A DNA stretch of 64,000 bases from Omnitrophica bacterium GWA2_41_15 (GTDB taxonomy: Bacteria; Omnitrophota; Gorgyraeia; Gygaellales; UBA12090): positions 42,810-106,809 of the forward strand of contig CAKKRH010000006.1 of NCBI GenBank assembly GCA_919902675.1, written 5' to 3'. Positions within the stretch are counted from its first letter, which is position 1. Each line of letters starts with the position of its first letter. Positions 1 to 64,000 of the stretch are shown piece after piece. The notes below the pieces were generated by a model, which worked only from the letters and a program-made list of their open reading frames with translations, did no database searches and was not told where the DNA came from. Made by a program: the position numbers and the translations under genes.

Positions 1-247
1 GGAAACGCTGTTTGATGTCCTCTAAGAACAGGCCGAAATCAACATCCAGATGTTCCTTATACGACTGCCTCTGGCTTTCGGTGGTAATCGCCTCTACCGC
101 GGAAATGGCATCCTCCACGCTTAATTCTTTATCCGATACGGCAACGATCCTTCCGTCAATACGCATGCGCGCCGGCCCTCCGGCGCGGTAAAAAAGATCC
201 GAGGCGTTTTTCTCACCCATTATTTTAAGACATTCTTTAATGTTCAT
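1..247 (-). CDS. PilT/PilU-family type IV pilus ATPase, N-terminal fragment; the gene continues past the left edge
   Basis: My own translation from the ATG at 247 gives MNIKECLKIMGEKNASDLFYRAGGPARMRIDGRIVAV...EHLDVDFGLFLED. This fits the PilT N-terminal pattern (ASDLh..G.p...RidG, E.DF). It is absent from the ORF track because there is no stop codon in the window. Confidence 0.6.
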   Translation of the reverse strand, partial: MNIKECLKIMGEKNASDLFYRAGGPARMRIDGRIVAVSDKELSVEDAISAVEAITTESQRQSYKEHLDVDFGLFLEDIKQRF

Positions 248-253
248 TTTCCC

Positions 254-607
254 TCACTTCTTGCCTGCCGGCTTGTCTCTATTGAATGATACTACTTTTT
301 TACGCTTTAAGCAAAATATATTTTTCAGCTGTTGCTCAAGCTGAATCAGCTTCTTTTTAACTTTCCTCCCTGAAGAATACCCGCCGATATCCCCGTTGGA
401 TTTTACCACCCGGTGGCAGGGGATTACTATAGGATAAGGGTTATTCTTTAAAGCCGTCCCTACCGCCCTCACCGCCTGGGGCGAACCGATGCGTCTGGCA
501 ACCCAGGAGTAACTGCGTGTTGAGCCAAAGGGAATCTTTAGTGCCGCCTCCCACACCCGCAGTTGAAAGGCGCTAAAACGAATACTATCCGCCTTTTTCT
601 CCATCAA
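254..607 (-). CDS. ogt: Methylated-DNA--protein-cysteine methyltransferase (Ogt/MGMT)
   Basis: 117 aa. Contains the active-site motif IPCHRVV and the DNA-binding helix context YSWVARRIGSPQAVRAVG. Confidence 0.9.
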   Translation of the reverse strand: MMEKKADSIRFSAFQLRVWEAALKIPFGSTRSYSWVARRIGSPQAVRAVGTALKNNPYPIVIPCHRVVKSNGDIGGYSSGRKVKKKLIQLEQQLKNIFCLKRKKVVSFNRDKPAGKK

Positions 608-1820
608 AAAATCTCTTCTTCCTTAATAAGCGGTGATACTTCAAAGCAAAGCGGTGAGACTCATCCCGGATACATTGAAGCAGGCGCAGGGCAGGGGAAT
701 TATTCTTAAGCCTTATCGGCCTGGGAGTAAAAAGGGCATATATCTCTTCTTCTCTTTTGGCTAAGCTTACAATGGGAATAACTAATCCCAAGCCCTCTAA
801 TTCATTTTTAGCCGCCGCGAGTTGTCCTCTTCCTCCGTCTACTAAAATTAAATCCGGTAAAGGCAGATTTTCCTCTCTTAGCCGCAGATACCGCCTACGC
901 GCGGCCTCAGCCATCATCTTATAATCATCACTCTGCTTAACTGTCTTAATCCGGAAGCGGCGGTAATTATCCTTATCCGCCAAGCCGTTATAAAAAGATA
1001 CCATTGAAGCCGTTGCCTGTCTACCTAAAATATTAGAAACGTCAAAAGCCTCTATTCTGCGCGGCATAACCTCAAGCCTTAAAACTTCCCTTAACTCGCT
1101 AAGCGCTGACTCCGTGTTATACAAAGATGGCTTGAAGGTATTTAAAGCAATCATCTTATCCCGCGACACGGCCGCTTCTTCAAACTTCCGCTCTTTGGCT
1201 TTCTGCCGCATTTCCCGGGATAGCTCCTTAACCAGTTCCTCGCTCCTGCCTTCTAAAATCAAGCTGATTTGCTTTATGGTTTTGGCGTAGTCGCTCTTAC
1301 TGATTTTCCCGATACAGGGAGCGGGTGAAAGTTTGATGCGATAATACATACAGGCTTTTTTGGGAAGCACAGAACAGGAACGGTAAGGAAAATAGCGGCG
1401 GATAATCTTTAACGCTTCTCTCAACAATCCGGCACTGATATAGGGGCCGAAATACCGGGCGCCGTCATCTTCTCGTTTACGGGTAACATAAATCGCGGGA
1501 AATTCCTCATTGGTAATCTTGACTAAAGGAAAACTCTTATCATCCCGAAGCGAGACATTATATTTCGGTTTATGCTCTTTGATAAGGCTTGCCTCTAATA
1601 AAAGCGCCATACTTTCGCTGGCTGTGGCCCTGTATTCAATATCAACCGCGTTCATCATCAGGCGCGTGGTCTTTGCCGAAAGCCCGCGCGCCAGATAACT
1701 GCTCGCGCGTTTTCGAAGCGAAAGCGCTTTACCGATATAAATAATCTTACCGGATGAGTCCTTCATTAAATACACCCCCGGAGAATCCGGAAACAGGCTT
1801 ATTTTTTCCTCAATACCCAT
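585..1820 (-). CDS. uvrC: Excinuclease ABC subunit C (UvrC) lacking the C-terminal (HhH)2 domain
   Basis: GIY-YIG motif (GVYLMKD..GKIIYIGKA), then a UVR-like region and an RNase H-like endonuclease domain (IEAFDVSN...RDESHRFALKYHR). The likely start is MGIEEK at 1820; the track ORF extends to 1937. Confidence 0.85.
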   Translation of the reverse strand: MGIEEKISLFPDSPGVYLMKDSSGKIIYIGKALSLRKRASSYLARGLSAKTTRLMMNAVDIEYRATASESMALLLEASLIKEHKPKYNVSLRDDKSFPLVKITNEEFPAIYVTRKREDDGARYFGPYISAGLLREALKIIRRYFPYRSCSVLPKKACMYYRIKLSPAPCIGKISKSDYAKTIKQISLILEGRSEELVKELSREMRQKAKERKFEEAAVSRDKMIALNTFKPSLYNTESALSELREVLRLEVMPRRIEAFDVSNILGRQATASMVSFYNGLADKDNYRRFRIKTVKQSDDYKMMAEAARRRYLRLREENLPLPDLILVDGGRGQLAAAKNELEGLGLVIPIVSLAKREEEIYALFTPRPIRLKNNSPALRLLQCIRDESHRFALKYHRLLRKKRFFDGEKGG

Positions 1821-3340
1821 TGAATGACCTTTTTGATTTCGGCTGAATCCAGAATAAGCGCGCCCAAAATAAAAATTAACAGACCGGATAGCGCCGCGGC
1901 GCTTACTCTGGCTAAAGGCGAACGCGCGACCAAACACCGGCCATAAATATAAAAACTGGCCGCGGAAGCTATCAAGGAAGAAAAAAGAATCTTGGTGAAA
2001 ACCCGGCTTAAATACCGGCCGCCCAGCGGGCCGATCTTTTTTCTTAAAGAATGAAAAAGGATAAAAAAATTAATACCTCCGGATAAGCTGGTAGCTAAAG
2101 CCAGGCCCTTTAATTTTAAAGGATACATCAGAATAAGGTTAAAAACAATATTAACTAAGAGTGAAGCCGCGGTTATCTTAAGCGGGGTCTTGGTGTCTTT
2201 AAGAGAAAAAAATCCCGAGACCAGCACCTTGTTGGCGGAATAAAAACTTAAGGATAAAGCGTAAAACAAAAGCGCTCCGGAGGTAATCTCCGTGGAATAG
2301 GCGTCAAATCTCCCCCCTTGAAACAGGGCCGCGACTATCGGCTTAGCCAAAACAGCCATAAGCGCTGAAACCGGAAGCATAATCAAAAAAACAGCAATCA
2401 AGGAAAAATTCAGCGTCTTCTTGAAATTATCCAAATTATCCTCCAGCGCCTGATGAGATAGAGAAGGCAGGGCCGCCTGAGCGATAGCTATCCCGAATAT
2501 CCCTAAGGGAAATTGGAAAATCCGGTTGGCAAAATATAAGGCGGAAATCGCTCCCTGGCCCACTATATGAGCCAAAGAACCGAGTATCGTATCCACAAAG
2601 AGATTAAGCTGATAAATACAGGAACTGAATATCCGGGGAAGAATCAGTTTTCTGATTTGTCTGATCCCCGGATGATGCGGCTTAAGCGCCGTAGAATAGC
2701 GAAAACCTTTTTTATAGAGCATCGGTATCTGTACTGCTAATTGTAATACTCCTCCGGCCAAGACCCCCAGGGCCAGGCCCAGCGTTGTCTCTTTGTAAAT
2801 AACAGCAAAGACAATTATGGAGATATTCAAAAAACAGGGGGCAAGGCTTGAGATGGCAAAAGACTTAAGAGAATTCAATATCCCCATACAGTAGGCGCTC
2901 AAGGCAATCAGCAATAAATAAGGATAAATGATTCTGGTCAGCCGGACTGTTTCCTGAAACTTTAGCGCGTCAGAGCTAAAGCCGGGAGCAATCAGGCGCA
3001 CAATCCAGGGAGAAAATACCACCCCCAGGATAGTAAGCGCCGCCAGGATGACTAAGAGGATATTTAATAAGCAATTAGCCAGATGCCAGAAATCCTCTTT
3101 GGATTTCTTAGCCGCGTATTCGCTGAATACCGGGACAAAGGCCGCGTTCATCGCCCCCTCGGCCACCATATCCCGCAAGAGATTGGGAATCCTGAATGCC
3201 ACCACAAAGGCCTGGGAATACATACCCGTGCCGAAAAACCGGGCAATCACCACATCCCGGATAAAACCGAGTGAGCGCGAACACAAAGTAAAGAAACCGA
3301 TTAAGGAAGCCGAACGGGCAATTTCTTTATTGGTTGACAT
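1799..3340 (-). CDS. murJ: Lipid II flippase MurJ/MviN
   Basis: 513 aa polytopic membrane protein. The N-terminus (SRSLGFIRDVVIARFFGTG...AFVVAFRIPNLLR) is typical of MurJ. Confidence 0.9.
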   Translation of the reverse strand: MSTNKEIARSASLIGFFTLCSRSLGFIRDVVIARFFGTGMYSQAFVVAFRIPNLLRDMVAEGAMNAAFVPVFSEYAAKKSKEDFWHLANCLLNILLVILAALTILGVVFSPWIVRLIAPGFSSDALKFQETVRLTRIIYPYLLLIALSAYCMGILNSLKSFAISSLAPCFLNISIIVFAVIYKETTLGLALGVLAGGVLQLAVQIPMLYKKGFRYSTALKPHHPGIRQIRKLILPRIFSSCIYQLNLFVDTILGSLAHIVGQGAISALYFANRIFQFPLGIFGIAIAQAALPSLSHQALEDNLDNFKKTLNFSLIAVFLIMLPVSALMAVLAKPIVAALFQGGRFDAYSTEITSGALLFYALSLSFYSANKVLVSGFFSLKDTKTPLKITAASLLVNIVFNLILMYPLKLKGLALATSLSGGINFFILFHSLRKKIGPLGGRYLSRVFTKILFSSLIASAASFYIYGRCLVARSPLARVSAAALSGLLIFILGALILDSAEIKKVIQWVLRKK

Positions 3341-3370
3341 AAGTCGAAAGGTATGGTATATTTTTTTATA

Positions 3371-3503
3371 AACACTAAATTCTAAGCTCTAAACACTAAA
3401 CAAATCCAAGAAGATAAACTCTAAACTCAAAAGTTTGTTTTGAATTTGGAGTTTGGGATTTTGAGTTTGTTTAGAATTTAGAGCTTCGGGTTTAGGATTT
3501 TTA
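3371..3503. repeat. Long imperfect AT-rich palindrome built from ctaaa/ctaaac words, in the murJ-rpsT divergent spacer
   Basis: The left arm (aagctctaaa..ctaaacaaa..aaactctaaactcaaaag) pairs with the reverse complement of the right arm (ttttgaatttggagttt..tttgtttag..tttagagctt). Confidence 0.5.
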
Positions 3504-3539
3504 ACATCAATCAATAATCACTTTAACGGAGGATATTAA

Positions 3540-3815
3540 ATGGCTCCACGCAGACGCCAATCGCTAAAAGCACAGCGTAAGGACAAAAAAAGACACACCC
3601 GCAATCAGCAGGTAAAAACAGCGCTCAAGAAAACCCTTAAGAAATTAGAAGTCTCCTTCACCGAGAAAAAGGCGCAAGAGGCCAAGCAAACGCTTAAAGA
3701 GGCGATTTCTAAGCTGGCTAAGGCCGCCAAAAAAGGCGTCCTGCACAAAAACACCGCCCAGCGTAAAATCTCCCGCCTGAGCAGAAGATTAGTCAAATTA
3801 GGCCAGGGCGCATAA
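3540..3815 (+). CDS. rpsT: 30S ribosomal protein S20
   Basis: 91 aa basic protein, MAPRRRQSLKAQRKDKKRHTRNQ...HKNTAQRKISRL. An RBS (ggagga) lies upstream. Confidence 0.9.
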   Translation: MAPRRRQSLKAQRKDKKRHTRNQQVKTALKKTLKKLEVSFTEKKAQEAKQTLKEAISKLAKAAKKGVLHKNTAQRKISRLSRRLVKLGQGA

Positions 3816-4463
3816 TTTCACCACCAAGGCCTCTAAGGCAAACTCTGGCTTAACTTTGCCGGTTTTTAGATTAAGGTCGGCTTCCATTAGGAGGCTGACC
3901 TTTTCTTTTTTCTCTTTTAACCTCAAACTGTCTGCGGCGGATGAAAAAGAATCGCCTTTAACAAAGCGATAACGCAAGGCTCCCAGTATCCTCTCCGGTT
4001 TTTCTCCGTTTCTAAACAAATCTACCAGCATATTCAAGGCTGAATCCGCGTCTTTTCTTTCAATGGCCCGGGCCAAACCAAAGGCGTCAATTTTCTCTTT
4101 GGCCTTAAAAGGAATAACTTTGCCACGCCTGGAGATTTTATTAAAAAACCCACTTTCCTCTTTAGGGATAACGGCGGACTCTAAAATCAAAATTAAATCT
4201 ACTGGCAGTTTTTCTATTTGAGCCGCGAAATAATCCTTGAGCTCATCCTTAAGCTTAAAAACATCCTTAATTATTATTATTCTTTGGGGAGATTCCAGGG
4301 GAATACGGCTGAAGGCTTCTTTAAATAGGGGCAGGGTTAGCTCTTTAGCATAAAAGGATTCACAATTAAAATCCTCAAAGCCTTTTTTAAGTAACTCACT
4401 TTTTAAAGAATTTATTTTTTCCTGCTTGGCGGGTTCATCTTCTCCGACAAAAAGATAAAGCAT
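3798..4463 (-). CDS. holA: DNA polymerase III delta subunit-like (short form)
   Basis: N-terminus is MLYLFVGEDEPAKQEKI. The gene lies next to lptE, echoing the E. coli leuS-lptE-holA order. At about 221 aa it is shorter than canonical HolA. The start at 4463 is the M8 of the track ORF. Confidence 0.55.
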   Translation of the reverse strand: MLYLFVGEDEPAKQEKINSLKSELLKKGFEDFNCESFYAKELTLPLFKEAFSRIPLESPQRIIIIKDVFKLKDELKDYFAAQIEKLPVDLILILESAVIPKEESGFFNKISRRGKVIPFKAKEKIDAFGLARAIERKDADSALNMLVDLFRNGEKPERILGALRYRFVKGDSFSSAADSLRLKEKKEKVSLLMEADLNLKTGKVKPEFALEALVVKLCALA

Positions 4464-4465
4464 CT

Positions 4466-4570
4466 TAATGATGACAAAGGACAAAATTCAAATGACAAAA
4501 CCAATATTTTCTTACACGTATGGACACTTTGGATTTATTTTGAATTTTGCGCTTTGATATTTGTCATTAA
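4466..4570. repeat. Intercistronic imperfect hairpin (ttaatgatgacaaa..caaaattcaaa / tttgaattttg..tttgtcattaa)
   Basis: The inverted arms were read directly. The element fills the lptE-holA gap. Confidence 0.5.
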
Positions 4571-4576
4571 CGCTTC

Positions 4577-5134
4577 CTACCAGTTCTCAACTAAGCGTTC
4601 AAGCACCCGCCGGGCCAAATCAGCTATAGCATCGTCAAGGGCGGTCTTCTCGGTCTTGGCCTGGGCGCCGCTGGCAAAATAAGTCGCGTCTCCCACAAAA
4701 TTAGGTTCGTCCCAGAGAGGAATTTCCTCCCCTTTTTTGAAAAGCTTCAGGCGCATTATCAGGCTGATGCGGTATTCGGAAACATCTTCCTGGTTATTTT
4801 CATAGCGCAGGGCGTCCCTTTGATAGTCAATCAGCTCGCCTTTTAAAACTATATCCGCGTCTTCTTTTTTAGCCGGGCGTATTCCTCCGTCATACATAAA
4901 ACGGTTGATAACCGCGGTGCGGATATCACTTTCTAACAGCGGATGATAGGTCCTGAATCTCTGCGAAAGGCCGGTAGCATCCTCTGAAAGCAGGTCAACC
5001 TTATTAGCAAAGGGCTCAACAAAGATAGTCTTATACGGTCCACGGTAGATCGTGCGGCTGGTATAGCCGCAGCCGAACAAAGCAGAAAGCAGAAAGCAGA
5101 AAGCAGAAAGCGAAAAAATATTGCGTTTTTTCAT
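4577..5134 (-). CDS. lptE: LPS-assembly lipoprotein LptE-like
   Basis: Lipoprotein signal peptide with lipobox LFGC. The size (185 aa) and the position next to holA and the BamD-like gene fit LptE. Confidence 0.6.
   Translation of the reverse strand: MKKRNIFSLSAFCFLLSALFGCGYTSRTIYRGPYKTIFVEPFANKVDLLSEDATGLSQRFRTYHPLLESDIRTAVINRFMYDGGIRPAKKEDADIVLKGELIDYQRDALRYENNQEDVSEYRISLIMRLKLFKKGEEIPLWDEPNFVGDATYFASGAQAKTEKTALDDAIADLARRVLERLVENW
5079..5111. repeat. Perfect heptanucleotide tandem repeat (aaagcag x4.7) inside the lptE signal-peptide coding region
   Basis: Counted directly: four perfect 7-nt units plus a 5-nt partial unit. It encodes ...SAFCFLLSALF... Confidence 0.9.
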
Positions 5135-6081
5135 TGTTTCTCCAATTCCTTAAGCGCCTCTCTGGCCGCGGTGGCGCTGGCGCAATAAGGGCATTTTTCT
5201 ATTATTTCCTGATAATACACCTTGGCCGCCGCGTATTTTTTCTGCTTCTTGTAAAAATCAGCTATTTTTAAATTGCCCTCGGCCTCTTTTTCTTTTAAAC
5301 TGTCAATCTGCTTACCCGCGTCTTTGACCAGGTTCTCCTGGGGGCGCGACTTAACAAACTCTTCAAATTCTTCCCTGGCCTTCTTGGTAAGCTCCTGGTC
5401 ATAGTCGCTCTTAGGAGCTATCCTAGTGGCGCAGTCAGCCGACTGAAATCTTGCCTGGGAAGCCCATTGACTTTCCGGATAGGTGGTAACCACCTTATCA
5501 AATTCCTCCCGGGCCTCCTGGAAGCGGCTGGAATCTTTTAAGGTCATTCCCAGGAGATACTGGGCGTAGGCGGCCTGTTTTCCATACACCGAATTGTCTA
5601 CCACTTTGCGAAATATTTCAATTGCCGGATTTTCTACCGGAAGCTCCATCCCAAGAGCCTTTCTTTTTTCCCCCGACATAAAAACCTGGGCTATTTTTAA
5701 TTCCTTCTCAATTATCTCATCCATCCGGCCGGAAAAGGGATATTTGTCAATCACCTTCTGGTAAGCCAGATAAGCCTCATAGAGTTTCTTGTTGTCAGCC
5801 TCAAGGCTCAGGCCGATATAAAACTGGGCGTCAGGCGCCTCAAAGGCCTTAGGGTAATACTTAATCAGCTTGCGGCATTCCTCAATTGTCTCTTTGTATT
5901 TGGACTGCTGGTAGAGTTCCTGGATGAATTTTAACTGCTCTTTGGGGTTAGGCTTGACGCTGGCCTTGGGGTTTACCCAGCGGCTGGATTCGGGAGTCCA
6001 GATCCAAAAAGGATAAGCGGACTTGATAAGGCAGGATAAAAAAAGAGTAAAAACCGCTAATATCAGACCAATTCTTCTCAT
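5131..6081 (-). CDS. TPR lipoprotein, BamD/YfiO-like outer-membrane assembly factor
   Basis: Signal peptide MRRIGLILAVFTLFLSC followed by TPR-like repeats (AQFYIGLSL.., AQYLLGMTL..). The start was chosen at M36 of the track ORF. Confidence 0.5.
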   Translation of the reverse strand: MRRIGLILAVFTLFLSCLIKSAYPFWIWTPESSRWVNPKASVKPNPKEQLKFIQELYQQSKYKETIEECRKLIKYYPKAFEAPDAQFYIGLSLEADNKKLYEAYLAYQKVIDKYPFSGRMDEIIEKELKIAQVFMSGEKRKALGMELPVENPAIEIFRKVVDNSVYGKQAAYAQYLLGMTLKDSSRFQEAREEFDKVVTTYPESQWASQARFQSADCATRIAPKSDYDQELTKKAREEFEEFVKSRPQENLVKDAGKQIDSLKEKEAEGNLKIADFYKKQKKYAAAKVYYQEIIEKCPYCASATAAREALKELEKQ

Positions 6082-6313
6082 AGCGATTTTTACTCTATCA
6101 CAGAATGCGGCGTTTGTCAATAAACCCGGATAAACCCGGATATAAGGGTAGTATACTGGATTGTGTGTAAATTGATATAAAAACATTGCCTTGCAATCAT
6201 CTTAAACGGCTCATCAAACAGAGATCCTGGCCCCTATTGGCCAAAATAGCTGTATAGTTTTATATATCTGCTATAATAGGAGTCAGGACAAGCAGAAATA
6301 ATAGCATAATCTC

Positions 6314-6363
6314 ATAAAAAAAGTAAACCCCATAGAAGAAATTTTCTAAGGGGCCTTTTTTTA
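6314..6363 (-). terminator. Rho-independent, bidirectional-type terminator downstream of the 671-aa gene
   Basis: Stem ccccatagaa/ttctaagggg (10 bp with one mismatch) and loop gaaat, flanked by an A-run and a T-run. Confidence 0.6.
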
Positions 6364-6447
6364 TCTCTGGTTTTACTGCCGGATACCTGCAAAACCGGAA
6401 ACAATGACTTTTTCTAACGCTATTAGAAGGTAAAAATAAAAACTGCT

Positions 6448-8463
6448 TTAGCGGTTATTGCTTTCATCAATTTTTTCAAGTTTCAGCTCTATCCCATACA
6501 AATAATACCTTTGCCAGTTAGCTGTGGTAACATATATAGTCTGCCCGTTATTCTTATCCATTTCCGGATGCCAACACGCGGAATAACAGGGAAAAAGATT
6601 ATTCAGGCTCTCATCGCAGTCAACAATCACCTTAGCCTGGCTCCAAGGACCAGTAATATTATCTGCGGTGCGAGCGGTGATTGAATTTACCAGCGGGCCG
6701 GCGTTATGAATCATTAAATATTTCCCTAAATACGCATTCCAGCCAATCGTAGATACCGTGTTTTCATTATCGGGAGCGGGAAATATATTAATCTTTTGAT
6801 TTTTATCTTTCACCCAGTCCTCGCCATTCCAATACTCGTGCGCGGTCAGGTTTTCTGCCTCATCCTTTTTCACGCGAGTCATAAATGAACCCGCCTTAAT
6901 TTGAGCATCTCCGGCAGTGTCATAGTAAGCGTTAGACATATAGACACATTCTTTGCCGTCATCATACACAGGAAATCCCGGGCCATCAGTGATTGAGGTT
7001 TTTTCGTATGCCGGCCAATAAGCGCCGGTGCGGACAAACTCGGCTTTATTAATATCTGTTAGGGGAGCAGTTGACTTTGCCCATCCCTCTCCTAAAGCGT
7101 AAAACCATACCTCTTCATCCATCTTGATAGTAATGTAATACGTATAAACTATTCCGTTATAATTAAACATTTGCCCGGGCCAGATTAAATCTTCTCCTTT
7201 TTCAGGAAGAAGAATAGGTAAGGTATTCTTTTCACTGTCTTTTTTATACTCCAGGCTGGCATTAGAAAGCGTAAGATTTTCTATTGGCTGCGCGCTTAAA
7301 GCAATATTATTATTCACGAACCCGCCGTTGGTTAAGAGGGTATCGCCAAAAATCCATAATGACTTTTCATTATATGGAATAGACACGCCTCCATCCTGGC
7401 CGGCAACATTGGCATCTTGATGATCAGGTAATTTATCTAGCATTTTGCCGTTTATTTTAAAACCCAATAAAGAATCATCATTTTTAAAAATAAATTTAGG
7501 GTCTTTTAGTAATGTGTAATCGGCAAATATTTCTTCATCTGTTTTTGTATAACCATAAATATTCACCATGTCTAAATATGCTCCCGGCGACATCTTCCCC
7601 ACCCAAGGATTAATTTCCGAAGTGGAAAAGATTATTCCGCTTGACGGACTTGAGAACATAAACTGCTGGTTGTTTTCCGCTACTTTTGCGCCATCAAGAT
7701 ACATCTTTGTCCCGGACTGGGTATCCCAGGTAAGCGCCATATGGTGCCACTGCCATTGGGTTATCTGATCAAAATAATACACGGCTTGCTTTTCATCTCC
7801 CCCGTTCATATCAAAAGGAACCTGCGCGTCATTTATCTTGAATAAAATTCTCTTATTATAAGTATCCACATCAAGCAGCATATAATTTAAACAGCTTTCC
7901 ACGGAACATTCAAAACGCACATCAAAAAGACGGTGTATCACCTGCCCATCACTTGCCCACGTATACGGCCGAAACCAAAACTCAAGCGTCCCAGTATCCT
8001 TATTAAAATTATCCGGGCCGCTTGGGTATATCAGACTACTCTCGGAAGTTAAATCCGCCGCGTTAGCTTCCAGGCCAAAATAAAGACTTGTTCCTGACTG
8101 CACGAGAGGCTCTTCTCCATCGACTCCGCTTAAATCAAGATTAAAATCAAGACTTAAGAGAGGAATCTCAAAATCAGATATACTAATCGTGGAACGTTTA
8201 GGCTGAAATTGTTCTATACCATGCTTTGAAATCAAAGAAAAGCTCCTTGAGGCAATATTAGGTTTCTGCGTTTGCCATCCTCTTTTTAATTTTGATTGCG
8301 AAACTATTTTTTTACGCTTTTTAACTATGACGTTTTCATCTTTACCGCCGCTGGAAAAGTCGGAAATCTCACTAGAAATACACTGGCTTGTAAAAATTAT
8401 ACCAATACACAAAACAACTTTTATTGATACTACAATCTTTTTAATTTTAATCATTCGTAACAT
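6448..8463 (-). CDS. Secreted protein with a LamG/concanavalin-like domain and a DUF4185-like beta-propeller
   Basis: Signal-anchor N-terminus. LamG-like stretch TLEFWFRP...HMALTWD...GTKMYLDGAKV. The SLWIFGDTLL motif is typical of DUF4185-type glycosidase-like folds. Confidence 0.5.
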   Translation of the reverse strand: MLRMIKIKKIVVSIKVVLCIGIIFTSQCISSEISDFSSGGKDENVIVKKRKKIVSQSKLKRGWQTQKPNIASRSFSLISKHGIEQFQPKRSTISISDFEIPLLSLDFNLDLSGVDGEEPLVQSGTSLYFGLEANAADLTSESSLIYPSGPDNFNKDTGTLEFWFRPYTWASDGQVIHRLFDVRFECSVESCLNYMLLDVDTYNKRILFKINDAQVPFDMNGGDEKQAVYYFDQITQWQWHHMALTWDTQSGTKMYLDGAKVAENNQQFMFSSPSSGIIFSTSEINPWVGKMSPGAYLDMVNIYGYTKTDEEIFADYTLLKDPKFIFKNDDSLLGFKINGKMLDKLPDHQDANVAGQDGGVSIPYNEKSLWIFGDTLLTNGGFVNNNIALSAQPIENLTLSNASLEYKKDSEKNTLPILLPEKGEDLIWPGQMFNYNGIVYTYYITIKMDEEVWFYALGEGWAKSTAPLTDINKAEFVRTGAYWPAYEKTSITDGPGFPVYDDGKECVYMSNAYYDTAGDAQIKAGSFMTRVKKDEAENLTAHEYWNGEDWVKDKNQKINIFPAPDNENTVSTIGWNAYLGKYLMIHNAGPLVNSITARTADNITGPWSQAKVIVDCDESLNNLFPCYSACWHPEMDKNNGQTIYVTTANWQRYYLYGIELKLEKIDESNNR

Positions 8464-8871
8464 AATTTATCTTCCCTTCTTTATCTCCAGATATACATAT
8501 ACAAAACCCGGCCTGCCCTCATAAATAAATAATTACGTTGACTGGGACATATTTTTAAAATATGAATAATTATTTATAAAACTTTTAAAATATAGTCAAA
8601 AATGTTTTTCTGCTGCTCTGCCATCTGTTTTCTGTATTGGTGAGATTACGGATTTTCTAACTTTTGCGTTCCTTGGTTTTAAAAAAATTGCTGCTGTTAA
8701 TTAAATACTGCTGGCCTCTATTCAACATGTTCTTGATCTTGCTCTATAATTTAAAGTATACCACATAAAAAACACTTTTCTGTGCCGAAAGGGGATTTTT
8801 TTGAAAGCGCTTTCTCTAAATTTTTTACTCATTATGATTTCTTTACCAATATGCTATTATTTACCACGCTG

Positions 8872-10245
8872 TTACCTTCCTATATAAAAATAAGAAAATG
8901 GCAAGCCGCTTAATTGATGCGCAATCTTAAACAGCCAAAACATAGAAAAATCTATAGTTACCGCTATTGGTAAGGCTATTACCGGACAAATCAGTGCCGA
9001 TAAACAAAGAGTAAATCCCAATATTATCACCAGGCTAACCAAGGGCACGATAATCAGGTTTGCCAATATGGCTACAGGAGTTATAATCCGGAAATAATAA
9101 AGGATAAACCAAAAAGTAGAAAGCCAGGCCGCCAGGGAAACCGCCAGGCTGTTTACCATAAACCTGATTGCCGGGCTTGCTTTGGGTTTTAATTGAAACC
9201 GGCTGATAATCCGGGGAGATAATAACACGATTCCTAAAACGCTGACAAAAGAAAGCTGAAAACCGATGTCAAATATCTGCCTGGGGTTATAACCCAGGAT
9301 TATCAGGGCGGACAGGCTTAAACTGTTAATGATATGCGTATCCCTTTCCAGCAGATATCCGATTAAAACCACTACCGCCATCAAAGTAGCCCTAACTACC
9401 GAGGCCTGGGCCCCTACGGCGAACATATGAATAAACAAGATAGGAATAGCCAGAGAATAGCGGCATTTACGCTTTATTCTTATGGCCTTCAATAAAAAGA
9501 GAACGGTAAAAACCACTATTCCCACATTAAAGCCGCTGATGGCAATGATATGGGCGGTGCCGGTGCGGGTAAAATCCTCCCGGACCTGGGCCAAAAGGCC
9601 CTGCCGGTCTCCCAGGGTTATCGCTGATAAAACAGCGCTGTTTGCCGGTTGGAGATATTTCTCAAATATACCTTTCAGCCGCTGTTTAATCCTAAAAGCT
9701 AAAGAAATGAATAAATTTCCCTTATCCCGGCCCAAAAAGATAATTTCCCTTTCTTTACCCGCCTCCAGAATATAATAAATCCCCTGGTTTTTCAGATACT
9801 CTGGGTAGGAAAAACTTGAGTTAGCGCTAAAATTAAAAGGCCGATGCAAATTACCCTCTAAAATCAGCTCTTCGCCATAATGAAAGTCCCGGCGGCTAAA
9901 GGCATTGACCAAAATCTCTCCGCGGACAAAATAAGCCCTGTCCGCGACAATCAGTTTTTTAACCTTGAAGTAAAAACTGGTCTTGCGCCGAGTGGATGCC
10001 GGGTCATTATTCACAATCCCCTGGATCCGCGCGCCCAAACTTCCCTTAATCTTTAAAGAGCCGATATGCCCCGGAGGCAATAAATTATAATTCCGGGTAT
10101 GCGTTGCCCCCAGAAAGAGGCAAAACAATAAAAAGGCCCAGAAAAAAACCGCCTTTTTATTTGTGAATAAAAAAGCGGTTAAAAGCATGGCCGCGGATAA
10201 AACCAGCCAGAACCAAAAGTGGATATTGATAAAATTACCCGCCAA
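8872..10245 (-). CDS. comEC: ComEC/Rec2 competence channel (DUF4131 plus competence domain, no metallo-beta-lactamase domain)
   Basis: 457 aa polytopic protein. Contains the motif FTRTGTAHIIAISGFNVGIV. Confidence 0.85.
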   Translation of the reverse strand: MAGNFINIHFWFWLVLSAAMLLTAFLFTNKKAVFFWAFLLFCLFLGATHTRNYNLLPPGHIGSLKIKGSLGARIQGIVNNDPASTRRKTSFYFKVKKLIVADRAYFVRGEILVNAFSRRDFHYGEELILEGNLHRPFNFSANSSFSYPEYLKNQGIYYILEAGKEREIIFLGRDKGNLFISLAFRIKQRLKGIFEKYLQPANSAVLSAITLGDRQGLLAQVREDFTRTGTAHIIAISGFNVGIVVFTVLFLLKAIRIKRKCRYSLAIPILFIHMFAVGAQASVVRATLMAVVVLIGYLLERDTHIINSLSLSALIILGYNPRQIFDIGFQLSFVSVLGIVLLSPRIISRFQLKPKASPAIRFMVNSLAVSLAAWLSTFWFILYYFRIITPVAILANLIIVPLVSLVIILGFTLCLSALICPVIALPIAVTIDFSMFWLFKIAHQLSGLPFSYFYIGR

Positions 10246-10300
10246 TATCCCCAGGGTGAAAGAAATCGCGATAAAGGTTACTATAGAGATTTATCCCCCC

Positions 10301-10657
10301 TTATTCCAGGCTAAGATAATCTTTAAGCCGCTTGAGCTTTTTAGGGCCAAGGCCCTGGACCTTTTGCAATTCCTCAAGGCTCTTAAAGGCGCCGATAGAA
10401 TTACGGTATTCAATGATGTTTCCGGCCAAAACCGGGCCGATCTCAGGCAAACGGATTAATTCTTCCAGGCTGGCTTTATTCGGGTTTGTTTTTTTCTCTA
10501 TTACTGTAGGGGCGGTTCGCGGACCGCCCCTACCTTGAGGCAGGATGACTTTGGAGCTGGGGCTTATCTTCTGCAAATAGCCTATGACTATCCCAACCAG
10601 GACCACAGCTCCCACAAACAACAAGACCTGTTTTTCCTGGCGGGTAAGATTAAGCAT
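10301..10657 (-). CDS. comEA: ComEA, helix-hairpin-helix DNA receptor
   Basis: N-terminal TM segment, then HhH repeats (ASLEELIRLPEIGPVLAGNII..., LEELQKVQGLGPKKLKRL). The start was taken at MLNLTRQEK (10657). Confidence 0.85.
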   Translation of the reverse strand: MLNLTRQEKQVLLFVGAVVLVGIVIGYLQKISPSSKVILPQGRGGPRTAPTVIEKKTNPNKASLEELIRLPEIGPVLAGNIIEYRNSIGAFKSLEELQKVQGLGPKKLKRLKDYLSLE

Positions 10658-10658
10658 A

Positions 10659-10767
10659 TCGCGGAACTTACGCGGAACTGGACGCGAAATCACGCGGAAT
10701 TATACGCAGAACCACGCGCAACCTGTATTGCGTGGTTCTGCGTAATGTTCCGCGTATTTCAGCGATT
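10659..10767. repeat. REP-like palindromic element, copy 1 (core ACGCAGAACCACGC / GCGTGGTTCTGCGT)
   Basis: Perfect 14-bp core stem with a 12-nt loop plus imperfect outer arms (gcggaac motifs). It exactly fills the leuS-comEA gap. Confidence 0.85.
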
Positions 10768-13167
10768 TCAAATTACTATATTGACCAGCTTACCGGGAAC
10801 TATGATAATTTTCCTTACCGGCTTATCCTCAATCCACTTCCTGACTGCCGGTTCCTCCTGACAGGCTTTTTTGAGATCTTCTTCGGCAATATCCTTGTTG
10901 ACTATAACCGTGCCCCGGACCTTACCGTTGACCTGAACCACGACGGCAATATTCTCCTCAACCAGTAAAGACGAATCATATTCCGGCCAGGCGGCATTGA
11001 GGATGCTCTCCTTATTCCCCAGGCCATGCCAGAGCTCCTCGCTAAAATGCGGGGCAATCGGAGAAATCAAGAGAACCAGTTTAGAGAAAACCTCTTTATC
11101 CGCTCCTGACTGATATATGACGTTGACTAATTCCATCAGGCTGGCGATAGCGGTGTTAAACTTAAAAGACTCGATATCATCACTCACCTTTTTGATGGCC
11201 TTATGCAGAGCGCGGTAAACCTGAAGGTCAGCCTTTTCTTTTAAATTATCCTGGATGCGCCAAAGGCGGTTTAAGAATTTAAAGGCCCCTTCTATTCCCC
11301 GGTCATCCCATTCCAGTTCGGTCTCCGGGGGAGCGGCAAAGAGGATAAATAATCTTAAGGTATCCGCTCCGCATTTCTGGATTATGGAATCCGGGTCAAC
11401 AATGTTACCCCGGGATTTTGACATCACCTCGCCGTCTTTTAAAACCATACCCTGGGTGAGCAAGGATTTAAAGGGTTCATTGAAATCTATCATTCCCAAA
11501 TCCTGGAAAAACTTGGTAAAGAAACGTGAATACAATAAATGCAAGATGGCATGCTCAATCCCGCCGATATATTGGTCAACCGGCATCCAGTATTTGGCTT
11601 CCTGAAGGTCAAAAGGATTATTCTCATTTTTAGGCGAACAGAATCTCAAAAAATACCAGGAAGAATCAAAGAAAGTAGCCATGGTATCAGTTTCCCGCCT
11701 GGCTTTTTCGCCGCATTCAGGACAGAGAACGTCCACGAATTCCTTAACTTTCCCTAAAGGACTACCACCCTCACCGGTAAAAGGGGCGTCTTCGGGAAGC
11801 TCAACCGGAAGGGCGGCGTAGGGCACTGGGACAACCCCGCATTTTGGGCAATAGATAATCGGGATGGGCGTTCCCCAGTAACGTTGCCGAGAGATAAGCC
11901 AATCCCGAAGCCGCCAATGGGTTACAATCTTGCCCATACTATTTTTATCCATCCATTGAGAAATCTTAATCTTGGCTTCCTGGTTCGCCAGGCCGTCAAA
12001 CTCCCCGGAATTAACCTGCACCCCTTCTCCTTCATACGCCTCAATCATTTCCTGTGGACTGTGGACTGTGGACTGTGGACTTTTTATTACTATTTTCATC
12101 GGCAAATTATGTTCCCTAGCAAAGAGAAAATCCCGCTGGTCGTGGGTAGGCACGGCCATAATCGCGCCGGTGCCGTATTCCATCAACACATAGTCGGCAA
12201 TCCAAACCGGGATAACCTCCTGATTAACCGGATTAACGCAATAGGCCCCGGTCCAGACCCCTTCTTTCTTTACATCCTCCTTAACCCGGGATATTTTGCT
12301 CTCTTTGGCCACCTTTTCTATAAATGCCAAGGCCTCTTTTTCCTGCGGCTTGCCCTTAATGATCTCCTTTACTAAAGGATGCTCCGGAGCCAAGACCACA
12401 TAGGTTGCCCCGAAAATGGTATCCGGCCTGGTAGTAAAGACCGTAATCAACTTATCGTTGTCTTTAAGGCGAAAATATATTTCCGTCCCTTGGCTCTTCC
12501 CGATCCAATTATTCTGCATGGCGATAACCCGCTGGGGCCACTTATCCAACTGCTTCAAATCCTCCAGCAAGCGTTCCTTGTATTCGCTAATCCTTAAATA
12601 CCACTGTTCCAGCTCTTTCTGCTCCACCTGGCTATGGCACCTCCAGCACTCACCCTCAATAACCTCCTCGTTAGCCAGGGTGGTTGAGCAGGAGGGGCAC
12701 CAGTTGACCCCGGAGGCCTTTTTATAAGCTAAACCGCGCTCAAACATCTTCAGGAATATCCACTGGTTCCATCTGTAATAACTGCTGTCGCAAGTGGAAA
12801 GTTCCCTGTCCCAGTCATAGGAAAAGCCCATCTTCTTTAATTCCACCTTCATCCAATCAATACACCCATGGGTCCAGGCATCCGGCTTGGTTTGATTCTT
12901 GATGGCGGCGTTTTCCGCCGGCTGGCCAAAGGCGTCAAAGCCCATCGGATGCAAAACCTCGCGGCCTTTAAGCCTCTGGTAACGGCTGTAGACATCGCCG
13001 ATGGTGTAATTGCGCACATGGCCCATATGGATCTTTCCCGACGGATAGGGAAACATCTCTAAACAATAAAACTTCTTTTTTTCCGGCGAATATCCGGCCT
13101 TAAAGATACTCTTTTCCTGCCAGAATCTCTGCCACTTCTCTTCGATTTCCTTAAAATTATACAACAT
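10768..13167 (-). CDS. leuS: Leucyl-tRNA synthetase
   Basis: 799 aa. Contains the HIGH-type motif (PYPSGKIHMGHVRNY) and KMSKS (VMSKSRGN). Confidence 0.97.
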   Translation of the reverse strand: MLYNFKEIEEKWQRFWQEKSIFKAGYSPEKKKFYCLEMFPYPSGKIHMGHVRNYTIGDVYSRYQRLKGREVLHPMGFDAFGQPAENAAIKNQTKPDAWTHGCIDWMKVELKKMGFSYDWDRELSTCDSSYYRWNQWIFLKMFERGLAYKKASGVNWCPSCSTTLANEEVIEGECWRCHSQVEQKELEQWYLRISEYKERLLEDLKQLDKWPQRVIAMQNNWIGKSQGTEIYFRLKDNDKLITVFTTRPDTIFGATYVVLAPEHPLVKEIIKGKPQEKEALAFIEKVAKESKISRVKEDVKKEGVWTGAYCVNPVNQEVIPVWIADYVLMEYGTGAIMAVPTHDQRDFLFAREHNLPMKIVIKSPQSTVHSPQEMIEAYEGEGVQVNSGEFDGLANQEAKIKISQWMDKNSMGKIVTHWRLRDWLISRQRYWGTPIPIIYCPKCGVVPVPYAALPVELPEDAPFTGEGGSPLGKVKEFVDVLCPECGEKARRETDTMATFFDSSWYFLRFCSPKNENNPFDLQEAKYWMPVDQYIGGIEHAILHLLYSRFFTKFFQDLGMIDFNEPFKSLLTQGMVLKDGEVMSKSRGNIVDPDSIIQKCGADTLRLFILFAAPPETELEWDDRGIEGAFKFLNRLWRIQDNLKEKADLQVYRALHKAIKKVSDDIESFKFNTAIASLMELVNVIYQSGADKEVFSKLVLLISPIAPHFSEELWHGLGNKESILNAAWPEYDSSLLVEENIAVVVQVNGKVRGTVIVNKDIAEEDLKKACQEEPAVRKWIEDKPVRKIIIVPGKLVNIVI
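12052..12081. repeat. Perfect heptanucleotide tandem repeat (ctgtgga x4.3) inside leuS
   Basis: Counted directly. It encodes KSPQSTVHSPQ on the minus strand. Confidence 0.9.
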
Positions 13168-13171
13168 AGTT

Positions 13172-13558
13172 TTACTTTATCCTGGCGGGAATAAGAGAAA
13201 TCATTATCCTGATCCCGCGCAGAATATGTTCAATATCGCAAGGCTTAGTCAGATAATGGTCGGCCTCCATACCGTAGCATTTCTCTAAAGAGGCGATCTC
13301 ATCCTGGGCGCTGACGATAATCACCGGCCTCCACTTATCTTTAAACTTCTCTCTCAGCTCCTTGAGCACCTCAAAACCGTTAAGTTTAGGCATCATTAAA
13401 TCCAGGAGAATAATATCAGGGTTTTCCTCCTTAATCTTTAATAAAGCTTCTTCTCCGTCATAAGCGGTAACCGCGGTGTAACCTTGACGGATTAATCTGC
13501 TCTTTATGGCATCAGCCGCGTCATGCTCATCATCCACCACTAAAATTTTGTAAACCAT
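13172..13558 (-). CDS. Stand-alone response regulator receiver (CheY-like)
   Basis: 128 aa. Contains ILVVDDE, the phospho-acceptor context IILLDLMMP, and a conserved Lys (LTKP). Confidence 0.85.
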   Translation of the reverse strand: MVYKILVVDDEHDAADAIKSRLIRQGYTAVTAYDGEEALLKIKEENPDIILLDLMMPKLNGFEVLKELREKFKDKWRPVIIVSAQDEIASLEKCYGMEADHYLTKPCDIEHILRGIRIMISLIPARIK

Positions 13559-13559
13559 A

Positions 13560-14414
13560 TTATCCTTTCCGCACCCGGCGCAATTTCCTAACCGTCTCTA
13601 GATTTATCCGATCAGAATCCTCGGCATCTTTGGGGGTTTCTAAAATAAAAGCGGTATCCTTTAGGCGGGCGTCATTTAAAATCAGCCTGAAAGCCTCAAA
13701 ACCAATTTGGCCTTTGCCGATATGCTCGTGGCGGTCGCGATGGCTTCCTAGTTTATCTTTAGAGTCGTTTAAGTGAATAAGCTTCAGCCGCTTCAGGCCG
13801 ACAATCTCATCTATCTGCCGGATGGTTTCCTCATAGCCTTGGGGGTGAGCCAAATCATAACCCGCGCTGTAGCTATGGCAGGTATCCAGGCATATCCCAA
13901 CCCTATGTTTCTGCTCAATACCGTCAATAATCTGGCGTTGATGTTCAAACTTATAACCCAGCCAGGAACCCGCTCCGGAAGTATTTTCCAAAAGTATATG
14001 TACCGGGGACTTCTTGGTCCTTTCCAGGATTTTATTTAAGGCCGAGGTGAATCTCTTGACGCCTTTTTCTTCCCCGGTTTTTTTATGACTGCCCATATGA
14101 GTAACCAGATATTCTATACCCAAGGCCTCAGCCTCTTTCATATCCTCAATATAGGCCTTGATTGAACCTTTATACAAAACCGGAAGCGGAGAAGCCAGAT
14201 TGCTTAAATAAGGAACATGGGCAAAAACCGGCGCGATATTACACTTGGAGCGGGATTTCTTGAATTCCTCAATTTCCTGAAGGTTCAAACGCCCCTTGCG
14301 CCACTGGCGGGGGTCGCGGGAAAATATCTGCATCGTATTACAGCCTAAGACCCTGGCCCGCTCTATGGACTGATAAATATGCCCGGCAATCGAAACATGC
14401 ACTCCTATACGCAT
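13560..14414 (-). CDS. nfo: Deoxyribonuclease IV (endonuclease IV)
   Basis: 284 aa AP-endonuclease-2 TIM barrel: MRIGVHVS..., HAPYL-like HVPYLSNLAS, and LENTSG...ICLDTCH. Confidence 0.9.
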   Translation of the reverse strand: MRIGVHVSIAGHIYQSIERARVLGCNTMQIFSRDPRQWRKGRLNLQEIEEFKKSRSKCNIAPVFAHVPYLSNLASPLPVLYKGSIKAYIEDMKEAEALGIEYLVTHMGSHKKTGEEKGVKRFTSALNKILERTKKSPVHILLENTSGAGSWLGYKFEHQRQIIDGIEQKHRVGICLDTCHSYSAGYDLAHPQGYEETIRQIDEIVGLKRLKLIHLNDSKDKLGSHRDRHEHIGKGQIGFEAFRLILNDARLKDTAFILETPKDAEDSDRINLETVRKLRRVRKG

Positions 14415-14527
14415 TTTATAAGTTTAACACAACCCCCGCCCAATTTCCAATAAAAAAGGACAAGCTCAAAAAAACTTGCCCTTTGGCGATTTCCGCGGAG
14501 GCCGAATTACATTAATCTTGTGAATAA

Positions 14528-14581
14528 GATTCCGTTTTACATTAAAACGGAATCCACCAACTCTTTCATTAATGAAAGAGT

Positions 14582-14587
<6 letters not shown>
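14528..14587 (-). terminator. Two consecutive perfect hairpins in the tRNA-Ala 3' trailer
   Basis: The first is a 17-bp stem (ccaccaactctttcatt/aatgaaagagttggtgg, 14554-14587) that includes the tRNA CCACCA 3' end. The second is a 12-bp stem (gattccgtttta/taaaacggaatc, 14528-14554). Confidence 0.6.
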
Positions 14588-14657
<70 letters not shown>

Positions 14658-14666
14658 GAAAAGAAT

Positions 14667-14703
14667 CGCGGAACTTACGCGGAAGACCACGCAAAACTAC
14701 GCC
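14667..14703. repeat. REP-like element, half copy (left arm only)
   Basis: The sequence cgcggaacttacgcggaagaccacgcaaaactacgcc matches the left arm of the 10659 element. No right arm is present. Confidence 0.6.
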
Positions 14704-14773
14704 TGATTGTCATTTTGTAAACTACCGATAATGTTTTACTATGAAGAAAGTATTATAGCGGCTTTTTCTCTGT

Positions 14774-14802
14774 TTGACAAACAATATTTTAGGTGCTATT
14801 AT
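14774..14802 (+). promoter_or_regulatory. Sigma70-type promoter for tRNA-Leu
   Basis: TTGACA (14774-14779), a 17-nt spacer, then TATTAT (14797-14802), 18 nt upstream of the tRNA 5' end. Confidence 0.6.
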
Positions 14803-14820
14803 TTGAATCTATCCTCTCTT

Positions 14821-14903
14821 GCCGGGGTGGTGGAATGGCAGACACGCCGGTCTCAAAAACCGGTGGGGTTACACCCATGAGGGTTCAACTCCCTCCCCCG
14901 GCA
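14821..14903 (+). tRNA. tRNA-Leu (anticodon CAA), long variable arm, no encoded CCA
   Basis: Acceptor stem GCCGGGG/CCCCGGC. Anticodon arm CCGGT-CTCAAAA-ACCGG. Variable arm GTGGGGTTACACCCAT. T arm GAGGG-TTCAACT-CCCTC. Confidence 0.9.
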
Positions 14904-14920
14904 CTAAATTGTACGATTGA

Positions 14921-15122
14921 CCCAAAAGGCTATTTGTCAAATATCCTACTCGATTAAAGATTACTACAATTCTAATTCCTCGTCAATGAAATAATGCCCC
15001 GCGCCTGGGTCAGAGCTCACTCGGCGCCTTGTGGTGTATGCAGTGGTGGTTTTTGCTACGCTCGCCCCGTAGGCGGGGCTCGCTTGCAAAGGCCGCTGGG
15101 CGGCCTAAAAGAAGCACGAGGC
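14921..15122 (+). repeat. Structured repeat family, copy A (head module plus 94-nt GC-rich core)
   Basis: The head (ggctatttgtcaaatatcctactcgattaaagattactacaat) and the core (15029-15122) recur at 19399-19670 in inverted orientation. The head also recurs at 19854-19967 in direct orientation. Confidence 0.85.
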
Positions 15123-15251
15123 GGGTGTTGTGCCGCCAACATTGCGTTATCTTGTCAGTATTTAAGAAACCCTTATTTATTCTTACCGTAGTTTAGTTTT
15201 CTAGCCTTTTCGCCATTCCCGCCTTCAACTACCTAAAAAACAGAACCACAT

Positions 15252-15285
15252 GGCAAAATTTTCGCCCGTGCCCGAAAATTTTGCC
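15252..15285 (-). terminator. Hairpin terminator downstream of the BOF-like gene
   Basis: Perfect 13-bp stem (ggcaaaattttcg/cgaaaattttgcc) with an 8-nt loop. A T-rich tract follows on the minus strand. Confidence 0.55.
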
Positions 15286-15320
15286 TAATATCCACTTATC
15301 ACTTAAAAATAAAAGGTCGC

Positions 15321-15818
15321 TTACTTTCTTTTGTTCCAGAAAAATTTATTTATAGAATAGAGAAATAATAATACGAATGTTAAGAAAAGGCCAATATAAA
15401 ACTTTTTCATACTCAATTGCTTAAAAGAAGGCTCTCCCGATAGAATTTTTTTTACCTCTTGAACATGAATATCTAGATCGCCGCCATGTTCCAGACAACT
15501 GCGATTAAATATACCGCTAACCTCAATAATATCACCTTTAGTGCGGTAACAGCCAAGATAAATAATATCCTTAAGGTCGGCTTTTCTTACCCAGACGCCA
15601 ATAGCTACATATCCGTCATTCACGTGCAGCCATGCGTGATCTCCGCGGATCATAACCTCTCCAATGACCTCTCCTTTGTAGCTGATAGTTTTGCCGTCAT
15701 ATTGTTTGGCATTATTTATCAAATCTAAACTCGTAGGCACTTGAGCATAACAGTTAGAACGAGAAATAATCATCCCCAGGCACAAAATTACGAGAAAGAT
15801 AAAACGTTTCACTTTCAT
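15321..15818 (-). CDS. Exported OB-fold (BOF/YgiW-like) protein with a C-terminal TM anchor
   Basis: Signal peptide, then a YgiW-like layout (AKQYDGKTISYKGEVIGEVM...GDIIEVSGIF...DIHVQEVKKI), then a hydrophobic tail (FYIGLFLTFVLLFLY). Its start overlaps the trkH stop (ATGA-type coupling). Confidence 0.45.
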   Translation of the reverse strand: MKVKRFIFLVILCLGMIISRSNCYAQVPTSLDLINNAKQYDGKTISYKGEVIGEVMIRGDHAWLHVNDGYVAIGVWVRKADLKDIIYLGCYRTKGDIIEVSGIFNRSCLEHGGDLDIHVQEVKKILSGEPSFKQLSMKKFYIGLFLTFVLLFLYSINKFFWNKRK

Positions 15819-17320
15819 CTACCTTTCAAAAACGCTACAAAAAAACCAAATAGGGCAAAAACCGATATTAGCTCAAGCCTTCCTGCCCACATCTCGATTA
15901 TATAGGTCACTTTTAATATCGCCGGCATACTTGTATCGGTTATCCCGCAGGAAAGCCCAACGTTGGCAGCCGCAGATGTTGACTCAAAAAGGGCTTCCAA
16001 AAAAGGATATCCCAACCATACCCCCACTAGAGTGCCCAATCCGTAAAGGAAAAAATATCCCAATGTAACAATCAAAACTGCTCGTACCTGCTTATCCTCA
16101 ACGAACATCATTTTTATATGATGAAACTTCTGTACTACGATAGCGCTTGGCGAAAGCATTATTCTTTTTATATCATGTCTAAATGCTTTATAAATAATTC
16201 CTACGCGCAGCATTTTAATACCCCCGGCTGTAGAGCAAGCACAACCTCCCAAAGCCATGGCCAGAATTACCCCTGTTAACGCTAAATCTCCCCACTCCTT
16301 GATAAACTGCTGAGCATATATCGTCATGTATCCGGTTGTGGTTTGTCCAGAGATAAGCTGAAAGAACCCCTTGCGAAAAATTATCATTCCATCCGAATAG
16401 ACACCCAACTTCCTCAAACCAGCCATCGTAATCAAAGTAACGATCATAATGACAAATAAGAGAGTCCGCGTTTCAATATTTTTCCAAATTTCTTTAAAAT
16501 TTCCCGTCCAGATTTGATAATGCAAATTAAAATTGAATGAGCCGACTACCATAAAGAAAATTGTGGCAATTTCAAACATCAAACTGTGATAATAAAGAAT
16601 ATTCGGGGATTGCGGGGCAAAACCTGCGGTATCAAATCCGGCCATAAAAACACAGGCAGCGTGAAAGAATGCACTTGGAGGCTTTAATCCTATAGACATC
16701 CCTACTAGACCTAACACAATGGTACCGAGAATCAAATACACAATGCTAATAGCCCAAATAAAACGCGCCGTATGCATAACGTTGGGGACTAATTTCTCAT
16801 CGCGTCCTTCCCCGAGATATAAATTAAGCGACCCACTGGTACCCCCGACCAAGAATGAAATCGCGATAATTGCGATTCCCTGCCCTCCAATAAAAGGCCC
16901 TAAGTGACGCCATAAATTATGAGTCCAGGAAAGATGATCCAGATCCTGCACAAGAGTCAGCCCTGTTGTAGTAAAACCAGACATGGTTTCGAAACAAGCA
17001 TCAAGAAACGACTTATAATGGCCGCTTAATGATAACGGTATGGCGCTAAACGCCATCGCGGCCAACCATGAAAGAGCAATAACAACCATTGCCGGACCGG
17101 CATGTAGATCATTATCCGTTTTGCATAGCCAGCTTAAAGCCAAGCCGATAAATATAGCAATATTAGCGCTTATCAAGAAATCCAGCGCAGGATTATGTTC
17201 TCTGAATAAAACAAGTCCCGCAATAAACGGCAAAAGCATGGTAAGACCAATACCGAGTATTATTCTTCCCAAATAATAGCCGATATTCTTAATATCGTTT
17301 ACTTGAGGCTTAAGTATCAT
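15815..17320 (-). CDS. TrkH/KtrB-family K+ transporter membrane subunit
   Basis: Four pore-loop glycine motifs (SGFTTTGLT, AGFDTAGF, SGQTTTGY, AAANVGLS). The start was taken at MILKPQ (17320); the track start is a TTG at 17392. Confidence 0.85.
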   Translation of the reverse strand: MILKPQVNDIKNIGYYLGRIILGIGLTMLLPFIAGLVLFREHNPALDFLISANIAIFIGLALSWLCKTDNDLHAGPAMVVIALSWLAAMAFSAIPLSLSGHYKSFLDACFETMSGFTTTGLTLVQDLDHLSWTHNLWRHLGPFIGGQGIAIIAISFLVGGTSGSLNLYLGEGRDEKLVPNVMHTARFIWAISIVYLILGTIVLGLVGMSIGLKPPSAFFHAACVFMAGFDTAGFAPQSPNILYYHSLMFEIATIFFMVVGSFNFNLHYQIWTGNFKEIWKNIETRTLLFVIMIVTLITMAGLRKLGVYSDGMIIFRKGFFQLISGQTTTGYMTIYAQQFIKEWGDLALTGVILAMALGGCACSTAGGIKMLRVGIIYKAFRHDIKRIMLSPSAIVVQKFHHIKMMFVEDKQVRAVLIVTLGYFFLYGLGTLVGVWLGYPFLEALFESTSAAANVGLSCGITDTSMPAILKVTYIIEMWAGRLELISVFALFGFFVAFLKGR

Positions 17321-17436
17321 CGTATATATTGAATTGCTAATGCGAATACTGAACCTACGCCGATAATTACCATTACATATACCGCTTCCCAAAATATCCC
17401 AAGCGTAACAGTATAAAAAATAGCTATTTTCTTCAT
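17317..17436 (-). CDS. 39-aa hydrophobic peptide translationally coupled to the K+ transporter gene
   Basis: My own translation gives MKKIAIFYTVTLGIFWEAVYVMVIIGVGSVFALAIQYIR. Its TGA overlaps the transporter ATG (ATGA). It is below the ORF-track size cutoff. Confidence 0.4.
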   Translation of the reverse strand: MKKIAIFYTVTLGIFWEAVYVMVIIGVGSVFALAIQYIR

Positions 17437-17471
17437 AGCGTTAAGTCTCCTGGCATAGAAGATTCAAATAC

Positions 17472-17499
17472 ACAAAAACCAGAGAATAAAGCCTCTGGT
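17472..17499 (-). terminator. Stem-loop plus U-run between kdpE and the K+ transporter operon
   Basis: On the minus strand: ACCAGAGgctttattCTCTGGTTTTTGTG. Confidence 0.5.
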
Positions 17500-17604
17500 A
17501 TTGTGTAAGATCTAACTTATCTTGATATTTATTCTATTGAATTACGATACGCTTGACCAACAAGGAAGGCAAGTCAAAAAAAGGTCAAAATGACGGTCTG
17601 TAGT

Positions 17605-18318
17605 TTATTCTTCCGAACGCAGGCGGTATCCCACGCCTGGCTCGGTTAAGATATAGGTAGGCCGATCCGGATTAGGCTCGATCTTGCTTCGCAGATTGCT
17701 GATCGTGACTCGTAATAGATGCAGAATACCTTCAAAATATTCGGTCTTATCCCATACTTCCCGAAGTACTTGCCGGTGAGTAAGTACTTTTCCGGCATTT
17801 AAGAGAAACAGCTTAAGCAACTCATATTCTATAGGAGATAGTTCAACTTCATTATTACCGATTGAAACCCTTCGTTTTGTAATATCCATGCAAAGTTTAC
17901 CCACCTTAAGAACTTCTTCTTTGTCCAGCGGCAAAAGACGCCTCATCACTGCGCGCAGGCGCGCCAATAGCTCTTCCGTAGAAAACGGTTTGGTAAGATA
18001 GTCATCTGCTCCCGCATCGAGTGCGGCAATTTTTTCAGCCGGATCATCTCGTACCGACAAGATAACAATCGGGGTTTTCGTACGTTTACGGATTCTAGCT
18101 ATAACTTCCCTGCCGTCAATATCGGGAAGCCCCAAATCGAGAATGATTACATCAGGATGAACATCAACCGTTTCTTCCAATGCTTTTTTTCCTGTAGCCG
18201 CTTCAAAAATGCTATAGCCATAGTAAGAAAGCGATGTCTTAAGAAAACTGCGTATGGCTTTTTCATCGTCAACAACAAGAATTCTTAAATTACCCTGCTC
18301 ATACATTACATTACTCAT
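17605..18318 (-). CDS. kdpE: OmpR/KdpE-family response regulator
   Basis: Receiver domain (ILVVDDE, VIILDLGLPDIDG) plus a winged-helix output domain (LTHRQVLREVW...GVGYRL). It overlaps the kinase gene stop. Confidence 0.8.
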   Translation of the reverse strand: MSNVMYEQGNLRILVVDDEKAIRSFLKTSLSYYGYSIFEAATGKKALEETVDVHPDVIILDLGLPDIDGREVIARIRKRTKTPIVILSVRDDPAEKIAALDAGADDYLTKPFSTEELLARLRAVMRRLLPLDKEEVLKVGKLCMDITKRRVSIGNNEVELSPIEYELLKLFLLNAGKVLTHRQVLREVWDKTEYFEGILHLLRVTISNLRSKIEPNPDRPTYILTEPGVGYRLRSEE

Positions 18319-19346
18319 TCTAATGGGAGCTCCACAGTAAAGGTGGATCCTTTGCCGGGTGTACTTTCGACACTAATCTCGCCGCCATGGGCCTCGATAA
18401 TACCTTTTGAAATACACAAGCCCAGCCCGGTGCCTAATACATTTTGAGACCGCTCTACCCGGTAGAACTTCTCAAAGATTCGCTTAAGGTCTTCTCTGGA
18501 AATGCCAAGGCCATAATCTTGTATCTTCACTTGCACCTTACGCTGAACAAAGGTCGCACGTATTTCAACCGGTGAGCCATCCGGAGAATACTTCAAGGCG
18601 TTATCAATAACATTAAAGAACGCTTTGAGTATAAACGGAAAATCTACGGCTATTTCAGGGAAATCCTTAGGAATGTCTATTTTTATATCTCTGGCACCTA
18701 TTTTGTCTTTTAGCTGCTCTAAACACGCACCCATAAGGTCTCTTAAATCGCATGGTTTTTTGGAAATCCGCAATACCCCGGACTCCATTTTTGTCATATC
18801 TAAAAGATTGTTTACAATTCGATTAAGTCGATCCGATTCTCCTAGTGCCGTTTCCGAGAGTTCTCTTATATGCTGTGCATCTAAACTCGACTTCCTATCC
18901 AAAAGAGCGGTCAATGCCCCGGTTATTGAAACAAGGGGGGTCTTTAAATCATGGGAAATGGAATTTAATAAAGCCGTTTGGAGTTTCTCCGTTTGTCGCT
19001 GGATAATTTGCTCTCTCACCTTAGATGCAAAAGTGCTAACGACAATCCCAACAACCAAAAAGGCAACAAAAGTAAAGACATACTGAATATGATTAACGCT
19101 GAATGTTAAATAAGGAGGTACCAGGAAGAAGTCAAAAACCAGAACACTTATAATGGAAGTCGCAATAGCAGGGCCCCTGCCCCAGCGGATAGCGACAAAG
19201 ACGACAGCCAGAAGATAGAACATAACGATGTTAGTCGGTTCAAGTCTCTTTTTAACCAGTTCGCCGAAAAGAGTGGTAAGAAAAACCAATCCGCAGCTTA
19301 TAATATAGGGTAAAATTCTATTTCTTTGGGATTGTATAAATGCCAT
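18315..19346 (-). CDS. KdpD C-terminal-type sensor histidine kinase (DUF4118 TM domain, HisKA, HATPase) without the N-terminal KdpD/Usp domains
   Basis: DUF4118-like TM block (NIVMFYLLAVVFVAIRWGRGPAI...). H-box SISHDLKTPL. G-boxes DYGLGI and GTGLGLCISKGIIEAHGG. Confidence 0.8.
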   Translation of the reverse strand: MAFIQSQRNRILPYIISCGLVFLTTLFGELVKKRLEPTNIVMFYLLAVVFVAIRWGRGPAIATSIISVLVFDFFLVPPYLTFSVNHIQYVFTFVAFLVVGIVVSTFASKVREQIIQRQTEKLQTALLNSISHDLKTPLVSITGALTALLDRKSSLDAQHIRELSETALGESDRLNRIVNNLLDMTKMESGVLRISKKPCDLRDLMGACLEQLKDKIGARDIKIDIPKDFPEIAVDFPFILKAFFNVIDNALKYSPDGSPVEIRATFVQRKVQVKIQDYGLGISREDLKRIFEKFYRVERSQNVLGTGLGLCISKGIIEAHGGEISVESTPGKGSTFTVELPLE

Positions 19347-19398
19347 GCGTTAAATTATAGCACATAATTTTACCATTAGTAATGATGAATTGCGGATT

Positions 19399-19670
19399 GC
19401 CTCGTGCTTCTTTTAGGCCGCCCAGCGGCCTTTGCAAGCGAGCCCCGCCTACGGGGCGAGCGTAGCAAAAACCACCACTACATACACCACAAAGCGCCAG
19501 CAATGATGATAAGGATTGAATGCGCCAACACGCCATCATCCCCGCCGTTCAGGCGGGGACAGGAGGGGCACAAAAAATATCAGAAACTATAATTTCGTTG
19601 ACGAGCCGTTATTATTGTAGTAATCTTAAATCGAGTAGGATATTTGAAAAATAGCCTTTCGGGTATTCCT
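19399..19670 (-). repeat. Structured repeat family, copy B (inverted relative to A, with a roughly 95-nt extra structured insert)
   Basis: The 94-nt core at 19399-19492 is nearly identical to the reverse complement of 15029-15122. The head module lies at 19612-19670. The extra insert contains an 8-bp GC hairpin (tccccgcc/ggcgggga). Confidence 0.85.
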
Positions 19671-19853
19671 CATACGAAGGGCACCATGTCTTACGGTTAA
19701 CCCCAAAGAGTTAATTTTTTGGGGTAAAGCCAAAAAATAAAGGTGAACTCATCAAACGAAATTCACCTTTTGGTAAATTTCCCGCAAAATTTTCTCTTGC
19801 CCTATAGGGCAAGACGCTTCGGGGAAATACTGCTAAATGGTGCCCCTGGTCTA

Positions 19854-19988
19854 AGGAATGCCCAAAAGGCAATTTGTCAAATAAACTATTCCCTTAAAGA
19901 TTACTACAATCATAATAACTCATCAATGAAATAATGCCTCGCGCCTGGGTCCGGGCTCACTCGGCGCTGCGGCCTGCTGAGCTTTTTA
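19854..19988 (+). repeat. Structured repeat family, copy C (head module, truncated, ending in a hairpin plus T-run)
   Basis: The sequence ggaatgcccaaaaggcaatttgtcaaat...aaagattactacaat...aatgaaataatgcctcgcgcctgggtccgggctcactcggcgc matches copy A. It then ends ...ctgagcttttt. Confidence 0.8.
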
Positions 19989-20065
19989 TTAACAAAACTA
20001 GAGAACTACTAAATTTCCAGCAACGCTAGGTTTTTTTTTGCGCTTAATTCATAGTATTAAAATCG

Positions 20066-20929
20066 CTATGCTAATTCCAAACGCGCTAGTCGTTCTCCAA
20101 TGATCTTAATAAATTGCTCTTGATCTTCTTTTGTGATTTCTGAAGCCTTAATTGTCGATTCCATAACAGTTAAGCTCTTTTGAAACTTTTCGTACCGAAT
20201 TTTTATTGGCACCTTTAAATAATCTGCCAGTTTATCAAAATCATCTCGCTTCAACTCGTTCTTTTTGCCATTGATAGATAAGGCGGAATCTTCTTCAGCA
20301 GGGATAACTAATTTTGAACAGACAATATCGTATGCAGGTGTTAAACGAATAGAATCCTTATCTTTATAGGCGATGGAATAATTTTTTAAATGGGCGTCTC
20401 CATTGCCAATAATAAAATTAAAGACAACTCTTTCAAAAAGCAATTGTGTATCATATCCCGGAGCTGTTGATTTTTCGCTCAATTTTTTCCCAATTTGCTC
20501 AATGGACCCCTTGTATTTGTCTGTTTCTAATATTTGCGAGAAGTCTTCCTGATGGATTTTTACCCCCGATGCCCTATCAAATCTTTTCACGATATATGCC
20601 AAACTTTTATCTTTTAAAGGCAAGATACAATGAGGTGGAACGTCTATCTTAAATTCTGCCGCTATATCCATACAGCACTGTTCATTCTGCGGAATATCTT
20701 GAAAAGCCGGATTTTGTGGTTTTAGTATATGCTCCCCGCCTTCAGCAACAACAATTAGCGAGTTACTCCTTTTGTCAAGTTTTACGGATAATTTTGGCTG
20801 GGTTCCTGAAATAGATAGTTTTCCTGTCAATTGCTGTGCTTTTTGAAATACTTCTCTCAAGCTAAATTCTATTATCGGTAATTCAGAAGCACCAAACATC
20901 TCTTTTATAAGCTTTCTGCTCATTTCCAT
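20066..20929 (-). CDS. hipT: HipT-like Ser/Thr kinase toxin (HipA core without N-subdomain 1)
   Basis: Catalytic loop IGNGDAHLKNYS, and SISGTQPKLS (P-loop-like). The start MEMSRKL at 20929 lies 3 nt after the hipS stop. Confidence 0.8.
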   Translation of the reverse strand: MEMSRKLIKEMFGASELPIIEFSLREVFQKAQQLTGKLSISGTQPKLSVKLDKRSNSLIVVAEGGEHILKPQNPAFQDIPQNEQCCMDIAAEFKIDVPPHCILPLKDKSLAYIVKRFDRASGVKIHQEDFSQILETDKYKGSIEQIGKKLSEKSTAPGYDTQLLFERVVFNFIIGNGDAHLKNYSIAYKDKDSIRLTPAYDIVCSKLVIPAEEDSALSINGKKNELKRDDFDKLADYLKVPIKIRYEKFQKSLTVMESTIKASEITKEDQEQFIKIIGERLARLELA

Positions 20930-20931
20930 CT

Positions 20932-21258
20932 TTATTTTGTTTTCCTTACAGTCACAGCTCCAATCGTATCTCCGCTGGCAGTAGAAAGCAGTACTCCAAA
21001 TGAATCTTCCCTGTCGATTTTTTGAGTAGCAGCAACAATATCTAAATACCAACCCTCAGGTAAAAGCCCCTTAAAGAAAGGAAATAGTTCTTTAGATTTG
21101 TAAGGTTCCTCTCTAAGAGGTAATGACAGCGAAATAGGCGTATTCTTTTTTAGGAACTCTTTATTGTATTCAAAGATATACCCTGTACTTGTTTCTATAA
21201 TTTCTCCTGCCAAATCGTCATTGTAAAAAACTTGTCCTTTTCTAATTTCCGCGGTCAT
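20932..21258 (-). CDS. hipS: HipS-like protein (stand-alone HipA N-terminal subdomain 1)
   Basis: 108 aa. The sequence VFYNDDLAGEI...YIFEYNKEFL...PISLSLPL...LFPFFKGLLPEGW is the HipA N-terminal coupling domain. Confidence 0.8.
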   Translation of the reverse strand: MTAEIRKGQVFYNDDLAGEIIETSTGYIFEYNKEFLKKNTPISLSLPLREEPYKSKELFPFFKGLLPEGWYLDIVAATQKIDREDSFGVLLSTASGDTIGAVTVRKTK

Positions 21259-21272
21259 ATTTTACTTTGAAT

Positions 21273-21506
21273 TTAAATTTCTACCCTGGAACTAGGTTTT
21301 ATGTTTTCATTACGCGTCAACTCTAGATGAAATCCTAAGAAATCCAGAACTTGATTAAGTTTATCTAATCTAATAGTGGTCTTTCCTCTCTCGAGTTCTC
21401 TTAAGAAACGTAAACCAACTCCAACTCTTTTTGCAAAATCAATTTGAGTTAGGCCTAATTTCTTCCGTAGATTTCTAATCTGTATATTCATTGGAGTCTG
21501 ATCCAT
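21273..21506 (-). CDS. hipB: HipB-like XRE-family HTH protein
   Basis: HTH sequence IRNLRKKLGLTQIDFAKRVGVGLRFLRELERGK. The start is probably MDQTP (21506) or MNIQ (21491). Confidence 0.8.
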   Translation of the reverse strand: MDQTPMNIQIRNLRKKLGLTQIDFAKRVGVGLRFLRELERGKTTIRLDKLNQVLDFLGFHLELTRNENIKPSSRVEI

Positions 21507-21516
21507 GGTAGTAAAA

Positions 21517-21660
21517 TATACCACCTTTCGGGTATAATTGCAAGCTTTTTTTAATATTTTTATACCCGATTGGGATAAATTATATTAATATATACCCTTA
21601 AGGGTATAGCTAACAGAAATTTAAATTCTAAATATACTATTTTATACCACTTAGGGTATA
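21517..21660. promoter_or_regulatory. Four TATACC-N-GGGTATA operator palindromes upstream of hipBST
   Basis: The four sites are tataccacctttcgggtata (21517-36), tatacccgattgggata (21561-77), tatacccttaagggtata (21591-608, perfect) and tataccacttagggtata (21643-60). Confidence 0.7.
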
Positions 21661-21759
21661 ATTATTGCAAAAGGAAGAGCAGAAAAGGCAGAAAAGCAGG
21701 TAAGAAAAGGGGTCACACCTATTTTTATCATTTGCGTAGGCGTAACCCCTACTAAGGCT

Positions 21760-21945
21760 ATGAAGGCAGGCAACTATACACTTATCCCCGAAGAAGGCTG
21801 CCCTGCCGGTTATCAGCCCAATATGATAAGATGTGAAGATAGCTACACTTGGTGTGAGTCAATAAAAAATACTTCAGAGGCAACAACCGACCAAAGCGCG
21901 AATCCATCGCCGCGACAACCCGCGCCCGCGGCTGATAATAACTAA
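21760..21945 (+). CDS. Hypothetical 61-aa Cys-containing protein (doubtful)
   Basis: ORF only. No recognisable domain and a low-complexity Pro/Ala tail. Confidence 0.2.
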   Translation: MKAGNYTLIPEEGCPAGYQPNMIRCEDSYTWCESIKNTSEATTDQSANPSPRQPAPAADNN

Positions 21946-22038
21946 CAACTTCCCCCCTCCTGCCCTTTTCTCATAATCTCCCAAAAAAATTGCACGAAAA
22001 CAACCTCTTTATACGTCTTATATAGTAAGAGGTGGAAA

Positions 22039-22569
22039 ATGAATATAAGTAGCCTGATTTCCGCGGAAACAATAGCCGCAAAGATTATAATTGTAAGAGA
22101 CAAAAGAGTTATGCTGGATAGGGATTTAGCGCAACTTTACGGGGTTGAAACAAGGGCATTAAACCAAGCTGTGAAAAGGAATATATCCCGCTTCCCGGAG
22201 GATTTTATGCTTTCTCTAACCCGGGAGGAGATTTTAAGGATATCACAATTTGTGATATCCTTAAAATTCTCTAAAACCGCATATGCCTTTACCGAACAAG
22301 GTGTATCTATGCTTTCCAGCGTTTTAAACAGCGAAAGAGCTATACAAGTCAACATTCTGATTATGCGCGCCTTCACCAGGTTAAGAGAAATTCTTCTCAC
22401 GCATAAAGACTTGGCAATAAAGATTGAAGCGCTGGAGAAGAAATACACCGAACACGATCAGACCATAAAGACGATATTTGGGGCAATCAAGCAACTTCTT
22501 GAGCCGCTACCGGAAAAACCAAAGCCGCGAATCGGGTTTCGCTCTTATGAAGAGCCTACGAGGAGGTAA
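22039..22569 (+). CDS. ORF6N (KilA-N-related) DNA-binding domain protein
   Basis: N-terminus is IIIVRDKRVMLDRDLAQLYGVETRALNQAVKRNISRFPEDFMLSLT. An RBS (agaggtgg) lies upstream. Confidence 0.75.
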   Translation: MNISSLISAETIAAKIIIVRDKRVMLDRDLAQLYGVETRALNQAVKRNISRFPEDFMLSLTREEILRISQFVISLKFSKTAYAFTEQGVSMLSSVLNSERAIQVNILIMRAFTRLREILLTHKDLAIKIEALEKKYTEHDQTIKTIFGAIKQLLEPLPEKPKPRIGFRSYEEPTRR

Positions 22570-22573
22570 AAAT

Positions 22574-23077
22574 ATGGCTTACTTGATTTCTACAGAACTA
22601 ATAACCAGTAAAATCTTTGTGCTAAGGGGTAAAAAGATAATGTTGGATAGAGATTTAGCCCTGCTTTATAGTGTAACAACTAAACGGCTAAATGAACAGG
22701 TAAGGAGAAATATGAAACGGTTTCCTGGGGATTTTATGTTTCAATTAACAAAAACCGAGAAAAATGAACTGGTCGCAATTTGCGACCGGTTCGATTCTAT
22801 GAAACATTCAACGGTTTTACCTTATGCCTTTACCGAACAAGGCGTAGCTATGCTCTCAAGCGTCCTAAACAGCGAACGCGCAATAATGGTCAATATACAA
22901 ATAATGCGGGCATTTATTCAACTAAAACGGTTGCTATTAACCAACGTAGACCTCAGGCGCAAGATTGAGGAAATGGAAAAGAAATACGACAAGCAGTTTG
23001 CCATAGTCTTTCAGGCCATTAAGCAATTACTGGAGCCGCCACCAGCAAAGCCGAAGCCGCGAATTGGGTTTCGTTAG
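22574..23077 (+). CDS. ORF6N domain protein, tandem paralog
   Basis: Starts at MAYLIS after the RBS gaggagg. It has the same architecture as the upstream gene and the same C-terminus (LLEPPPAKPKPRIGFR). Confidence 0.75.
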   Translation: MAYLISTELITSKIFVLRGKKIMLDRDLALLYSVTTKRLNEQVRRNMKRFPGDFMFQLTKTEKNELVAICDRFDSMKHSTVLPYAFTEQGVAMLSSVLNSERAIMVNIQIMRAFIQLKRLLLTNVDLRRKIEEMEKKYDKQFAIVFQAIKQLLEPPPAKPKPRIGFR

Positions 23078-23084
23078 GTCAGCG

Positions 23085-23879
23085 TCAGACTCTAACACTG
23101 TTTAGATATGCCTTCCAAATCTCGTCCAGGGCAACGGCTGCGCCAAGGTTTATTTTAATATCCACCAGGCGCGAGAGCTCGGTTGGGGCGGGGTTTATTT
23201 CTATGGTGGGGCGCTTCAGGCGCTTGGCTTCAATTATCGGCTGTTGGATATAAGGAAAGACGCTGGTGGTGCCTATGGAAAAATAGATATCAAAACCTTG
23301 GGCAAGCTCTTCGGATAAAACCTGGCATTCATAATCCGGGAGCATCTCGCCGAAAAAAACCACCTCCGGTCTGACCACACCTTTACATTCAGGACAAAGC
23401 GGCGGGATTTGAGTAATACGGCTATAATCCTTGACTGTGGAGCGCCAGGGACATCGCGGACAGCGTAATTTACGCATATTCCCGTGAATCTCAATGACAT
23501 TCTTTGAGCCGGCATCACTATGGAAACCATCAATATTCTGGGTTAAGACCCAGACCCGCTTAAAATGCCTTTCCATCTCGGCAATCACCTGATGGGCCCG
23601 GTTAAACTTGGCCTGGCGGCAATTCTTTTCTATTTGTGAGAGGTATTTCCAGGTAATCTCAGGGTAGCTCTGTAATGTTTCACCGGCTAAAGCGATTTCT
23701 ATGGGGATGCCGTCTTCCGTAGCCTTATCATTATACAACCCGCCTATGCCCCGGTAAGTAGGCAGTCCGGAGTCGGCCGAAACTCCCGCGCCGGTAATAA
23801 AAAGGATGTTTTGACAGCCTTTAAGCAGTTGGATAACCTTTCTTATATTTTCCGACTCTGCAATATCAATAACCATCAA
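23085..23879 (-). CDS. cobB: NAD-dependent protein deacylase, Sir2/CobB family
   Basis: Motifs GAGVSADSGLPTYRG and QNIDGFH. Zn-ribbon CPRC...CPEC. Confidence 0.85.
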   Translation of the reverse strand: MMVIDIAESENIRKVIQLLKGCQNILFITGAGVSADSGLPTYRGIGGLYNDKATEDGIPIEIALAGETLQSYPEITWKYLSQIEKNCRQAKFNRAHQVIAEMERHFKRVWVLTQNIDGFHSDAGSKNVIEIHGNMRKLRCPRCPWRSTVKDYSRITQIPPLCPECKGVVRPEVVFFGEMLPDYECQVLSEELAQGFDIYFSIGTTSVFPYIQQPIIEAKRLKRPTIEINPAPTELSRLVDIKINLGAAVALDEIWKAYLNSVRV

Positions 23880-24333
23880 TACTCACCTTATCCCCTATTT
23901 CAATTTTATTCCTCCGGCAAAATCCCGCGTCCACCTCTAAAGCATATAACGCCTTAGCGTGAGGCTCAAAGATTTCACAGCTTTTTTCTCTATCCCCTCC
24001 GGTAAAACTTTCGCAGATCTCCTGGCAAGGAGAAAGATCGGGCTTTATATCAACAACCATTTTACCCTTGTCAATCCAGATAATATCTATGGGAAATTTC
24101 ATATTCTTCATCCAGAAGCCGTATCGGCCTTCGGCTTCAAAGACAAAAAGCATCCCCTGGCCCTGGGGCAGATTTTCCTTGAACATCAGCCCCTGCTGTC
24201 TGGCGGCATCGGTATCCACAACTTCCGCCCTGACACAGGCATCCTTAATACAAACCTTCTTAAGCGCCTCCTGGCTTAAGACATAAGAAAGGCAATTTAA
24301 AGAAAATATAAAAAACAGGGTAAATGCTCTCAT
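23866..24333 (-). CDS. DUF192 domain secreted protein
   Basis: Signal peptide MRAFTLFFIFSL, with the start taken at 24333. DUF192 core GMLFVF...FWMKNMKFPIDIIWID. Confidence 0.7.
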   Translation of the reverse strand: MRAFTLFFIFSLNCLSYVLSQEALKKVCIKDACVRAEVVDTDAARQQGLMFKENLPQGQGMLFVFEAEGRYGFWMKNMKFPIDIIWIDKGKMVVDIKPDLSPCQEICESFTGGDREKSCEIFEPHAKALYALEVDAGFCRRNKIEIGDKVSIDGY

Positions 24334-24411
24334 TTTGAAGATGTTTAAAATCAATAAGTTATGTTATAATTATTATACTACAAAATTTTTGGGAATAAAA
24401 CCGGAAGTTTT
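24324..24411 (+). repeat. 88-bp perfect direct repeat, copy 1 (partner at 31649-31736)
   Basis: Compared base by base and found identical. It contains an extended -10 (tgtTATAAT, 24365-70). Weaker homology continues to about 24470. Confidence 0.9.
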
Positions 24412-24425
24412 CACGTACCGTCTAA

Positions 24426-24491
24426 ATGAAAAGACGGAAAGCAGGGGAAGATTTAAATTTAATTAATGCCACTGTGCGCGGAATTTCTTAA
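24426..24491 (+). pseudogene. Remnant of an ECF sigma factor 5' end
   Basis: The 21-codon ORF MKRRKAGEDLNLINATVRGIS parallels MPEDLELINRFLSG of the intact gene at 31767. DNA match: gaagatttaaatttaattaa versus gaagacttagaattaattaa. Confidence 0.5.
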
Positions 24492-24499
24492 GTAAGCTA

Positions 24500-26263
24500 T
24501 CAATATTCCACTTCCAGAAATTTAGGCGCGTTTTCTGATTCAAGAATAATTGATGTATTCACGATGACGCTTGAAATATTTCCATAAATATCAGTCAAGG
24601 TTACTTTTGCCGGTTTTTTGCTTAGAGGCAAGCCATGCCTGATTATCTTGTTATCAAAAGCGATAGTCTGCCCTGTTTTGTATTCAAACGGCTTGAAGAA
24701 AATATACAACTCCTTATTATCACCTAAGTGAAATTTCTCTATCCATGCCTGATTTTCGTCATCAAATTCACCACTGACGCGAGAAACCCAATTATATTGA
24801 TTGAGTTTATCCAAAAGAATAGAAACGGCTTTTACGGTATGCGTGATTGATCCGTCTGCATTCAATGACGCCCATAAGAATTCTCCCTTATTCCCGCGAG
24901 AAGCGATTTTAAGAGGGAAGATTCCCGCTAATACGCTTTTGTTATTAGATCGCAGTGTTTTTTTAAGTAATAATTCCTGTACCATATACGCCGACTCTAA
25001 CTTATCTTCCTCTACCGTAAAAAATGGCTTGCCCGGAAATATTCCCGTATGCTCCATATCTATAATTAATCTGTCTTCCCAGCCATTATCATTAAGTTTC
25101 TCGCGAATCACCAGGAGACCATAAATACCGGCATATTTGTTATATTTGGCCTTTTTATTCGGAGGATAGACAGTGGGCGTGTCCATAATTACAGTTGGAT
25201 ATCCATGGAACGCCCAAAAATCGAATTTCGCTCCGTTATTTTTATCCAGAAAATATTCTATCTGACGCACCGCCTTGCCGCCTCCTGTTGAATTCTCTCC
25301 GGAGGCGTCATTCCAATATTCAAAACCCGGAGTTCCCACCATAATATCCGGATATTTATTTTTTATGCGATCATAGGTTTTGTTAGATAAATCCAACAGC
25401 TGTTTTTCGCTACCATTCCACCAAAAAGCGGGAGAATTCACTAGTTCAATATACTTAATCCTGGCGTCATTTTTATATCTTGAAACAAACCAATCCGCGA
25501 AATCAACAAAATTATCAATGTCTGAACTATCAATAGTTTTATCTTCGTTATCATGGGAAAGCATCGGGACCATACTCCAATTGTTTTCCTTGAATAATTT
25601 TACCGCCGCATCTAAATCATATTGTTTTACGCAAACAGACTGAGAAGGCATACAAATCTTTGCGGTAAAAGTCTCACCCTCCCTAGTAACCATCGGCAAC
25701 TGTAATCGCATTTTTACATAATTGATTTTTAATGTTTCATTTATGACGCCTTTAGTTTGGTCTATTACATTGGGATACGTTTCCGTCCCCCACAGAAATC
25801 CGTCGGCGTCAACACTGTTGTCACCGTAGCTGCCGGAAGAAGTAACCGAAGATTTCGAAGCGTTCAGGCAATCCGCGCAAACCCCTCTTTCTCTCTCAAT
25901 ATCCTGGCATATCCCATCGCCGCATTTGCCCGTTTCAAGCTGCGCGAAGGCTGGTTTCGACTGGTTATGTGATCCTTCTTCCATGCTTTCCAGATGATGA
26001 GGTTTTCCTTCTTTTGACGCTTCTTCAAAACTGATAAACCTGTCTCTGTCAAGACGCCCAAAGATATCGTCCGGTCCGGGAAATTCTTCCCGAGAAACCA
26101 TTCCATCCTGATTTTTATCTAAATCTTTTATAAACTCGTCTTTATTTCTCTGCGATTGAGCGAAGGCGAATTTATAAAGAATCGCAAAAGAGTTAATGCC
26201 AGAAACAATGATTGTAACCACAATAATTGAGATAATTAGTTTGTTCATCTCTAAAAAAACCAC
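24500..26263 (-). CDS. Secreted protein with an EF-hand-like loop, a KCGDGIC Cys motif and a putative glycoside-hydrolase-like TIM-barrel region
   Basis: Signal anchor. DKNQDGMVSREEF. GKCGDGICQDIERERGVCADC. The hydrolase assignment is a weak impression from the sequence only. Confidence 0.35.
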   Translation of the reverse strand: MVFLEMNKLIISIIVVTIIVSGINSFAILYKFAFAQSQRNKDEFIKDLDKNQDGMVSREEFPGPDDIFGRLDRDRFISFEEASKEGKPHHLESMEEGSHNQSKPAFAQLETGKCGDGICQDIERERGVCADCLNASKSSVTSSGSYGDNSVDADGFLWGTETYPNVIDQTKGVINETLKINYVKMRLQLPMVTREGETFTAKICMPSQSVCVKQYDLDAAVKLFKENNWSMVPMLSHDNEDKTIDSSDIDNFVDFADWFVSRYKNDARIKYIELVNSPAFWWNGSEKQLLDLSNKTYDRIKNKYPDIMVGTPGFEYWNDASGENSTGGGKAVRQIEYFLDKNNGAKFDFWAFHGYPTVIMDTPTVYPPNKKAKYNKYAGIYGLLVIREKLNDNGWEDRLIIDMEHTGIFPGKPFFTVEEDKLESAYMVQELLLKKTLRSNNKSVLAGIFPLKIASRGNKGEFLWASLNADGSITHTVKAVSILLDKLNQYNWVSRVSGEFDDENQAWIEKFHLGDNKELYIFFKPFEYKTGQTIAFDNKIIRHGLPLSKKPAKVTLTDIYGNISSVIVNTSIILESENAPKFLEVEY

Positions 26264-26365
26264 TCTTCGCTGATACTAGCGATAGTTGCTCATCTTAAAC
26301 TTTCTACCAGACAGAAAAGGCCGGGATGGTTCTCTGTCCCGGCCTTTTCTGATAAAGTTACTCTT

Positions 26366-27247
26366 TTAACGTCTTCCGCCGCGTCCGCCTCCCTGGCCGC
26401 CGCCTCTATGTGCTCCACCTCCGGCAGGCGCGGATTTGTTTCCCTTGGGAGCTGAAACATCTGCTCTATGTTCACCGCCTTGCCCCCGTCCGGCACCGAT
26501 ACCCGCGCCATAATCCCTTACGCCGCGGTCTTGATGCGCCTGAACCCTATCTCCAAAATTTTCTTTTCCATCGCGAAAATTCTCGCGCCTATCCTGAACA
26601 TTTTCCCGGTGATCCCGGACATCTTCCCGGCGATCCCTTACGTCTTCACGCCGGTCGCGGACATCTTCTAACTTGTCTCTGCGATAAGCCTCGGTTCCAG
26701 GCGGAGGATTGTGCGTGGCATCCCAAGCATCTTCCCTACGGTCCGCCACATTCTCTCGCCGATCACGAATATCCTCGCGTCTATCAATAACATCTTCCCT
26801 TTTGTCGGCTGATAAGGGAGGTAAACCCGCGTCCTTTCGCACCCCGCCAACATCAGAGCGCAGTTCTTTTTCATATCCGTTCAATTGTTCTACAGCCGCG
26901 TTTCTCTCTTTAACATTATCCTGGCGTGTAGTCTTTAATTGTTCTTGCAGGCTCTTCACCATCTCGGTATCACCTGATTTCGCGGCTTCCTGAATCTGTT
27001 CTACTAATGCTTTCTCTTCCTCTCTGGCTGTCTTACCGGCTTCTTTCATTGAATCCAACTGAGTTTTAATCTGTTCCTTATCCGAACCAATTTCGCTCTT
27101 CCAATCTGTAGTCGTTTCCGCGCTTTCTTCCGCACTCACGTCTTCCGCTGTCTCTGTTGCTGTCTGCTCCTGGGCAAATACGGCAGATTGTATGCCGTAA
27201 AAAATAAATATACCCAGAACACTTAAAAACATAATCAACTTCTTCAT
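26366..27247 (-). CDS. Secreted charged-repeat protein (RREDVRD heptads, Gly/Arg-rich tail)
   Basis: Signal peptide. DRREDIRDRRENVADRREDAWD...RREDVRDRREDVRDRREDVRDHRENVQDRRENFRD. The underlying DNA has a 21-nt period. Confidence 0.5.
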   Translation of the reverse strand: MKKLIMFLSVLGIFIFYGIQSAVFAQEQTATETAEDVSAEESAETTTDWKSEIGSDKEQIKTQLDSMKEAGKTAREEEKALVEQIQEAAKSGDTEMVKSLQEQLKTTRQDNVKERNAAVEQLNGYEKELRSDVGGVRKDAGLPPLSADKREDVIDRREDIRDRRENVADRREDAWDATHNPPPGTEAYRRDKLEDVRDRREDVRDRREDVRDHRENVQDRRENFRDGKENFGDRVQAHQDRGVRDYGAGIGAGRGQGGEHRADVSAPKGNKSAPAGGGAHRGGGQGGGRGGRR

Positions 27248-27369
27248 TTTTACTCCTTTCTTTTAGTCAGGCTTCTCTTGCCCGGAGAAACACTATTCTC
27301 CGTTTCTTTGGCTGATAAACCCAGCTTGCTCTTTCTTATATAAACACCCTGCTTCTAAAAAAGTTTCGC

Positions 27370-27972
27370 TCATCTGCGCATATTTCTTCTGGGGCCGCCT
27401 CGCGGGGGCGGCGGTTGCCTCTTAGGAGAATTCTTATTTCCGCGCTCTTCATTAAGCCTGTTTTTTTCTCTCTTTGGCAATTCCTGCCACTTCTTTTGCC
27501 TTTCAGAAAATTCCTGACGTTCTTGAGGATTCATCTTAAGAATCTTTTCGTCTTTCAGGCGAAGCGCCTGTTTTTTATCCAGAGGCAATTTCTGCCACTT
27601 CTTGTGATTATTAAAAAGCTCCTGGCGCTTATCCAAAGGCAGATTATTTATCTTACGCCAGTTCTCTCTTAACATTTCCTGTTTGTCCAAAGGCAATTTC
27701 TTAAAACGCTCGGAGTTTTCACGCAGTTTACGTCTTTCCTCTTCCGGCATATTTTTCAGAACTTCATATCTTTGCCGCAATTTTTCTTTATCTTCAGGGG
27801 TTAAATTATTCCATTTTTCTATCGAAGCCTTATCCGGACCGCCCTGATCTATCTCTGCCGGCGCTTGTTTATCCTCTGCCTCCGAAGGCTGACCCTGGGC
27901 CAAAACCGGGTTCATCTTCAATACTATAACCAAAGTAAAGATAAATAAAAACTTAACCGTTATCTTCTTCAT
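27370..27972 (-). CDS. DUF3106-like periplasmic repeat protein
   Basis: Signal peptide. Repeated W..L(P/T)..(K/E)..L units (KWNNLTPEDKEKL, FKKLPLDKQEML, WRKINNLPLDKRQEL, WQKLPLDKKQAL). Confidence 0.55.
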   Translation of the reverse strand: MKKITVKFLFIFTLVIVLKMNPVLAQGQPSEAEDKQAPAEIDQGGPDKASIEKWNNLTPEDKEKLRQRYEVLKNMPEEERRKLRENSERFKKLPLDKQEMLRENWRKINNLPLDKRQELFNNHKKWQKLPLDKKQALRLKDEKILKMNPQERQEFSERQKKWQELPKREKNRLNEERGNKNSPKRQPPPPRGGPRRNMRR

Positions 27973-28207
27973 GGGCATCATCCCCTTTAATTTGTGAACC
28001 TTCCGCGTCTTTTGTTGTTTCGTAATTCTCCGCCAAGTCCAAGCTCTCCAACAGTTCCATCTCTTCTAAAACATCCAAATTCCGGACAATTTCAATATCC
28101 TCCGCGGATACGCCCCCTACCGAATCGTCTTGCCCTATCACCGGAACACTCACCAAACCTATCAATAAAACTAAAAAGGCGGTATCTATTTTTTGTCGGG
28201 TAGACAT
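27953..28207 (-). CDS. Small secreted acidic protein
   Basis: 84 aa with a signal-like N-terminus and an acidic C-terminal half. No recognisable domain. Confidence 0.35.
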   Translation of the reverse strand: MSTRQKIDTAFLVLLIGLVSVPVIGQDDSVGGVSAEDIEIVRNLDVLEEMELLESLDLAENYETTKDAEGSQIKGDDAHEEDNG

Positions 28208-28252
28208 CTTAACAACCTTTCTTTTGAGCGGACATAGGCTCTTCGCGCTCTT

Positions 28253-30247
28253 TCACTTGCAATCCCGCGGACAGACGCCTTTCTCTTTCTCAATTGGACC
28301 ACATATCCCATCTCCGCATTTACCTGTTGTTATTCTGCCTCCTGAGGACTGTTGGATCTTGACCTTGCCACACATTTGCTGTTCTATACCATCAATCTTC
28401 CCATCCCTGTTTAAATCACAATCTGTTTCGCCTGATAAAGACCGCGTTTTTCCGCTATCTTGCGATGGCGTTCCAGGGCCGGATAAAACCGACCCCGCGC
28501 TCAAGCTATATTTTTTTACGGTTCCAGACAGGAAATCAGCCACATAAAATACATTATTATTAAAGTCGAAAGATGTGTTTATTATTTCTCCCAAGCCGTC
28601 AATCTGCCACTCTTTACTATAAGCATCATTCACATATTCGTAGATTTTAAGCGTTCTTTTAAATTTTGGTATTGATTGCATAAGTTCGCTCGAATATACC
28701 GCATTATTTTTGTTGTTAAAAGCCGCGATCTTTTCTCCTTTTTGAACGCTTCCGATTTCGTTTAGGGTGTTCAAATCAAATATCTTATTTGACAGATACA
28801 ACCTGCTTTTATCGCTGTTTATTCTCATTAACAATTCCCCGTTGCGGGATATTGCTGTCGCTGTTTCATTTTCTTTTGAGAGACTATCTCCATTAAATAC
28901 CAATAATTTGCCGAAAAAATAAACATACAATTTCCCGCTTTTTTCATCTACCGCAAGATTTATTTGACCGGGACCGGCGTTCGCGGCTTTATCAAAACCA
29001 TATTTTGTCAAATCAATTGTTCCTATCACCTTATTACTTATCCCGTCAGCAACCTCTACAACTCCTAATTCCGGCCAAACGCAAAATATCTTATCTCTTC
29101 TTTTATCCACCACCATTGCCGATATGGAATCAGTTCTCGGCTTTAAAGGCATCGTAAATTTTATTTTGTTTATAACTTTATTAGTCGCCGTATCTATGAC
29201 ATCTATCAACGCTCCATAGTGGCTCAAAACATACAACCTCTTTTCATCTTTGCTTAATTCCATATCAGTCGGCCACATTCCCAAAGCCATGCCGGACCAA
29301 TTATCATTCCAGATTGCCGCGTTTTTTGAAACATTTTTTTCGTTATCAATAACAACAAAATCTTCCGCTAACGGATTATATTTATATATCGTGCTGCCGC
29401 CAAGCCGATTTCTGACATACATAGTGCCGGATGAATCCACTATCACTTCATCAGCCGAATTTCCAATATCTATGTCTTTTATCCAGCAACTGTTTCTTTC
29501 GCAATAATTAGTGTCCTCAAGTTTATTTAAATCAAAAACAGAAATAGAACCATCGCCGGTGTTGGTGGTATAAAGTTTGCTGGTTTTATAATCTATCGTG
29601 AAATACAAAGCGTCCGGGCCATGGACTATCTCGCCTTTTTTGTTATTTGACGAATCGTAGATCTCAATCACGCCATAAGCGCCATTTAAATCCTGGCTCC
29701 AATCAACAGGAAAACCGGAAGAACCCGCGGCCCCGTAGCCGGTTTCTTTGAAATAATAATTTCCCCACTTCTTTGGCCTGCCCTTATCGTGCGGCACTAA
29801 ATTCTCACAGATTGTTTTATCTACCTGCGCGGCTTTTCTCTGAACAGGATCAATTAAATAACATCTTCCGATACTAAAATCATAAGAATAAAGAGTTTTA
29901 TCGCTAAAAATCAAAAAACCTCCCGGAGCGCCAATGTCAAATACATCCGCCAATTCATCATTGTCCAAATCAATTACCCCGGCATAGGTTGTTTTTGAGC
30001 CCACCACATAGAGTTTCCTGTCGGCCTCATCAATAACGGGATTGAACAGTTTTAGAATATCGCCGAAATTCTTACCGCTGGTGAGTTGATGAAAATTAAT
30101 TTCATCGCAAACTTCATCGCCGCATTTGCCTGCCTGGGATTGAGCAAAGGCAGATTCCTTAAAAATAGGACATACGCCCATGCCGACAACAATTATTGAA
30201 GTAATTAGTTTGTGCAGGGCAGACATCTTAACAGCCTTTCTCTTCAT
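28253..30247 (-). CDS. Secreted YVTN-type beta-propeller protein with terminal KCGD(G/E)xC motifs and a Ca-binding-like loop
   Basis: Signal peptide from MKRKAVKMSALHKL. YVTN-like repeats (KLYVVGS.., RLYVLSHYGALIDVIDTATNKV). C-terminus DLNRDGKIDGIE and GKCGDGICGPIEKEKGVCPRDC. Confidence 0.55.
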   Translation of the reverse strand: MKRKAVKMSALHKLITSIIVVGMGVCPIFKESAFAQSQAGKCGDEVCDEINFHQLTSGKNFGDILKLFNPVIDEADRKLYVVGSKTTYAGVIDLDNDELADVFDIGAPGGFLIFSDKTLYSYDFSIGRCYLIDPVQRKAAQVDKTICENLVPHDKGRPKKWGNYYFKETGYGAAGSSGFPVDWSQDLNGAYGVIEIYDSSNNKKGEIVHGPDALYFTIDYKTSKLYTTNTGDGSISVFDLNKLEDTNYCERNSCWIKDIDIGNSADEVIVDSSGTMYVRNRLGGSTIYKYNPLAEDFVVIDNEKNVSKNAAIWNDNWSGMALGMWPTDMELSKDEKRLYVLSHYGALIDVIDTATNKVINKIKFTMPLKPRTDSISAMVVDKRRDKIFCVWPELGVVEVADGISNKVIGTIDLTKYGFDKAANAGPGQINLAVDEKSGKLYVYFFGKLLVFNGDSLSKENETATAISRNGELLMRINSDKSRLYLSNKIFDLNTLNEIGSVQKGEKIAAFNNKNNAVYSSELMQSIPKFKRTLKIYEYVNDAYSKEWQIDGLGEIINTSFDFNNNVFYVADFLSGTVKKYSLSAGSVLSGPGTPSQDSGKTRSLSGETDCDLNRDGKIDGIEQQMCGKVKIQQSSGGRITTGKCGDGICGPIEKEKGVCPRDCK

Positions 30248-30351
30248 TCTGTAACATCCCTCACAGAACCGAACTTGCGGATTGACCGGATTCGGCTCTT
30301 CAGTAACGCGTAAGCCCAAAAAAAGTCAAATGCCCCTATCTTCAGCGGCAC

Positions 30352-30846
30352 TCATGTTAATTCCAGGGAATTAATTACTTCAAAATCTTCCAAGGCCTGC
30401 ATATTCAGAATAATATGAAAATCTTCGGCTAAATCTAATTCCTTAAGCATCTGAATATCCTGCCCTTGAGTCATAACCGTCAGGCGCTGGATGTCGGAAC
30501 GAAAGAATAAACCCGCGAAATAAATACCCGCGATTAAAACCGTGAAAAATGAAGCCAGGGCCGGAACAAGGATAGGGCGAAAACGGGGGAAAACAAAAAT
30601 TGGTTTCCTTAATAAAAGAGGCTCTTCCTCTTGAGATATTCTTTGCCAGAAAACAGCTTTAAAGTTTGGTGAAGGAAAAACATTATCCCATTTGCCAAGC
30701 AAATCCCAGGATTCCTCCAAAAGCTTTAATTCCCGGGAACAGATTAAACAACCCTTCATATGGGTTTTTACCGCGGCGGAGTTATTTTCGCCTAATTGCC
30801 CATCCAGAAATAAGGGCAGAAAATGTTTAACCTTTTTGCATCTCAT
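30352..30846 (-). CDS. Anti-sigma factor, zf-HC2 type, single TM
   Basis: N-terminal region HMKGCLICSRELKLLEESW followed by a central TM segment. It lies directly downstream of the ECF sigma gene. Confidence 0.7.
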   Translation of the reverse strand: MRCKKVKHFLPLFLDGQLGENNSAAVKTHMKGCLICSRELKLLEESWDLLGKWDNVFPSPNFKAVFWQRISQEEEPLLLRKPIFVFPRFRPILVPALASFFTVLIAGIYFAGLFFRSDIQRLTVMTQGQDIQMLKELDLAEDFHIILNMQALEDFEVINSLELT

Positions 30847-30879
30847 TTTCGGGTTCCTCTACTATTATAAACACTCATC

Positions 30880-31548
30880 TTATAAGAAAGTTTCGTTTTG
30901 TTCTTGAGAATAAGAAGAAAGTTTTTCTTTTAAGGCTGTTTTTGCCCGGCTTAAAAGCGATTTTACGGCGGAAACAGAACAACCGATAATTCTAGCAATC
31001 TCCTCATAAGAAAAATTTTCATATCTTCGCAATATTACCGCTGTCTTTTGATTGTCCGGCAGGCTGTCAATCGCCCTTTTGACCGCGTTAATCAAATCCT
31101 GCTTCTCCAGCGCCCCGGACGCCGAGAGCTTGCTGTTATCGGCTATCTGCCTCGACAAATCACCATCTTCACCCGAGACCGTTTCTTCCAGCGAAGATTC
31201 CCTGTGATTGCTTCTCCTTCTTAGCTCATTTAATGCCATATTCCTGGCAATTACATAAATCCAGGTAGAAAATTTTGATTTCGGAACATAGGTCTTAGCC
31301 GAACGATAAACATTTAAAAACACATTCTGTGCCAAATCTTCAGCCTCCGCTTTATCACCTATATATCTATAGATAAAATTTATTATCTGTTCATGATATT
31401 TCTCTAAAAGCCGCTCAAACGCGGAATCATCCCCTTGTTGAAATTTAAGCATTAGCGCCGCGTCTTCGTTTAAGGCATAATCACAAACGTTATTTTCGGA
31501 CATATCCCGCGCGGGTCCTTTTAATAATTTAAATTTTCGCAGTAACAT
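30880..31548 (-). CDS. ECF (group 4) RNA polymerase sigma factor
   Basis: Region 2 (AEDLAQNVFLNVY...FSTWIYVIARN) and region 4 (LPDNQKTAVILRRYENFSYEEIARIIGCSVSAVKSLLSRA). The start may be M16 (31503). Confidence 0.85.
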   Translation of the reverse strand: MLLRKFKLLKGPARDMSENNVCDYALNEDAALMLKFQQGDDSAFERLLEKYHEQIINFIYRYIGDKAEAEDLAQNVFLNVYRSAKTYVPKSKFSTWIYVIARNMALNELRRRSNHRESSLEETVSGEDGDLSRQIADNSKLSASGALEKQDLINAVKRAIDSLPDNQKTAVILRRYENFSYEEIARIIGCSVSAVKSLLSRAKTALKEKLSSYSQEQNETFL

Positions 31549-31648
31549 TCTTCTTTAGTGGTATAAATATGAATTTGCTTATCACGTTTGCGCCTTCCTT
31601 TTTTCTATAAATATGACTATAAAATGTATACTTTTAAACTTTGGCTTT

Positions 31649-31736
31649 ATGCTCTCATTTTGAAGATGTTTAAAATCAATAAGTTATGTTATAATTATTA
31701 TACTACAAAATTTTTGGGAATAAAACCGGAAGTTTT
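31649..31736 (+). repeat. 88-bp perfect direct repeat, copy 2
   Basis: Identical to 24324-24411. Confidence 0.9.
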
Positions 31737-31745
31737 TGCGTCTAA
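31687..31745 (+). promoter_or_regulatory. Candidate tandem promoters for the ECF sigma gene at 31767
   Basis: The first is an extended -10, TGtTATAAT (31687-95). The second is an ECF-type promoter: GGAAT (31717-21), a 17-nt spacer, then CGTCTAA (31739-45). Confidence 0.45.
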
Positions 31746-31766
31746 TCTAATAGAAGGGCGAAAAAT

Positions 31767-32309
31767 ATGCCAGAAGACTTAGAATTAATTAACCGATTTT
31801 TAAGCGGCGATATGGAGGCCTTTGAGATGCTGGTAAAGAAATACCAAAACCGGGTGATAAATACGGCTTATTCTTTGGCGGGGAATGTAAGCGATGCCGA
31901 GGATATAGCCCAGGATACCTTCTTAAAGATCTATCACGGTTTAAACAGCTTTAAAGCCCAGGCCAAATTCTCCAGCTGGCTCTACAGAATCACGGTTAAT
32001 ACCGCCTACGATTTCCTGCGGGCTCAAAAACATAAAACCGAATCTCTGGAGGAAGCCGACTGCGAAAATATCCGGGCTAAAGAAAATAACCCTGATCTTC
32101 TAACCCGGGAACTGATTCAAGGCGCGCTGGGAGAAATACCTTTTGATTTTAGAAGCGTCCTTACCTTAAGGGAGCTTAATGGCCTCTCCTATGAAGAAAT
32201 ATCCCAGGCCTTAAAGATAAATATCGGCACGGTAGAATCCCGGCTTTTTCGAGCCAGAAGAATATTAAAAGGCATCCTCACCAGAAAAGGAGCCCTGAAA
32301 AATGTGTAA
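31767..32309 (+). CDS. ECF RNA polymerase sigma factor
   Basis: Region 2 (AEDIAQDTFLKIY...FSSWLYRITVNTAYD) and region 4 (LRELNGLSYEEISQALKINIGTVESRLFRAR). Confidence 0.9.
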   Translation: MPEDLELINRFLSGDMEAFEMLVKKYQNRVINTAYSLAGNVSDAEDIAQDTFLKIYHGLNSFKAQAKFSSWLYRITVNTAYDFLRAQKHKTESLEEADCENIRAKENNPDLLTRELIQGALGEIPFDFRSVLTLRELNGLSYEEISQALKINIGTVESRLFRARRILKGILTRKGALKNV

Positions 32310-32748
32310 ATACGCGAAGTTGTTAAACCGCTATATTGATAATGAGCTCCCTCGAGCGAAAAAAGAATTTATGGACACGCACATCATTTCTTGTCCGGCC
32401 TGCGGACAAGAAATGAAATTTCTTAATTCCTTGAGACAAAATATCAGCCAGAACAAGATTGACACAAACGCTGACTTCTTCTTAAACAGGCTTAAAGGCC
32501 GTATCCAGCAGGAAGAAAAGGCGAAAAATCTCTCTGAGAATTTTGTCTTTGATTTCGGCAAGTGGACCAGAAAACTCATCCCGGTTCCGGTCTTAGCCAG
32601 CATTCTGATAATTATTTTCTTAAATTTAAACCAAAATAGTTACACTAATCCCGTTGACGAATATCTATTTACCAACCAGAACAGCAATGTCTTGGCTCTT
32701 ATTGATACGGCCGGCCAACAGTCAGAGTTAGGATTATTGTTGTATTAA
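32302..32748 (+). CDS. Anti-sigma factor, zf-HC2 type
   Basis: HIISCPACGQEMKFL motif plus one TM segment. It overlaps the sigma gene stop. Confidence 0.7.
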   Translation: MCKYAKLLNRYIDNELPRAKKEFMDTHIISCPACGQEMKFLNSLRQNISQNKIDTNADFFLNRLKGRIQQEEKAKNLSENFVFDFGKWTRKLIPVPVLASILIIIFLNLNQNSYTNPVDEYLFTNQNSNVLALIDTAGQQSELGLLLY

Positions 32749-32761
32749 CAGGAGGAGAAAA

Positions 32762-33298
32762 ATGAAAAAGACAATCGTGTACGCGGTGGTTCTTTCGGTA
32801 GTATCCATAGTGATGGGAATTGTGGCGGGAGTGGCCATAGAGCGGGGAAATACTATAAAATACCTGAGCCAGCTGGGGCGGCCTCCCCTGCCATCGGAAA
32901 AAGAACTCAAACAGCGCAAAACGCAAAAACCTCAAGACATCTTTAGGCGCATTGCCGAAGAATTAAGCCTAAACGAAGAACAAAAGAAAACAATAAAACA
33001 GATATTAGATGAAGCGCGCGAAAGACTCAAACAAACAGGCGAAAGGTCTCGTGAAGAGATAAAGGCCATCCGCGAAGAAACTAATATCAAAATCTTAAAA
33101 ATACTCTCTCCTGAACAACAGGATAAATTTAAGATAATCCTCACCCAGGACCAAGAGCAACATTCAAAACTGATGCGCAAACTGCAGAAATTCGGCCAGA
33201 GGCAGGGCTTTCCTGAAGGACACGGACCGGCAGGAACCCCTAATGAGCCACCGCCTGGGCCTGGAGAAGAATTGCCGGAGCCGCCGGAAGCTTTTTAA
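32762..33298 (+). CDS. Periplasmic Spy/CpxP-like (LTXXQ-type) protein
   Basis: TM/signal N-terminus. LSLNEEQKKTIKQIL and LSPEQQDKFKIIL motifs. Pro-rich tail. Confidence 0.55.
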   Translation: MKKTIVYAVVLSVVSIVMGIVAGVAIERGNTIKYLSQLGRPPLPSEKELKQRKTQKPQDIFRRIAEELSLNEEQKKTIKQILDEARERLKQTGERSREEIKAIREETNIKILKILSPEQQDKFKIILTQDQEQHSKLMRKLQKFGQRQGFPEGHGPAGTPNEPPPGPGEELPEPPEAF

Positions 33299-33311
33299 AC
33301 TTACGCTATAC

Positions 33312-33347
33312 AAAAAGGGAAGGCCTCTAAAAAAGCCTTCCCTTTTT
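33312..33347. terminator. Bidirectional rho-independent terminator between convergent genes
   Basis: Sequence aaaaagggaaggc-ctctaaaaaa-gccttcccttttt. Confidence 0.75.
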
Positions 33348-33360
33348 CAATTTCCCGCTC

Positions 33361-34386
33361 TTACTTAAGATATTTCGCCCGCAGTTGGCCGCAGGCTCCG
33401 TCTATGTCTTTTCCCCGCGACTTTCTCAAGGTAACTACGATTCCTTTTTTCCGCAATAACCAGACAAAAAACTCGATCTCTCTCTCCTCGGCAGGCTGAT
33501 AGGGGAATTCCTTTACCGGATTATAGACTAAAAGATTAACCTTACATTCCCAGTCACTCATGAGTTTGACTAAATTATCCGCCGCCTCCTTTGAACAGTT
33601 CAGGCCTTTAATCAAGGCATACTCAAAAGTTACCTGGCGCTTAGTCAGGGCGGCATAGTCCTTGCAGGCGATAATCAAATCCTCCAAAGGATATTTCTTA
33701 TTTACCGGCATAAGCCGGGTGCGGGTTTTATCATCGGATGCGTGCAGAGAAACCGACAGCTCTATCTGCAGGCCCTCGGCGGAAAGCCTTTTAATCCCCG
33801 GAATTATCCCACAGGTAGAAATGGTTATCCGGCGCGCCCCGATATTGAAGCCTTGCGGGGCATTAATTATCCTGATTGCCTTTAAGACATTCTCATAATT
33901 ATCCAAAGGCTCGCCTATCCCCATAAAGACAACATTAGTAAGCGCTGAATTCTTTAACGTGTAACATATTTCTAAAAGCTGACCGGTTATTTCGCCGGTC
34001 CGGAGATTTCTTTTAAATCCGGCTATGCCGCTGGCGCAGAAACCGCAGGAGAATGGACAGCCGGCCTGCGAGGAAAGACAGGCGGTCAGGCGCTCCTTAA
34101 CCGGAATAAGCACGGATTCAATAAGATTGCCGTCTTCTAAAGCAAAAAGGAATTTCTTAGTTGCGTCGCTTGATTCCTGAAGCCTGTCTAATTTTAGTCT
34201 ATTCAGGGAAAAATTATCTTTCAGCTTTTTTCTTAATTCCAGGGAAAGATTGCTCATCAAATCAAAAGAATCTACTCTTTTCTGATACAACCAGGAAAAA
34301 GTCTGCTTCGCCCGATAGGCGGTCTCGCCCCAGCCATTGAATATCACGTCAAACTCATCCAAAGAATAATTTCTTATATCTTTCAC
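33361..34386 (-). CDS. rlmN: 23S rRNA/tRNA (adenine-C2)-methyltransferase RlmN (radical SAM)
   Basis: 341 aa. Contains CPFSCGFCASG, and GIGEPLDN with the C-terminal GACGQL. Confidence 0.9.
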   Translation of the reverse strand: MKDIRNYSLDEFDVIFNGWGETAYRAKQTFSWLYQKRVDSFDLMSNLSLELRKKLKDNFSLNRLKLDRLQESSDATKKFLFALEDGNLIESVLIPVKERLTACLSSQAGCPFSCGFCASGIAGFKRNLRTGEITGQLLEICYTLKNSALTNVVFMGIGEPLDNYENVLKAIRIINAPQGFNIGARRITISTCGIIPGIKRLSAEGLQIELSVSLHASDDKTRTRLMPVNKKYPLEDLIIACKDYAALTKRQVTFEYALIKGLNCSKEAADNLVKLMSDWECKVNLLVYNPVKEFPYQPAEEREIEFFVWLLRKKGIVVTLRKSRGKDIDGACGQLRAKYLK

Positions 34387-34458
34387 CCCGCCCTTCCCTT
34401 CTAATCATCCCGCTCTTCATTTATTATGCTTAGTTTACATTTTCAGGAAGGGCGGGGT

Positions 34459-35727
34459 TCATTGTAATACCATTTCTTTTAAAATGCCCCTTAAGCCTAT
34501 TTTCTTGACTTGAGGGCGCACCTCTTTTATCTTCGAAATAAATATACCCATCATCAAAAAGCGTAAGACCGCCGATACGACAAATAAGGAAATGAGCTTG
34601 TATCCAAAAAGCTGAGGCAAATGAGCGGCCAGGTATCCTCCCGCGAGCGCTCCTAAGCTGATGCCTAATCCGTTAATGACGTTAAGATAAGAGTGACAGC
34701 GGGTGCGCTTGGGCGAAGTGACGCTGTCAAAGATAAAATTCACCGCGCAGAGATTAAAACCGCTCCAGGCAAATCCTCCCAATGCCTGGACAAAAATTAG
34801 ATATACGGGATGATGGCCAAACACCCAGAATAAAGGCAGGCTGGCGATAATAAAAGCGGTAAATTTTAAAACCTTAATATTGCCGATATGATCCGAGAGC
34901 TTTCCCCAGCGGTTGATAAACATCAGAGTGGTCAATATCACCGGAATCATTACTATGGTATAGGTTAAATAGGCAAATTTGAGGTCGCGCAGCATAAATA
35001 CGGCGAAAAACGGCGAGGCCAGGTTAACCGAAAAATTAAAACAGGCCACAAAAAAGACAAACTTGACAAAATTACTCTGTCTGGCCCTCCTGATAAAATC
35101 TAAAAAAGTAAACTTGCTTTCCGCGTGATAATGAAATTTAGGCTCATACATCCGGGTAAGGAAATACCAGGAAATAAATCTGCTGGAGAGGGCTAAAGTA
35201 AGAATTATCCAGAAACCGAATAAGACTTTATGTTTGTATATCTGCAGAATCAATCCTGCGCACAAGGAACACACTACGGCTACCAGGTTTAAGATTCTAT
35301 TGCGCCAGCCAAAATACCTCCCACGTTTAGTTGAAGGGATATACTCGCTCATCAGCGAGGCCCAGGGCCCCTGGCTCAAAGCGCCGAAAGCGGTAAAAAG
35401 CATGGCGAAAAAAATCAACCATAGGGCTTGATTGCTTTTAAACAAATAAGGAATAAGCAGTAAGGGTAAAGCGCTTAATGCCTGAAGATATACCGAGATT
35501 AAAATTATCCGCTTACGGCTGGAAAACCCATCCACCAGGTCCGCGCTTTTAAGCTGGATAAAGGAAGCGCAAAGATTAGGAAGTGAACTCAATAAGCCTA
35601 TCTCTTTCACCGTGGCCTTAAGGGCCAAGGCGTAAGGGGCGACGTAATCCTGGGTGAAGCCCACCATCATAAAGGCGAATATCCCGTCCCAAAAAGAATA
35701 CTTAAGGCTTTTTTTTATCTTGTTCAT
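34459..35727 (-). CDS. MFS transporter
   Basis: 422 aa with about 12 predicted hydrophobic segments. Confidence 0.7.
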   Translation of the reverse strand: MNKIKKSLKYSFWDGIFAFMMVGFTQDYVAPYALALKATVKEIGLLSSLPNLCASFIQLKSADLVDGFSSRKRIILISVYLQALSALPLLLIPYLFKSNQALWLIFFAMLFTAFGALSQGPWASLMSEYIPSTKRGRYFGWRNRILNLVAVVCSLCAGLILQIYKHKVLFGFWIILTLALSSRFISWYFLTRMYEPKFHYHAESKFTFLDFIRRARQSNFVKFVFFVACFNFSVNLASPFFAVFMLRDLKFAYLTYTIVMIPVILTTLMFINRWGKLSDHIGNIKVLKFTAFIIASLPLFWVFGHHPVYLIFVQALGGFAWSGFNLCAVNFIFDSVTSPKRTRCHSYLNVINGLGISLGALAGGYLAAHLPQLFGYKLISLFVVSAVLRFLMMGIFISKIKEVRPQVKKIGLRGILKEMVLQ

Positions 35728-35787
35728 TTAATCCAAAGTAAAAAGTGCCCTATAAAGGGCACTTTTAGACTATTAACTATTGATCTT

Positions 35788-36807
35788 TTAGGCCTCAATA
35801 ATAACTTTTATTGAATCCTTAGACTCTGCCATAATCCTAAAGCCTTCGCCTATCTGCGCTAACTTCAAACGATGGGTAATCAGCCTGTCCACCTTTACTC
35901 TTTTGGCCTTAAGCAATTCCAAAGCCTGCGCGTTATCCGCGGGGCCGGAACCATAAGAATGAATTATCTTTATCTGGTTGCGCCAGAAGTCATTCACCGG
36001 GACATTTAAGGTCTCTCCGGGTGCGGTGGGGGCGAAACAAAGTATCGTGCCGGCTCTTTCAACCGCCTGCAAGGCCTGGCTGAAAACCGATGAGGCTCCG
36101 GCGCAGACAATCACCAGGTCCGCCAAGCGGCCTTCATTAACCTTACGCAAAGCGCTAATCACATCGTCTTTGGCATTAATCACCGCGTCCGCCCCCAATT
36201 CCTTGGCCGTCTTAAGGCGGAATTCGTTGATATCAGTCACTATAATCCTACCCGCGCCCATACTTTGAGCTAAAAGAAGATGTAACAAACCAGAAATACC
36301 GCTTCCTAAAATTAATACGCTTTGTCCGGGGCCGATGTTAACCGTTCTCTGACCCCGCAGGACACAGGCCAACGGCTCAATAAATGTTCCCTCTTCAAAA
36401 GATACGCTCTCCGGCAAAAGAAAGGTCCCTCTATCCACATTTAAAGCCGGCACCTGAATATATTCGGCAAAGCCGCCGGGATAGAAATTTGTGGTATGCA
36501 GGGTTTGACAAGCAGTATGATTGCCGCTCAAGCAATAACGGCAGGTATTGCAAGGGACATGGTGGGCCACAAACACCCTATCCCCAAGCTTGTAATCTTT
36601 AGCCCCTTCCCCAAGTTCGGCAATCTCACCGCTAACTTCATGGCCTAAAACCAAAGGAGCCTTTTTAATCCGGTACCACTCCATCAGGTCACTACCGCAA
36701 ATGCCACTAGCCTTCATCTTAAGCAAAATCTCACCCGGCCCAATCTTTGGCTTAGGCATCTCTTCGGCCCGCACATCCCGATTGTTATAATACATTCCTA
36801 TTAACAT
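35788..36807 (-). CDS. Zn-dependent alcohol/polyol dehydrogenase (MDR family)
   Basis: Motifs GICGSDL and GHEVSGEI, the structural Zn Cys cluster (CNTCRYCLSGNHTAC), and the Rossmann motif GSGISG. Confidence 0.85.
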   Translation of the reverse strand: MLIGMYYNNRDVRAEEMPKPKIGPGEILLKMKASGICGSDLMEWYRIKKAPLVLGHEVSGEIAELGEGAKDYKLGDRVFVAHHVPCNTCRYCLSGNHTACQTLHTTNFYPGGFAEYIQVPALNVDRGTFLLPESVSFEEGTFIEPLACVLRGQRTVNIGPGQSVLILGSGISGLLHLLLAQSMGAGRIIVTDINEFRLKTAKELGADAVINAKDDVISALRKVNEGRLADLVIVCAGASSVFSQALQAVERAGTILCFAPTAPGETLNVPVNDFWRNQIKIIHSYGSGPADNAQALELLKAKRVKVDRLITHRLKLAQIGEGFRIMAESKDSIKVIIEA

Positions 36808-36908
36808 ACTTTAAACTCAAAAATAAAAAGGAAAAAGTAAAAACCACAAGTAAAAAATAAAAACTTTTGCCTTTTGACTCATGGTTTTACCTTTTTCGTT
36901 TTTCCTTT

Positions 36909-37706
36909 TTACTTTTCTCCTTTATTCTTCACCTCATTAAATATCCCACACGCCTCTTTCACATCAGCCTTTTTATGGATAATCGCCTGCAAGGCCCTGG
37001 CCATTGCCACAGGATATTTGCTCTGCCAGATATTCCTCCCTAAATTTACCCCTATCGCCCCTTTTTGCATCCCATCGTAGACAAATTCAAAAACCTGCTT
37101 TTCGGTTTCGCATTTTGGGCCTCCGGCAATCACTACCGGCACCGGGCAGCCTTTAACTACTTTATCAAAATCTTCACACCAATAAGTCTTGACTATCCTG
37201 GCTCCCAATTCCGCCGTAATCCGACAGCAGAGGCCCAAATAGCGGGCATCACGTTTTTCCAATTCCCGGCCCACCGCGGTAACCGCCATTACCGGGATGC
37301 CATAATTCTCACATTCATTGACTAACTTTGAAAGATTCATAAGCGTCTGCTGTTCATACTCACTGCCGATAAAAACCGATACCCCTACTGCCTGGACATT
37401 TAAACGGATAATTTCTTCTATTGAGGTGGTAATTCCCTCATTGGCCAAATCCTTTCCGATCATACTGGTCCCGCCGGAAACGCGTAAAATAATCGGCTTG
37501 GTATGCGCCGGGTCAATTGCCGCGCGCAGGACCCCGCGGGTAACAAATAAGGCATCGTAATAATCAAAAAGCGGCCTGATGGTTTCCGCGGGTTTTTCTA
37601 AACCACTGGTCGGCCCCTGAAAATACCCGTGGTCAATAGGCATAAAAAAGCACTTCCCGTCCGCCGGGATCACCTGCGCCAAACGATTCTTCATCCCCCA
37701 ATTCAT
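36909..37706 (-). CDS. Class I aldolase, DhnA/FbaB/LsrF family
   Basis: The stretch FFMPIDHGYFQGP...ILRVSGGTS...VVIAGGPK resembles this family. The specific substrate is not assignable from sequence. Confidence 0.65.
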   Translation of the reverse strand: MNWGMKNRLAQVIPADGKCFFMPIDHGYFQGPTSGLEKPAETIRPLFDYYDALFVTRGVLRAAIDPAHTKPIILRVSGGTSMIGKDLANEGITTSIEEIIRLNVQAVGVSVFIGSEYEQQTLMNLSKLVNECENYGIPVMAVTAVGRELEKRDARYLGLCCRITAELGARIVKTYWCEDFDKVVKGCPVPVVIAGGPKCETEKQVFEFVYDGMQKGAIGVNLGRNIWQSKYPVAMARALQAIIHKKADVKEACGIFNEVKNKGEK

Positions 37707-37737
37707 AGTTTCCTCCCTTATAGATAATAACAAAAGA

Positions 37738-38157
37738 CTACTTGCGGGTTTTATATGGCAAACTGAATATTTTTATATACTTTGAGATAACTTCCAACTC
37801 GGGATCTTTATGAACCAGCACCGCGGCCATATCTATTGCCGTGGCGGCAACAAAAGCATCGGCCAGAGAAATTCTATGAAGAGCCTTGAGCCTTCCGGCT
37901 GATAAAGTAATCCGCTCATTTGAATCAATAATTTGAATAGGCAAGGATTTTACCAGAACAACTAATTCCTTAGCCGCATCTTCGCTCTTTTCCTGCCAGC
38001 TGATATAATATATCTCGGCCAGACTGGCAAAAGATAAATAAATCTGACATTTATTTTTATGCCCTAAACGCAGGATATCCTCAATTTTATCTTGCCCATC
38101 TTCTTCCTCAATATAAGTAAATATAGCTGAGGTATCCAACACATAGGCCTTATCCAC
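37738..38157 (-). CDS. vapC: PIN-domain toxin VapC
   Basis: 139 aa. N-terminal YVLDTSAI and C-terminal acidic residues typical of PIN domains. It overlaps the antitoxin gene. Confidence 0.75.
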   Translation of the reverse strand: MDKAYVLDTSAIFTYIEEEDGQDKIEDILRLGHKNKCQIYLSFASLAEIYYISWQEKSEDAAKELVVLVKSLPIQIIDSNERITLSAGRLKALHRISLADAFVAATAIDMAAVLVHKDPELEVISKYIKIFSLPYKTRK

Positions 38158-38377
38158 GAAGCCTTTCCTCCCGCCTGGATTTTAAGAGCGCCTCGGTAAG
38201 GCGCAGGCCTTTTAATTTTCCCTTGAGCGCTTTAATAGCGTCATAGGGAACCGGTAAAACAGTTATGGTATGACCATCATCAACCCACTCCAGTTTAGTC
38301 TTTGGCTTGATATTATACCTTCTACGTATTACCGCCGGTATGGCAGTCTGGCCGCGAACAGTAACTGTACTTTCCAT
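38150..38377 (-). CDS. vapB: AbrB/SpoVT-type antitoxin VapB
   Basis: 75 aa. VTVRGQTAIPAVIRRRYNIK is a swapped-hairpin AbrB-like motif. Confidence 0.7.
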   Translation of the reverse strand: MESTVTVRGQTAIPAVIRRRYNIKPKTKLEWVDDGHTITVLPVPYDAIKALKGKLKGLRLTEALLKSRREERLRG

Positions 38378-38494
38378 TTTTCATTACCTCCCTAATAGTA
38401 ATTATACAAGATTTTTACTATATTTTCAAGATTATTATTTAAAATTGCTTGTTTTAATGCCTGATGAGCATACAGGTATAAGTTTGGGCATCAC

Positions 38495-39973
38495 TTAGAA
38501 TCCATACCAATAATTCACTATCGGCTTGGTGCCCTGGGTTTGGTCTGTCACTATATTCTTTAGCCGGGTATATTCCAATAACCCTTCCCGGCCCAATTCC
38601 TTGCCAAAACCGCTTTGCTTAAATCCGCCGTAAGGGGCCTCATTATAAAACATCCCGTAGGTGTTGATCCAGCATACCCCGGAATTGATTTGAGAGGCCA
38701 ATTTTTGAGCCAGGGCCGTATCCCCTGACCAGATGGCGCAGGCCAGGGCAAAGTCCGTGGCATTGGCTAATTGGACAGCCTCATCCGCATCTGAAAATTT
38801 ACTCACGCAGACTACCGGGCCAAAGACTTCTTCCTGAAATATGCTCATCTTGGGCAAGACATCCGCGAATACCGTCAGCTCAAAGAAAAATCCCTTTTTT
38901 AATTCCGGATTATCCGAAATCTTCCCTCCGCAAAGCAGTTTTGCCCCTTCTTTCTTGGCCTTTTCCACATATTCAATCACTTTCTCGCGCTGGGCCTTTG
39001 AAATCAACGGCCCCATCTGGGTTTCGTAATTCAGGCCATCGCCTAATTTTATCCTTTTGGCCTTCTCCACAAAGCCAGAGATGAATTTATCATAAATATC
39101 ATCCTCAGCCAGTATCCGGGACATTGCCGTGCACATCTGGCCTTGGTTTAAGAATATAGAACACAAAGAGCCGTTTATTGCCAGCTCTAAATCCGCGTCT
39201 TTTAAAATTATCCCCGCGGATTTTCCGCCCAGCTCCATAATCAGCTTTTTGACATTCTTAGAAGAATAGCCAATAATCTTTTTCCCCACCTCGGAACTAC
39301 CGGTAAAGGAAACCATATCCACCCGTTTGTCCGCGCAGAGCAATTCCCCGGAAACATCACCGGTGGCATTAATGATATTAACTACTCCTTTAGGCAAACC
39401 GGTTCCTTGAATAATCCTGGCTAATTCTAAAACGGTTAAGGGGGTTAGGCTTGAAGGCTTTAAAACAACCGTGTTTCCCGCGGCCAGGGCCTGGGCCAGT
39501 TTCCAGCAGGCAATCAGTAGTGGATAATTCCAGGGCACAATCAAAACCACAACGCCATGAGGCTCTCGGACAAGACGGCTTCTGGCATTCTCTAATTCTC
39601 TTGTTTCTTCTTTGAGAAATCCCTCTAGATTATTGGCAAAGTATTCAAAGGTTTTCGCGCTTGAAGGAATATCCATAAAGGTGGATTCTTTTATGGGTTT
39701 ACCGGTATTAAGCGTCTCAAGCCTGGCCAGCTCTTGGGCCTTGTCCAGAATACCCTGGGATATTTTAAGCAAAAAGCCCTTGCGCTCCTCTAAGGAAATC
39801 CGCGGCCAAGCCCCCGCGTCAAAAGCCTCCCGCGCCGAGCTTATTGCAAGCTCTATCTCATCTTTAGAAGCCACCCCCGCCTCGGCAATCACCTCGCCAC
39901 TGGCAGGATTGATAACCGCCTGCCTGTTTTTGGTTTCTACAAACTCGCCATTTATATAAATAAAATAAAACAT
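38495..39973 (-). CDS. NAD(P)-dependent aldehyde dehydrogenase
   Basis: 492 aa. Contains ELGGKS and the catalytic Cys context FLNQGQMCTA. Confidence 0.9.
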   Translation of the reverse strand: MFYFIYINGEFVETKNRQAVINPASGEVIAEAGVASKDEIELAISSAREAFDAGAWPRISLEERKGFLLKISQGILDKAQELARLETLNTGKPIKESTFMDIPSSAKTFEYFANNLEGFLKEETRELENARSRLVREPHGVVVLIVPWNYPLLIACWKLAQALAAGNTVVLKPSSLTPLTVLELARIIQGTGLPKGVVNIINATGDVSGELLCADKRVDMVSFTGSSEVGKKIIGYSSKNVKKLIMELGGKSAGIILKDADLELAINGSLCSIFLNQGQMCTAMSRILAEDDIYDKFISGFVEKAKRIKLGDGLNYETQMGPLISKAQREKVIEYVEKAKKEGAKLLCGGKISDNPELKKGFFFELTVFADVLPKMSIFQEEVFGPVVCVSKFSDADEAVQLANATDFALACAIWSGDTALAQKLASQINSGVCWINTYGMFYNEAPYGGFKQSGFGKELGREGLLEYTRLKNIVTDQTQGTKPIVNYWYGF

Positions 39974-39991
39974 CGCTAAAAGATAATAATG

Positions 39992-40357
39992 CTATATATC
40001 AGAAAGTCCAGATAAGTTCGGAATCTTTTTCTCTACCGGTTTAAAAAGATGGCTTATCTTTTGACACAGCTCATCAAGAGAAGAATCAGAACATCCTAAA
40101 AGATATACACAAACTCCTTGAATACCAAAAAGCCTAGCCCTATATTGCACATCCCTTCTTCTAACTGGTTTCAGCCTAGAAAGAATTGTTTTATAATCCT
40201 TTGGAACAATACATAAGAAACTATTCTCCCTCCTGAACAACTTAGAATATTCCAAAAGCAACATTTTATCTATTTCTGACCATTTAATTACACCTATATA
40301 AGGAATAGTTATGTTTTCTTTATTAATGCGCAGCAATCCTTTCTTTCCAAAAAACAT
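39992..40357 (-). CDS. Hypothetical protein, possibly a PH-like soluble domain
   Basis: 121 aa. The in-frame upstream extension encodes a hydrophobic segment (VLIALLFIFVLCLW) with no start codon. Confidence 0.35.
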   Translation of the reverse strand: MFFGKKGLLRINKENITIPYIGVIKWSEIDKMLLLEYSKLFRRENSFLCIVPKDYKTILSRLKPVRRRDVQYRARLFGIQGVCVYLLGCSDSSLDELCQKISHLFKPVEKKIPNLSGLSDI

Positions 40358-40439
40358 GAGTTTATGGATATGCCATAAACATAATACAAAAATAAAGAGT
40401 AGGGCGATTAAAACACTGTTATCTTTATCTGTATTACAA

Positions 40440-40574
40440 TTATTTACTCCTGGAACAAAAAATTATTAGTAATGCAAGTATAATCATAAAAAGAAAAACA
40501 CAAGCTTGTAAAATCGCAAAAATTAAGCTTTCGTCATCAGGGCGCAAAATAAATTCCTGCTGTTTATCTTCCAT
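40440..40574 (-). CDS. 44-aa TM peptide, possibly the 5' part of a frameshifted gene joined to 39992-40357
   Basis: My own translation gives MEDKQQEFILRPDDESLIFAILQACVFLFMIILALLIIFCSRSK. The next ORF lies in the +1 frame. Confidence 0.3.
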   Translation of the reverse strand: MEDKQQEFILRPDDESLIFAILQACVFLFMIILALLIIFCSRSK

Positions 40575-40578
40575 ATCG

Positions 40579-40672
40579 ATTATTTTATATTAACCTGCTT
40601 AAACAGCTCAAACAGGCGGCTGAAGGGGACATACCAGCGGGAGAGTTTGCCCAGTTCGCCTTTTTGGTTCAT
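40579..40672 (-). pseudogene. Duplicated 3' end (last 30 codons) of the aldolase-SCP2 gene
   Basis: MNQKGELGKLSRWYVPFSRLFELFKQVNIK compares with ...KLKGELGKLSRWYVPFSRLFELFKQVKIK of 42447-43472. The 94 nt aligns to 42446-42539 with about 10 mismatches. Confidence 0.8.
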
Positions 40673-40728
40673 ATTTTACCTTTGCGTAAAATAGTCATAA
40701 CTTATTTATATTGAATATGTTAAATAAG

Positions 40729-40777
40729 ATTATAACTAAATTATAACTAAATTATAACTAAATTATAACTAAATTAT
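40729..40777. repeat. 11-nt tandem repeat (attataactaa x4.5)
   Basis: Counted directly. The last unit overlaps the stop codon of the AlbA_2 gene. Confidence 0.9.
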
Positions 40778-42447
40778 TTGTTTCGTCTCAATGTCCATTT
40801 AGGAGTTTTTCGCGGCCCTGAATTTATTATGCTCTTATCATTATTCGCCATGTCAAAAAGTAAATTAGAAATTTTCTTAATCTTCTGTTCAGGATTGAGC
40901 ACATTAGATAATTTATCCATCAATAAATCATCTATTTCTTTTCTCGTGGCGCTGCCGTATTTTTCCAGGAAAGAAATTATCATTTTTTTATAATGCTCTT
41001 TGTCAAATGCCCTGTTTTTGATGTATATGGCCTTTTCACCCGCGATATCGGCAATCTTTGAGACTACAAAAAGATTAGGATACCTTCCTTCCACTAGTCT
41101 TTGTTTTTTTAATCTTTGATAACTCTGTTTGGCAATCTTATTCTTCTTTTGAATTTTATCAAGCAAAATAACCGTCTGAATATCCAAGTCCGTGTGCTTA
41201 ATAAGCAATTGGGTATAATTTTGGTCAATTACTTTTCCGGTAATTTTTACCGTAACCTCGTTTGGATTTTCTAGTATGTAAGTCGGTAAAGGAAAAAACC
41301 GCTCCCGCTGTTTTGTAAACATTTTTTTGATGCCGCCGCCAACAGTATCTATCATATTTAATGTTACCATGGCATTGGCGAGAAACTGATTGCGATAATA
41401 TCTTGGCGGGGCGTCTTTTTCTATCACGGACTCCACGGTGCCGGGAAGGAAACTGCCAGCATTGGAAAAGATAAGCTCTTCCGGTTTTTCAATAATGGAT
41501 ATTCGGGAGCAAAGTTCATAATCTTGATGAGCGATACAGTTATGCAGGGCCTCGCGAATAACATAGGGTTCATATTGTGTAATCTCTATGGGGAATAAGG
41601 TATTGTCAGGAAGATAACGATACTTTAAATTGCGTATTTTGGCTAAGGCCAAGTCGGTATTTAGAATAAACGGCGCTCCAAAATGTTCATAATCTTTGTC
41701 GGTGTTTTTCTCGTCTCTAAGAATCCAGCTTATTTTAGCGGTAAAAGGAGAAATAAAATGATCGGATTCAGATTTCCCAAGCAAAAGAATCGCGGCTCGG
41801 GTCAACCGCCCTTCAATTGCCAGCTTTACTTTATTAAGAAGAGTAATATCATCCCAAATACCCGCATCCGCGGATAGGTTAGGAAATTTAATCTTAAACT
41901 CTTGCCGGGCTTTAAGAATAGCGTTGGCATCCAAATCGGAAACAGAGACGCCATCGCATACCTGAGCCGACCAATCAGGCTTAGTTTGATTGCGTATCGC
42001 TTCATATTCCTGAGGGCTAAGCGCCGCCAGAGATTCCCCTTCCCTGCCGTAATAATGTCCTTCCCAAGACACCGGCATACCTTGCGGCGCGGATGGAACT
42101 TGAAACATAATGATTCGTTTCCCATCTTTTTCAAGCTCATATATTTCAATGAATGTTATGCGAGCCGTGGTTTTATCGGCAATTTCTTTCTTTAAACGAT
42201 CCAAGGCGCGCCTGCCGTATGCCCGATAACCGGAACCCAAGACTTTCTTAGTCTTATCGTCAACTCCAAAAACCAACCAGCCGCACTCCTTGTCGTTAAG
42301 ATTAGCTTCATTGCTTATCGCGGAAAAATACTTTCCCATCTTATCAAAAGGGAAGTCCTGTTTGGCATGTTTAAACTCAACCCATTCCGTTTCCGCGGGC
42401 AAGCTCAACAATTTCCGCAACTTTTCTAATATCTTCGTTTGATCCAT
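40774..42447 (-). CDS. AlbA_2 (Schlafen-like) DNA-binding domain protein with a C-terminal HATPase_c_4/wHTH-type region
   Basis: N-terminus is ETEWVEFKHAK...GKYFSAISNEANLNDKECGWLVFGVDD. The central region is REALHNCIAHQDY. This family is commonly annotated as a putative transcriptional regulator or RecG-like. Confidence 0.65.
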   Translation of the reverse strand: MDQTKILEKLRKLLSLPAETEWVEFKHAKQDFPFDKMGKYFSAISNEANLNDKECGWLVFGVDDKTKKVLGSGYRAYGRRALDRLKKEIADKTTARITFIEIYELEKDGKRIIMFQVPSAPQGMPVSWEGHYYGREGESLAALSPQEYEAIRNQTKPDWSAQVCDGVSVSDLDANAILKARQEFKIKFPNLSADAGIWDDITLLNKVKLAIEGRLTRAAILLLGKSESDHFISPFTAKISWILRDEKNTDKDYEHFGAPFILNTDLALAKIRNLKYRYLPDNTLFPIEITQYEPYVIREALHNCIAHQDYELCSRISIIEKPEELIFSNAGSFLPGTVESVIEKDAPPRYYRNQFLANAMVTLNMIDTVGGGIKKMFTKQRERFFPLPTYILENPNEVTVKITGKVIDQNYTQLLIKHTDLDIQTVILLDKIQKKNKIAKQSYQRLKKQRLVEGRYPNLFVVSKIADIAGEKAIYIKNRAFDKEHYKKMIISFLEKYGSATRKEIDDLLMDKLSNVLNPEQKIKKISNLLFDMANNDKSIINSGPRKTPKWTLRRNK

Positions 42448-43472
42448 TATTTTATCTTTACCTGCTTAAACAGTTCAAAGAGGCGGCTAAAAGGGACATA
42501 CCAGCGAGAGAGTTTGCCCAGCTCGCCTTTTAGCTTCATCTTGCCCTGCATTACTGCCACAAAGGGGTCGAGCTTGCCTAAGAATACCAACTGCCAGGAA
42601 TCCGCAGGCGCGGAAATTATAAAAGGCGCGTCTTCATCAAAGTCTAACTTAACAATCTTTCCCTTCTCAAAATTAAATTTATAGGCGCTGTTATGGCCGC
42701 CTGCCCCGAGCGTAGTCGAAGGGTCTAATTTTATGGCTAATTGCAGGGTCAAATCTAATTCCTGGCCCTTTTTAGCGATAAACTCATCCTTGTTCACCAA
42801 ATCCACAATCGCCTGGATATGCTCTTTGGAAAACATCACATACGCGCTGTCTTGGGCAAGATTTTCCTTAAGCGCCTTATCCAGCTCGTCCAGAACATCT
42901 TTCTTAAATAAACGGGCAGTGGCGGCCACCTTTACCGCCTCCTCTAAAGTCTCAATAAAATAAAGGCAGTCGCTGAATTTATCGGCTACCGAAACCACCC
43001 CATGATTCTTAGCCACTACCAGATTGCTGGCCTTTAAGGCCTCAACAATCAATTCCGGCCTGCTAATCGCCGGGGTATCCTGCTCCACTACCGGGATATT
43101 GCCCAGATAGAGCTTGCTCTCAAAGGTCAAGGTCTTAAGTTCCGGACAAACCGCGAAATAGGCATTGATCAGGGTGGGGTGGCAGTGGATGATATTTTTA
43201 TGGGGGGAATTCTCATAGACCATCCGGTGCAGGGGAAATTCGGTAGTCAGGCGCTTATTCTTCAGGTCTTCTTCGTTCTTTAAGTCAACTTTGATGATGT
43301 CGTCGTGGCTAAGACTGCCTAAACTTGAGCCGGTTGAGGTAATCAGAATAGTATTTTCATCTAAGCGCGCGCTTAAGTTGCCGGAACGGCCAACCACCAA
43401 GCGCAGTTCATAAAGTTTCTTCCCAATATTAACTACTTCATCCCGGAGGGCTTTTTCTTTTCCGAAGATCAT
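42447..43472 (-). CDS. Class II aldolase/adducin-domain protein fused to a C-terminal SCP2 domain
   Basis: N-terminal half: GRSGNLSARL...TTEFPLHRMVY...IIHCHP. C-terminal half: WQLVFLGKLDPFVAVMQGKMKLKGELGKL, which is SCP2-like. Confidence 0.7.
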   Translation of the reverse strand: MIFGKEKALRDEVVNIGKKLYELRLVVGRSGNLSARLDENTILITSTGSSLGSLSHDDIIKVDLKNEEDLKNKRLTTEFPLHRMVYENSPHKNIIHCHPTLINAYFAVCPELKTLTFESKLYLGNIPVVEQDTPAISRPELIVEALKASNLVVAKNHGVVSVADKFSDCLYFIETLEEAVKVAATARLFKKDVLDELDKALKENLAQDSAYVMFSKEHIQAIVDLVNKDEFIAKKGQELDLTLQLAIKLDPSTTLGAGGHNSAYKFNFEKGKIVKLDFDEDAPFIISAPADSWQLVFLGKLDPFVAVMQGKMKLKGELGKLSRWYVPFSRLFELFKQVKIK

Positions 43473-44410
43473 CTGGCAATCCCTAAATGAAAATGTTTGG
43501 TGATTAGGTTATTAGGGGTGATATCAAAGGCCGGATAAAACCCTTTTACCCCATAAGGGGCCAGGCGCAGGCCCTGGTATTCCAGCAACTCCTTCTCTGG
43601 CCGGATTTCTACCGTTATATCCTTACCGCTTTTGGCCTTGGACGGCGGCGGGCAAAGGACATAAAAGGGAACCTTGAAATGTTTAGCTACCAAGGCAATC
43701 TGGTAGGTGCCGATTTTATTGGCTACGTCTCCGTTTTGGGCCAATTGGTCCGCGCCCACAATCACCTTGGTAATCTTGCCGCTGGACATAATGCTGGCCA
43801 CCATACCGTCGGTCATTATGGTTACCGGAAATCCTGCCAGATGCAATTCCCAGGCAGTCAGCCGGCTGCCCTGCATATACGGCCGGGTCTCGGTAACATA
43901 AAACTCAATATGTTTGCCGGCCTTGCGGCAGAACTCGGCAATTAAGGGTAGCTCACCGCTGACATTGCAATGGGTAAGGATAACATCTTTGTTTTGAATA
44001 ATCCTACTTACCTCTTCGGCCCTCTGGATGCGCTTGGCTTTGAGCATCTCCAAGAAACCAAACATAGTTTTCTCCAAATCCTGACCTTGGGCCTGCCAGT
44101 CTAAGACCATATCGGTCAAGAATTTAAAGGGTAGGGTGGGACGGGCCGAGTTAAGCGCCGCGGCAGTTTTCTTCAAAACCGGAAGGATATTTTTCTTATT
44201 CTTATTTTGTTTTAATACTAACAAGAAAGTATAAAACACAAGAGATACCTGGCCAAAGGCCCGGGTTTTCATTTCCTTAATCGCCTTAACCGCCTGCGGA
44301 TAGGTCTTGGCTTTGACATAAGTCAACTTGTGCGGCAGCAAGGTTTCATCCAGGATATAAATGGTGTTTCCTCTTAATTCTACCGGCCAAAAAAGGGGAG
44401 AAAATTTCAT
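43469..44410 (-). CDS. Methylthioribose-1-phosphate / 5-deoxyribose-1-phosphate isomerase family (eIF-2B-like, MtnA/DrdI)
   Basis: Contains ETRPYMQGSRLTAWEL and GADQLAQNGDVANKIGTYQIALVAKHFKVPFYV. Confidence 0.75.
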   Translation of the reverse strand: MKFSPLFWPVELRGNTIYILDETLLPHKLTYVKAKTYPQAVKAIKEMKTRAFGQVSLVFYTFLLVLKQNKNKKNILPVLKKTAAALNSARPTLPFKFLTDMVLDWQAQGQDLEKTMFGFLEMLKAKRIQRAEEVSRIIQNKDVILTHCNVSGELPLIAEFCRKAGKHIEFYVTETRPYMQGSRLTAWELHLAGFPVTIMTDGMVASIMSSGKITKVIVGADQLAQNGDVANKIGTYQIALVAKHFKVPFYVLCPPPSKAKSGKDITVEIRPEKELLEYQGLRLAPYGVKGFYPAFDITPNNLITKHFHLGIAR

Positions 44411-45156
44411 TTTTCCTCTAATCTTTTTACCGTTTCCAAAGCAATCTCAATCAGCTTGGTCTCGGCCATATAGTAAAGTGGATTCATAAAGCCCATCTCG
44501 CCAGTGATAACATTATCGCTGACTGCCAGGATGGAGCCGGCCTTGATATTATAAGTCTGAGCAATAGTCAAAAGGGTCGAGGAAACCATATCCACTGCCA
44601 TTGCCCCTTCCTTGCGTTTGGCCTCAACAAGTTCTCGGGTTTCACGTAAAAGAGCATCAGTAGTCCAAACAGTGCCGCGATACACATTCGCCCCTAAATC
44701 CTTGGCCACTTTCTCCAGGGTATCACTAATCTTTTTATCCGCGACAGTTTTAAAGTTCGAATCCACATAATACGGCGTAACCCCGTCTCCCCGGATAATT
44801 TTATCCACCACCACTAAATCCCCAACCTTGATATTTTCATCCAGCGCGCCGCAGGTACCGATACGGATGATATTGGGTATCTGGGCATTACACATTACCT
44901 CGGTGGTAATTGAGGTATCGGTGGAAAATCTCCCCCCGTTTATCGCGGTAACTTTAATCCCCTGATAAGTTCCGGTATGCATCGTGTATTCCATAAAAGA
45001 GAAATTCCTAACCGGATTCTCTATCTTCTTCATCAACACATCTAGCCGATCCTTGGGCCCGGGGACAATGGCATATTTACCCACATCCTGCGGCCTTAAC
45101 TGCACCATCCCGGTTAAATCTTTTCCGGTCAAATGAACCTCTTTTTGCATCCGCAT
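44407..45156 (-). CDS. Nucleoside phosphorylase, PNP/UDP family 1
   Basis: Contains IIRIGTCGAL, and MVSSTLLTIA resembles the E.E/M motif. It is translationally coupled to the isomerase gene. Confidence 0.7.
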   Translation of the reverse strand: MRMQKEVHLTGKDLTGMVQLRPQDVGKYAIVPGPKDRLDVLMKKIENPVRNFSFMEYTMHTGTYQGIKVTAINGGRFSTDTSITTEVMCNAQIPNIIRIGTCGALDENIKVGDLVVVDKIIRGDGVTPYYVDSNFKTVADKKISDTLEKVAKDLGANVYRGTVWTTDALLRETRELVEAKRKEGAMAVDMVSSTLLTIAQTYNIKAGSILAVSDNVITGEMGFMNPLYYMAETKLIEIALETVKRLEEK

Positions 45157-45171
45157 AGTTTTCTCCCTTAA

Positions 45172-46095
45172 TTAAACAATCACGTCTAAACTGATTATCT
45201 TCCCTATGTTCATTCCCAACATCAATTCTTTTTGTTTATTAGGCGTGTCTAATTCCCGAATCGCCTTTATCGAACCCCTGACATCCTTATTCGCCGGATA
45301 ATCTGAACCCCATAATAAATGCTCAGCCCCAAAGGTATCCAGAGCCATTTTCAATATATTCTTTGACTTCACCGCGCTGGTATCACAGTAGATATTTTTA
45401 AAAATCTCCGACGGCGCCTTGCCTAAGTCTTTGACGATATTCCTCATCCTGAGCATTGTATACACCGTATCAAAACGGTCTTTAAGAAAAGGCAAAACCC
45501 CGCCAAAGTGGGCAAAAATAAACTTTAAGGCGGGAAAATGGACAAAAACTCCGGACATCATCATCTTGGAAACACACATCGTCATATCAAAGACATATTC
45601 AACTACCGGGGTAAGCAGGGGGTCGTTTACCCTTTCAAAGCCGATAGGATTAATGGTCTGAGTGTGCACGAATATGGGGACATTTTCGCCTTGGGCTTCT
45701 TCGTATAAAGGATAAAACCGTTTGTCGTCAAGATAGATACCGCTATAACTGGCGGCCAAAGATATCCCCCTTAGTCCCAGCTCCATGCGGCAGCGCTTAA
45801 ACTCATAAAGCATTCTTTCTTTATCATGAATGGGCAGGACGCCCAAGCCGATGAATTTGTGGGGATATTTACGGATAACCCTGCTTAAGCCGTCGTTATA
45901 AAGCCTGGCTGCCTTTTCTTCATCGCTTAGTTTGATGTGGGCGTCAGTAGTAGGATAGTGCAGGATTGCCTTTTCAACTCCGCTTTCTTCCATACCCTTT
46001 AACTGGGCCTCTATATCCGTCCAGCTGGGATTATAAAAAGAGGCCACCTTGACAATCTCCTCCGGCAGATAATGGCTATGGGCGTCAATAATCAT
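45172..46095 (-). CDS. Amidohydrolase-2 (ACMSD-like metal-dependent hydrolase/decarboxylase)
   Basis: Begins MIIDAHSHYLP and ends with the ...WGSDYP motif. Confidence 0.7.
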   Translation of the reverse strand: MIIDAHSHYLPEEIVKVASFYNPSWTDIEAQLKGMEESGVEKAILHYPTTDAHIKLSDEEKAARLYNDGLSRVIRKYPHKFIGLGVLPIHDKERMLYEFKRCRMELGLRGISLAASYSGIYLDDKRFYPLYEEAQGENVPIFVHTQTINPIGFERVNDPLLTPVVEYVFDMTMCVSKMMMSGVFVHFPALKFIFAHFGGVLPFLKDRFDTVYTMLRMRNIVKDLGKAPSEIFKNIYCDTSAVKSKNILKMALDTFGAEHLLWGSDYPANKDVRGSIKAIRELDTPNKQKELMLGMNIGKIISLDVIV

Positions 46096-46904
46096 TGCGG
46101 CAGTCCTTTTAAGAAAGCACTGATTCTTTCTTTTAAGATATCTTCAGACTCGAAGAAATTACTGTTGTGGCCGCCGCGAATATCCAGGAATTCTTTAGGC
46201 GGCGCGGCTTCGTCATAAAGCTTCCTGCCTAACCTATAAGGAATAATCTCATCATTAATACTATGGATTATCAGCTTAGGGATATTTATGTTTTTAATTT
46301 TCCAGCTGGAATAAAATTTGCTGGCAAATATCCAATGCGGCAGAAACGGATATATCGCCTTGATCATATCTTTCGCGGAGCTAAAAGAACTATCCACAAT
46401 AAGCGCGGCCATTGTATTTTTTGATGCCGCGTCAATGATAACCGCGCCGCCTAACGACTCTCCATAGCCGATAATAGTATTCGCCGTTATCCCTTGAGCA
46501 ACTAAATACTCATACGCTGCCCCGGCATCAAGATAAAGACCTTTTTCTGAAGGCCTGCCTTGACTTCTGCCGTAACCGCGGTAATCAAAAATAAACACAT
46601 TACAGCCTATCTGCTTGAAAAACTTTAACTTTTCAATCCTGTGACTGATATTTCCCGCGTTCCCATGCGCGAAAAGAACCGTGTACTTAGCCGCGGGTTG
46701 AATAATCAACCAACCGTTAAGCATATAACCGTCAGAGGTCTCAAAATTGACCTCGTTATAACGCATTCCGGAAGCTTCAGGCGTATAAACAATCTCGTTT
46801 TCCGGATAGAAAAGGCTCTTTTTCTCAATATAACGCAGATAAACGAATATTAAGACAAAAGTTATTACTGCCGAAAAAATATGGGCATATCCTTTTAAAA
46901 CCAT
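46092..46904 (-). CDS. Alpha/beta hydrolase with an N-terminal TM anchor
   Basis: Contains HGNAGN and the nucleophile elbow GESLGG. Confidence 0.75.
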   Translation of the reverse strand: MVLKGYAHIFSAVITFVLIFVYLRYIEKKSLFYPENEIVYTPEASGMRYNEVNFETSDGYMLNGWLIIQPAAKYTVLFAHGNAGNISHRIEKLKFFKQIGCNVFIFDYRGYGRSQGRPSEKGLYLDAGAAYEYLVAQGITANTIIGYGESLGGAVIIDAASKNTMAALIVDSSFSSAKDMIKAIYPFLPHWIFASKFYSSWKIKNINIPKLIIHSINDEIIPYRLGRKLYDEAAPPKEFLDIRGGHNSNFFESEDILKERISAFLKGLPQ

Positions 46905-47389
46905 CTTCCGAATAGCGATTGGGCGATAATTCCGGCCAGCGGCGGAAATATGCAGGTAGAGGCCAGCCGCACCAGGGCCATCTTTACCCCTACCACCCCG
47001 ATCTCAATAGGCAGACGGGTAATCGCCCAAAGGCTCCAGGCAGTTATAAAGGCGACTATCGTTCCGATACTGGCCCCGGTCTTTACCAGGCCAGCGACAA
47101 TAGGGAAGCTGGTATAAGGCCCGCCGGGGACAAGGCTACCGGCCAGACAGCCCAGAAGAATCCCCTTAAGCCCGGACTCCTTACCCACCCAGCGGTTGAT
47201 AGCCTCTTTAGGGATCAAGGCCTGGATGATCCCGGAAAGGATCAGGGCGAAAAAGAGCATCGGCAGGATTTGAACAAATAACCTCGCCCCGTTGTTTAGG
47301 CCGCTAAACAGGATTGCCTTATCCCTGAAAAAGGCGATCGTTCCAAGAACAAGCGCCAGAACCAGCATTGTGATGGTGGTAAAGAACAT
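46895..47389 (-). CDS. Small integral membrane permease-like protein
   Basis: 164 aa with 4-5 hydrophobic segments. It resembles a half-size YraQ/DUF318-type permease, but this is a weak call. Confidence 0.4.
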   Translation of the reverse strand: MFFTTITMLVLALVLGTIAFFRDKAILFSGLNNGARLFVQILPMLFFALILSGIIQALIPKEAINRWVGKESGLKGILLGCLAGSLVPGGPYTSFPIVAGLVKTGASIGTIVAFITAWSLWAITRLPIEIGVVGVKMALVRLASTCIFPPLAGIIAQSLFGRWF

Positions 47390-47392
47390 TTT

Positions 47393-47812
47393 TTATAACC
47401 GGTTTTCCTTCTCCTCGATTATCCGCTTAATCATCTCCTGATGATAAGATTCTCTTATCTTGCTCAGGCCTTCCTGGCCCAGCTCTTTAATTATCGCCTT
47501 TTCTATGGCAATAAGCTTGACATCCAGAAAGATAAACTCCGGGTCAATCTTTTTACCCTTGTATTTCAGCTTCAGGCAGGCCTTTTCCTTCTCGGAGATA
47601 TATAACCTAAAATCATTAACTAATTTTTCTAAAGATTTTTTCTCCTGGGGCATATAAGAGCCTTTGAGCTCTTTTTCCATTTCCCTTAATACAAACCCAT
47701 CAATATCTATCTGGGTAAACTTGCGTTCATAACGATCAAAGGCCTCTTTGGTTATCTTATAGAGCCAAGTCAGATACCGGATTCTAAGATTCTTCTCGTC
47801 TTTTTTGTCCAT
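47393..47812 (-). CDS. Hypothetical charged/coiled protein
   Basis: 139 aa with no recognised domain. Confidence 0.4.
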   Translation of the reverse strand: MDKKDEKNLRIRYLTWLYKITKEAFDRYERKFTQIDIDGFVLREMEKELKGSYMPQEKKSLEKLVNDFRLYISEKEKACLKLKYKGKKIDPEFIFLDVKLIAIEKAIIKELGQEGLSKIRESYHQEMIKRIIEEKENRL

Positions 47813-47829
47813 TATTTCCTCTCTCTATC

Positions 47830-47912
47830 CGCTGAACAACGCGGAACTTTACGCAGAACCACGCAATATAAGTTGTGCGTAGTTCAGCGTATAATTCCGC
47901 ATAAGTTCCGCG
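47830..47912. repeat. REP-like palindromic element, copy 2
   Basis: Sequence gctgaacaacgcggaactttacgcagaaccacgca...tgtgcgtagttcagcgt...ttccgcataagttccgcg. Confidence 0.8.
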
Positions 47913-48686
47913 CTATTTCCCGGGATGTTCCTGCTTAAACGGTATCACCGGAGCTGTCCAGGGGGTCTGCTGATTGATCACCGCGATCTCTAAAGGACAG
48001 ACATTAGCCGGCACCGTAAGGGCAAACTTAAGCGCGTTCTCAATGGCCTCGGTAGTCATCAGCCGCGAGATGTCAGCGGTTACCTCTTTAAGCTTTCCGG
48101 TTAAATCAGTATCGGTTACTCCCGGTAAGATCGAAGTTACCTTTATCCCATGGTCGCGCATCTCCCAAAACAACCCCTTGCAAAAAGCCTTAAGCCCTAC
48201 CTTTAGCGAGCTATAAACAATAAAACTTCTGGGCACCGGGTCGCAAAGGGTAGAGCCAGAAACCATATTGATAATCGCTCCGGACTTATTCTTAATCATA
48301 TCATTTATCACTAAGCGGATTAAGCGCACATACCCCAGATAATTAGTATGCACTAAGCTCTCAAAGTCCTCAAATGGCTGTTTCTCAAAAGGGTATTGGC
48401 TGGAGACCCCGGCGTTATTGATCAAGATATCAATCTTACCGAACCTCTCCTTGGCCTTATTGACCAGATTTTCCAAATCGCTTAACTTAGTTACATCGCA
48501 GGCTACCGGTAAGACTTCTACCTTATATTTTTTACGGATTTCCTCCGCGGTCTCCTTCAGCGGCCCTTCAGTGCGCGCGGCTATGGTCAAGTTAATCCCT
48601 AGACTTGCCGCGGTAGAAGCCAAGGCCTTACCAATCCCCCGGCTGGCCCCGGTAACAATCGCGGTCTTTCCTTTTAAGTCAGACAT
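47913..48686 (-). CDS. Short-chain dehydrogenase/reductase (ketoreductase-type)
   Basis: Contains TGASRGIG, NNAG and YSSLK. Confidence 0.85.
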   Translation of the reverse strand: MSDLKGKTAIVTGASRGIGKALASTAASLGINLTIAARTEGPLKETAEEIRKKYKVEVLPVACDVTKLSDLENLVNKAKERFGKIDILINNAGVSSQYPFEKQPFEDFESLVHTNYLGYVRLIRLVINDMIKNKSGAIINMVSGSTLCDPVPRSFIVYSSLKVGLKAFCKGLFWEMRDHGIKVTSILPGVTDTDLTGKLKEVTADISRLMTTEAIENALKFALTVPANVCPLEIAVINQQTPWTAPVIPFKQEHPGK

Positions 48687-48704
48687 CTTAAACCTCCTGA
48701 TATT

Positions 48705-49841
48705 TTAAGTAACTTTTAGAATCTTTCTTGACGCTATCGCCAAAATTAAAACAATTATCCCTAAACCCAAAAAAGTTAGGCTAAAGCTTCTTTGCATAAA
48801 AACCCCGGCCAGGCCCACTCCTAACCCCCCACTGGCAAAACGCACCGCACTGTTTAAACTAGCCAATTCCGGCCGCAGTTTATCCGGAAAATCTGTCAAC
48901 ACCGTGGAAACCGCGTTATGGTTCATAGTCCAACTGATTCCAAAAACTAAAAGCAAAAATGCCAGATAATAAAATGAAAAAGGTTTTATCAGCAGGAATG
49001 TTATCAGGGAAAGCCCGCATAGCCCTAAAGTAGCGGCAAAACCCCTGCCCATTTTATCCGTGACCCAGCCGCCAAAAGGCTGGCCGAATATCCCGCTAAA
49101 ACCCACCAAACTTAAAAGCAGGCTTACCTCTAACTGCTTAAAGTTTAAAGAAGAAAAATACACCCCTAACCAATTATAGATGCCGTGATAAACTAAACTT
49201 AAAACAAGGATATAGGCGAATATGCGCGATATCCGGGTATCCTTTAGCACATGCAGATAATTTACATCAAAATCATAGCTTGATTTTGACTTAAAATCAA
49301 ACAACAAGATAACCAAAATCAGGTTTATTGCCGCGAATACAGCCGGCAAGATAAAAAGCTGCCTCCAGGGCAAGATCCCGCTCAAGAATACCCCTAAAAA
49401 AGAAGCAATAAAAGTAGCGCTGAAAAACGCCCCCACCATCCGGCCGCGGGTTTCCTTGGGGGCAAGCTCACCGATTAAGATCAGGGCGATAGGAGTAGTA
49501 GCGCTGGCGGCAATCCCGGCCAAGGCCCGGCTAAGAAAAAGCTGCCCTATGGAATTGCTTAATCCCCCAATCAGGCTGGCCAAGGCAAAAATAAACAGGC
49601 TCACCGCCTTAATCGCCTTGACCGGATACCTTTTGACCAGCGGGGCATAGACCAGCGCGGCTATGCCGTACGGGATCATATAAAAAGGAATAATCCTGGC
49701 CGCCTCAAAGCTGTTTTTCCCTAAATCCTTGGCAATCGCCGGAATAACCGCGGTCATAGCCGCCGTATTCAATGAAACTACCGCCCCCTCCAGCCATAAA
49801 AGAGCAAAGAATATCTTGTTACTTTTTAGCTTCTCTCTCAA
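48705..49841 (-). CDS. MFS transporter (putative exporter of the cluster)
   Basis: 378 aa with about 12 hydrophobic segments. Confidence 0.7.
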   Translation of the reverse strand: MREKLKSNKIFFALLWLEGAVVSLNTAAMTAVIPAIAKDLGKNSFEAARIIPFYMIPYGIAALVYAPLVKRYPVKAIKAVSLFIFALASLIGGLSNSIGQLFLSRALAGIAASATTPIALILIGELAPKETRGRMVGAFFSATFIASFLGVFLSGILPWRQLFILPAVFAAINLILVILLFDFKSKSSYDFDVNYLHVLKDTRISRIFAYILVLSLVYHGIYNWLGVYFSSLNFKQLEVSLLLSLVGFSGIFGQPFGGWVTDKMGRGFAATLGLCGLSLITFLLIKPFSFYYLAFLLLVFGISWTMNHNAVSTVLTDFPDKLRPELASLNSAVRFASGGLGVGLAGVFMQRSFSLTFLGLGIIVLILAIASRKILKVT

Positions 49842-50301
49842 TTACTTCCTTGAATATCTTCAGATTATCTTTAGAATGCTTATTAATAAAACCTTCTACC
49901 TGTTGATCATTAAACTTGGCCTTTTCATCCATCTCAAAATGCTGAATCCAGGTCATTTCCACAGGCCAGCAGGCCGTGGTTTGGCTTCCATTAGCCAAAG
50001 CCACACCTTCGGGCTTTAAAGTATAGAGCCAAACAATCTTCATATATTTAAAGGGAAACTTCGGCTCTTCTCTCTCTGAATAAGTAAAATATTTTTCTTT
50101 AAAAAGCAATCGCCATGATTGCCACGACTTCCCTTCGTCATCGGTCAAACGAAAAGTGATTTTATTGCCTTCTTTTTTAACTATCTCGGCCTTTTTGTAT
50201 TCTCCCCCAAATAATTCCGTCCAGCGCGGGATGTCATTAGAAATATCAAAAATCCTCTCATACGGCGCGTTGATTATAATTGAGTTACAGGTGTGTCCCA
50301 T
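49819..50301 (-). CDS. SRPBCC / polyketide cyclase-aromatase-like protein
   Basis: 160 aa. SIIINAPYERIFDISNDIPRWTELF is typical of Polyketide_cyc2/SRPBCC N-termini. Confidence 0.65.
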   Translation of the reverse strand: MGHTCNSIIINAPYERIFDISNDIPRWTELFGGEYKKAEIVKKEGNKITFRLTDDEGKSWQSWRLLFKEKYFTYSEREEPKFPFKYMKIVWLYTLKPEGVALANGSQTTACWPVEMTWIQHFEMDEKAKFNDQQVEGFINKHSKDNLKIFKEVIEREAKK

Positions 50302-50309
50302 TGGTCCTC

Positions 50310-50633
50310 CTATCCTTTTCCCGACAAGCTCAACAAAATCGCCAAGTCCTCATCCGCATTTAAGGAATGGGGCGCGTTTTTAGGCATAAATATAAATACC
50401 CCGGGCTTCATCTTTATTTTCTTTCTTCTTAAGACAAATGTGCCCTTACCCTTTAAAACCGTAACCGCGGCCTCACGGGTTGAGGTATGCTCGGACATAT
50501 CCGTTCCTTTTGCCAGGCAGAGAAGCGTATGATTGGAAATATTAGTCTTGACCAGAACCTTACTAAAAATCCCCTCTTTAGGAAACTCCATCATTTTTTC
50601 TAAATCTTGAATGACTGATTTTACCATATTCAC
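50310..50633 (-). CDS. Cupin domain protein
   Basis: 107 aa. H-containing cupin motifs (SEHTSTREAAVTVLKG, PKNAPHSL). Confidence 0.7.
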   Translation of the reverse strand: MNMVKSVIQDLEKMMEFPKEGIFSKVLVKTNISNHTLLCLAKGTDMSEHTSTREAAVTVLKGKGTFVLRRKKIKMKPGVFIFMPKNAPHSLNADEDLAILLSLSGKG

Positions 50634-50643
50634 CCCTTAAAGA

Positions 50644-51441
50644 TTATTTTTCCAGTATCGCTGTTACCCTTGCCCAGGCCGCACCTGTACCTTTAATCTT
50701 AATCGGAAAACAGATTACTTTAAAGCCTGTATCGGGAATATTTTCTAGATGAGCCAGCCTTTCAATATGGATAAACTCGCGTTTCCTGCCGTAAAAATGC
50801 GACGGATATAGAGGCTTCTTCTCTTCCAGAAACTCCTTAAGCATAGATTTATACGGCTGGTCAATGCCCATTGTGTCCACACCGAAGATTTTGATGCCTC
50901 TATCTAAAAGATAATCTATGGCCGAGACATCTATCCCGGGATATTCCGAGAAATATTGGGGAGTGCCGTAAAACTTATCCGCTCCAGTATGTAAAAGCAC
51001 AATGTCCCGCGGCTTCAAGGTATATTGAATTTTCTTAAGGGCTTCTTCTAAATCTTTCGCCGTGATAACCTCATTTGGCTTTTTGTGGGTAAGCGTAAGC
51101 TTAACACCGTCACAGTAACACCATTCTAAGGGAATTTCTTCGGCGGTCTTGGACGGCCTGCCCTCTGATTTTGAGCCGTAATGAAAAGAGTAATCTAAAT
51201 GCGTGCCGATATGCACCGGGGAATGCACCACCTCTAAAGATAAAAACTCCTCATCCGGGAGATCTTCCTTCTTGAGGATGCGCTTACCCAAAAGGTATTG
51301 AAGCTTACCTTTGAGGGTTTTTCCCATAATCACCCGGTTGAATTTCTTAACCCCGTCTTTATGAGAAACCCGCTCAATCTCCACATGGTGGACCTCAAAG
51401 GCCTTCTCGTCTATCGGCAGGCTTAGGTCAATTATTTGCAT
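50644..51441 (-). CDS. Cyclase family protein (PF04199, kynurenine formamidase-like)
   Basis: Contains HIGTHLDYSFH and the layout DIVLLHTG...GIKIFGVDTMGID. Confidence 0.7.
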   Translation of the reverse strand: MQIIDLSLPIDEKAFEVHHVEIERVSHKDGVKKFNRVIMGKTLKGKLQYLLGKRILKKEDLPDEEFLSLEVVHSPVHIGTHLDYSFHYGSKSEGRPSKTAEEIPLEWCYCDGVKLTLTHKKPNEVITAKDLEEALKKIQYTLKPRDIVLLHTGADKFYGTPQYFSEYPGIDVSAIDYLLDRGIKIFGVDTMGIDQPYKSMLKEFLEEKKPLYPSHFYGRKREFIHIERLAHLENIPDTGFKVICFPIKIKGTGAAWARVTAILEK

Positions 51442-51528
51442 GATAAATTCTGATTGCTGCTTTCAGCTATCGGCTTTCAGCTTTCTGCTGAACGCTGACG
51501 GCTGAATGCTGAAAGCTTTTTTAGCTTG

Positions 51529-51777
51529 TTATTTTAATACTGTCTGGGATAACTTTGACTGAATCGTCTTTTCAATATCATTCACCGAGCAGAACTTAGT
51601 GATTTCCTTAGCGGTTAATTTTACCCCAAAGGCCTTTTCCAGGGCAATCACCAACTCTACCAACTCCGTAGAATCCGCTCCGATGCCATCGCAGAGCTTC
51701 TCGTTATCCTTTAGCTCCTGCGGCTTTAATTTCAAAAGATTTATTATCGTTTCCCTTATTTTATCCTTTACTTCCAT
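51529..51777 (-). CDS. Acyl carrier protein
   Basis: 82 aa. The phosphopantetheine Ser context is GADSTELVELV. Confidence 0.85.
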   Translation of the reverse strand: MEVKDKIRETIINLLKLKPQELKDNEKLCDGIGADSTELVELVIALEKAFGVKLTAKEITKFCSVNDIEKTIQSKLSQTVLK

Positions 51778-51854
51778 CTTCCCCCCCCTCCCCTAACTCC
51801 CTAAACTCCTAAACCCTTAAACTCCCCAAACCTCCAACCTCTAACTTCCAACTT

Positions 51855-53315
51855 CTATATATGGTGTTCCCCCTTAGTCGCCCCGGCCTCCCATTTTCCC
51901 ACCCCGGCCATTACATCCTGAAAGCAGAGCTTGGCCAGGATATCAAAATTGCTTTCCATAATCCGGTTGATCCTCCCGGGCTTGGAAAAAAACTCCCGCA
52001 TACACCAGGAGCCCAGTCTGCCTAAATCTTCAAGGGAGAGATGATCCGTGGGCATCACCGGATGCAGAAAATCCCAGGTCCTAAAATCTATCTTCGCGGG
52101 ATTAATCCAATTCTTCTTCATACCGATGCGCCACATCGGAGAATTGGGAGCCGGAGTAACATAACCGACCCAGAGGATATCCGGGTCTACCTCGTCGGTA
52201 AACTCATACCTTTGTTTAATGATCTTTTCATCGTCATAATCAAAACCCATCATAATATCCGCGACCACGGCAATGTCATTGCGCCGTAAGATATCAATGG
52301 TCTTTTTAATCTGGTCAATGGTAATGCCTTTGGCAATCTTCTTTAATTCCTCCGGAGTGGTAACCTCAATGCCGAAGACCCCGGTAAAAAGCCCGGCTTT
52401 TTTCATTAAAGGAAGGATTGATTCGCAATTCACCCAATCCACCGCCCTGCCTAAAGAAACCCATTTGATAGGAATATTTCTTTCTAATTTCAGCTCACAA
52501 AATTCCTTGACCCTTTCCGGATTGACATTAAAATTATCATCCTGCAGGACAACTACTTTAACCCCGTATTGCTTATGCAACATCTCCAATTCTTCAATAA
52601 CCCTTTTGGGGCTTTTGGCCCGCCATTTAAGAAAATCACTCGGAGAACGCGGGTCATACTGATCCCACTCGTAACAAAAGGTGCAGGCCGATGGACACCC
52701 GCGGGATGAGACCATATCCACAAACGGCTTCCAATGGGTATGCCCCACATATTTATCCATCGGGAATAAATCATAAGCCGGTAAAGGCAGGGCATCCAAA
52801 TCCTGCTGTAAGGCTTTATACGGGCCCATCACAATTTCGCCGTTTATCCGGGAAGTAACCCCGCCGATATTTTTTAAATCTTTCTTTTTATCTATCGCCT
52901 CTAATAAATCGCAAAAACATTCTTCCTCACCCATTACCACAAAATCCACGGCCGGATTATCTTTTAAGGTCTCAGTCGGCATTGCCGAATACCAGAGGCC
53001 GCCGAAGATTATTTTCACCTTGGGCAAGGCCTGCCGTATTTTCTTGGCTGCCTCGTTAAAATACCAGACTACCGCGTATCCGCCGTAAGAATGAAGCTGT
53101 TCGCCTAAAACCACTATATCGGGATTCTTCTCTTTCACCTGGGCGGTCATTTCATCCATAGATAATTCAAAAGCCTTACAATCCAGGACCGCGACATCCT
53201 TATATCCTTTTTCCCTCACATAGGCCGCCCAGTGGGTATATAACTGATTCGGTGCCACATGCTTTCCATGGGTAGCCCAGGCCCCGACTTTAGGCATCAC
53301 AAATAGAATCTTCAT
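51855..53315 (-). CDS. B12-binding-domain radical SAM enzyme (class B)
   Basis: N-terminal B12-like Rossmann region, then the CxxxCxxC motif in SSRGCPSACTFCYEW. Confidence 0.85.
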   Translation of the reverse strand: MKILFVMPKVGAWATHGKHVAPNQLYTHWAAYVREKGYKDVAVLDCKAFELSMDEMTAQVKEKNPDIVVLGEQLHSYGGYAVVWYFNEAAKKIRQALPKVKIIFGGLWYSAMPTETLKDNPAVDFVVMGEEECFCDLLEAIDKKKDLKNIGGVTSRINGEIVMGPYKALQQDLDALPLPAYDLFPMDKYVGHTHWKPFVDMVSSRGCPSACTFCYEWDQYDPRSPSDFLKWRAKSPKRVIEELEMLHKQYGVKVVVLQDDNFNVNPERVKEFCELKLERNIPIKWVSLGRAVDWVNCESILPLMKKAGLFTGVFGIEVTTPEELKKIAKGITIDQIKKTIDILRRNDIAVVADIMMGFDYDDEKIIKQRYEFTDEVDPDILWVGYVTPAPNSPMWRIGMKKNWINPAKIDFRTWDFLHPVMPTDHLSLEDLGRLGSWCMREFFSKPGRINRIMESNFDILAKLCFQDVMAGVGKWEAGATKGEHHI

Positions 53316-53380
53316 AAATTCCTCCTTTTTAATTTAAAACTTAAAAGTTAAAAATCAAAACTACAATCTAAAACTTAAAA

Positions 53381-53755
53381 CTATTTATTCTTTAAAGTTA
53401 ATATGCTTTTTGCCAATATTTTTGAAATCTCAGTAACTTCTTTTATAAGATTGTCTGCTTCTTGAAAGTTAGCTTTACCTGTATCGCGCAATAAATCTAA
53501 CCAATACTTAGTTTCATTGCTGGACTTCAAGGAATAGCTAAAGAAATTTATAAAATCTTTTCGTGTATTACAGGATTTGGCTTCTACTATATTAGCACCT
53601 ATGCTGGTAGCGCTGCGTAGAAGCTGATTAGAAATTATTTGGACGGAATTATCTTTAGAAAGCTTATCAATAAAATTTATAATCTGAATAGAATAGTTAT
53701 ATGTTCTTTTCTTTATGTCATAATTATCTTTGGATTTTGAATTGCAATTTTGCAT
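53381..53755 (-). CDS. Four-helix-bundle protein of the 23S rRNA intervening-sequence type
   Basis: 124 aa. SNQLLRSATSIGANIVEA...ETKYWLDLL is characteristic. The gene is flanked by inverted ctaaaac-rich arms (53326-53382 and 53756-53780). Confidence 0.8.
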   Translation of the reverse strand: MQNCNSKSKDNYDIKKRTYNYSIQIINFIDKLSKDNSVQIISNQLLRSATSIGANIVEAKSCNTRKDFINFFSYSLKSSNETKYWLDLLRDTGKANFQEADNLIKEVTEISKILAKSILTLKNK

Positions 53756-53770
53756 TTTGAATTTTAGGTT

Positions 53771-55000
53771 TTAGGTTTTTTCTATCACCAGCGCCGAATT
53801 AATCCCGCCCCTGCCCCGGGAAATCACCAATGCCTTATTAATTTTATACTCTTTGGCTTCTTTTTTGATGTAGTTTAAGCCGTTATTTGCCGGCTCATCT
53901 AAGTTTATGGTCGGAGGAATTAAATTGTGCTCCATACCAAGGATGGTGGTGATCATATCCACGGCCCCGGAGGCGCCCAACAAATTACCGAACATTGACT
54001 TAGGACAGCTTGCCGGAATAGTTTTTGCCTTATCGCCAAAAACCTGCTTTATGGCGCTCACCTCGCCTGAATCCCAATCGTCACAGGCCAAGCCGTCTAA
54101 ACTGATATAATCTATTTTTTCCGGTAAAACTTGGGCATCGTCCAAGGCCATTTGGATTGCCCGGGCTAATTCTTTACCGTCAGTTGCCGGATTAATCCTG
54201 TCTCTTGCGTCACAGGTTGTGCCGTAGCCGGAAATTACTGCCTGAATATTGGCATTGCGGGCTTTGGCGCGTTCAATATTTTCCAATGTTACAATTCCAG
54301 CGCCTTCGCCAATCACAAAACCATCGCGCTTTTTGTCAAACGGCCGATAGGCGCTTTGCGGGTTATCATTGTTTTTTGATAAACAACCATAGGTATTACA
54401 GCATAAAAGCGCGTAAGGGGTAACCGGGGCTTCCATTCCTCCGGCCAGAATCAAATTTAACTTATCTTTACCCAGGGTCTTACCGGCATATCCTAAAGCC
54501 ATCAAAGAGCTGGCCCGGTCGCTGACCACGGTTTTACTAAAACCCTTAATCCCGTAATAAATGGAAACCTGCCCCTGGGGCGCGGCAGGAAACCAGGCGC
54601 TGGCCATATATGGCGAGACTCCTTCACGGCCCTCCCGGTATAGGTCGCGCAGCTCAGTTTCGGCATAGAGCCAGCCGCCAATGGCATTGCCTAAAAAAAT
54701 CCCTACCAAATTGGGATCCTCTTTCTGGATGTCAAGCCCCGCGTCCTGAAGCGCCATTTCTGAGGCAATCAATGCCATATGCGAAAAGGCATCCATTTTT
54801 TTAAGCAGGCGCTCTGAAACATGGGTATAGGCATCCAAATCATCAATCTGCCCGGCAATATGCGATGGATAAGCTTGAGCGTCAAAACGGGTAATTTTTT
54901 TGACAAAACTTCTTCCTGCCTTGATATTTGCCCAAAACTGGCGCTTGCCGATACCGCTGGGGGCAACTATTCCTATTCCTGTAACCGCTATCTTACGCAT
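53771..55000 (-). CDS. Ketosynthase-fold partner subunit lacking the catalytic triad (KS-beta/CLF-like)
   Basis: Thiolase-fold KS homolog. In an ungapped alignment with the adjacent KS, Cys becomes Arg (VVSDRASSL), His becomes Asp (CDARDRINP) and His becomes Asp (ISLDGLAC). Confidence 0.8.
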   Translation of the reverse strand: MRKIAVTGIGIVAPSGIGKRQFWANIKAGRSFVKKITRFDAQAYPSHIAGQIDDLDAYTHVSERLLKKMDAFSHMALIASEMALQDAGLDIQKEDPNLVGIFLGNAIGGWLYAETELRDLYREGREGVSPYMASAWFPAAPQGQVSIYYGIKGFSKTVVSDRASSLMALGYAGKTLGKDKLNLILAGGMEAPVTPYALLCCNTYGCLSKNNDNPQSAYRPFDKKRDGFVIGEGAGIVTLENIERAKARNANIQAVISGYGTTCDARDRINPATDGKELARAIQMALDDAQVLPEKIDYISLDGLACDDWDSGEVSAIKQVFGDKAKTIPASCPKSMFGNLLGASGAVDMITTILGMEHNLIPPTINLDEPANNGLNYIKKEAKEYKINKALVISRGRGGINSALVIEKT

Positions 55001-55105
55001 CTTTCCTCACTTCGTTCGTAAAGCGCGAAACTACGCAGAACCATACGCAGAACTACGCTCAACGTGTTGTGCGTGGTTTTGCGTTACGTTCCGCGTGGTT
55101 CAGCG
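55001..55105. repeat. REP-like palindromic element, copy 3
   Basis: Sequence ...gcgcgaaactacgcagaaccatacgcagaactacgc...gtgcgtggttttgcgttacgttccgcgtggttcagcgc. It shares a ctttcctcacttcgttcg extension with copy 4. Confidence 0.8.
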
Positions 55106-56365
55106 CTACTTATACCTTCTCATCACCAATGACGAATGTATCCCAGAGAAACCGCTTGAGGTCTTGATAATCGCGTTCACCTTCTTCTCTCTGGCCTGAT
55201 TAGGAATGTAATCCAAATCACATAAGGGGTCTTTTTCTTCCTGATTTATCGTAGGAGGCAAAATGTTTTTCTGAAATATCATCGCGCAGACACTCAGCTC
55301 AACCGCGTTGGCCGCCGCCAGTGGATGGCCAATCATTGACTTAAGCGAACTCATCGGCAGTTTATAGGCGTAATCCCCGAAAACCATCTTGTAGGCGCTG
55401 GTTTCAAAGATATCGTTCATCCGGGTGGATGAGCCGTGGGCGCTGATATAATCTATCTCCCGCGGTTTTATCGCGGCATCCTTAAGGGCCAAATTTATAC
55501 AACTTGCCATTGCCGTGCCGTCCGCCGGAAGGTCAGTCATATGAAAGGCGTTACAACTTGTGCCAAAGCCGATAACCTCACAGTAAATATGGGCATTTCG
55601 TTTAAGGGCGTGATTTAATTCCTCTAAAATTAAAATCCCCGCGCCTTCTGAAAGGACAAACCCATCGCGTTTTTTGTCAAATGGCCGCGATGCTTTCTCC
55701 GGAAAATCATTACGCGCCGAGAGAACATTAACCACATCAAAAGCGCCAAAGGTAATCGGCGTAAGTGGTGCTTCGGCAGCTCCGGCAATCATAATATCCG
55801 CCTCGCCGTCCTGAATTGTCTCTAAGCAAAAACCTAAAGAATCCGTCCCCGCGGTGCATCCGGTTGAGATGGTATTACAAAGCCCATTTAATCCGTATCT
55901 GGCGGAAAGCTCAATAGAGGGGGTATTAAACATCGCGGCATCATACAGGTCAGGCCGGACGAGTTTTGGATTTATGGGATTCTTTCCGTTATCCGTCACT
56001 AAAGAAAACTCTTCCTCCATATACTTTGTTCCGCAAATGGCATTGGCAAGCGACACCCCGATTCTTTCAGGATCTTCCCGGCTAAAATCCATTCCGCTAT
56101 CCTTAATTGCCATATCCCCTGCCACCACCCCAAACTGCACATACCTATCCATACGCACCGCTTCATCATGGGTAAGCCCAAGCTTGAACGGGTCAAAATC
56201 CCTTACCTCAGCGGCAATCCGGGTATTAAACACCGAAACATCAAAACTATCCACCAGCCTCACCGCGGATTTTCCCTTAATCATCGCCTCATAGACATTG
56301 TCCTTGCCAATGCCGTTAGGCGAAATCACCCCGATACCTGTTATCACTACGCGTCTTTTTCGCAT
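55106..56365 (-). CDS. Beta-ketoacyl synthase (KS-alpha/FabF-like) with an intact Cys-His-His triad
   Basis: Active-site sequences ISTGCTAGTDS (Cys), CNAFHMTDL (His) and ISAHGSSTRMND (His), plus KSMIGHPLAAA. Confidence 0.9.
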   Translation of the reverse strand: MRKRRVVITGIGVISPNGIGKDNVYEAMIKGKSAVRLVDSFDVSVFNTRIAAEVRDFDPFKLGLTHDEAVRMDRYVQFGVVAGDMAIKDSGMDFSREDPERIGVSLANAICGTKYMEEEFSLVTDNGKNPINPKLVRPDLYDAAMFNTPSIELSARYGLNGLCNTISTGCTAGTDSLGFCLETIQDGEADIMIAGAAEAPLTPITFGAFDVVNVLSARNDFPEKASRPFDKKRDGFVLSEGAGILILEELNHALKRNAHIYCEVIGFGTSCNAFHMTDLPADGTAMASCINLALKDAAIKPREIDYISAHGSSTRMNDIFETSAYKMVFGDYAYKLPMSSLKSMIGHPLAAANAVELSVCAMIFQKNILPPTINQEEKDPLCDLDYIPNQAREKKVNAIIKTSSGFSGIHSSLVMRRYK

Positions 56366-56380
56366 AATTTATTTTTTCTC

Positions 56381-57019
56381 CTAACAACCGCAGGGAGGTG
56401 GGATTTTATTTTCAGAAAGCGCCTCCTTATTTTCCGCTTCACCCGCGCGCGTCAACTTAAATACGATATGGCCTCCGTCCGGGCAGGTTACCGTATCTAT
56501 AGAATTTGGATCCTTCATAAAGAAAAATTTAGCTCCGAAATTAAGGGCGAATACCGCCGGAAACATCGTATGAAATGCCGCCCCGCAAAAATTAGGAATA
56601 GTCTCTAAGCCTTTGGTTTCCCATTTCTGGCCTAAGACATACTTATAGGCGCAATGGCCTTCAGACTTAACCACTTCGACCAGCATCTTTTTGGGTTTGG
56701 GGCCTTTCCAATTTTGGTCTTTAGGGACAAACTCAACCTTGCCCTCCTTATCCAAAACCTCAGCCTTAAATTCCAGCTTGCCTCCGTCAGGGCAGGTGGT
56801 GAGCAACGAACGCTGGTTTTCCATAAAAGGAAACCGTGCCCCAAAACTTAAGGCGTAGATTACAGGAAAAAGCACCTGGGCTAACCCTAAACAAAAATGC
56901 TCCGGGGGGTGAGTAAAATCTTCTAAGATTAATACATCCCCCAGTTTATAGTTGTGATAACAATGCCCTCCAACCTTATTAACCGTAAGTTTTAATTTTG
57001 GAAACGGCGTCTCGACCAT
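56381..57019 (-). CDS. Tandem fusion of two TIGR04076-like domains
   Basis: The two halves share GGHCYHNYKLGD...FCLGLAQVLFPVIYALSFGARFPF...TTCPDGG and EGHCAYKYVLGQ...FCGAAFHTMFPAVFALNFGAKFFF...VTCPDGG. Confidence 0.7.
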   Translation of the reverse strand: MVETPFPKLKLTVNKVGGHCYHNYKLGDVLILEDFTHPPEHFCLGLAQVLFPVIYALSFGARFPFMENQRSLLTTCPDGGKLEFKAEVLDKEGKVEFVPKDQNWKGPKPKKMLVEVVKSEGHCAYKYVLGQKWETKGLETIPNFCGAAFHTMFPAVFALNFGAKFFFMKDPNSIDTVTCPDGGHIVFKLTRAGEAENKEALSENKIPPPCGC

Positions 57020-57028
57020 AAGCTTCTC

Positions 57029-58033
57029 CTATTTCAAAAACTCCCGCGTCTCTTGCGCCAGCTCAAGCGGGCTTAAGAATTTTTTAGTCCTTTCCACCTT
57101 ACGCACTAAATCCACCAGTTTCTTATTCAGCGGCGCGCGCAGGCCGAAACCTTTAGCCAAATTAACGAACTCACCGTTAATATAGTCAATCTCTGAAGGG
57201 CGGTTTCTCTGGATGCTTTGCAGTATTGAGCCGTAAAGCGGTTGGCGGCTTAAGTTAATCATAATCCCGGAGAATATCTTAGCCGCTTCATCCAAGGGCA
57301 GAGAAGTTAACTTTTCCAGCCGCTCAAGAGGAAAATCCGGCAAAGAAACTAACTTTGTTCCTGTACGCCGGGTCAATTCCAGGCCCTCCTTCCAGATAGC
57401 AATACTGATTCTACAGGCCTCCAGGTGTTTAAAGGTGTCCTGCATGCTCTTACCCAGGATTGCCGGAAGGCAGTTATTGGCATTGACAAAAACCTTTAGC
57501 CACTTCATTGCCAGGATATCGTCGCTGATAATAACCTGACATATATTATTTAAGACTTGCTGAATTTCTCTAACCCCGCGGTCATTCTTAATAAACGGCC
57601 GGCCAATAATCCATTTACCTTCAAAATTATGCGTGATATTATTAGGCTCCAGATAGGTCGCGCCGAACATCACGATACTGGAGATAATATTATCTTTGTG
57701 GATATGATTGGCTAATATCTTATCCGCCTGGATGCCGTTTTGGGTAGTTAAGACGATCGCATCCTTCAAATAGAACAAATTATCTTTAAGGAATTTCTCC
57801 AGGTCCTGGGTCTTCATTGCCAGGATTACCAGGTCCGCCTTTCGGTCTAATTTATGGAAGGCATCTACGCGGACATCAATATTGCCGCGGGTTCCTGAAA
57901 TATGCAGGCCGTCTTTGGTTATCGCCTCAACGGACTTTCTCCGGCCCACCAGAAAGACATCCTCCTTGCGGTGTTTGAGATAACCCGCTACCAGCCCCCC
58001 AATCGCCCCTGAACCAATGACCGCTATTTTCAT
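57029..58033 (-). CDS. 2-dehydropantoate 2-reductase family (ApbA/PanE-like) oxidoreductase
   Basis: N-terminus MKIAVIGSGAIGG, and the length and layout of the KPR family. Confidence 0.75.
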   Translation of the reverse strand: MKIAVIGSGAIGGLVAGYLKHRKEDVFLVGRRKSVEAITKDGLHISGTRGNIDVRVDAFHKLDRKADLVILAMKTQDLEKFLKDNLFYLKDAIVLTTQNGIQADKILANHIHKDNIISSIVMFGATYLEPNNITHNFEGKWIIGRPFIKNDRGVREIQQVLNNICQVIISDDILAMKWLKVFVNANNCLPAILGKSMQDTFKHLEACRISIAIWKEGLELTRRTGTKLVSLPDFPLERLEKLTSLPLDEAAKIFSGIMINLSRQPLYGSILQSIQRNRPSEIDYINGEFVNLAKGFGLRAPLNKKLVDLVRKVERTKKFLSPLELAQETREFLK

Positions 58034-58035
58034 AA

Positions 58036-58251
58036 TCAGCTAAGAATGTGCACCTGGGACGGGACATGGTTAAGGATTAATTCTTTTAAATCCAGCTTCT
58101 TGCTGGCGTTATCAATGTCAATTCCCACTAATTCTCCCAGGCTGTCATAATCAAGGTTAATTCCCGGAGATATTTCACGAGTTTCGGAACTCTGTTTTGA
58201 TGACAGATCAATATAGAGAGAATCAGTCTGGGCGTAATAATTCAGCTTCAT
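58036..58251 (-). CDS. DUF2283 domain protein (putative antitoxin)
   Basis: 71 aa with YYAQTDSLYIDL...GELVGIDIDNAS. Confidence 0.7.
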   Translation of the reverse strand: MKLNYYAQTDSLYIDLSSKQSSETREISPGINLDYDSLGELVGIDIDNASKKLDLKELILNHVPSQVHILS

Positions 58252-58490
58252 GGCTTAAACCTCCTGTCTAAAAACGCGTTATGAATAGTAATTTTATCAT
58301 CCAGAGTTACCACTCTAACTATCTTACCTTCCAGCTCTTTAGCCTTTCCCCAAAAACGGAAACGATTATCTTCCTGCCGTTCAATCTTTAAAGGATTTTC
58401 AATAACCCTTACGCAAATATCTTTAGTAAGATAATTCCGCTTCCTTAAAACCTCATTCTCAAAATACAGGGTAAATTTATACCGAATCAT
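58248..58490 (-). CDS. DUF4258-like small protein (putative toxin partner)
   Basis: 80 aa with FRFWGKAKELEGKIVRVVTLDDKITIHNAFLDRRF. It overlaps both neighbouring genes by 4 nt. Confidence 0.5.
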   Translation of the reverse strand: MIRYKFTLYFENEVLRKRNYLTKDICVRVIENPLKIERQEDNRFRFWGKAKELEGKIVRVVTLDDKITIHNAFLDRRFKP

Positions 58491-58750
58491 CTGCCAACAG
58501 GATAACCGTATTTTCTATAATCAAGCTTCACGTCTTCCAGGAGCCGGATCATCAAGCTGTAAAAGGGCTTAGGCACCTCGCTAAAAAGGGCGGCTACCAC
58601 ATCCGCTTCTTCTACTTGCGCCACCCGGCGCTCCTTGGCGTTTTCCTGGGCCTTAAGGGTTACCGCCTCCTCGGCGATACGGCGATGAAACACCGGCATC
58701 TTGGAAATCATCAGTTTAAATTTTTCCTGTGTTTTAATATCCCAATCCAT
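58487..58750 (-). CDS. PCP_red-like (protochlorophyllide reductase C-terminal-like) small domain protein
   Basis: 87 aa. WDIKTQEKFKLMISKMPVFHRRIAEEAVTLKAQENAKERRVAQVEEADV fits the W..ea...l..iP.F.R pattern. Confidence 0.5.
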   Translation of the reverse strand: MDWDIKTQEKFKLMISKMPVFHRRIAEEAVTLKAQENAKERRVAQVEEADVVAALFSEVPKPFYSLMIRLLEDVKLDYRKYGYPVGR

Positions 58751-58869
58751 CTTCCCTCGCTTCGCTCGGGCGCTGAACTATGCGGAACTTTACGCAGAAC
58801 CACGCCTGCCGGCAGGCAGGCAATACAAGTTGTGCGTAGTTCCGCGTACTATTCCGCGCGGTTCCGCGA
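58751..58869. repeat. REP-like palindromic element, copy 4 (with a GC-rich ctgccggcaggcagg loop insert)
   Basis: Sequence cgctgaactatgcggaactttacgcagaaccacgc...gtgcgtagttccgcgtactattccgcgcggttccgcg. It overlaps the last codons of the ligase ORF. Confidence 0.8.
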
Positions 58870-60366
58870 CTTTAATGTTTCTTTCTGAATCTTGCCGCTG
58901 GGGGTTTTAGGCAGGCTCTCCCTGATTTCCACATTATGCGGCACCTTAAAATGGGCTAGATGCTCCCGGCAGAATAAGCGGATATCTTCCGCGGCTTCTA
59001 TGTCTATCCCTTTCTTTAAGACCACAAATGCCTTAACGATTTCACCCCGCAGTTTATCCGGAATACCCACTACCGCCGCTTCCTGAACTGATGGGTGCTT
59101 CAAAAGCACGTTTTCCACCTCAAAAGAGTAGACAATTTCACCTGAAACCTTAATCATATCCTTCTTTCGGCCTACAATATATAGGAAACCTTCTTCATCA
59201 AACCTACCTAAATCACCGGTATGAAACCAGCCATTTTTGATTACCTCCGCGGTAGTTTTTGGGTCCTTATAGTATCCTTCCATCACCACCCAGCCTTTAA
59301 TAATAATCTCACCTACCTCACCGCGAGGCAATTCCGTATCATCCAAAGCGGCTATTTTCACCTCAACCCATGGCGCCGGCTTGCCTATGCTTTCAATTTT
59401 CTTTGAGCCAAGAGGGATAACGGTGTTCGGCGGACAGGTCTCGGTCAGCCCCCAGCCATTTAAAAGATGCGCCTTGGGGCAATACTGCTGGAATCTCCTT
59501 AAAGAGTGAGGATCGCTTGGCGCCCCAAACACCACTACCCAGCGTAAAGAAGATAAATCAAAACTCTCAAACTCCTTTAAATTCATGATGGCGTAATACA
59601 TTGAAGGCACTAAATGAAAACAAGTAACCTTATATTTCTGGATATTGCGCAAGAATTCTAAAGGCTGAAAGCGCTCCATCAGCACAAGGGTAATCCCGTA
59701 ACAAATACAGTTCTGAATATAGACAAGGCCGCCTGAATGGGATAGAGGAAGCGCGGAAATTTTCACGTCTTTATCCGTCAAATCCACAAAATACTCCATC
59801 GCCTTTGGCGAGCCGTCAAGGTGCTTATAATTCAGCAGAATTCCCTTGGGAGATCCGGTGGTACCGGAAGTATACATAATAAGCGCGTGATCGCTCTCTT
59901 CTATTTTTATATTTTGAGCGGGGAGAGGCCTTCCGGAAGCCAAGACATCCTGAAAGGATTGATACCGGCTGTTTGTTCCCTCAAAAGCTATAATATTTTC
60001 TAAACTGGGAACCCTTTTCTTAAGATTCTCTAAAGAGAGCCGCTCTTTCTCCTTAGCGATTAAAGCCTTTGCTTCACAATGGGTTAGACAGCTTACCAAC
60101 TCATCCTCGGTAAGCATATAATCAAGAGGAACAACAGTGGCGCCTATAGAAAATAAAGCCAAATAACTATAGATATATTCAGGGTTATTCGGCAGGTAAA
60201 TAGCGACCCTGTCGGCTTTTTTAATGCCTAACGCGAGTAAACCGTTGGCGAGTTTAAAGACATTATCATAAAGCTCCAAGAAACTAATCGGCTTATCTCT
60301 AAAGATTATGGCCGGTTTGGAATGAAACTTTTTGACTGAATTAATCAGAACCTGGGCAACATTCAT
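58849..60366 (-). CDS. AMP-dependent acyl-CoA/acyl-ACP ligase
   Basis: Contains the AMP-binding motif MYTSGTTGSPKG, WFHTGDLG and the PKTPSGKI lysine. The start was taken at MNVAQV (60366). Confidence 0.9.
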   Translation of the reverse strand: MNVAQVLINSVKKFHSKPAIIFRDKPISFLELYDNVFKLANGLLALGIKKADRVAIYLPNNPEYIYSYLALFSIGATVVPLDYMLTEDELVSCLTHCEAKALIAKEKERLSLENLKKRVPSLENIIAFEGTNSRYQSFQDVLASGRPLPAQNIKIEESDHALIMYTSGTTGSPKGILLNYKHLDGSPKAMEYFVDLTDKDVKISALPLSHSGGLVYIQNCICYGITLVLMERFQPLEFLRNIQKYKVTCFHLVPSMYYAIMNLKEFESFDLSSLRWVVVFGAPSDPHSLRRFQQYCPKAHLLNGWGLTETCPPNTVIPLGSKKIESIGKPAPWVEVKIAALDDTELPRGEVGEIIIKGWVVMEGYYKDPKTTAEVIKNGWFHTGDLGRFDEEGFLYIVGRKKDMIKVSGEIVYSFEVENVLLKHPSVQEAAVVGIPDKLRGEIVKAFVVLKKGIDIEAAEDIRLFCREHLAHFKVPHNVEIRESLPKTPSGKIQKETLKSRNRAE

Positions 60367-60384
60367 AGCGATATTTGATTTTTT

Positions 60385-60520
60385 GTAACAGTTCAGCGTT
60401 CGGAAGTGTCCCGATGGATATGTCATTGCGAGCGTTTTTTGCGAAGCAATCTTTTAAAGACTGCTTCGTCGCTGACGCTCCTCGCAGTGACACGTTTACT
60501 TCCAAGAGCTGAACTGTTAC
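60385..60520. repeat. 136-nt nested imperfect palindrome directly upstream of the ligase gene
   Basis: The outer arms gtaacagttcagc/gctgaactgttac are perfect (13 bp). The inner arms are gtcattgcgagcg/cgctcctcgcagtgac and gcgaagcaatc/gactgcttcg. The centre is tttaaa. Confidence 0.8.
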
Positions 60521-60671
60521 GATTTTTTAAATCGGACTTTTTCTATATATTAGTAAAATTTTACTATTCAAGTTTCTCTTAATTATAAATCAGAAAAAAA
60601 GGCCTGTCAAATTATTTTTAGTATAAATCGCGGACTAAAAATAAAACAACAGGCGCCTAAGGCGTTGGCTA

Positions 60672-63221
60672 TTAATCAATACCGTATTTTCTTACAAACC
60701 ACTGCTTGACTATTTGAACCAGCAGAAGATACGCGCAAATGAGAATAAAAAGCGCCGCGAAATACGCGGGCGGCGGCTTGACGAAGCCCAGGGGCCTGAC
60801 TAACGGAGAAAAAGGGATAATCAACCCCGCGATTATTATAAACAAAGAAGTAAAAACCATGAACCTGCTGGGCCGGCTTTCTAAAAAGGGAATTTTTCCG
60901 GTGCGGATAATATGAATAACCAGGGTCTGAGTGCACAAAGACTCCAGGAACCAACCGGTGCGAAAAAGTTCCGCCTGGGCATGAAAGATAAATAGCATAA
61001 CCGCGAAAGTAATAAAATCAAATATTGAACTCACCGGGCCTAAGATTACCATAAATTTCTTGATTGACTTAACATTCCAGGGCCGGGGTTTGAGCAGATA
61101 CTCGTTATCCACATTATCCGTAGGGATAGCCACCTGCGAAAGGTCATAGAGAAAATTGTTCAAAAGAATCTGGATGGGAAGCATGGGTAAAAACGGCAGG
61201 AAAAGGCTGGCCCCGGCCATACTGAACATATTTCCGAAATTAGAGCTTGAGCCCATTTTAATGTATTTGACGATATTGCCGAAGGTTTTCCGGCCTTCCA
61301 TAACTCCGTCTTCAAGCACGGTGAGGCTTTTCTTAAGCAGGATTATATCCGCCGATTCCTTGGCGATATCCACGGCATTATTAACCGATATGCCCACATC
61401 CGAGGCCTTTAAGGCAGGGGCATCGTTTATGCCGTCGCCAAGATAACCTACGATATGCTTGTTCTGCTGCAGGGCGTTTATTACCCTTTCTTTCTGTAAA
61501 GGAGACATCCGGGCAAAAACCGTAGTGGTCCGGACCAGGTCATTGAGTTCATTATCACTTAATTTGTTCACCTTGTCGCCGATAACCAGCCCTTTGACGT
61601 CCAGCCCGACATCAGCGCAGATCTTACGGGCCACCAGCTCATTATCACCGGTTAAGACCTTAACTTCCACACCCAGCTTCTTTAAAGCCAGAATTGCCCG
61701 CCTGGCTGAGGGCTTAGGCGGGTCCAAAAAAGCCGCGTATCCTTTAAGAATCAAATTATTCTCGTCTTCCTTGGAATAGACAGCTCTTTTATTCTCTATA
61801 TCTTTATAGGCCACCGCCAGCACCCGGAAACCATCGGCGCTCAAATTATCACATTCCTCTTTAAGGTCGGAAAGTATCAAATCCTCAATATCTAATATTT
61901 CGTCTTCCAGTTCATACCTGCCGCATCTGCGGAAGATTTCTTCCGGGGCTCCCTTGGCAATCAGCCGGTGATTGCCGTTAATTTCAACCACCACCGACAT
62001 TATCTTTCTTTCAAAATCAAAAGGCATCTCATCAACTTTTTTGAAATCGGCGATGGCTAATTTTTCATGCTTGAGGATGGCCTTATCTAAAAGATTTTTG
62101 AGCCCGGTCTGATAAGAGCTGTTGAGATAGGCGAAGCGCAAGACATCTTCATTCTCCTTTCTGACCACATCGCAATGCCTTTCCAGGACTATCCTGTCCA
62201 TGGTCAGGGTGCCGGTCTTATCGGTGCACAAAACATCCATCGCTCCGAAATTCTGGATGGAATTCAAACGTTTGACAATAACCTTCTTTTTAGACATCGC
62301 GATTGCCCCTTTGGAAAGATTTATGGTTACAATCATCGGGAGCATCTGGGGAATGAGGCCTACGGCAACTCCTAAAGAAAAAAGCAGGGGCTCAATGAGA
62401 CTCCCCCGCCGTAAAAGATTGACCGCGAAGATAAATAAAACCATAAGAAACATCGCCCGGATCATTGTCCAGGTAAATTCATTTATACCTTTATCAAAGC
62501 TGGTATTTATCCTCATTGTGGTCAAGCGGCGGGAGATTTCTCCAAACTGGGTTGAGATGCCGGTCTTGACTACCACGGCTAAAGCGGTGCCGCTTACCAC
62601 GCTTGAGCCCATAAAGGCTATATTAGTAAGTTCCGAGATTGAGCTGTTTTTGGGCTCAAATGACGCGGCGAACTTTTCTACCGGTAGAGACTCGCCGGTT
62701 AAAGACGCCTGGTTGATAAACAGGTCCTTGGCGGAGATTATTCTTAAATCGGCCGGAATCATATCTCCGGCGTATAAATCAACGATATCACCGGGAACAA
62801 TTTCCCGAATTTTTATCTCCTGGCGCCTGCCTTTTCTGATTACCGTGGCCGTGGAATGAACCATTTCGCTTAACTTTTCCGCTTCTTTCCCGGCCCGGTA
62901 TTCCTGAATAAAAGAAAATAAAATGCTGGAAACAGCCATTAGGCCCACCAGGAAGGCGCTGATTTTTTCCCCGAAAAAGAAGGAAAATCCAGCCACAATC
63001 AAAAGAACAATAACTAAGGGATTGATAAATTTAGGTAAGATAAGAAAAAGGACAGTCCTCTTCCTTTTTTTGGCGGTTTCATTATATCCGTATTCCTTAA
63101 TGCGGTCCCTGGACTCATTCTCCGAGAGGCCTTCGGTTGAGGTATGTAAATTCTTTAAGACATCATCCCCGGAGGAAGCGGCGTAATAAAACCAAGCTTG
63201 GGTATTTTTGGAATTATTCAT
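60672..63221 (-). CDS. mgtA: Mg2+-importing P-type ATPase (MgtA/MgtB type)
   Basis: Contains the phosphorylation site CTDKTGTLT, TGDN and GDGINDAP. The overall length and N-terminus are typical of MgtA. The ATG was taken at 63221. Confidence 0.85.
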   Translation of the reverse strand: MNNSKNTQAWFYYAASSGDDVLKNLHTSTEGLSENESRDRIKEYGYNETAKKRKRTVLFLILPKFINPLVIVLLIVAGFSFFFGEKISAFLVGLMAVSSILFSFIQEYRAGKEAEKLSEMVHSTATVIRKGRRQEIKIREIVPGDIVDLYAGDMIPADLRIISAKDLFINQASLTGESLPVEKFAASFEPKNSSISELTNIAFMGSSVVSGTALAVVVKTGISTQFGEISRRLTTMRINTSFDKGINEFTWTMIRAMFLMVLFIFAVNLLRRGSLIEPLLFSLGVAVGLIPQMLPMIVTINLSKGAIAMSKKKVIVKRLNSIQNFGAMDVLCTDKTGTLTMDRIVLERHCDVVRKENEDVLRFAYLNSSYQTGLKNLLDKAILKHEKLAIADFKKVDEMPFDFERKIMSVVVEINGNHRLIAKGAPEEIFRRCGRYELEDEILDIEDLILSDLKEECDNLSADGFRVLAVAYKDIENKRAVYSKEDENNLILKGYAAFLDPPKPSARRAILALKKLGVEVKVLTGDNELVARKICADVGLDVKGLVIGDKVNKLSDNELNDLVRTTTVFARMSPLQKERVINALQQNKHIVGYLGDGINDAPALKASDVGISVNNAVDIAKESADIILLKKSLTVLEDGVMEGRKTFGNIVKYIKMGSSSNFGNMFSMAGASLFLPFLPMLPIQILLNNFLYDLSQVAIPTDNVDNEYLLKPRPWNVKSIKKFMVILGPVSSIFDFITFAVMLFIFHAQAELFRTGWFLESLCTQTLVIHIIRTGKIPFLESRPSRFMVFTSLFIIIAGLIIPFSPLVRPLGFVKPPPAYFAALFILICAYLLLVQIVKQWFVRKYGID

Positions 63222-63336
63222 AGTGATTTGCAAAACCTCTGAAAGCTCTCATCTTGAAACATTTAAGCTTGTTGAAAAACAGAGTTTTTCAACAAGCTTA
63301 ATTTTAAGATTATACCTCTATTTACGCCTAATTCAA
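63218..63336 (-). promoter_or_regulatory. mgtA promoter and structured leader with a 14-codon uORF
   Basis: TTGAAT (63331-36), a 16-nt spacer, then TATAAT (63309-14). A 15-bp perfect hairpin (aagcttgttgaaaaa/tttttcaacaagctt) lies at 63265-99. The uORF MFQDESFQRFCKSL (63262-63218) has a TGA that overlaps the mgtA ATG. Confidence 0.45.
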
Positions 63337-63355
63337 AAACATAATTTTAAAAGTT

Positions 63356-63446
63356 AAACCCCGCTTAAATCAAGCGGGGTTTACAGGTTGTCTTTTAAAA
63401 GTTAACTCCATCTAAAGGCTGGACTTGGCATTTACCAGTCAGCCTT
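63356..63446 (-). terminator. Two hairpins downstream of the 176-aa gene
   Basis: The first is aaggctg..cagcctt (63415-46). The second is canonical, aaaccccgctt-aaatc-aagcggggttt (63356-82), followed by a T-rich tract on the minus strand. Confidence 0.6.
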
Positions 63447-63450
63447 AAAT

Positions 63451-63981
63451 TTAATCCTCGCTTACATAGCTCTCGGACTCAAGAAAACCATCTATACTGT
63501 TAACCAAGAAAAGTATCCGCAGGTATTCCTTGCCCATATCCAGGCCGTAGTCCTCTTTCAATCTTCCCACCCCCATAAGAGACAGCTCTATATCGTCCTT
63601 ATAGGCGTCAAAGCGGTCTTTGTAGAGGCAATAACCGATATCCTCCCCTAGCCTTTGGGGAGAAGGAATATTTCCACCCTGGATCATATTCTTTATTTCA
63701 CCCAGCTCTTTATCAATATCCATCTCTCTATTTATATTCCGCGCCAGGACATCGGAAAATTCCCGGATATTATTCATACCCGCCACTTGAATCCAGCTGT
63801 CTCCCTTCATATCAATACCGCCGCCTTTGAAATCATTCGCCTGAATAGCCGAACTAGCTTCTGGCAAAGCACTGTTGCTATATCTATCTGGGAAACGCTT
63901 TTTAGCTATACTATTAGTAAGCTTGTTAATTTCCTCATATGCTTCTTGAATCCATCCATCTACAGCAACACGGTTTTCCAA
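63451..63981 (-). CDS. Hypothetical protein
   Basis: 176-aa ORF with no recognised domain. The start codon is non-ATG in the track and is uncertain. Confidence 0.4.
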   Translation of the reverse strand: MENRVAVDGWIQEAYEEINKLTNSIAKKRFPDRYSNSALPEASSAIQANDFKGGGIDMKGDSWIQVAGMNNIREFSDVLARNINREMDIDKELGEIKNMIQGGNIPSPQRLGEDIGYCLYKDRFDAYKDDIELSLMGVGRLKEDYGLDMGKEYLRILFLVNSIDGFLESESYVSED

Positions 63982-64000
63982 TAATCCTCTAGCGTTAATA

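Follow-up and report, generated by a model that had tools for sequence, protein, structure and literature searches.

The three repeat copies in the analysed stretch of the Omnitrophica bacterium GWA2_41_15 genome (64,000 nt, hereafter the window) are probably end modules, now decayed, of a genomic-island system of Omnitrophota that has tRNA 3' ends as its anchors and is built on a large serine recombinase (LSR). Sequence comparison over the 64-kb window recovered copies A, B and C at the positions given in the first-pass annotation, with head similarities of 87% over 107 nt (A/C), 87% over 76 nt (A/B) and 79% over 99 nt (B/C). Sub-motifs of the head are found three times, and no more, in the 64 kb, where 0.05-0.8 occurrences would be expected by chance. 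The inverted core shared by A and B (15023-15122 and 19399-19498) is 100 nt long, 98% complementary, and includes the two GC hairpins described earlier (15064-15079 and 15090-15106). It occurs just twice in 64 kb, where no further module fragment was found, and therefore does not correspond to REP/BIME elements, i.e., ~35-nt palindromes in high copy in intergenic regions genome-wide. The boundaries first assigned were too short, since all three copies reach past them: copy A extends to ~15314, with a tail 77-82% identical to L038, L026, L030 and L033, copy B starts at 19683 instead of 19670, and copy C has 110 nt of extra recombinase coding sequence upstream, beginning at 19730. As for known RNA families, the repeat matches none in Rfam; with the Rfam 15 covariance models at gathering threshold, only tRNAs pass in the window.

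The head shows homology to the 3'-terminal part of an LSR gene encoding 527 aa. ORFs of 527-567 aa that end inside the head carry Resolvase, Recombinase and Zn_ribbon_recom domains, and all three window copies map to LSR residues 452-527 (tblastn). Read from sequence, each window repeat appears to consist of the last codons of a lost LSR gene and the hairpin-rich non-coding stretch after the gene; it would therefore not be a K+-sensing leader. The earlier remark that any ORF, transposase or integrase is absent is valid for intact genes only; the head itself is an integrase-gene 3'-end fragment (tblastn). In five related loci (L019, L021, L039, L061, L062), the repeat is adjoined by a recombinase that has the Resolvase, Recombinase and zinc-ribbon domains, whereas the window has 3' fragments only and no LSR body or gene anywhere in its 64 kb. 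This last point counts against the island reading, and activity of the system in this organism is hypothetical.

In Omnitrophota relatives, inverted repeats of 113-164 nt enclose a 1.7-kb unit that contains the LSR, an arrangement seen next to tRNAs in L019, L039, L021, L061, L062 and L063. One side of the unit abuts the tRNA 3' end (...GGCA/CCAT..., the slash marking the junction) and the other the head (...AAATGG/TGCCC). The LSR frame crosses the head junction for ~30-38 further codons, which constitute the head; its first ~23 nt bear a loose resemblance to a tRNA-Leu 3' end read as reverse complement (10-11 of 21 positions, by eye). LSR C-termini fall into two classes diverging at one point, class 1 being the head tail and class 2 consisting of antisense-tRNA tails, as in P0132 (...GARRGS-stop) and P0142 (...GAGGGS-stop), whose tails are the reverse complements of tRNA-Leu(cag) and tRNA-Leu(caa), respectively. 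The LSR probably cuts at GG/TG/CC or no more than a few nt away, and the two alternative C-termini may reflect inversion or re-joining at this sequence. An attL/attR pair of the usual LSR kind, with a shared non-palindromic dinucleotide, direct orientation and an empty site, was not recognized: GGCA/CCAT and ATGG/TGCC are mirror images, which only a palindromic GC or AT central dinucleotide would fit. The loci included no excised or empty-site pair, and each was seen in one orientation only.

The array is anchored at tRNA-Leu(caa) (14821..14904, plus strand; ARAGORN, Rfam), which is divergent to tRNA-Ala(ggc) (14582-14657, minus strand; ARAGORN, Rfam). An intact recombinase unit follows the same tRNA-Ala(-)/tRNA-Leu(caa)(+) pair in L039, L061 and L062, three other genomes with the LSR unit at this very locus. 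In the window, the tRNA runs into a scar, CTAAATTGTACGATTGACCCAAAAGG (14904..14929, plus strand), identified by comparison with L021 as the outer end of the recombinase-unit inverted repeat (P' arm). In L021, direct reading gives tRNA-Phe ...GGCA, then CTGTATTGTAAGGTTGACCCTAAAGG, then the recombinase unit, and the string of the P' scar is also found after tRNA-Leu in L024 and L017. Copy A is reproduced by a deletion between ACCCnAAAGG in the P' arm and ACCCAAAAGG in the head, the site being a deletion scar and no clean empty site. Copy A thus appears to be the tRNA-Ala/tRNA-Leu(caa) LSR site after loss of the unit. Its head (14920..14994, plus strand; tblastn, blastn) is a remnant of the last ~25-33 LSR codons with the family stop TAA at 14992-14994; residues 495-527 of the L019 recombinase align at 69% identity on 14884-14991 (tblastn), and more than 15 family members at 84-94% (blastn). 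The structured module (14978..15314, plus strand) is of type II and complete, with homology to L038, L026, L030 and L033 through 15314. It comprises, on the same strand, a closing helix predicted by RNAalifold (CCUCGU 14978-14983 / ACGAGG 15116-15121), the core, and tail hairpins at 15120-15137 and 15252-15285. Compared with L038, copy A is a mosaic (head 81%, tail 77%, but core 92%) whereas copy B is uniformly 92-94% identical. Because of this difference, the 98% identity between the cores is best read as a gene-conversion patch, B having presumably been copied into an older, diverged A.

Copy B (19399..19683, minus strand; homology to L038, tblastn) has a head starting TGCCCTTCG (19589-19683), a long linker with a hairpin at 19539-19559, and the core, all on the minus strand. 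It aligns on its own to recombinase residues 452-527 (tblastn) and is 92.8% identical over 290 nt to L038, where recombinase coding sequence precedes and the sequence runs on into the tail. Copy B is without the type II tail and ends where the upstream region of the neighbouring operon starts. The 157 nt between B and C (19684..19840, no strand assigned) are a collapsed recombinase unit by comparison with L063 and L039, with an outer P' arm (19684-19729) and a P arm holding recombinase codons ~461-497 (19730-19840, plus strand). Both arms are fused at a shared palindromic hairpin (19739-19770), the recombinase body being deleted; in intact units the same two arms are 1366 nt apart. This is illustrated by the 94% identity of 19693-19724 to the inverted-repeat outer end of L063, and by the 95% identity of 19730-19844 to the L039 arm. 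Copy C (19841..19990, plus strand) consists of the head (TGCCCCTGG ... stop TAA 19932-19934) and the first hairpin region, with a terminator-like hairpin and T-run at 19955-19990 (plus strand, terminator scan); the remainder of the module is missing. Recombinase residues 461-527 align at 76% identity on 19731-19931 (tblastn), and blastn also matches family members.

The structured region that follows the LSR stop codon is 0.2-0.35 kb long, hairpin-rich and sharply bounded, type I being the common form. Among 16 type I copies, compensatory changes were observed in 21 of 54 pairs; 96.6% of cells pair compared with 85.7% in shuffles (0/500 shuffles reach 96.6%) and 30-47% in slid controls. G-U combinations exceed A-C ones (36 vs 7), which favours the LSR strand. 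Hence, the covariation analysis proposed in the first-pass annotation gave a strong signal in this related region, on the same strand. The window copies belong to type II, a less well supported variant whose structure was derived from six sequences with little covariation; its closing helix is predicted in 6/6 copies, with one U-G wobble in L033 (RNAalifold). Rfam searches returned nothing relevant at E<=10 over 14600-20300 and no match on the module in ten related loci, the best weak score on the type I module being 19.5 bits for Glutamine-II (threshold 33). The region is probably made as RNA, as the LSR 3' UTR, which at copy A would come from tRNA-Leu read-through, and this RNA may act in cis on recombinase expression or recombination.

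Further copies were sought in metagenomes and genomes, and 40 or more loci were found, comprising 35 metagenome loci and five in GTDB representative genomes (three titled Omnitrophota, one unclassified bacterium and one Dehalococcoidia MAG). Family copies are often located at contig ends. In most copies with upstream sequence available, there is a sharp left edge, lying between -58 and -65 relative to the start of the search pattern, and the right edge of the module is likewise sharp; the head search pattern biases the apparent conservation of GATTACTACAA...TCAA.GAA. A MITE-like nature, as once suggested, agrees with the small size (~0.3-0.45 kb), the non-coding character, the number of loci and the sharp bounds, the left end being the recombinase 3' end. 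However, the module (TGCCCTTCG... to ...GCCGAGCCTCTTG..TTGAGA) has no terminal inverted repeat and its flanks no target-site duplication.

The segment between A and B holds a K+ cargo operon of five genes on the minus strand (15321..19346; Pfam, gene calls on identical contigs), encoding a KdpD-like kinase (18315-19346), an OmpR-type regulator (17605-18318), a 39-aa ORF (17317-17436), TrkH (15815-17320) and a 165-aa protein (15321-15818). The operon stands beside toxin-antitoxin and ORF6N genes. The five-gene unit also occurs in unrelated neighbourhoods (L008, L009, L010, L012). It looks like captured cargo because inverted modules bracket cargo in three other loci, the inward-facing pair being 100% (L014), 99% (L062) and 98% (L019) identical. 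In the intact form of the relatives, cargo genes lie between two inward-facing head-plus-module ends. The window would then read tRNA-Leu(caa), P' scar, copy A facing inward, K+ operon, copy B facing inward, collapsed LSR unit and truncated copy C. All LSR bodies would have been deleted, at A by loss between short direct repeats and between B and C by loss between palindromic hairpins of two unit arms.

The operon retains its own conserved leaderless promoter, a proximal extended -10 element (TGTGCTATAAT, 19354..19364, minus strand; from conservation) located 7 nt before the kinase ATG. It is kept as TG(T)GGTATAAT + 6-7 nt + ATG in L008, L009, L010, L014 and L017, and in every operon relative TGTGGTATAAT is followed by 6-7 nt and the ATG, directly at the gene. 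The B core, said to end 50 nt upstream of the kinase, lies 52 nt from the ATG, and the promoter stands in between. In one rival reading, the repeat serves the kinase/TrkH operon as a 5' leader or riboswitch acting in cis (sensing K+ or c-di-AMP, for instance), A and C being duplicated leaders. Riboswitches are classically associated with K+ transport operons, copy B is upstream of the operon in the same direction, and a head-type element is also found upstream in L014 and L017. A transcribed 5' UTR conserved with the operon is nevertheless at odds with a promoter downstream of B, with upstream spacers of 21-115 nt lacking the element in L008, L009 and L012 (L010 has only a 40-nt head fragment), and with the same B-type module before unrelated genes in L026 and L038. 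Relatives with kinases 80-90% identical have no element or a fragment only, and neither ydaO nor any other riboswitch matched even at E<=10 (14600-20300). The leader reading is already largely refuted, and we give it almost no credence. The suggested ends of a mobilised or invertible cassette came closest among the three early proposals, as the repeats would be cargo-unit end modules in a recombinase-based array at tRNA genes. Invertibility itself, with the A and B cores as recombination sites of a phase-variable switch flipping the 4.3-kb operon, is very unlikely. Inverted repeats of 100 nt at 98% identity do flank the segment (15023-15122 / 19399-19498), there are signs of A-B sequence exchange, L014, L062 and L019 likewise have inner arms that are almost identical, and short-read contigs break inside the cores. 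Instead of both orientations, however, a single one was seen in four independent assemblies from different samples (L001-L004), all collinear with the window. Besides, the operon promoter is inside the segment, so that flipping would not switch the operon, no recombinase is present, and the A tail matches the divergence level of A, not of B, which argues against a past crossover.

A small-RNA gene family had also been envisaged. On this reading, the copies would be genes for structured small or medium RNAs that form an independent family, are transcribed from a promoter within each head, act in trans and are linked to the recombinase only secondarily (such genes being possible integration targets); we find it rather doubtful. 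Type I covaries strongly on the plus strand, the 3' end of the type II closing helix coincides with the end of A/B similarity, copy C ends in a terminator-like hairpin, and many loci keep full-length modules without an adjacent recombinase. But what resembles a promoter in the head is left over from recombinase coding sequence. The head can be aligned with codons of the recombinase, and recombinases no more than 45% identical still keep the tail motif YS[LI]xDYY. The sigma-70-like hexamers of the head are weak and vary between copies (TTGTCA, TTTTCA, TTTCCC at the -35-like position), truncation points differ (A, B, C, L023, L033) as relics would, and no Rfam family matches. We also regard as improbable a previously undescribed recombination system, in which an LSR in an inverted-repeat-flanked unit on tRNA-3'-end-mimic sites would swap its own C-terminus, invert or shuffle bracketed cargo, and have as its partner a ~340-nt covarying RNA that would control how the recombinase is expressed, its directionality or the choice of site.

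A decayed mobile-element array accounts at once for the three repeats, the head-to-head palindrome and the tRNA-Leu adjacency, and would have delivered or rearranged a K+ uptake operon; a tempting false lead, namely a new K+ riboswitch or sRNA family, is thereby removed. The architecture is recurrent in Omnitrophota, a poorly studied phylum, and was not found in Rfam or in the literature searched. It combines tRNA-end LSR units with long inverted repeats, a junction in the LSR frame leading to two C-terminus classes, inverted modules bracketing cargo (inner ~100 nt 98-100% identical) and a 340-nt region with strong compensatory covariation. Since genome engineering makes use of large serine recombinases, a clade that combines tRNA-mimic sites with an associated structured RNA, and possibly with self-inversion, would be of interest.

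Among known systems, the omega/reRNA of IS200/IS605 and IS607 TnpB and the IS110 bridge RNAs similarly place a conserved structured non-coding region over or against the end of the mobile element's enzyme gene, reaching the element boundary. However, the Omnitrophota system has no RNA-guided enzyme, and no complementarity above 5 nt between module and junction, nor any change with the target tRNA, was noticed by eye; no use of RNA by serine recombinases is known. SSV1-type integrase genes, which encode archaeal tyrosine recombinases, contain their own attachment site. They likewise have the junction inside the integrase ORF, so that recombination alters the gene 3' end and leaves C-terminal fragments in the chromosome. 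SSV1 belongs to archaeal viruses, whereas the present enzyme is a serine recombinase that loses only ~30-38 codons and has inverted arm copies flanking its gene. Its best protein-family matches are NCBIfam CcrB (E 5e-69) and phrog_95 (E 1e-129), and CcrB/CcrC (SCC) and the phage large serine integrases of PHROG 95 also integrate site-specifically at the 3' end of a housekeeping gene. The scores are far under the equivalog cut-offs (233 vs 900 bits), the SCC target is rlmH instead of tRNAs, and the matches end at residue ~470, so that the head-encoded tail is outside the known fold. Serine-invertase switches (Hin, Gin, Pin, PinQ type; PMC12529663) and shufflons share a recombinase gene within an inverted-repeat-bounded segment and alternative fusions at the repeat boundary, but the switches use small invertases, 26-bp sites and an enhancer, and no orientation polymorphism was observed for the Omnitrophota units. 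Tycheposons of Prochlorococcus, a minority of which use large serine recombinases, also form islands by tRNA genes, with stacked elements and cargo modules, scattered integrase fragments and att remnants, and cargo including nutrient-uptake genes (bioRxiv 10.1101/2020.12.28.424599). In contrast, no replication genes were seen in the Omnitrophota system, its cargo is bracketed by inverted instead of direct repeats, and its recombinase occupies its own unit with 113-164-nt inverted repeats, the junction lying inside the recombinase frame and a conserved structured non-coding region following the gene.

The repeat proposed in the first-pass annotation was recovered by a repeat search as an inverted core of 100 nt with 98% identity (15023-15122 and 19399-19498), the heads being 87% (A/C and A/B) or 79% (B/C) similar. 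In a three-way alignment, the head was common to copies A, B and C and the linker was longer in B; three occurrences of the head sub-motifs were counted in the 64 kb, where fewer than one would arise by chance. Copy A does lie beside a tRNA-Leu(caa), whose 3' end is at 14904, and all three copies stand where that annotation had placed them, but the limits it gave were too short: later comparisons extended A to about 15314 and started B from 19683 and C from 19730. A pattern covering the heads of A, B and C plus two from relatives, shortened by two bases for scanning, matched 35 metagenome loci, many at contig ends and two within one 359-kb contig. Only five matches were obtained among the GTDB representative genomes, in a scan without the window's own genome. 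In four related contig loci (L019, L021, L039 and L047), the head formed the last part of a 527-567-aa ORF that carries Resolvase, Recombinase and zinc-ribbon domains. When this recombinase was searched against the window by tblastn, only the three copies were matched (residues 461-527 at 76% for C, 452-527 at 51% for B and 495-527 at 69% for A), and the body of the recombinase was not found in the 64 kb. These alignments identify the head as the 3' end of a large serine recombinase gene. The nearest named families were the CcrB-type cassette chromosome recombinases and the phage serine integrases, with scores well under the equivalog cut-offs and alignments ending near residue 470. The homologues form two C-terminal classes that part exactly at the junction between the recombinase unit and the head. 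One class carries the head-encoded tail, with a YS[LI]xDYY motif still recognisable at identities as low as 45%. The other has short tails that are the translated antisense of a tRNA 3' end, such as ...GARRGS and ...GAGGGS before the stop in the database proteins P0132 and P0142, the latter being near-identical to P0124 up to that junction. Therefore, the same enzyme gene occurs joined either to a head or to a tRNA, which may have come about through inversion of the unit or through separate events.

In relatives, the unit is intact. Inverted repeats of 161-164 nt, 99% (L019, L039) or 90% (L021) identical, surround the recombinase gene; the left arm adjoins a tRNA 3' end (Leu-gag, Leu-caa or Phe in these three loci), and the right arm codes for about residues 445-497 and ends in ...CTAAATGG/TGCCC, the slash marking the head start. 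L061 and L062 likewise carry the unit at tRNA-Ala(-)/tRNA-Leu(caa)(+), so that, counting L039, three genomes have it at the same locus as the window. A like design with perfect 113-nt arms was observed at tRNA-Glu in L063, where an IS4-type DDE transposase (3296-4606) is inserted in the left inverted repeat beside the tRNA and splits the arm into pieces of 113 and 35 nt. Besides this unit, L062 carries a recombinase of a second family, also provided with arms of its own, located between a module and tRNA-Ala. A perfect 34-nt palindrome of the window, CCACCAACTCTTTCATTAATGAAAGAGTTGGTGG (14554-14587), adjoins the 3' end of tRNA-Ala(ggc) and resembles both outer ends of that second unit beside tRNA-Ala; possibly it represents a second-family unit that has collapsed completely. 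A separate repeat family with an 11-nt period (ACGCGGAACnn) forms long imperfect palindromes at 10658-10764, 14665-14702, 47830-47931, 55024-55105 and 58771-58857, with at least two copies adjoining a gene end (that of the leucyl-tRNA synthetase gene) or a tRNA (tRNA-Ala), and has no sequence kinship to copies A, B and C.

Then, the window junctions were compared with these units. In L021, tRNA-Phe (...GGCA) is followed by the outer arm CTGTATTGTAAGGTTGACCCTAAAGG, and the unit ends in ...CAG/TGCCCTTCGTCTGAGGAATACCCAAAAGG/CTATTTGTC; in the window, tRNA-Leu (...GGCA) is followed by CTAAATTGTACGATTGACCCAAAAGG and then by CTATTTGTC. By this comparison, the copy A junction is a deletion of all sequence between two ACCCnAAAGG repeats. 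The same scar follows tRNA-Leu(cag) in L024, an Omnitrophota contig that also carries, at 2555-3190, a tmRNA gene (110 bits) overlapped on its 3' side by a group I intron match (57 bits). In the B-C interval, 19684-19729 is 94% identical over 32 nt to the outer end of an arm of the L063 type and 19730-19844 is 95% identical to the L039 arm, the two remnants joining at a palindromic hairpin (19739-19770) present in every arm. The interval is a recombinase unit of which only the two arms are left, and this accounts for B and C standing head to head. Copy C is truncated after its first hairpin and ends in a terminator-like hairpin. The layout thus runs from tRNA-Leu through the scar, the K+ operon between inward-facing A and B, and the collapsed unit to copy C.

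The cargo between A and B consists of minus-strand genes for a DUF4118-HisKA-HATPase kinase, an OmpR-type regulator, a 39-aa ORF, TrkH and a 165-aa protein; contigs with the identical kinase came from assemblies of Hainich groundwater and of other samples. By the names that kinase homologues bear, the organism belongs to Candidatus Omnitrophota. The A-B segment was found in a single orientation, the same in four assemblies. Inward-facing modules surround cargo in three further loci, namely L014 (the same K+ operon as the window; arms 100% identical over 105 nt), L062 (NYN and HTH; 99% over 95 nt) and L019 (98% over 125 nt). In each bracket the cargo-proximal 100 nt or so are near-identical, while the outer parts are at 79-88% in L062 and the window. 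Copy B is uniformly 92-94% identical to L038, whereas copy A matches it at 81% in the head, 77% in the tail and 92% in the core, the A core being 98% identical to B. Because A has diverged in head and tail but not in the core, and B is uniform against L038, the likeliest reading of the A core is a patch of gene conversion from B rather than a crossover product. Two ORF6N-domain genes lie in tandem at 22039-23077, and such genes recur just downstream of head-plus-module copies (L021, L054); in the database protein P0166, the N-terminal 260 aa of the recombinase are fused in frame to an ORF6N protein. Alongside HipBA and SIR2, ORF6N genes appear to be habitual cargo of this recombinase system.

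In most copies with available upstream sequence, homology breaks off between -58 and -65 relative to the start of the pattern, at (TGG)/TGCCC, beyond which the left flanks are unrelated. In the type I module common in relatives, homology extends about 340 nt past the stop codon and ends near ...GCCGAGCCTCTTG..TTGAGA. From 16 type I copies, RNAalifold predicted 54 pairs; compensatory double changes occur at 21 of these, and two of the helices are long-range. By pair counting, 96.6% of cells were paired. Column shuffles gave 85.7%, with 0 of 500 reaching the observed value, and a slid-partner control gave 30-47%. The excess of G-U over A-C (36 vs 7) favours the recombinase-sense strand. Covariation, which the first-pass annotation had put forward as a check, was thus strong in type I by RNAalifold and pair counting, but little was seen in the type II module of the window, with six sequences. 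This type II set comprises the window copies and L026, L030, L033 and L038. Its core has two hairpins resembling the two central hairpins of type I, its closing helix CUCGU/ACGAG is predicted in all six copies, and its AU-rich, conserved tail ends in a GGCAAAATTT hairpin. Folding of single sequences was uninformative, with z-scores of only -1.8, -2.5 and 0.0. Type I modules also contain, within the structured region (in L043, for instance, some 150-175 nt past the head), a single-stranded, conserved string, CUCCCnnAUCUCCCUUGCACC(G/A), that is like a sense-orientation tRNA-Leu 3' end. Recombinase activity, transcription and the role of the structured region are all inferred.

Other identities of the repeat were considered. 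It had been said to match no familiar RNA family, and the Rfam scan of the window agrees, returning tRNAs only at the gathering threshold and nothing relevant at E<=10. A tRNA-Leu(taa) called by ARAGORN at 9272-9358 was unconfirmed by Rfam and is probably a false positive. Ten related loci, under both thresholds, and the type I loci gave no Rfam match either; blastn against plasmid and phage collections returned no match, and viral contigs scanned with the head and core patterns gave 0 matches. A sigma-70 promoter in the head (TTGTCA-17-AAGATT) was discarded as weak and unreported by a simple promoter scan, and both the -35-like hexamer and the palindrome TATTTGTCAAATA vary across the family. 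Elsewhere in the window, a 107-nt direct repeat (24324-24430 and 31649-31755, 93%, 7.3 kb apart) carries a GTTATAAT-like promoter sequence. Read from sequence, the head as a decayed opposite-strand tRNA fails, only its last 23 nt or so being tRNA-3'-end-like and the acceptor partner being absent. A small protein in the core or tail was rejected since the ORFs open only through the A/B near-identity; gene calls on identical contigs placed none within copy B or C, and the module tail held no conserved ORF. For guide-like pairing between module and junction, GCACC alone was seen by eye in common, and this string stays unchanged when the target tRNA differs.

Copy B had also been suggested as a 5' leader of the kinase, ending as it does shortly upstream of it, and this was addressed by synteny over eight orthologous operons. 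Relatives with 80-94% identical kinases (L008, L009, L010, L012) carry the five-gene K+ unit in unrelated neighbourhoods, with spacers of only 21-115 nt upstream of the kinase. In these, TG(T)GGTATAAT, then 6-7 nt, then ATG is found without exception, which implies the extended -10 promoter of a leaderless mRNA. The conserved box precedes the kinase ATG in the window (19354-19364) and in L008, L009, L010, L014 and L017. This kinase lies downstream of the head in only one of the 35 metagenome loci. Because the conserved promoter at 19354-19364 sits downstream of B, a leader or riboswitch role of B is unsupported by the orthologous operons and by the kinase's own leaderless promoter.

No account of this architecture was found in the literature searched, which included one Omnitrophota genome survey that treats recombinases in general terms only. 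The closest working analogy to the window array is that of tycheposons, tRNA-anchored islands with stacked integrative elements and remnants, some of which use large serine recombinases (bioRxiv 10.1101/2020.12.28.424599). Unlike in tycheposons, the recombinase unit here lies between inverted repeats, the junction falls within the recombinase reading frame in an SSV1-like manner, the cargo brackets are inverted and not direct, and a structured region is present. The mirror-image unit junctions are at odds with a simple attL/attR pair, and the only readings that fit are one site in two inverted copies, as in invertase systems, or a palindromic central dinucleotide.

Follow-up and report, generated by a model that had tools for sequence, protein, structure and literature searches.

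In the 64,000-nt stretch of DNA analysed here (the window), a 212-aa protein built from two TIGR04076 modules is encoded in an operon that, on the evidence of its predicted proteins, is a type II aromatic polyketide synthase. The cluster, with genes for both the doubled protein and a class B (B12-binding) radical SAM enzyme, is found nearly unchanged in hundreds of uncultured Omnitrophota. We tentatively favour the view that the doubled protein is an obligatory accessory subunit of the aromatic polyketide pathway that binds a metal or an Fe-S cluster and serves tailoring. The cluster gives the uncharacterised TIGR04076 family its first firm pathway context.

Table 1. Features of the operon and its flanks, with coordinates in the window.
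Feature	Coordinates	Strand	Basis or remark
Sigma-70-type promoter match, TTGACA-17-TATAAT	60582..60610	-	12/12 hexamer positions; consensus match only
AMP-forming acyl-CoA ligase, 525 aa	58849..60426	-	Pfam AMP-binding and AMP-binding_C
p87, helical 87-aa protein, DUF2621-like	58487..58750	-	First gene of the conserved core
Two-gene insert: 80 aa; 71 aa with DUF2283	58036..58490	-	Lineage-specific, outside the conserved cluster
ApbA/PanE-family NAD(P)H reductase, 334 aa	57029..58033	-	Pfam ApbA and ApbA_C
Doubled TIGR04076 protein, 212 aa	56381..57019	-	NCBIfam match, half-versus-half alignment, AF2 model
KSalpha, type II PKS ketosynthase	55106..56365	-	PDB matches, intact triad
KSbeta, chain-length-factor-like, catalytically dead	53771..55000	-	Alignment with KSalpha
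Four-helix-bundle gene (23S rRNA intervening-sequence family)	53381..53755	-	PF05635 and TIGR02436
Class B (B12-binding) radical SAM enzyme, 486 aa	51855..53315	-	PF02310 and PF04055
Acyl carrier protein (ACP), 82 aa	51529..51777	-	PF00550
PF04199 'putative cyclase'	50644..51441	-	PF04199, E = 1.5e-30
Small cupin, 107 aa, variable member	50310..50633	-	Cupin_2
SRPBCC aromatase/cyclase, TcmN/WhiE/ZhuI type	49819..50301	-	Pfam Polyketide_cyc, PDB matches
MFS transporter	48705..49841	-	NCBIfam MFS families
Classical SDR, putative polyketide ketoreductase	47913..48686	-	Family assignment
Conserved 139-aa protein	47393..47812	-	No family match
Amidohydro_2 enzyme	45172..46095	-	Nearest non-oxidative aromatic-acid decarboxylases: ACMSD, LigW, gamma-resorcylate decarboxylase
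PNP_UDP_1 phosphorylase, MtnA-like isomerase, class II aldolase	42447..45156	-	Three genes

Two TIGR04076 modules make up the 212-aa protein, as the original prediction had it, fused into a pseudo-dimer. The NCBIfam model TIGR04076 matches it in two stretches at 87.8 bits (cut-off 33 bits), and its halves, an N-terminal module of about residues 5-95 and a C-terminal one of about 108-193, align with 39% identity (E = 2e-17). All of the motifs quoted for the two halves (GGHC/EGHC, FC...FGA.F.F and TTCPDGG/VTCPDGG) are present, and the AF2 model (pLDDT 87.7, pTM 0.82) packs the modules together, each with a beta-beta-alpha-beta-beta topology. The protein found no match in Pfam, and no relative in the PDB either by sequence or by Foldseek. 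The conserved Cys/His set expected of each half stood for its cysteines: across about 150 loci Cys20, Cys43 and Cys76, and Cys123, Cys145 and Cys179, are invariant except for a single Ala at position 43, and H22, H37, D78 and D181 are invariant or nearly so, but the His position of GGHC/EGHC varies among the doubled-protein loci (in the N-terminal module it is E, H, D, Y or V, and in the C-terminal one K for the most part).

The three cysteines of each module are also among the few invariant residues of 55 diverse single modules, including family members far from any polyketide synthase, whereas the His and Asp residues are not conserved family-wide in this set. That TIGR04076 proteins are usually single-domain proved only partly right, as members often have two, three or four modules; the JGI name of the family is 'uncharacterized repeat protein'. 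Although the doubled form shares the three cysteines and, with a match for each module, scores well beyond the family threshold, its members of about 195-210 aa make up a separate subfamily, with diverged modules (39% identity between the two). Particular to it are a DFTHPP loop in the N-terminal module, which is missing from the 55 aligned single modules, a conserved GP.PKKM linker between the modules and a fixed polyketide synthase context, which the typical archaeal members, of 86-90 aa, do not share. Single-module relatives occur in unrelated gene contexts, and in the archaeal neighbourhoods examined they showed no ketosynthase link and no conserved radical SAM partner. One natural fusion protein joins three TIGR04076 modules to DUF362 and two [4Fe-4S] ferredoxin domains. 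At another locus (L158), a polyferredoxin gene lies directly upstream of a single-module homologue.

The two genes had been placed between an ACP gene and a single ketosynthase gene, in a setting of generic ACP-bound chain modification. Only the radical SAM gene lies there; the TIGR04076 gene is upstream of KSalpha, the ketosynthase is a KSalpha/KSbeta pair, and the PDB matches of KSalpha and the SRPBCC protein point instead to a type II aromatic system. KSalpha retains its catalytic Cys170, His310 and His347 (the triad is kept in 128-135 loci) and is closest to the actinorhodin ketosynthase (1TQY_A, 389 bits) and the ketosynthase of the Photorhabdus anthraquinone synthase (6SMO_B, 375 bits; presumably AntD), with FabF lower at 355. 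KSbeta has lost the triad, with Cys replaced by Arg, the first His by Asp and the second by Asn (R 104 / K 6, D 106 and N 105 across loci), and its nearest PDB relative is FabF (314 bits), ahead of the act chain-length factor (254 bits). The phosphopantetheine-attachment Ser36 of the ACP lies in a DST motif and is kept in 67/67 loci. The SRPBCC protein is best matched by the TcmN aromatase/cyclase (74 bits, E = 1e-19) and then by 3TVR and 3TL1, both deposited as polyketide cyclases and which we take to be WhiE and ZhuI. The PF04199 protein carries the motif HIGTHLDYSFH and belongs to what we believe is a metal-dependent family that includes the second-ring cyclases DpsY/MtmY/OxyN and kynurenine formamidase. 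Going by these family assignments, KSalpha, the dead KSbeta and the ACP would make a poly-beta-keto chain; the SDR, the TcmN-like aromatase/cyclase and the PF04199 cyclase would fold and aromatise it; the Amidohydro_2 enzyme would remove a carboxylate; and the MFS transporter, probably an exporter, would release the product together with MMPL transporters.

Relatives of the doubled protein are found in 278 species genomes. Among loci whose contig reaches far enough, KSalpha is present in 71/71, KSbeta in 61/62, the ApbA-like reductase in 76/76 and p87 in 66/67; the radical SAM enzyme, the ACP and the PF04199 and SRPBCC cyclases each in 38/38; and the SDR in 37/38, the Amidohydro_2 enzyme in 34/38, the 139-aa protein in 30/38, the MFS transporter in 29/38 and the cupin in 8/38. 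The gene pattern persists down to 52% identity (14/15 metagenome loci), and in the reverse direction the doubled gene is present in 3/3 loci fetched through radical SAM homologues. The proposed association with ketosynthase, ACP and radical SAM genes is borne out for the doubled subfamily, in nearly every locus that is long enough, but not for the wider TIGR04076 family. In every polyketide-linked locus, across three operon variants, the doubled gene sits between the ApbA-like reductase and KSalpha genes with gaps of 1-15 nt, whereas the radical SAM gene takes three different positions, in the main variant between KSbeta and the ACP. In one variant the four non-canonical genes stand side by side, in the order radical SAM, p87, ApbA, doubled TIGR04076. 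No polyketide synthase cluster surrounds two of the doubled homologues (L096 and L098). Median identities are 74-85% for core enzymes, with the SDR the most conserved gene at 85%, against 42-68% for flanking genes, of which few were comparable (1-7 loci each); the doubled protein, at 74%, behaves like the core enzymes.

The 486-aa enzyme, which contains SSRGCPSACTFCYEW, has the PF02310 and PF04055 domains of the B12-binding radical SAM enzyme it was taken for. Its CX3CX2C motif is kept in 89/89 loci, and its homologues, nearly all of 485-487 aa, are 74-86% identical (one is 100%). The highest-scoring NCBIfam models are BchE (217.7 bits) and HpnJ (146 bits), although the enzyme falls far below both cut-offs (481 and 578 bits), and the BchE match is nearly full-length, pairing residues 3-430 with positions 2-415 of the 497 in the model. 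Sequence comparison with the PDB found four relatives in all, among them TokK and CysS, and the best is AprD4 (54 bits), a non-methylating diol dehydratase. Because BchE and HpnJ outscore the known C-methylases (108-124 bits or lower), the C-methylation first suggested for this enzyme is no likelier than an oxidative or cyclising reaction.

The promoter match, which precedes the acyl-CoA ligase gene by about 155 nt, is a candidate transcription-unit start in this genome; the ligase itself, which at 468 bits falls just below the cut-off of 476 for NCBIfam long-chain fatty-acid--CoA ligase, is a variable accessory, upstream in some relatives and missing in most. Of the ten p87 sequences scanned (nine orthologues and the window copy), two score above the cut-off for DUF2621 and six show a weak, sub-threshold resemblance to PCP_red. 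Among the loci examined, the two-gene insert was seen only in the closest relatives (L005, L122, L128). The ApbA-like reductase is matched by TIGR00745 at 171 bits and has ketopantoate reductases as its best PDB relatives; a read-through fusion of ApbA to TIGR04076 (P0127) comes from a single cluster that ends at a contig edge and may be a sequencing artefact. The four-helix-bundle gene is inserted between KSbeta and the radical SAM gene in the window, with no tblastn match in about 150 loci, and the 139-aa protein matched nothing in Pfam or NCBIfam. The phosphorylase-isomerase-aldolase trio resembles a DHAP shunt disposing of 5'-deoxyadenosine and MTA, which are by-products of radical SAM turnover. 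The same trio occupies this operon position in L162, and isomerase, aldolase and aldehyde dehydrogenase genes occupy it in L163 and L164, with PNP_UDP_1 upstream in L164 and none seen in L163.

The cluster encodes no oxygenases, and the lineages in which members of this protein family were seen here are presumably anaerobes, so that tailoring would be left to the four non-canonical core genes, for the BchE/HpnJ-like B12-radical SAM enzyme, the ApbA-like NAD(P)H reductase, the DUF2621-like p87 and the doubled TIGR04076 protein. We suggest that the Cys3 sites of the doubled protein hold a metal centre or Fe-S cluster and that it serves an oxygen-independent reductive or radical tailoring step, either as the electron-transfer or cluster-bearing partner of the radical SAM enzyme or together with the adjacent ApbA-like reductase. 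ApbA-type reductases transfer hydride without a flavin, and single electrons could therefore not reach an Fe-S protein from ApbA. The helper role foreseen for the doubled protein would fit its six invariant cysteines and the ferredoxin fusion; the radical SAM gene, however, moves independently while the doubled gene stays with ApbA and KSalpha, which suggests tighter coupling to these two and makes a dedicated radical SAM helper only one option. What the sequences show is the module duplication, the membership of the family, the invariant cysteines and the make-up and conservation of the cluster; metal binding, the redox role, the substrate and the product are what we infer from this picture. 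We count for a redox role the DUF362/ferredoxin fusion, the L158 polyferredoxin, the contiguous four-gene variant, the P0127 fusion and the by-product salvage trio, and against a metal or redox subunit the doubled homologues outside polyketide clusters and the single modules without a conserved radical SAM or ketosynthase partner.

The fixed, closely spaced position between ApbA and KSalpha in all three variants would also suit a subunit with a structural or adaptor function and no redox role, perhaps holding structural zinc in Zn(Cys3X) sites, that docks on KSalpha/KSbeta or the ApbA-like reductase and aids priming, chain gating or hand-over of ACP intermediates. The conserved linker and the DFTHPP loop, whose absence from single modules is telling here, suggest a partner-binding surface, and KSbeta, with Arg or Lys at the Cys position where canonical chain-length factors have Gln, is atypical and could need a helper for priming. 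We nonetheless regard such an adaptor as unlikely, since the three cysteines are invariant even in members far from polyketide synthases, the DUF362 and ferredoxin fusion points to redox chemistry, and we know of no type II polyketide synthase that needs a TIGR04076-like subunit. It is also doubtful that the doubled protein is itself the tailoring enzyme, whether a Cys-His-Asp acyl-transfer or release catalyst or a [4Fe-4S] dehydratase, whose site-differentiated cluster, held by three cysteines with one open iron, would act on the alcohol from the ApbA-like reductase. Ligation by three cysteines is characteristic of clusters that have a free iron site, the N-terminal module has invariant C20, H22, H37 and D78, the doubled gene directly follows the reductase gene (the two being fused in P0127), and no thioesterase gene, nor one for any other obvious release enzyme, occurs in the cluster; but a module of 86 aa is small for an enzyme that must bind a substrate, its His and Asp are not kept across the family, and no likeness to any enzyme in fold or family was found.

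We consider improbable a fatty-acid-like ACP system, of the kind found in ladderane-type lipid clusters, in which the radical SAM enzyme would C-methylate or couple an acyl chain with TIGR04076 as a cluster-binding helper. In its favour, 'ladderane' clusters called by antiSMASH are on record for Omnitrophota from metagenome surveys (PMC9902471) and may or may not be this cluster. The main-variant position of the radical SAM gene between KSbeta and the ACP, its weak match to the lipid-type B12-radical SAM model TIGR04072 (84 bits, cut-off 360) and the affinity of KSbeta to FabF would agree with such a system; the nearness of KSalpha to aromatic ketosynthases rather than FabF, the core TcmN-type aromatase/cyclase, PF04199 cyclase and aromatic-acid decarboxylase, the lack of a dehydratase or enoyl reductase in the cluster, and the lead of BchE and HpnJ over methylase models argue against it. 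Single-module relatives in unrelated contexts and the two doubled homologues outside polyketide clusters could mean that co-location is mere inherited gene order and that the protein has a general role, for example in redox or metal homeostasis, and no part in the polyketide pathway, but this is highly improbable given that the doubled gene has kept its position despite three operon rearrangements and in relatives with as little as 52% identity, at a tight spacing consistent with translational coupling, with KSalpha in 71/71 loci and the rest of the core in 38/38, and at a core-enzyme rather than flanking-gene level of identity.

Like BchE, the anaerobic Mg-protoporphyrin monomethyl ester cyclase, and HpnJ, the radical SAM enzyme joins a B12-binding domain at its N-terminus to a radical SAM core that carries CX3CX2C, but its gene context is a polyketide synthase instead of tetrapyrrole or hopanoid synthesis. 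Cobalamin-dependent C-methyltransferases of the TokK, CysS, KedN5 and GenK type share this two-domain architecture; in contrast to the BchE and HpnJ models, those for methylases score lower, and the TokK/CysS-type PDB matches are weak (31-34 bits). The cluster as a whole resembles the act, tcm, whiE and Photorhabdus ant systems in its triad-bearing KSalpha beside a catalytically dead paralogue, discrete ACP, monodomain SRPBCC aromatase/cyclase nearest TcmN, PF04199 cyclase, small cupin, SDR ketoreductase and efflux transporter. Unlike canonical chain-length factors, its KSbeta has Arg/Lys for Gln and is nearer to FabF than to the act protein. This pattern agrees with a pairing class that one catalogue (PMC10132072) lists as 'type II KS + type II FAS'. 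Contrasting with the act, tcm, whiE and ant clusters, the one described here lacks oxygenases and adds four core genes, for the BchE-like B12-radical SAM enzyme, the ApbA-like reductase, the DUF2621-like protein and the doubled TIGR04076 protein, and, unusually for a secondary-metabolite cluster, it has been kept at 74-85% identity throughout an entire uncultured phylum.

The conserved operon encodes a minimal type II polyketide synthase (PKS) together with cyclases, one reductase, one decarboxylase and four core genes of non-canonical kind; in the window, the genes between 42447 and 60426 are all on the minus strand and closely spaced. The gene for the doubled TIGR04076 protein sits upstream of the first ketosynthase (KS) gene, and not between the KS and carrier protein (ACP) genes, where the original prediction had placed it (see table).

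Features of the operon in transcribed order, then other features; presence is given as testable loci with a homologue
Feature	Position (strand)	Presence
Acyl-CoA ligase	(-)	
p87 (DUF2621-like, 87 aa)	(-)	66/67
Insert of two small genes (80 aa; 71 aa with DUF2283)	58036-58490 (-)	
ApbA/PanE-like reductase	57029-58033 (-)	76/76
Doubled TIGR04076 protein	56381-57019 (-)	
KSalpha	(-)	71/71
KSbeta	(-)	61/62
Four-helix-bundle insert	53381-53755 (-)	
B12-binding radical SAM enzyme	51855-53315 (-)	38/38
ACP	(-)	38/38
PF04199 cyclase	(-)	38/38
Cupin	(-)	8/38
SRPBCC cyclase	(-)	38/38
MFS transporter	(-)	29/38
SDR	(-)	37/38
p139 (139 aa)	(-)	
Permease fragment and alpha/beta hydrolase	(-)	
Amidohydro_2	(-)	34/38
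PNP_UDP_1 phosphorylase, MtnA-like isomerase, class II aldolase	42447-45156 (-)	
Same trio, locus L162	16181-18873	
Isomerase, aldolase, then aldehyde dehydrogenase, locus L163	11243-13624	
Isomerase, aldolase, then aldehyde dehydrogenase, locus L164	11214-13581	
PPPCGC tail of doubled protein	56381-56440 (-)	
Schlafen/AlbA_2 protein	40774-42447 (-)	
Repeat copies	10688-10713 (-), 10734-10759 (+), 47835-47860 (-), 55029-55054 (-), 58776-58801 (-)	
Sigma-70 consensus	60582-60610 (-)	
MarR and MMPL genes, locus L162	2735-5574	
B12-binding radical SAM gene and doubled gene, locus L098	6737-8182 (-) and 9953-10594 (+)	

Because of the relationships of KSalpha, KSbeta, the SRPBCC protein and the Amidohydro_2 protein, we consider the operon very probably a type II aromatic PKS cluster. 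KSalpha has an intact Cys-His-His triad that is conserved across loci, and its best PDB relatives are the actinorhodin KS (1TQY_A, 389 bits) and 6SMO_B (375 bits), which we take to be the Photorhabdus anthraquinone KS AntD; the best FabF reaches 355 bits. Its paralogue KSbeta is a predicted dead partner of the chain-length-factor (CLF) type, lacking the catalytic triad (Cys to Arg or Lys, first His to Asp, second His to Asn; 105-110 loci). At the Cys position it carries Arg in 104 loci, Lys in 6 and never Gln, the residue of canonical CLFs, and among PDB matches it is nearer to FabF (314 bits) than to the act CLF (254 bits). A discrete ACP is encoded, recognised by PF00550 and with its conserved Ser in place. 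The SRPBCC protein is nearest to TcmN ARO/CYC (E = 1e-19), followed by chains deposited as polyketide cyclases, presumably WhiE and ZhuI; a PF04199 cyclase is also among the operon genes, and the Amidohydro_2 protein is nearest to the aromatic-acid decarboxylases ACMSD, LigW and gamma-resorcylate decarboxylase. The nearest relatives of KSalpha, SRPBCC and Amidohydro_2 make a fatty acid synthase or ladderane pathway unlikely, and antiSMASH "ladderane" calls in metagenome-derived Omnitrophota genomes may be this cluster, misannotated. No oxygenase genes are found in the cluster.

The presence counts in the table come from tblastn of every window protein against the loci, with denominators restricted to loci on a long enough contig. 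A word-indexed search returned 760 homologues of the doubled protein; among the 120 matches listed, identities are 70-93%, nearly all lengths are 192-213 aa, and the entries with a named source are labelled Omnitrophota with one exception (Deltaproteobacteria). The JGI label for these homologues is "uncharacterized repeat protein (TIGR04076 family)". Scanning one genome per GTDB species revealed relatives in 278 genomes, the best 80 of which are labelled Omnitrophota, unclassified bacterium or Planctomycetales/Planctomycetia; we assume the last group to be mislabelled Omnitrophota. Of 15 testable loci with more distant doubled homologues (52-60% identity) from a metagenome scan, 14 carry this cluster, and conversely all three loci found through homologues of the radical SAM enzyme hold the doubled gene between the ApbA-like reductase and KSalpha. 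Median identity across species is 85% for the SDR, 82% for KSalpha, 79% for the radical SAM enzyme, 78% for KSbeta and 74% for the doubled protein, with flanking genes at 42-68% (few are comparable, in 1-7 loci each); such core-gene identity (74-85%) reflects a constraint unusual for a secondary-metabolite cluster. We regard it as highly likely that the doubled protein belongs functionally to the polyketide cluster. Two loci, L096 and L098, contain a doubled TIGR04076 gene and no PKS genes. In L098 a B12-binding radical SAM gene, 23% identical to that of the window, lies ~1.8 kb upstream of the doubled gene on the opposite strand, a pairing that may be coincidence.

The two-module make-up originally read from the 212-aa protein, and the motifs quoted for it, were both recovered. 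NCBIfam TIGR04076 matches two stretches (87.8 bits, E = 5e-25; cut-off 33 bits), and the halves, both matched by the HMM, align by BLASTP with 39% identity (E = 2e-17), so that the tandem duplication is real and far beyond chance. Of the conserved Cys/His set proposed for each half, three cysteines per module stand, but the His of "GHC" (H19, H122) is variable. Across ~150 loci, C20, C43, C76, C123, C145 and C179 are invariant, with a single Ala at C43 in 153 loci, as are H22, H37 (in DFTHPP), D78 and D181, with one gap at D181, and H150 is kept in 142 of 148 loci. An alignment of 55 diverse single modules likewise has these three Cys columns invariant, together with one Gly and little else. 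In a confident AF2 model (pLDDT 87.7, pTM 0.82), two modules of beta-beta-alpha-beta-beta topology pack together and the C-terminal tail is disordered. Foldseek of this model against the PDB gave no meaningful match (best E = 0.57), phmmer and a 55-sequence profile found no relative among PDB sequences, and Pfam matched neither the doubled protein nor 55 family members. The low-confidence extra tail ending in PPPCGC (residues ~194-212) occurs in this genome and in a 93%-identical relative (P0001), and is absent from other homologues.

The original prediction of a B12-binding radical SAM enzyme in the same operon is borne out: the 486-aa protein carries the motif CPSACTFC and matches PF02310 (B12-binding; 43.5 bits, cut-off 32.1) and PF04055 (81.2 bits, cut-off 29.5), and the CX3CX2C cysteines C207, C211 and C214 are conserved in 89 of 89 loci. 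The protein is a radical SAM enzyme of the cobalamin-dependent class B. Among family models it scores highest with BchE (TIGR02026, 217.7 bits) and HpnJ (146 bits), with methylase models lower, and its PDB relatives AprD4, TokK and CysS are distant. Identity with BchE itself is ruled out by the TIGR02026 cut-off of 481.35, and the ladderane-type lipid radical SAM model (TIGR04072) scores 84.1 bits, below its cut-off of 360. In the window and most genomes the gene lies between KSbeta and ACP; in other lineages it follows the SDR gene or lies directly upstream of p87, and in this last variant the radical SAM, p87, ApbA and doubled TIGR04076 genes are contiguous. Directly after the cluster, in the window as in L162, come genes for a PNP_UDP_1 phosphorylase, an isomerase resembling MtnA and a class II aldolase. 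In L163 and L164 only the last two of these follow the cluster, and L164 has PNP_UDP_1 upstream of it. We take this trio to resemble the DHAP shunt for 5'-deoxyadenosine and MTA. It looks to be co-transcribed with the operon containing the radical SAM gene, and its presence suggests heavy radical SAM turnover.

The TIGR04076 family is widespread in anaerobic microbes, and a wider search at 50% clustering gave 146 matches, many of 86-100 aa and others with two, three or four modules. In one protein of 654 aa (P0168), three modules are joined with DUF362 and, at the C-terminus, a 2x[4Fe-4S] ferredoxin domain; no other domain fusion seen gives a hint of redox chemistry in the family. In a 449-aa protein from the representative library (P0127), truncated by the contig end, an ApbA-like reductase reads through into the first TIGR04076 module; this is either a natural fusion, in support of a functional coupling, or the result of a sequencing error or the loss of a stop codon. 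Around single-module genes the setting is different: in eight archaeal contexts inspected, none has a KS gene nearby and none has a radical SAM gene as a conserved operon partner, with a radical SAM gene within 4 kb in four of them (L087, L158, L160, L161); a polyferredoxin, DUF5615 and an operon for a NiFe hydrogenase are among the neighbours. The predicted radical SAM and KS neighbourhood therefore holds for the doubled subfamily, on the locus counts, but is rejected as a family-wide rule on these eight contexts, and the PKS link is a trait of the doubled Omnitrophota subfamily rather than of the family at large.

What might the doubled protein do? The lineages of the family members seen here are anaerobes; this and the lack of an oxygenase in the cluster suggest that the radical SAM enzyme, the ApbA-like reductase, p87 and the doubled protein would do the tailoring. 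We propose that these four would carry out oxygen-independent tailoring of an aromatic intermediate, with the doubled protein supplying a putative Cys3-ligated metal or Fe-S centre; on balance, we favour the prediction that it binds a metal or Fe-S cluster. That it donates electrons specifically to the radical SAM enzyme is at best rather unlikely. The fixed ApbA-TIGR04076-KSalpha order speaks for a coupling to the reductase or to the ketosynthase that is no weaker. For this reason, two alternatives keep real weight, namely that the protein is a non-redox structural or adaptor subunit or that it is itself a tailoring enzyme. Returning to the tailoring unit, the phylum-wide identity of 74-85%, the lack of oxygenases and the combination of radical SAM/B12 chemistry with salvage genes point to a physiologically important product and oxygen-independent aromatic tailoring. 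A bolder reading, which taken as one whole we consider a long shot, would see in TIGR04076 modules small iron-sulfur (or metal) proteins of a new Cys3 class and of unsolved fold, and in the fused Omnitrophota pair a subunit essential to an oxygen-free unit for tailoring, alongside the BchE-like B12-radical SAM enzyme, the ApbA-type reductase and the DUF2621-like protein. This unit would replace classical oxygenases, introducing for example water-derived oxygen, a methyl group or a ring closure, and the product would be a phylum-wide, physiological aromatic compound such as a quinone-like cofactor made from a polyketide or a membrane pigment, not an occasional antibiotic.

Several further features accompany the operon. 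A four-helix-bundle gene (23S rRNA intervening-sequence family) between KSbeta and the radical SAM gene has no match in any other locus examined, and the two small genes between p87 and ApbA are shared by the closest relatives only; both are lineage-specific insertions inside the operon. The dispersed intergenic repeat GGTTCTGCGTANRGTTCYGCRTAGTT, built of ~11-nt units (GTTCTGCGTAN), has five copies against zero expected, three of them in PKS operon gaps (upstream of p87, KSalpha/KSbeta and SDR/p139); it has no Rfam match and may have a regulatory function or represent an element of the REP type. An Rfam scan of 43000-61000 found no RNA element, and terminator and promoter scans gave no enrichment over shuffled sequence. 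The exception is a perfect promoter, a TTGACA-17-TATAAT consensus upstream of the acyl-CoA ligase gene that is the sole 12/12 match in 19 kb. On the 1.6-Mb contig of L162, the operon comes directly after genes for a MarR regulator and a transporter of the MMPL family, a hint that the product is exported or membrane-associated. Directly downstream of the aldolase gene in the window lies the gene for a 557-aa Schlafen/AlbA_2 protein with HATPase_c_4, an architecture reminiscent of defence proteins or regulators; it has no relation to the cluster.

In the published KS-CLF catalogue, Omnitrophica is merely listed among the KS-CLF-bearing phyla, and the FabF-like KSbeta fits its "type II KS + type II FAS" pairing class (PMC10132072). 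The Omnitrophota genome literature searched does not mention the cluster, the phylum appearing only in that catalogue, and in the searchable literature TIGR04076 occurs in annotation tables only. For this family, with neither a Pfam model nor a solved structure, the operon offers a fixed, testable biochemical setting. Omnitrophota are an uncultured, ultra-small and partly predatory phylum, and type II aromatic polyketide pathways are known mainly from aerobic actinomycetes and depend on oxygenases. The nearest known systems are the type II aromatic PKSs act, tcm, whiE and ant. In contrast to these, the Omnitrophota cluster has a FabF-like KSbeta with Arg or Lys in place of the canonical Gln, lacks oxygenases, and combines four extra core genes with phylum-wide conservation.
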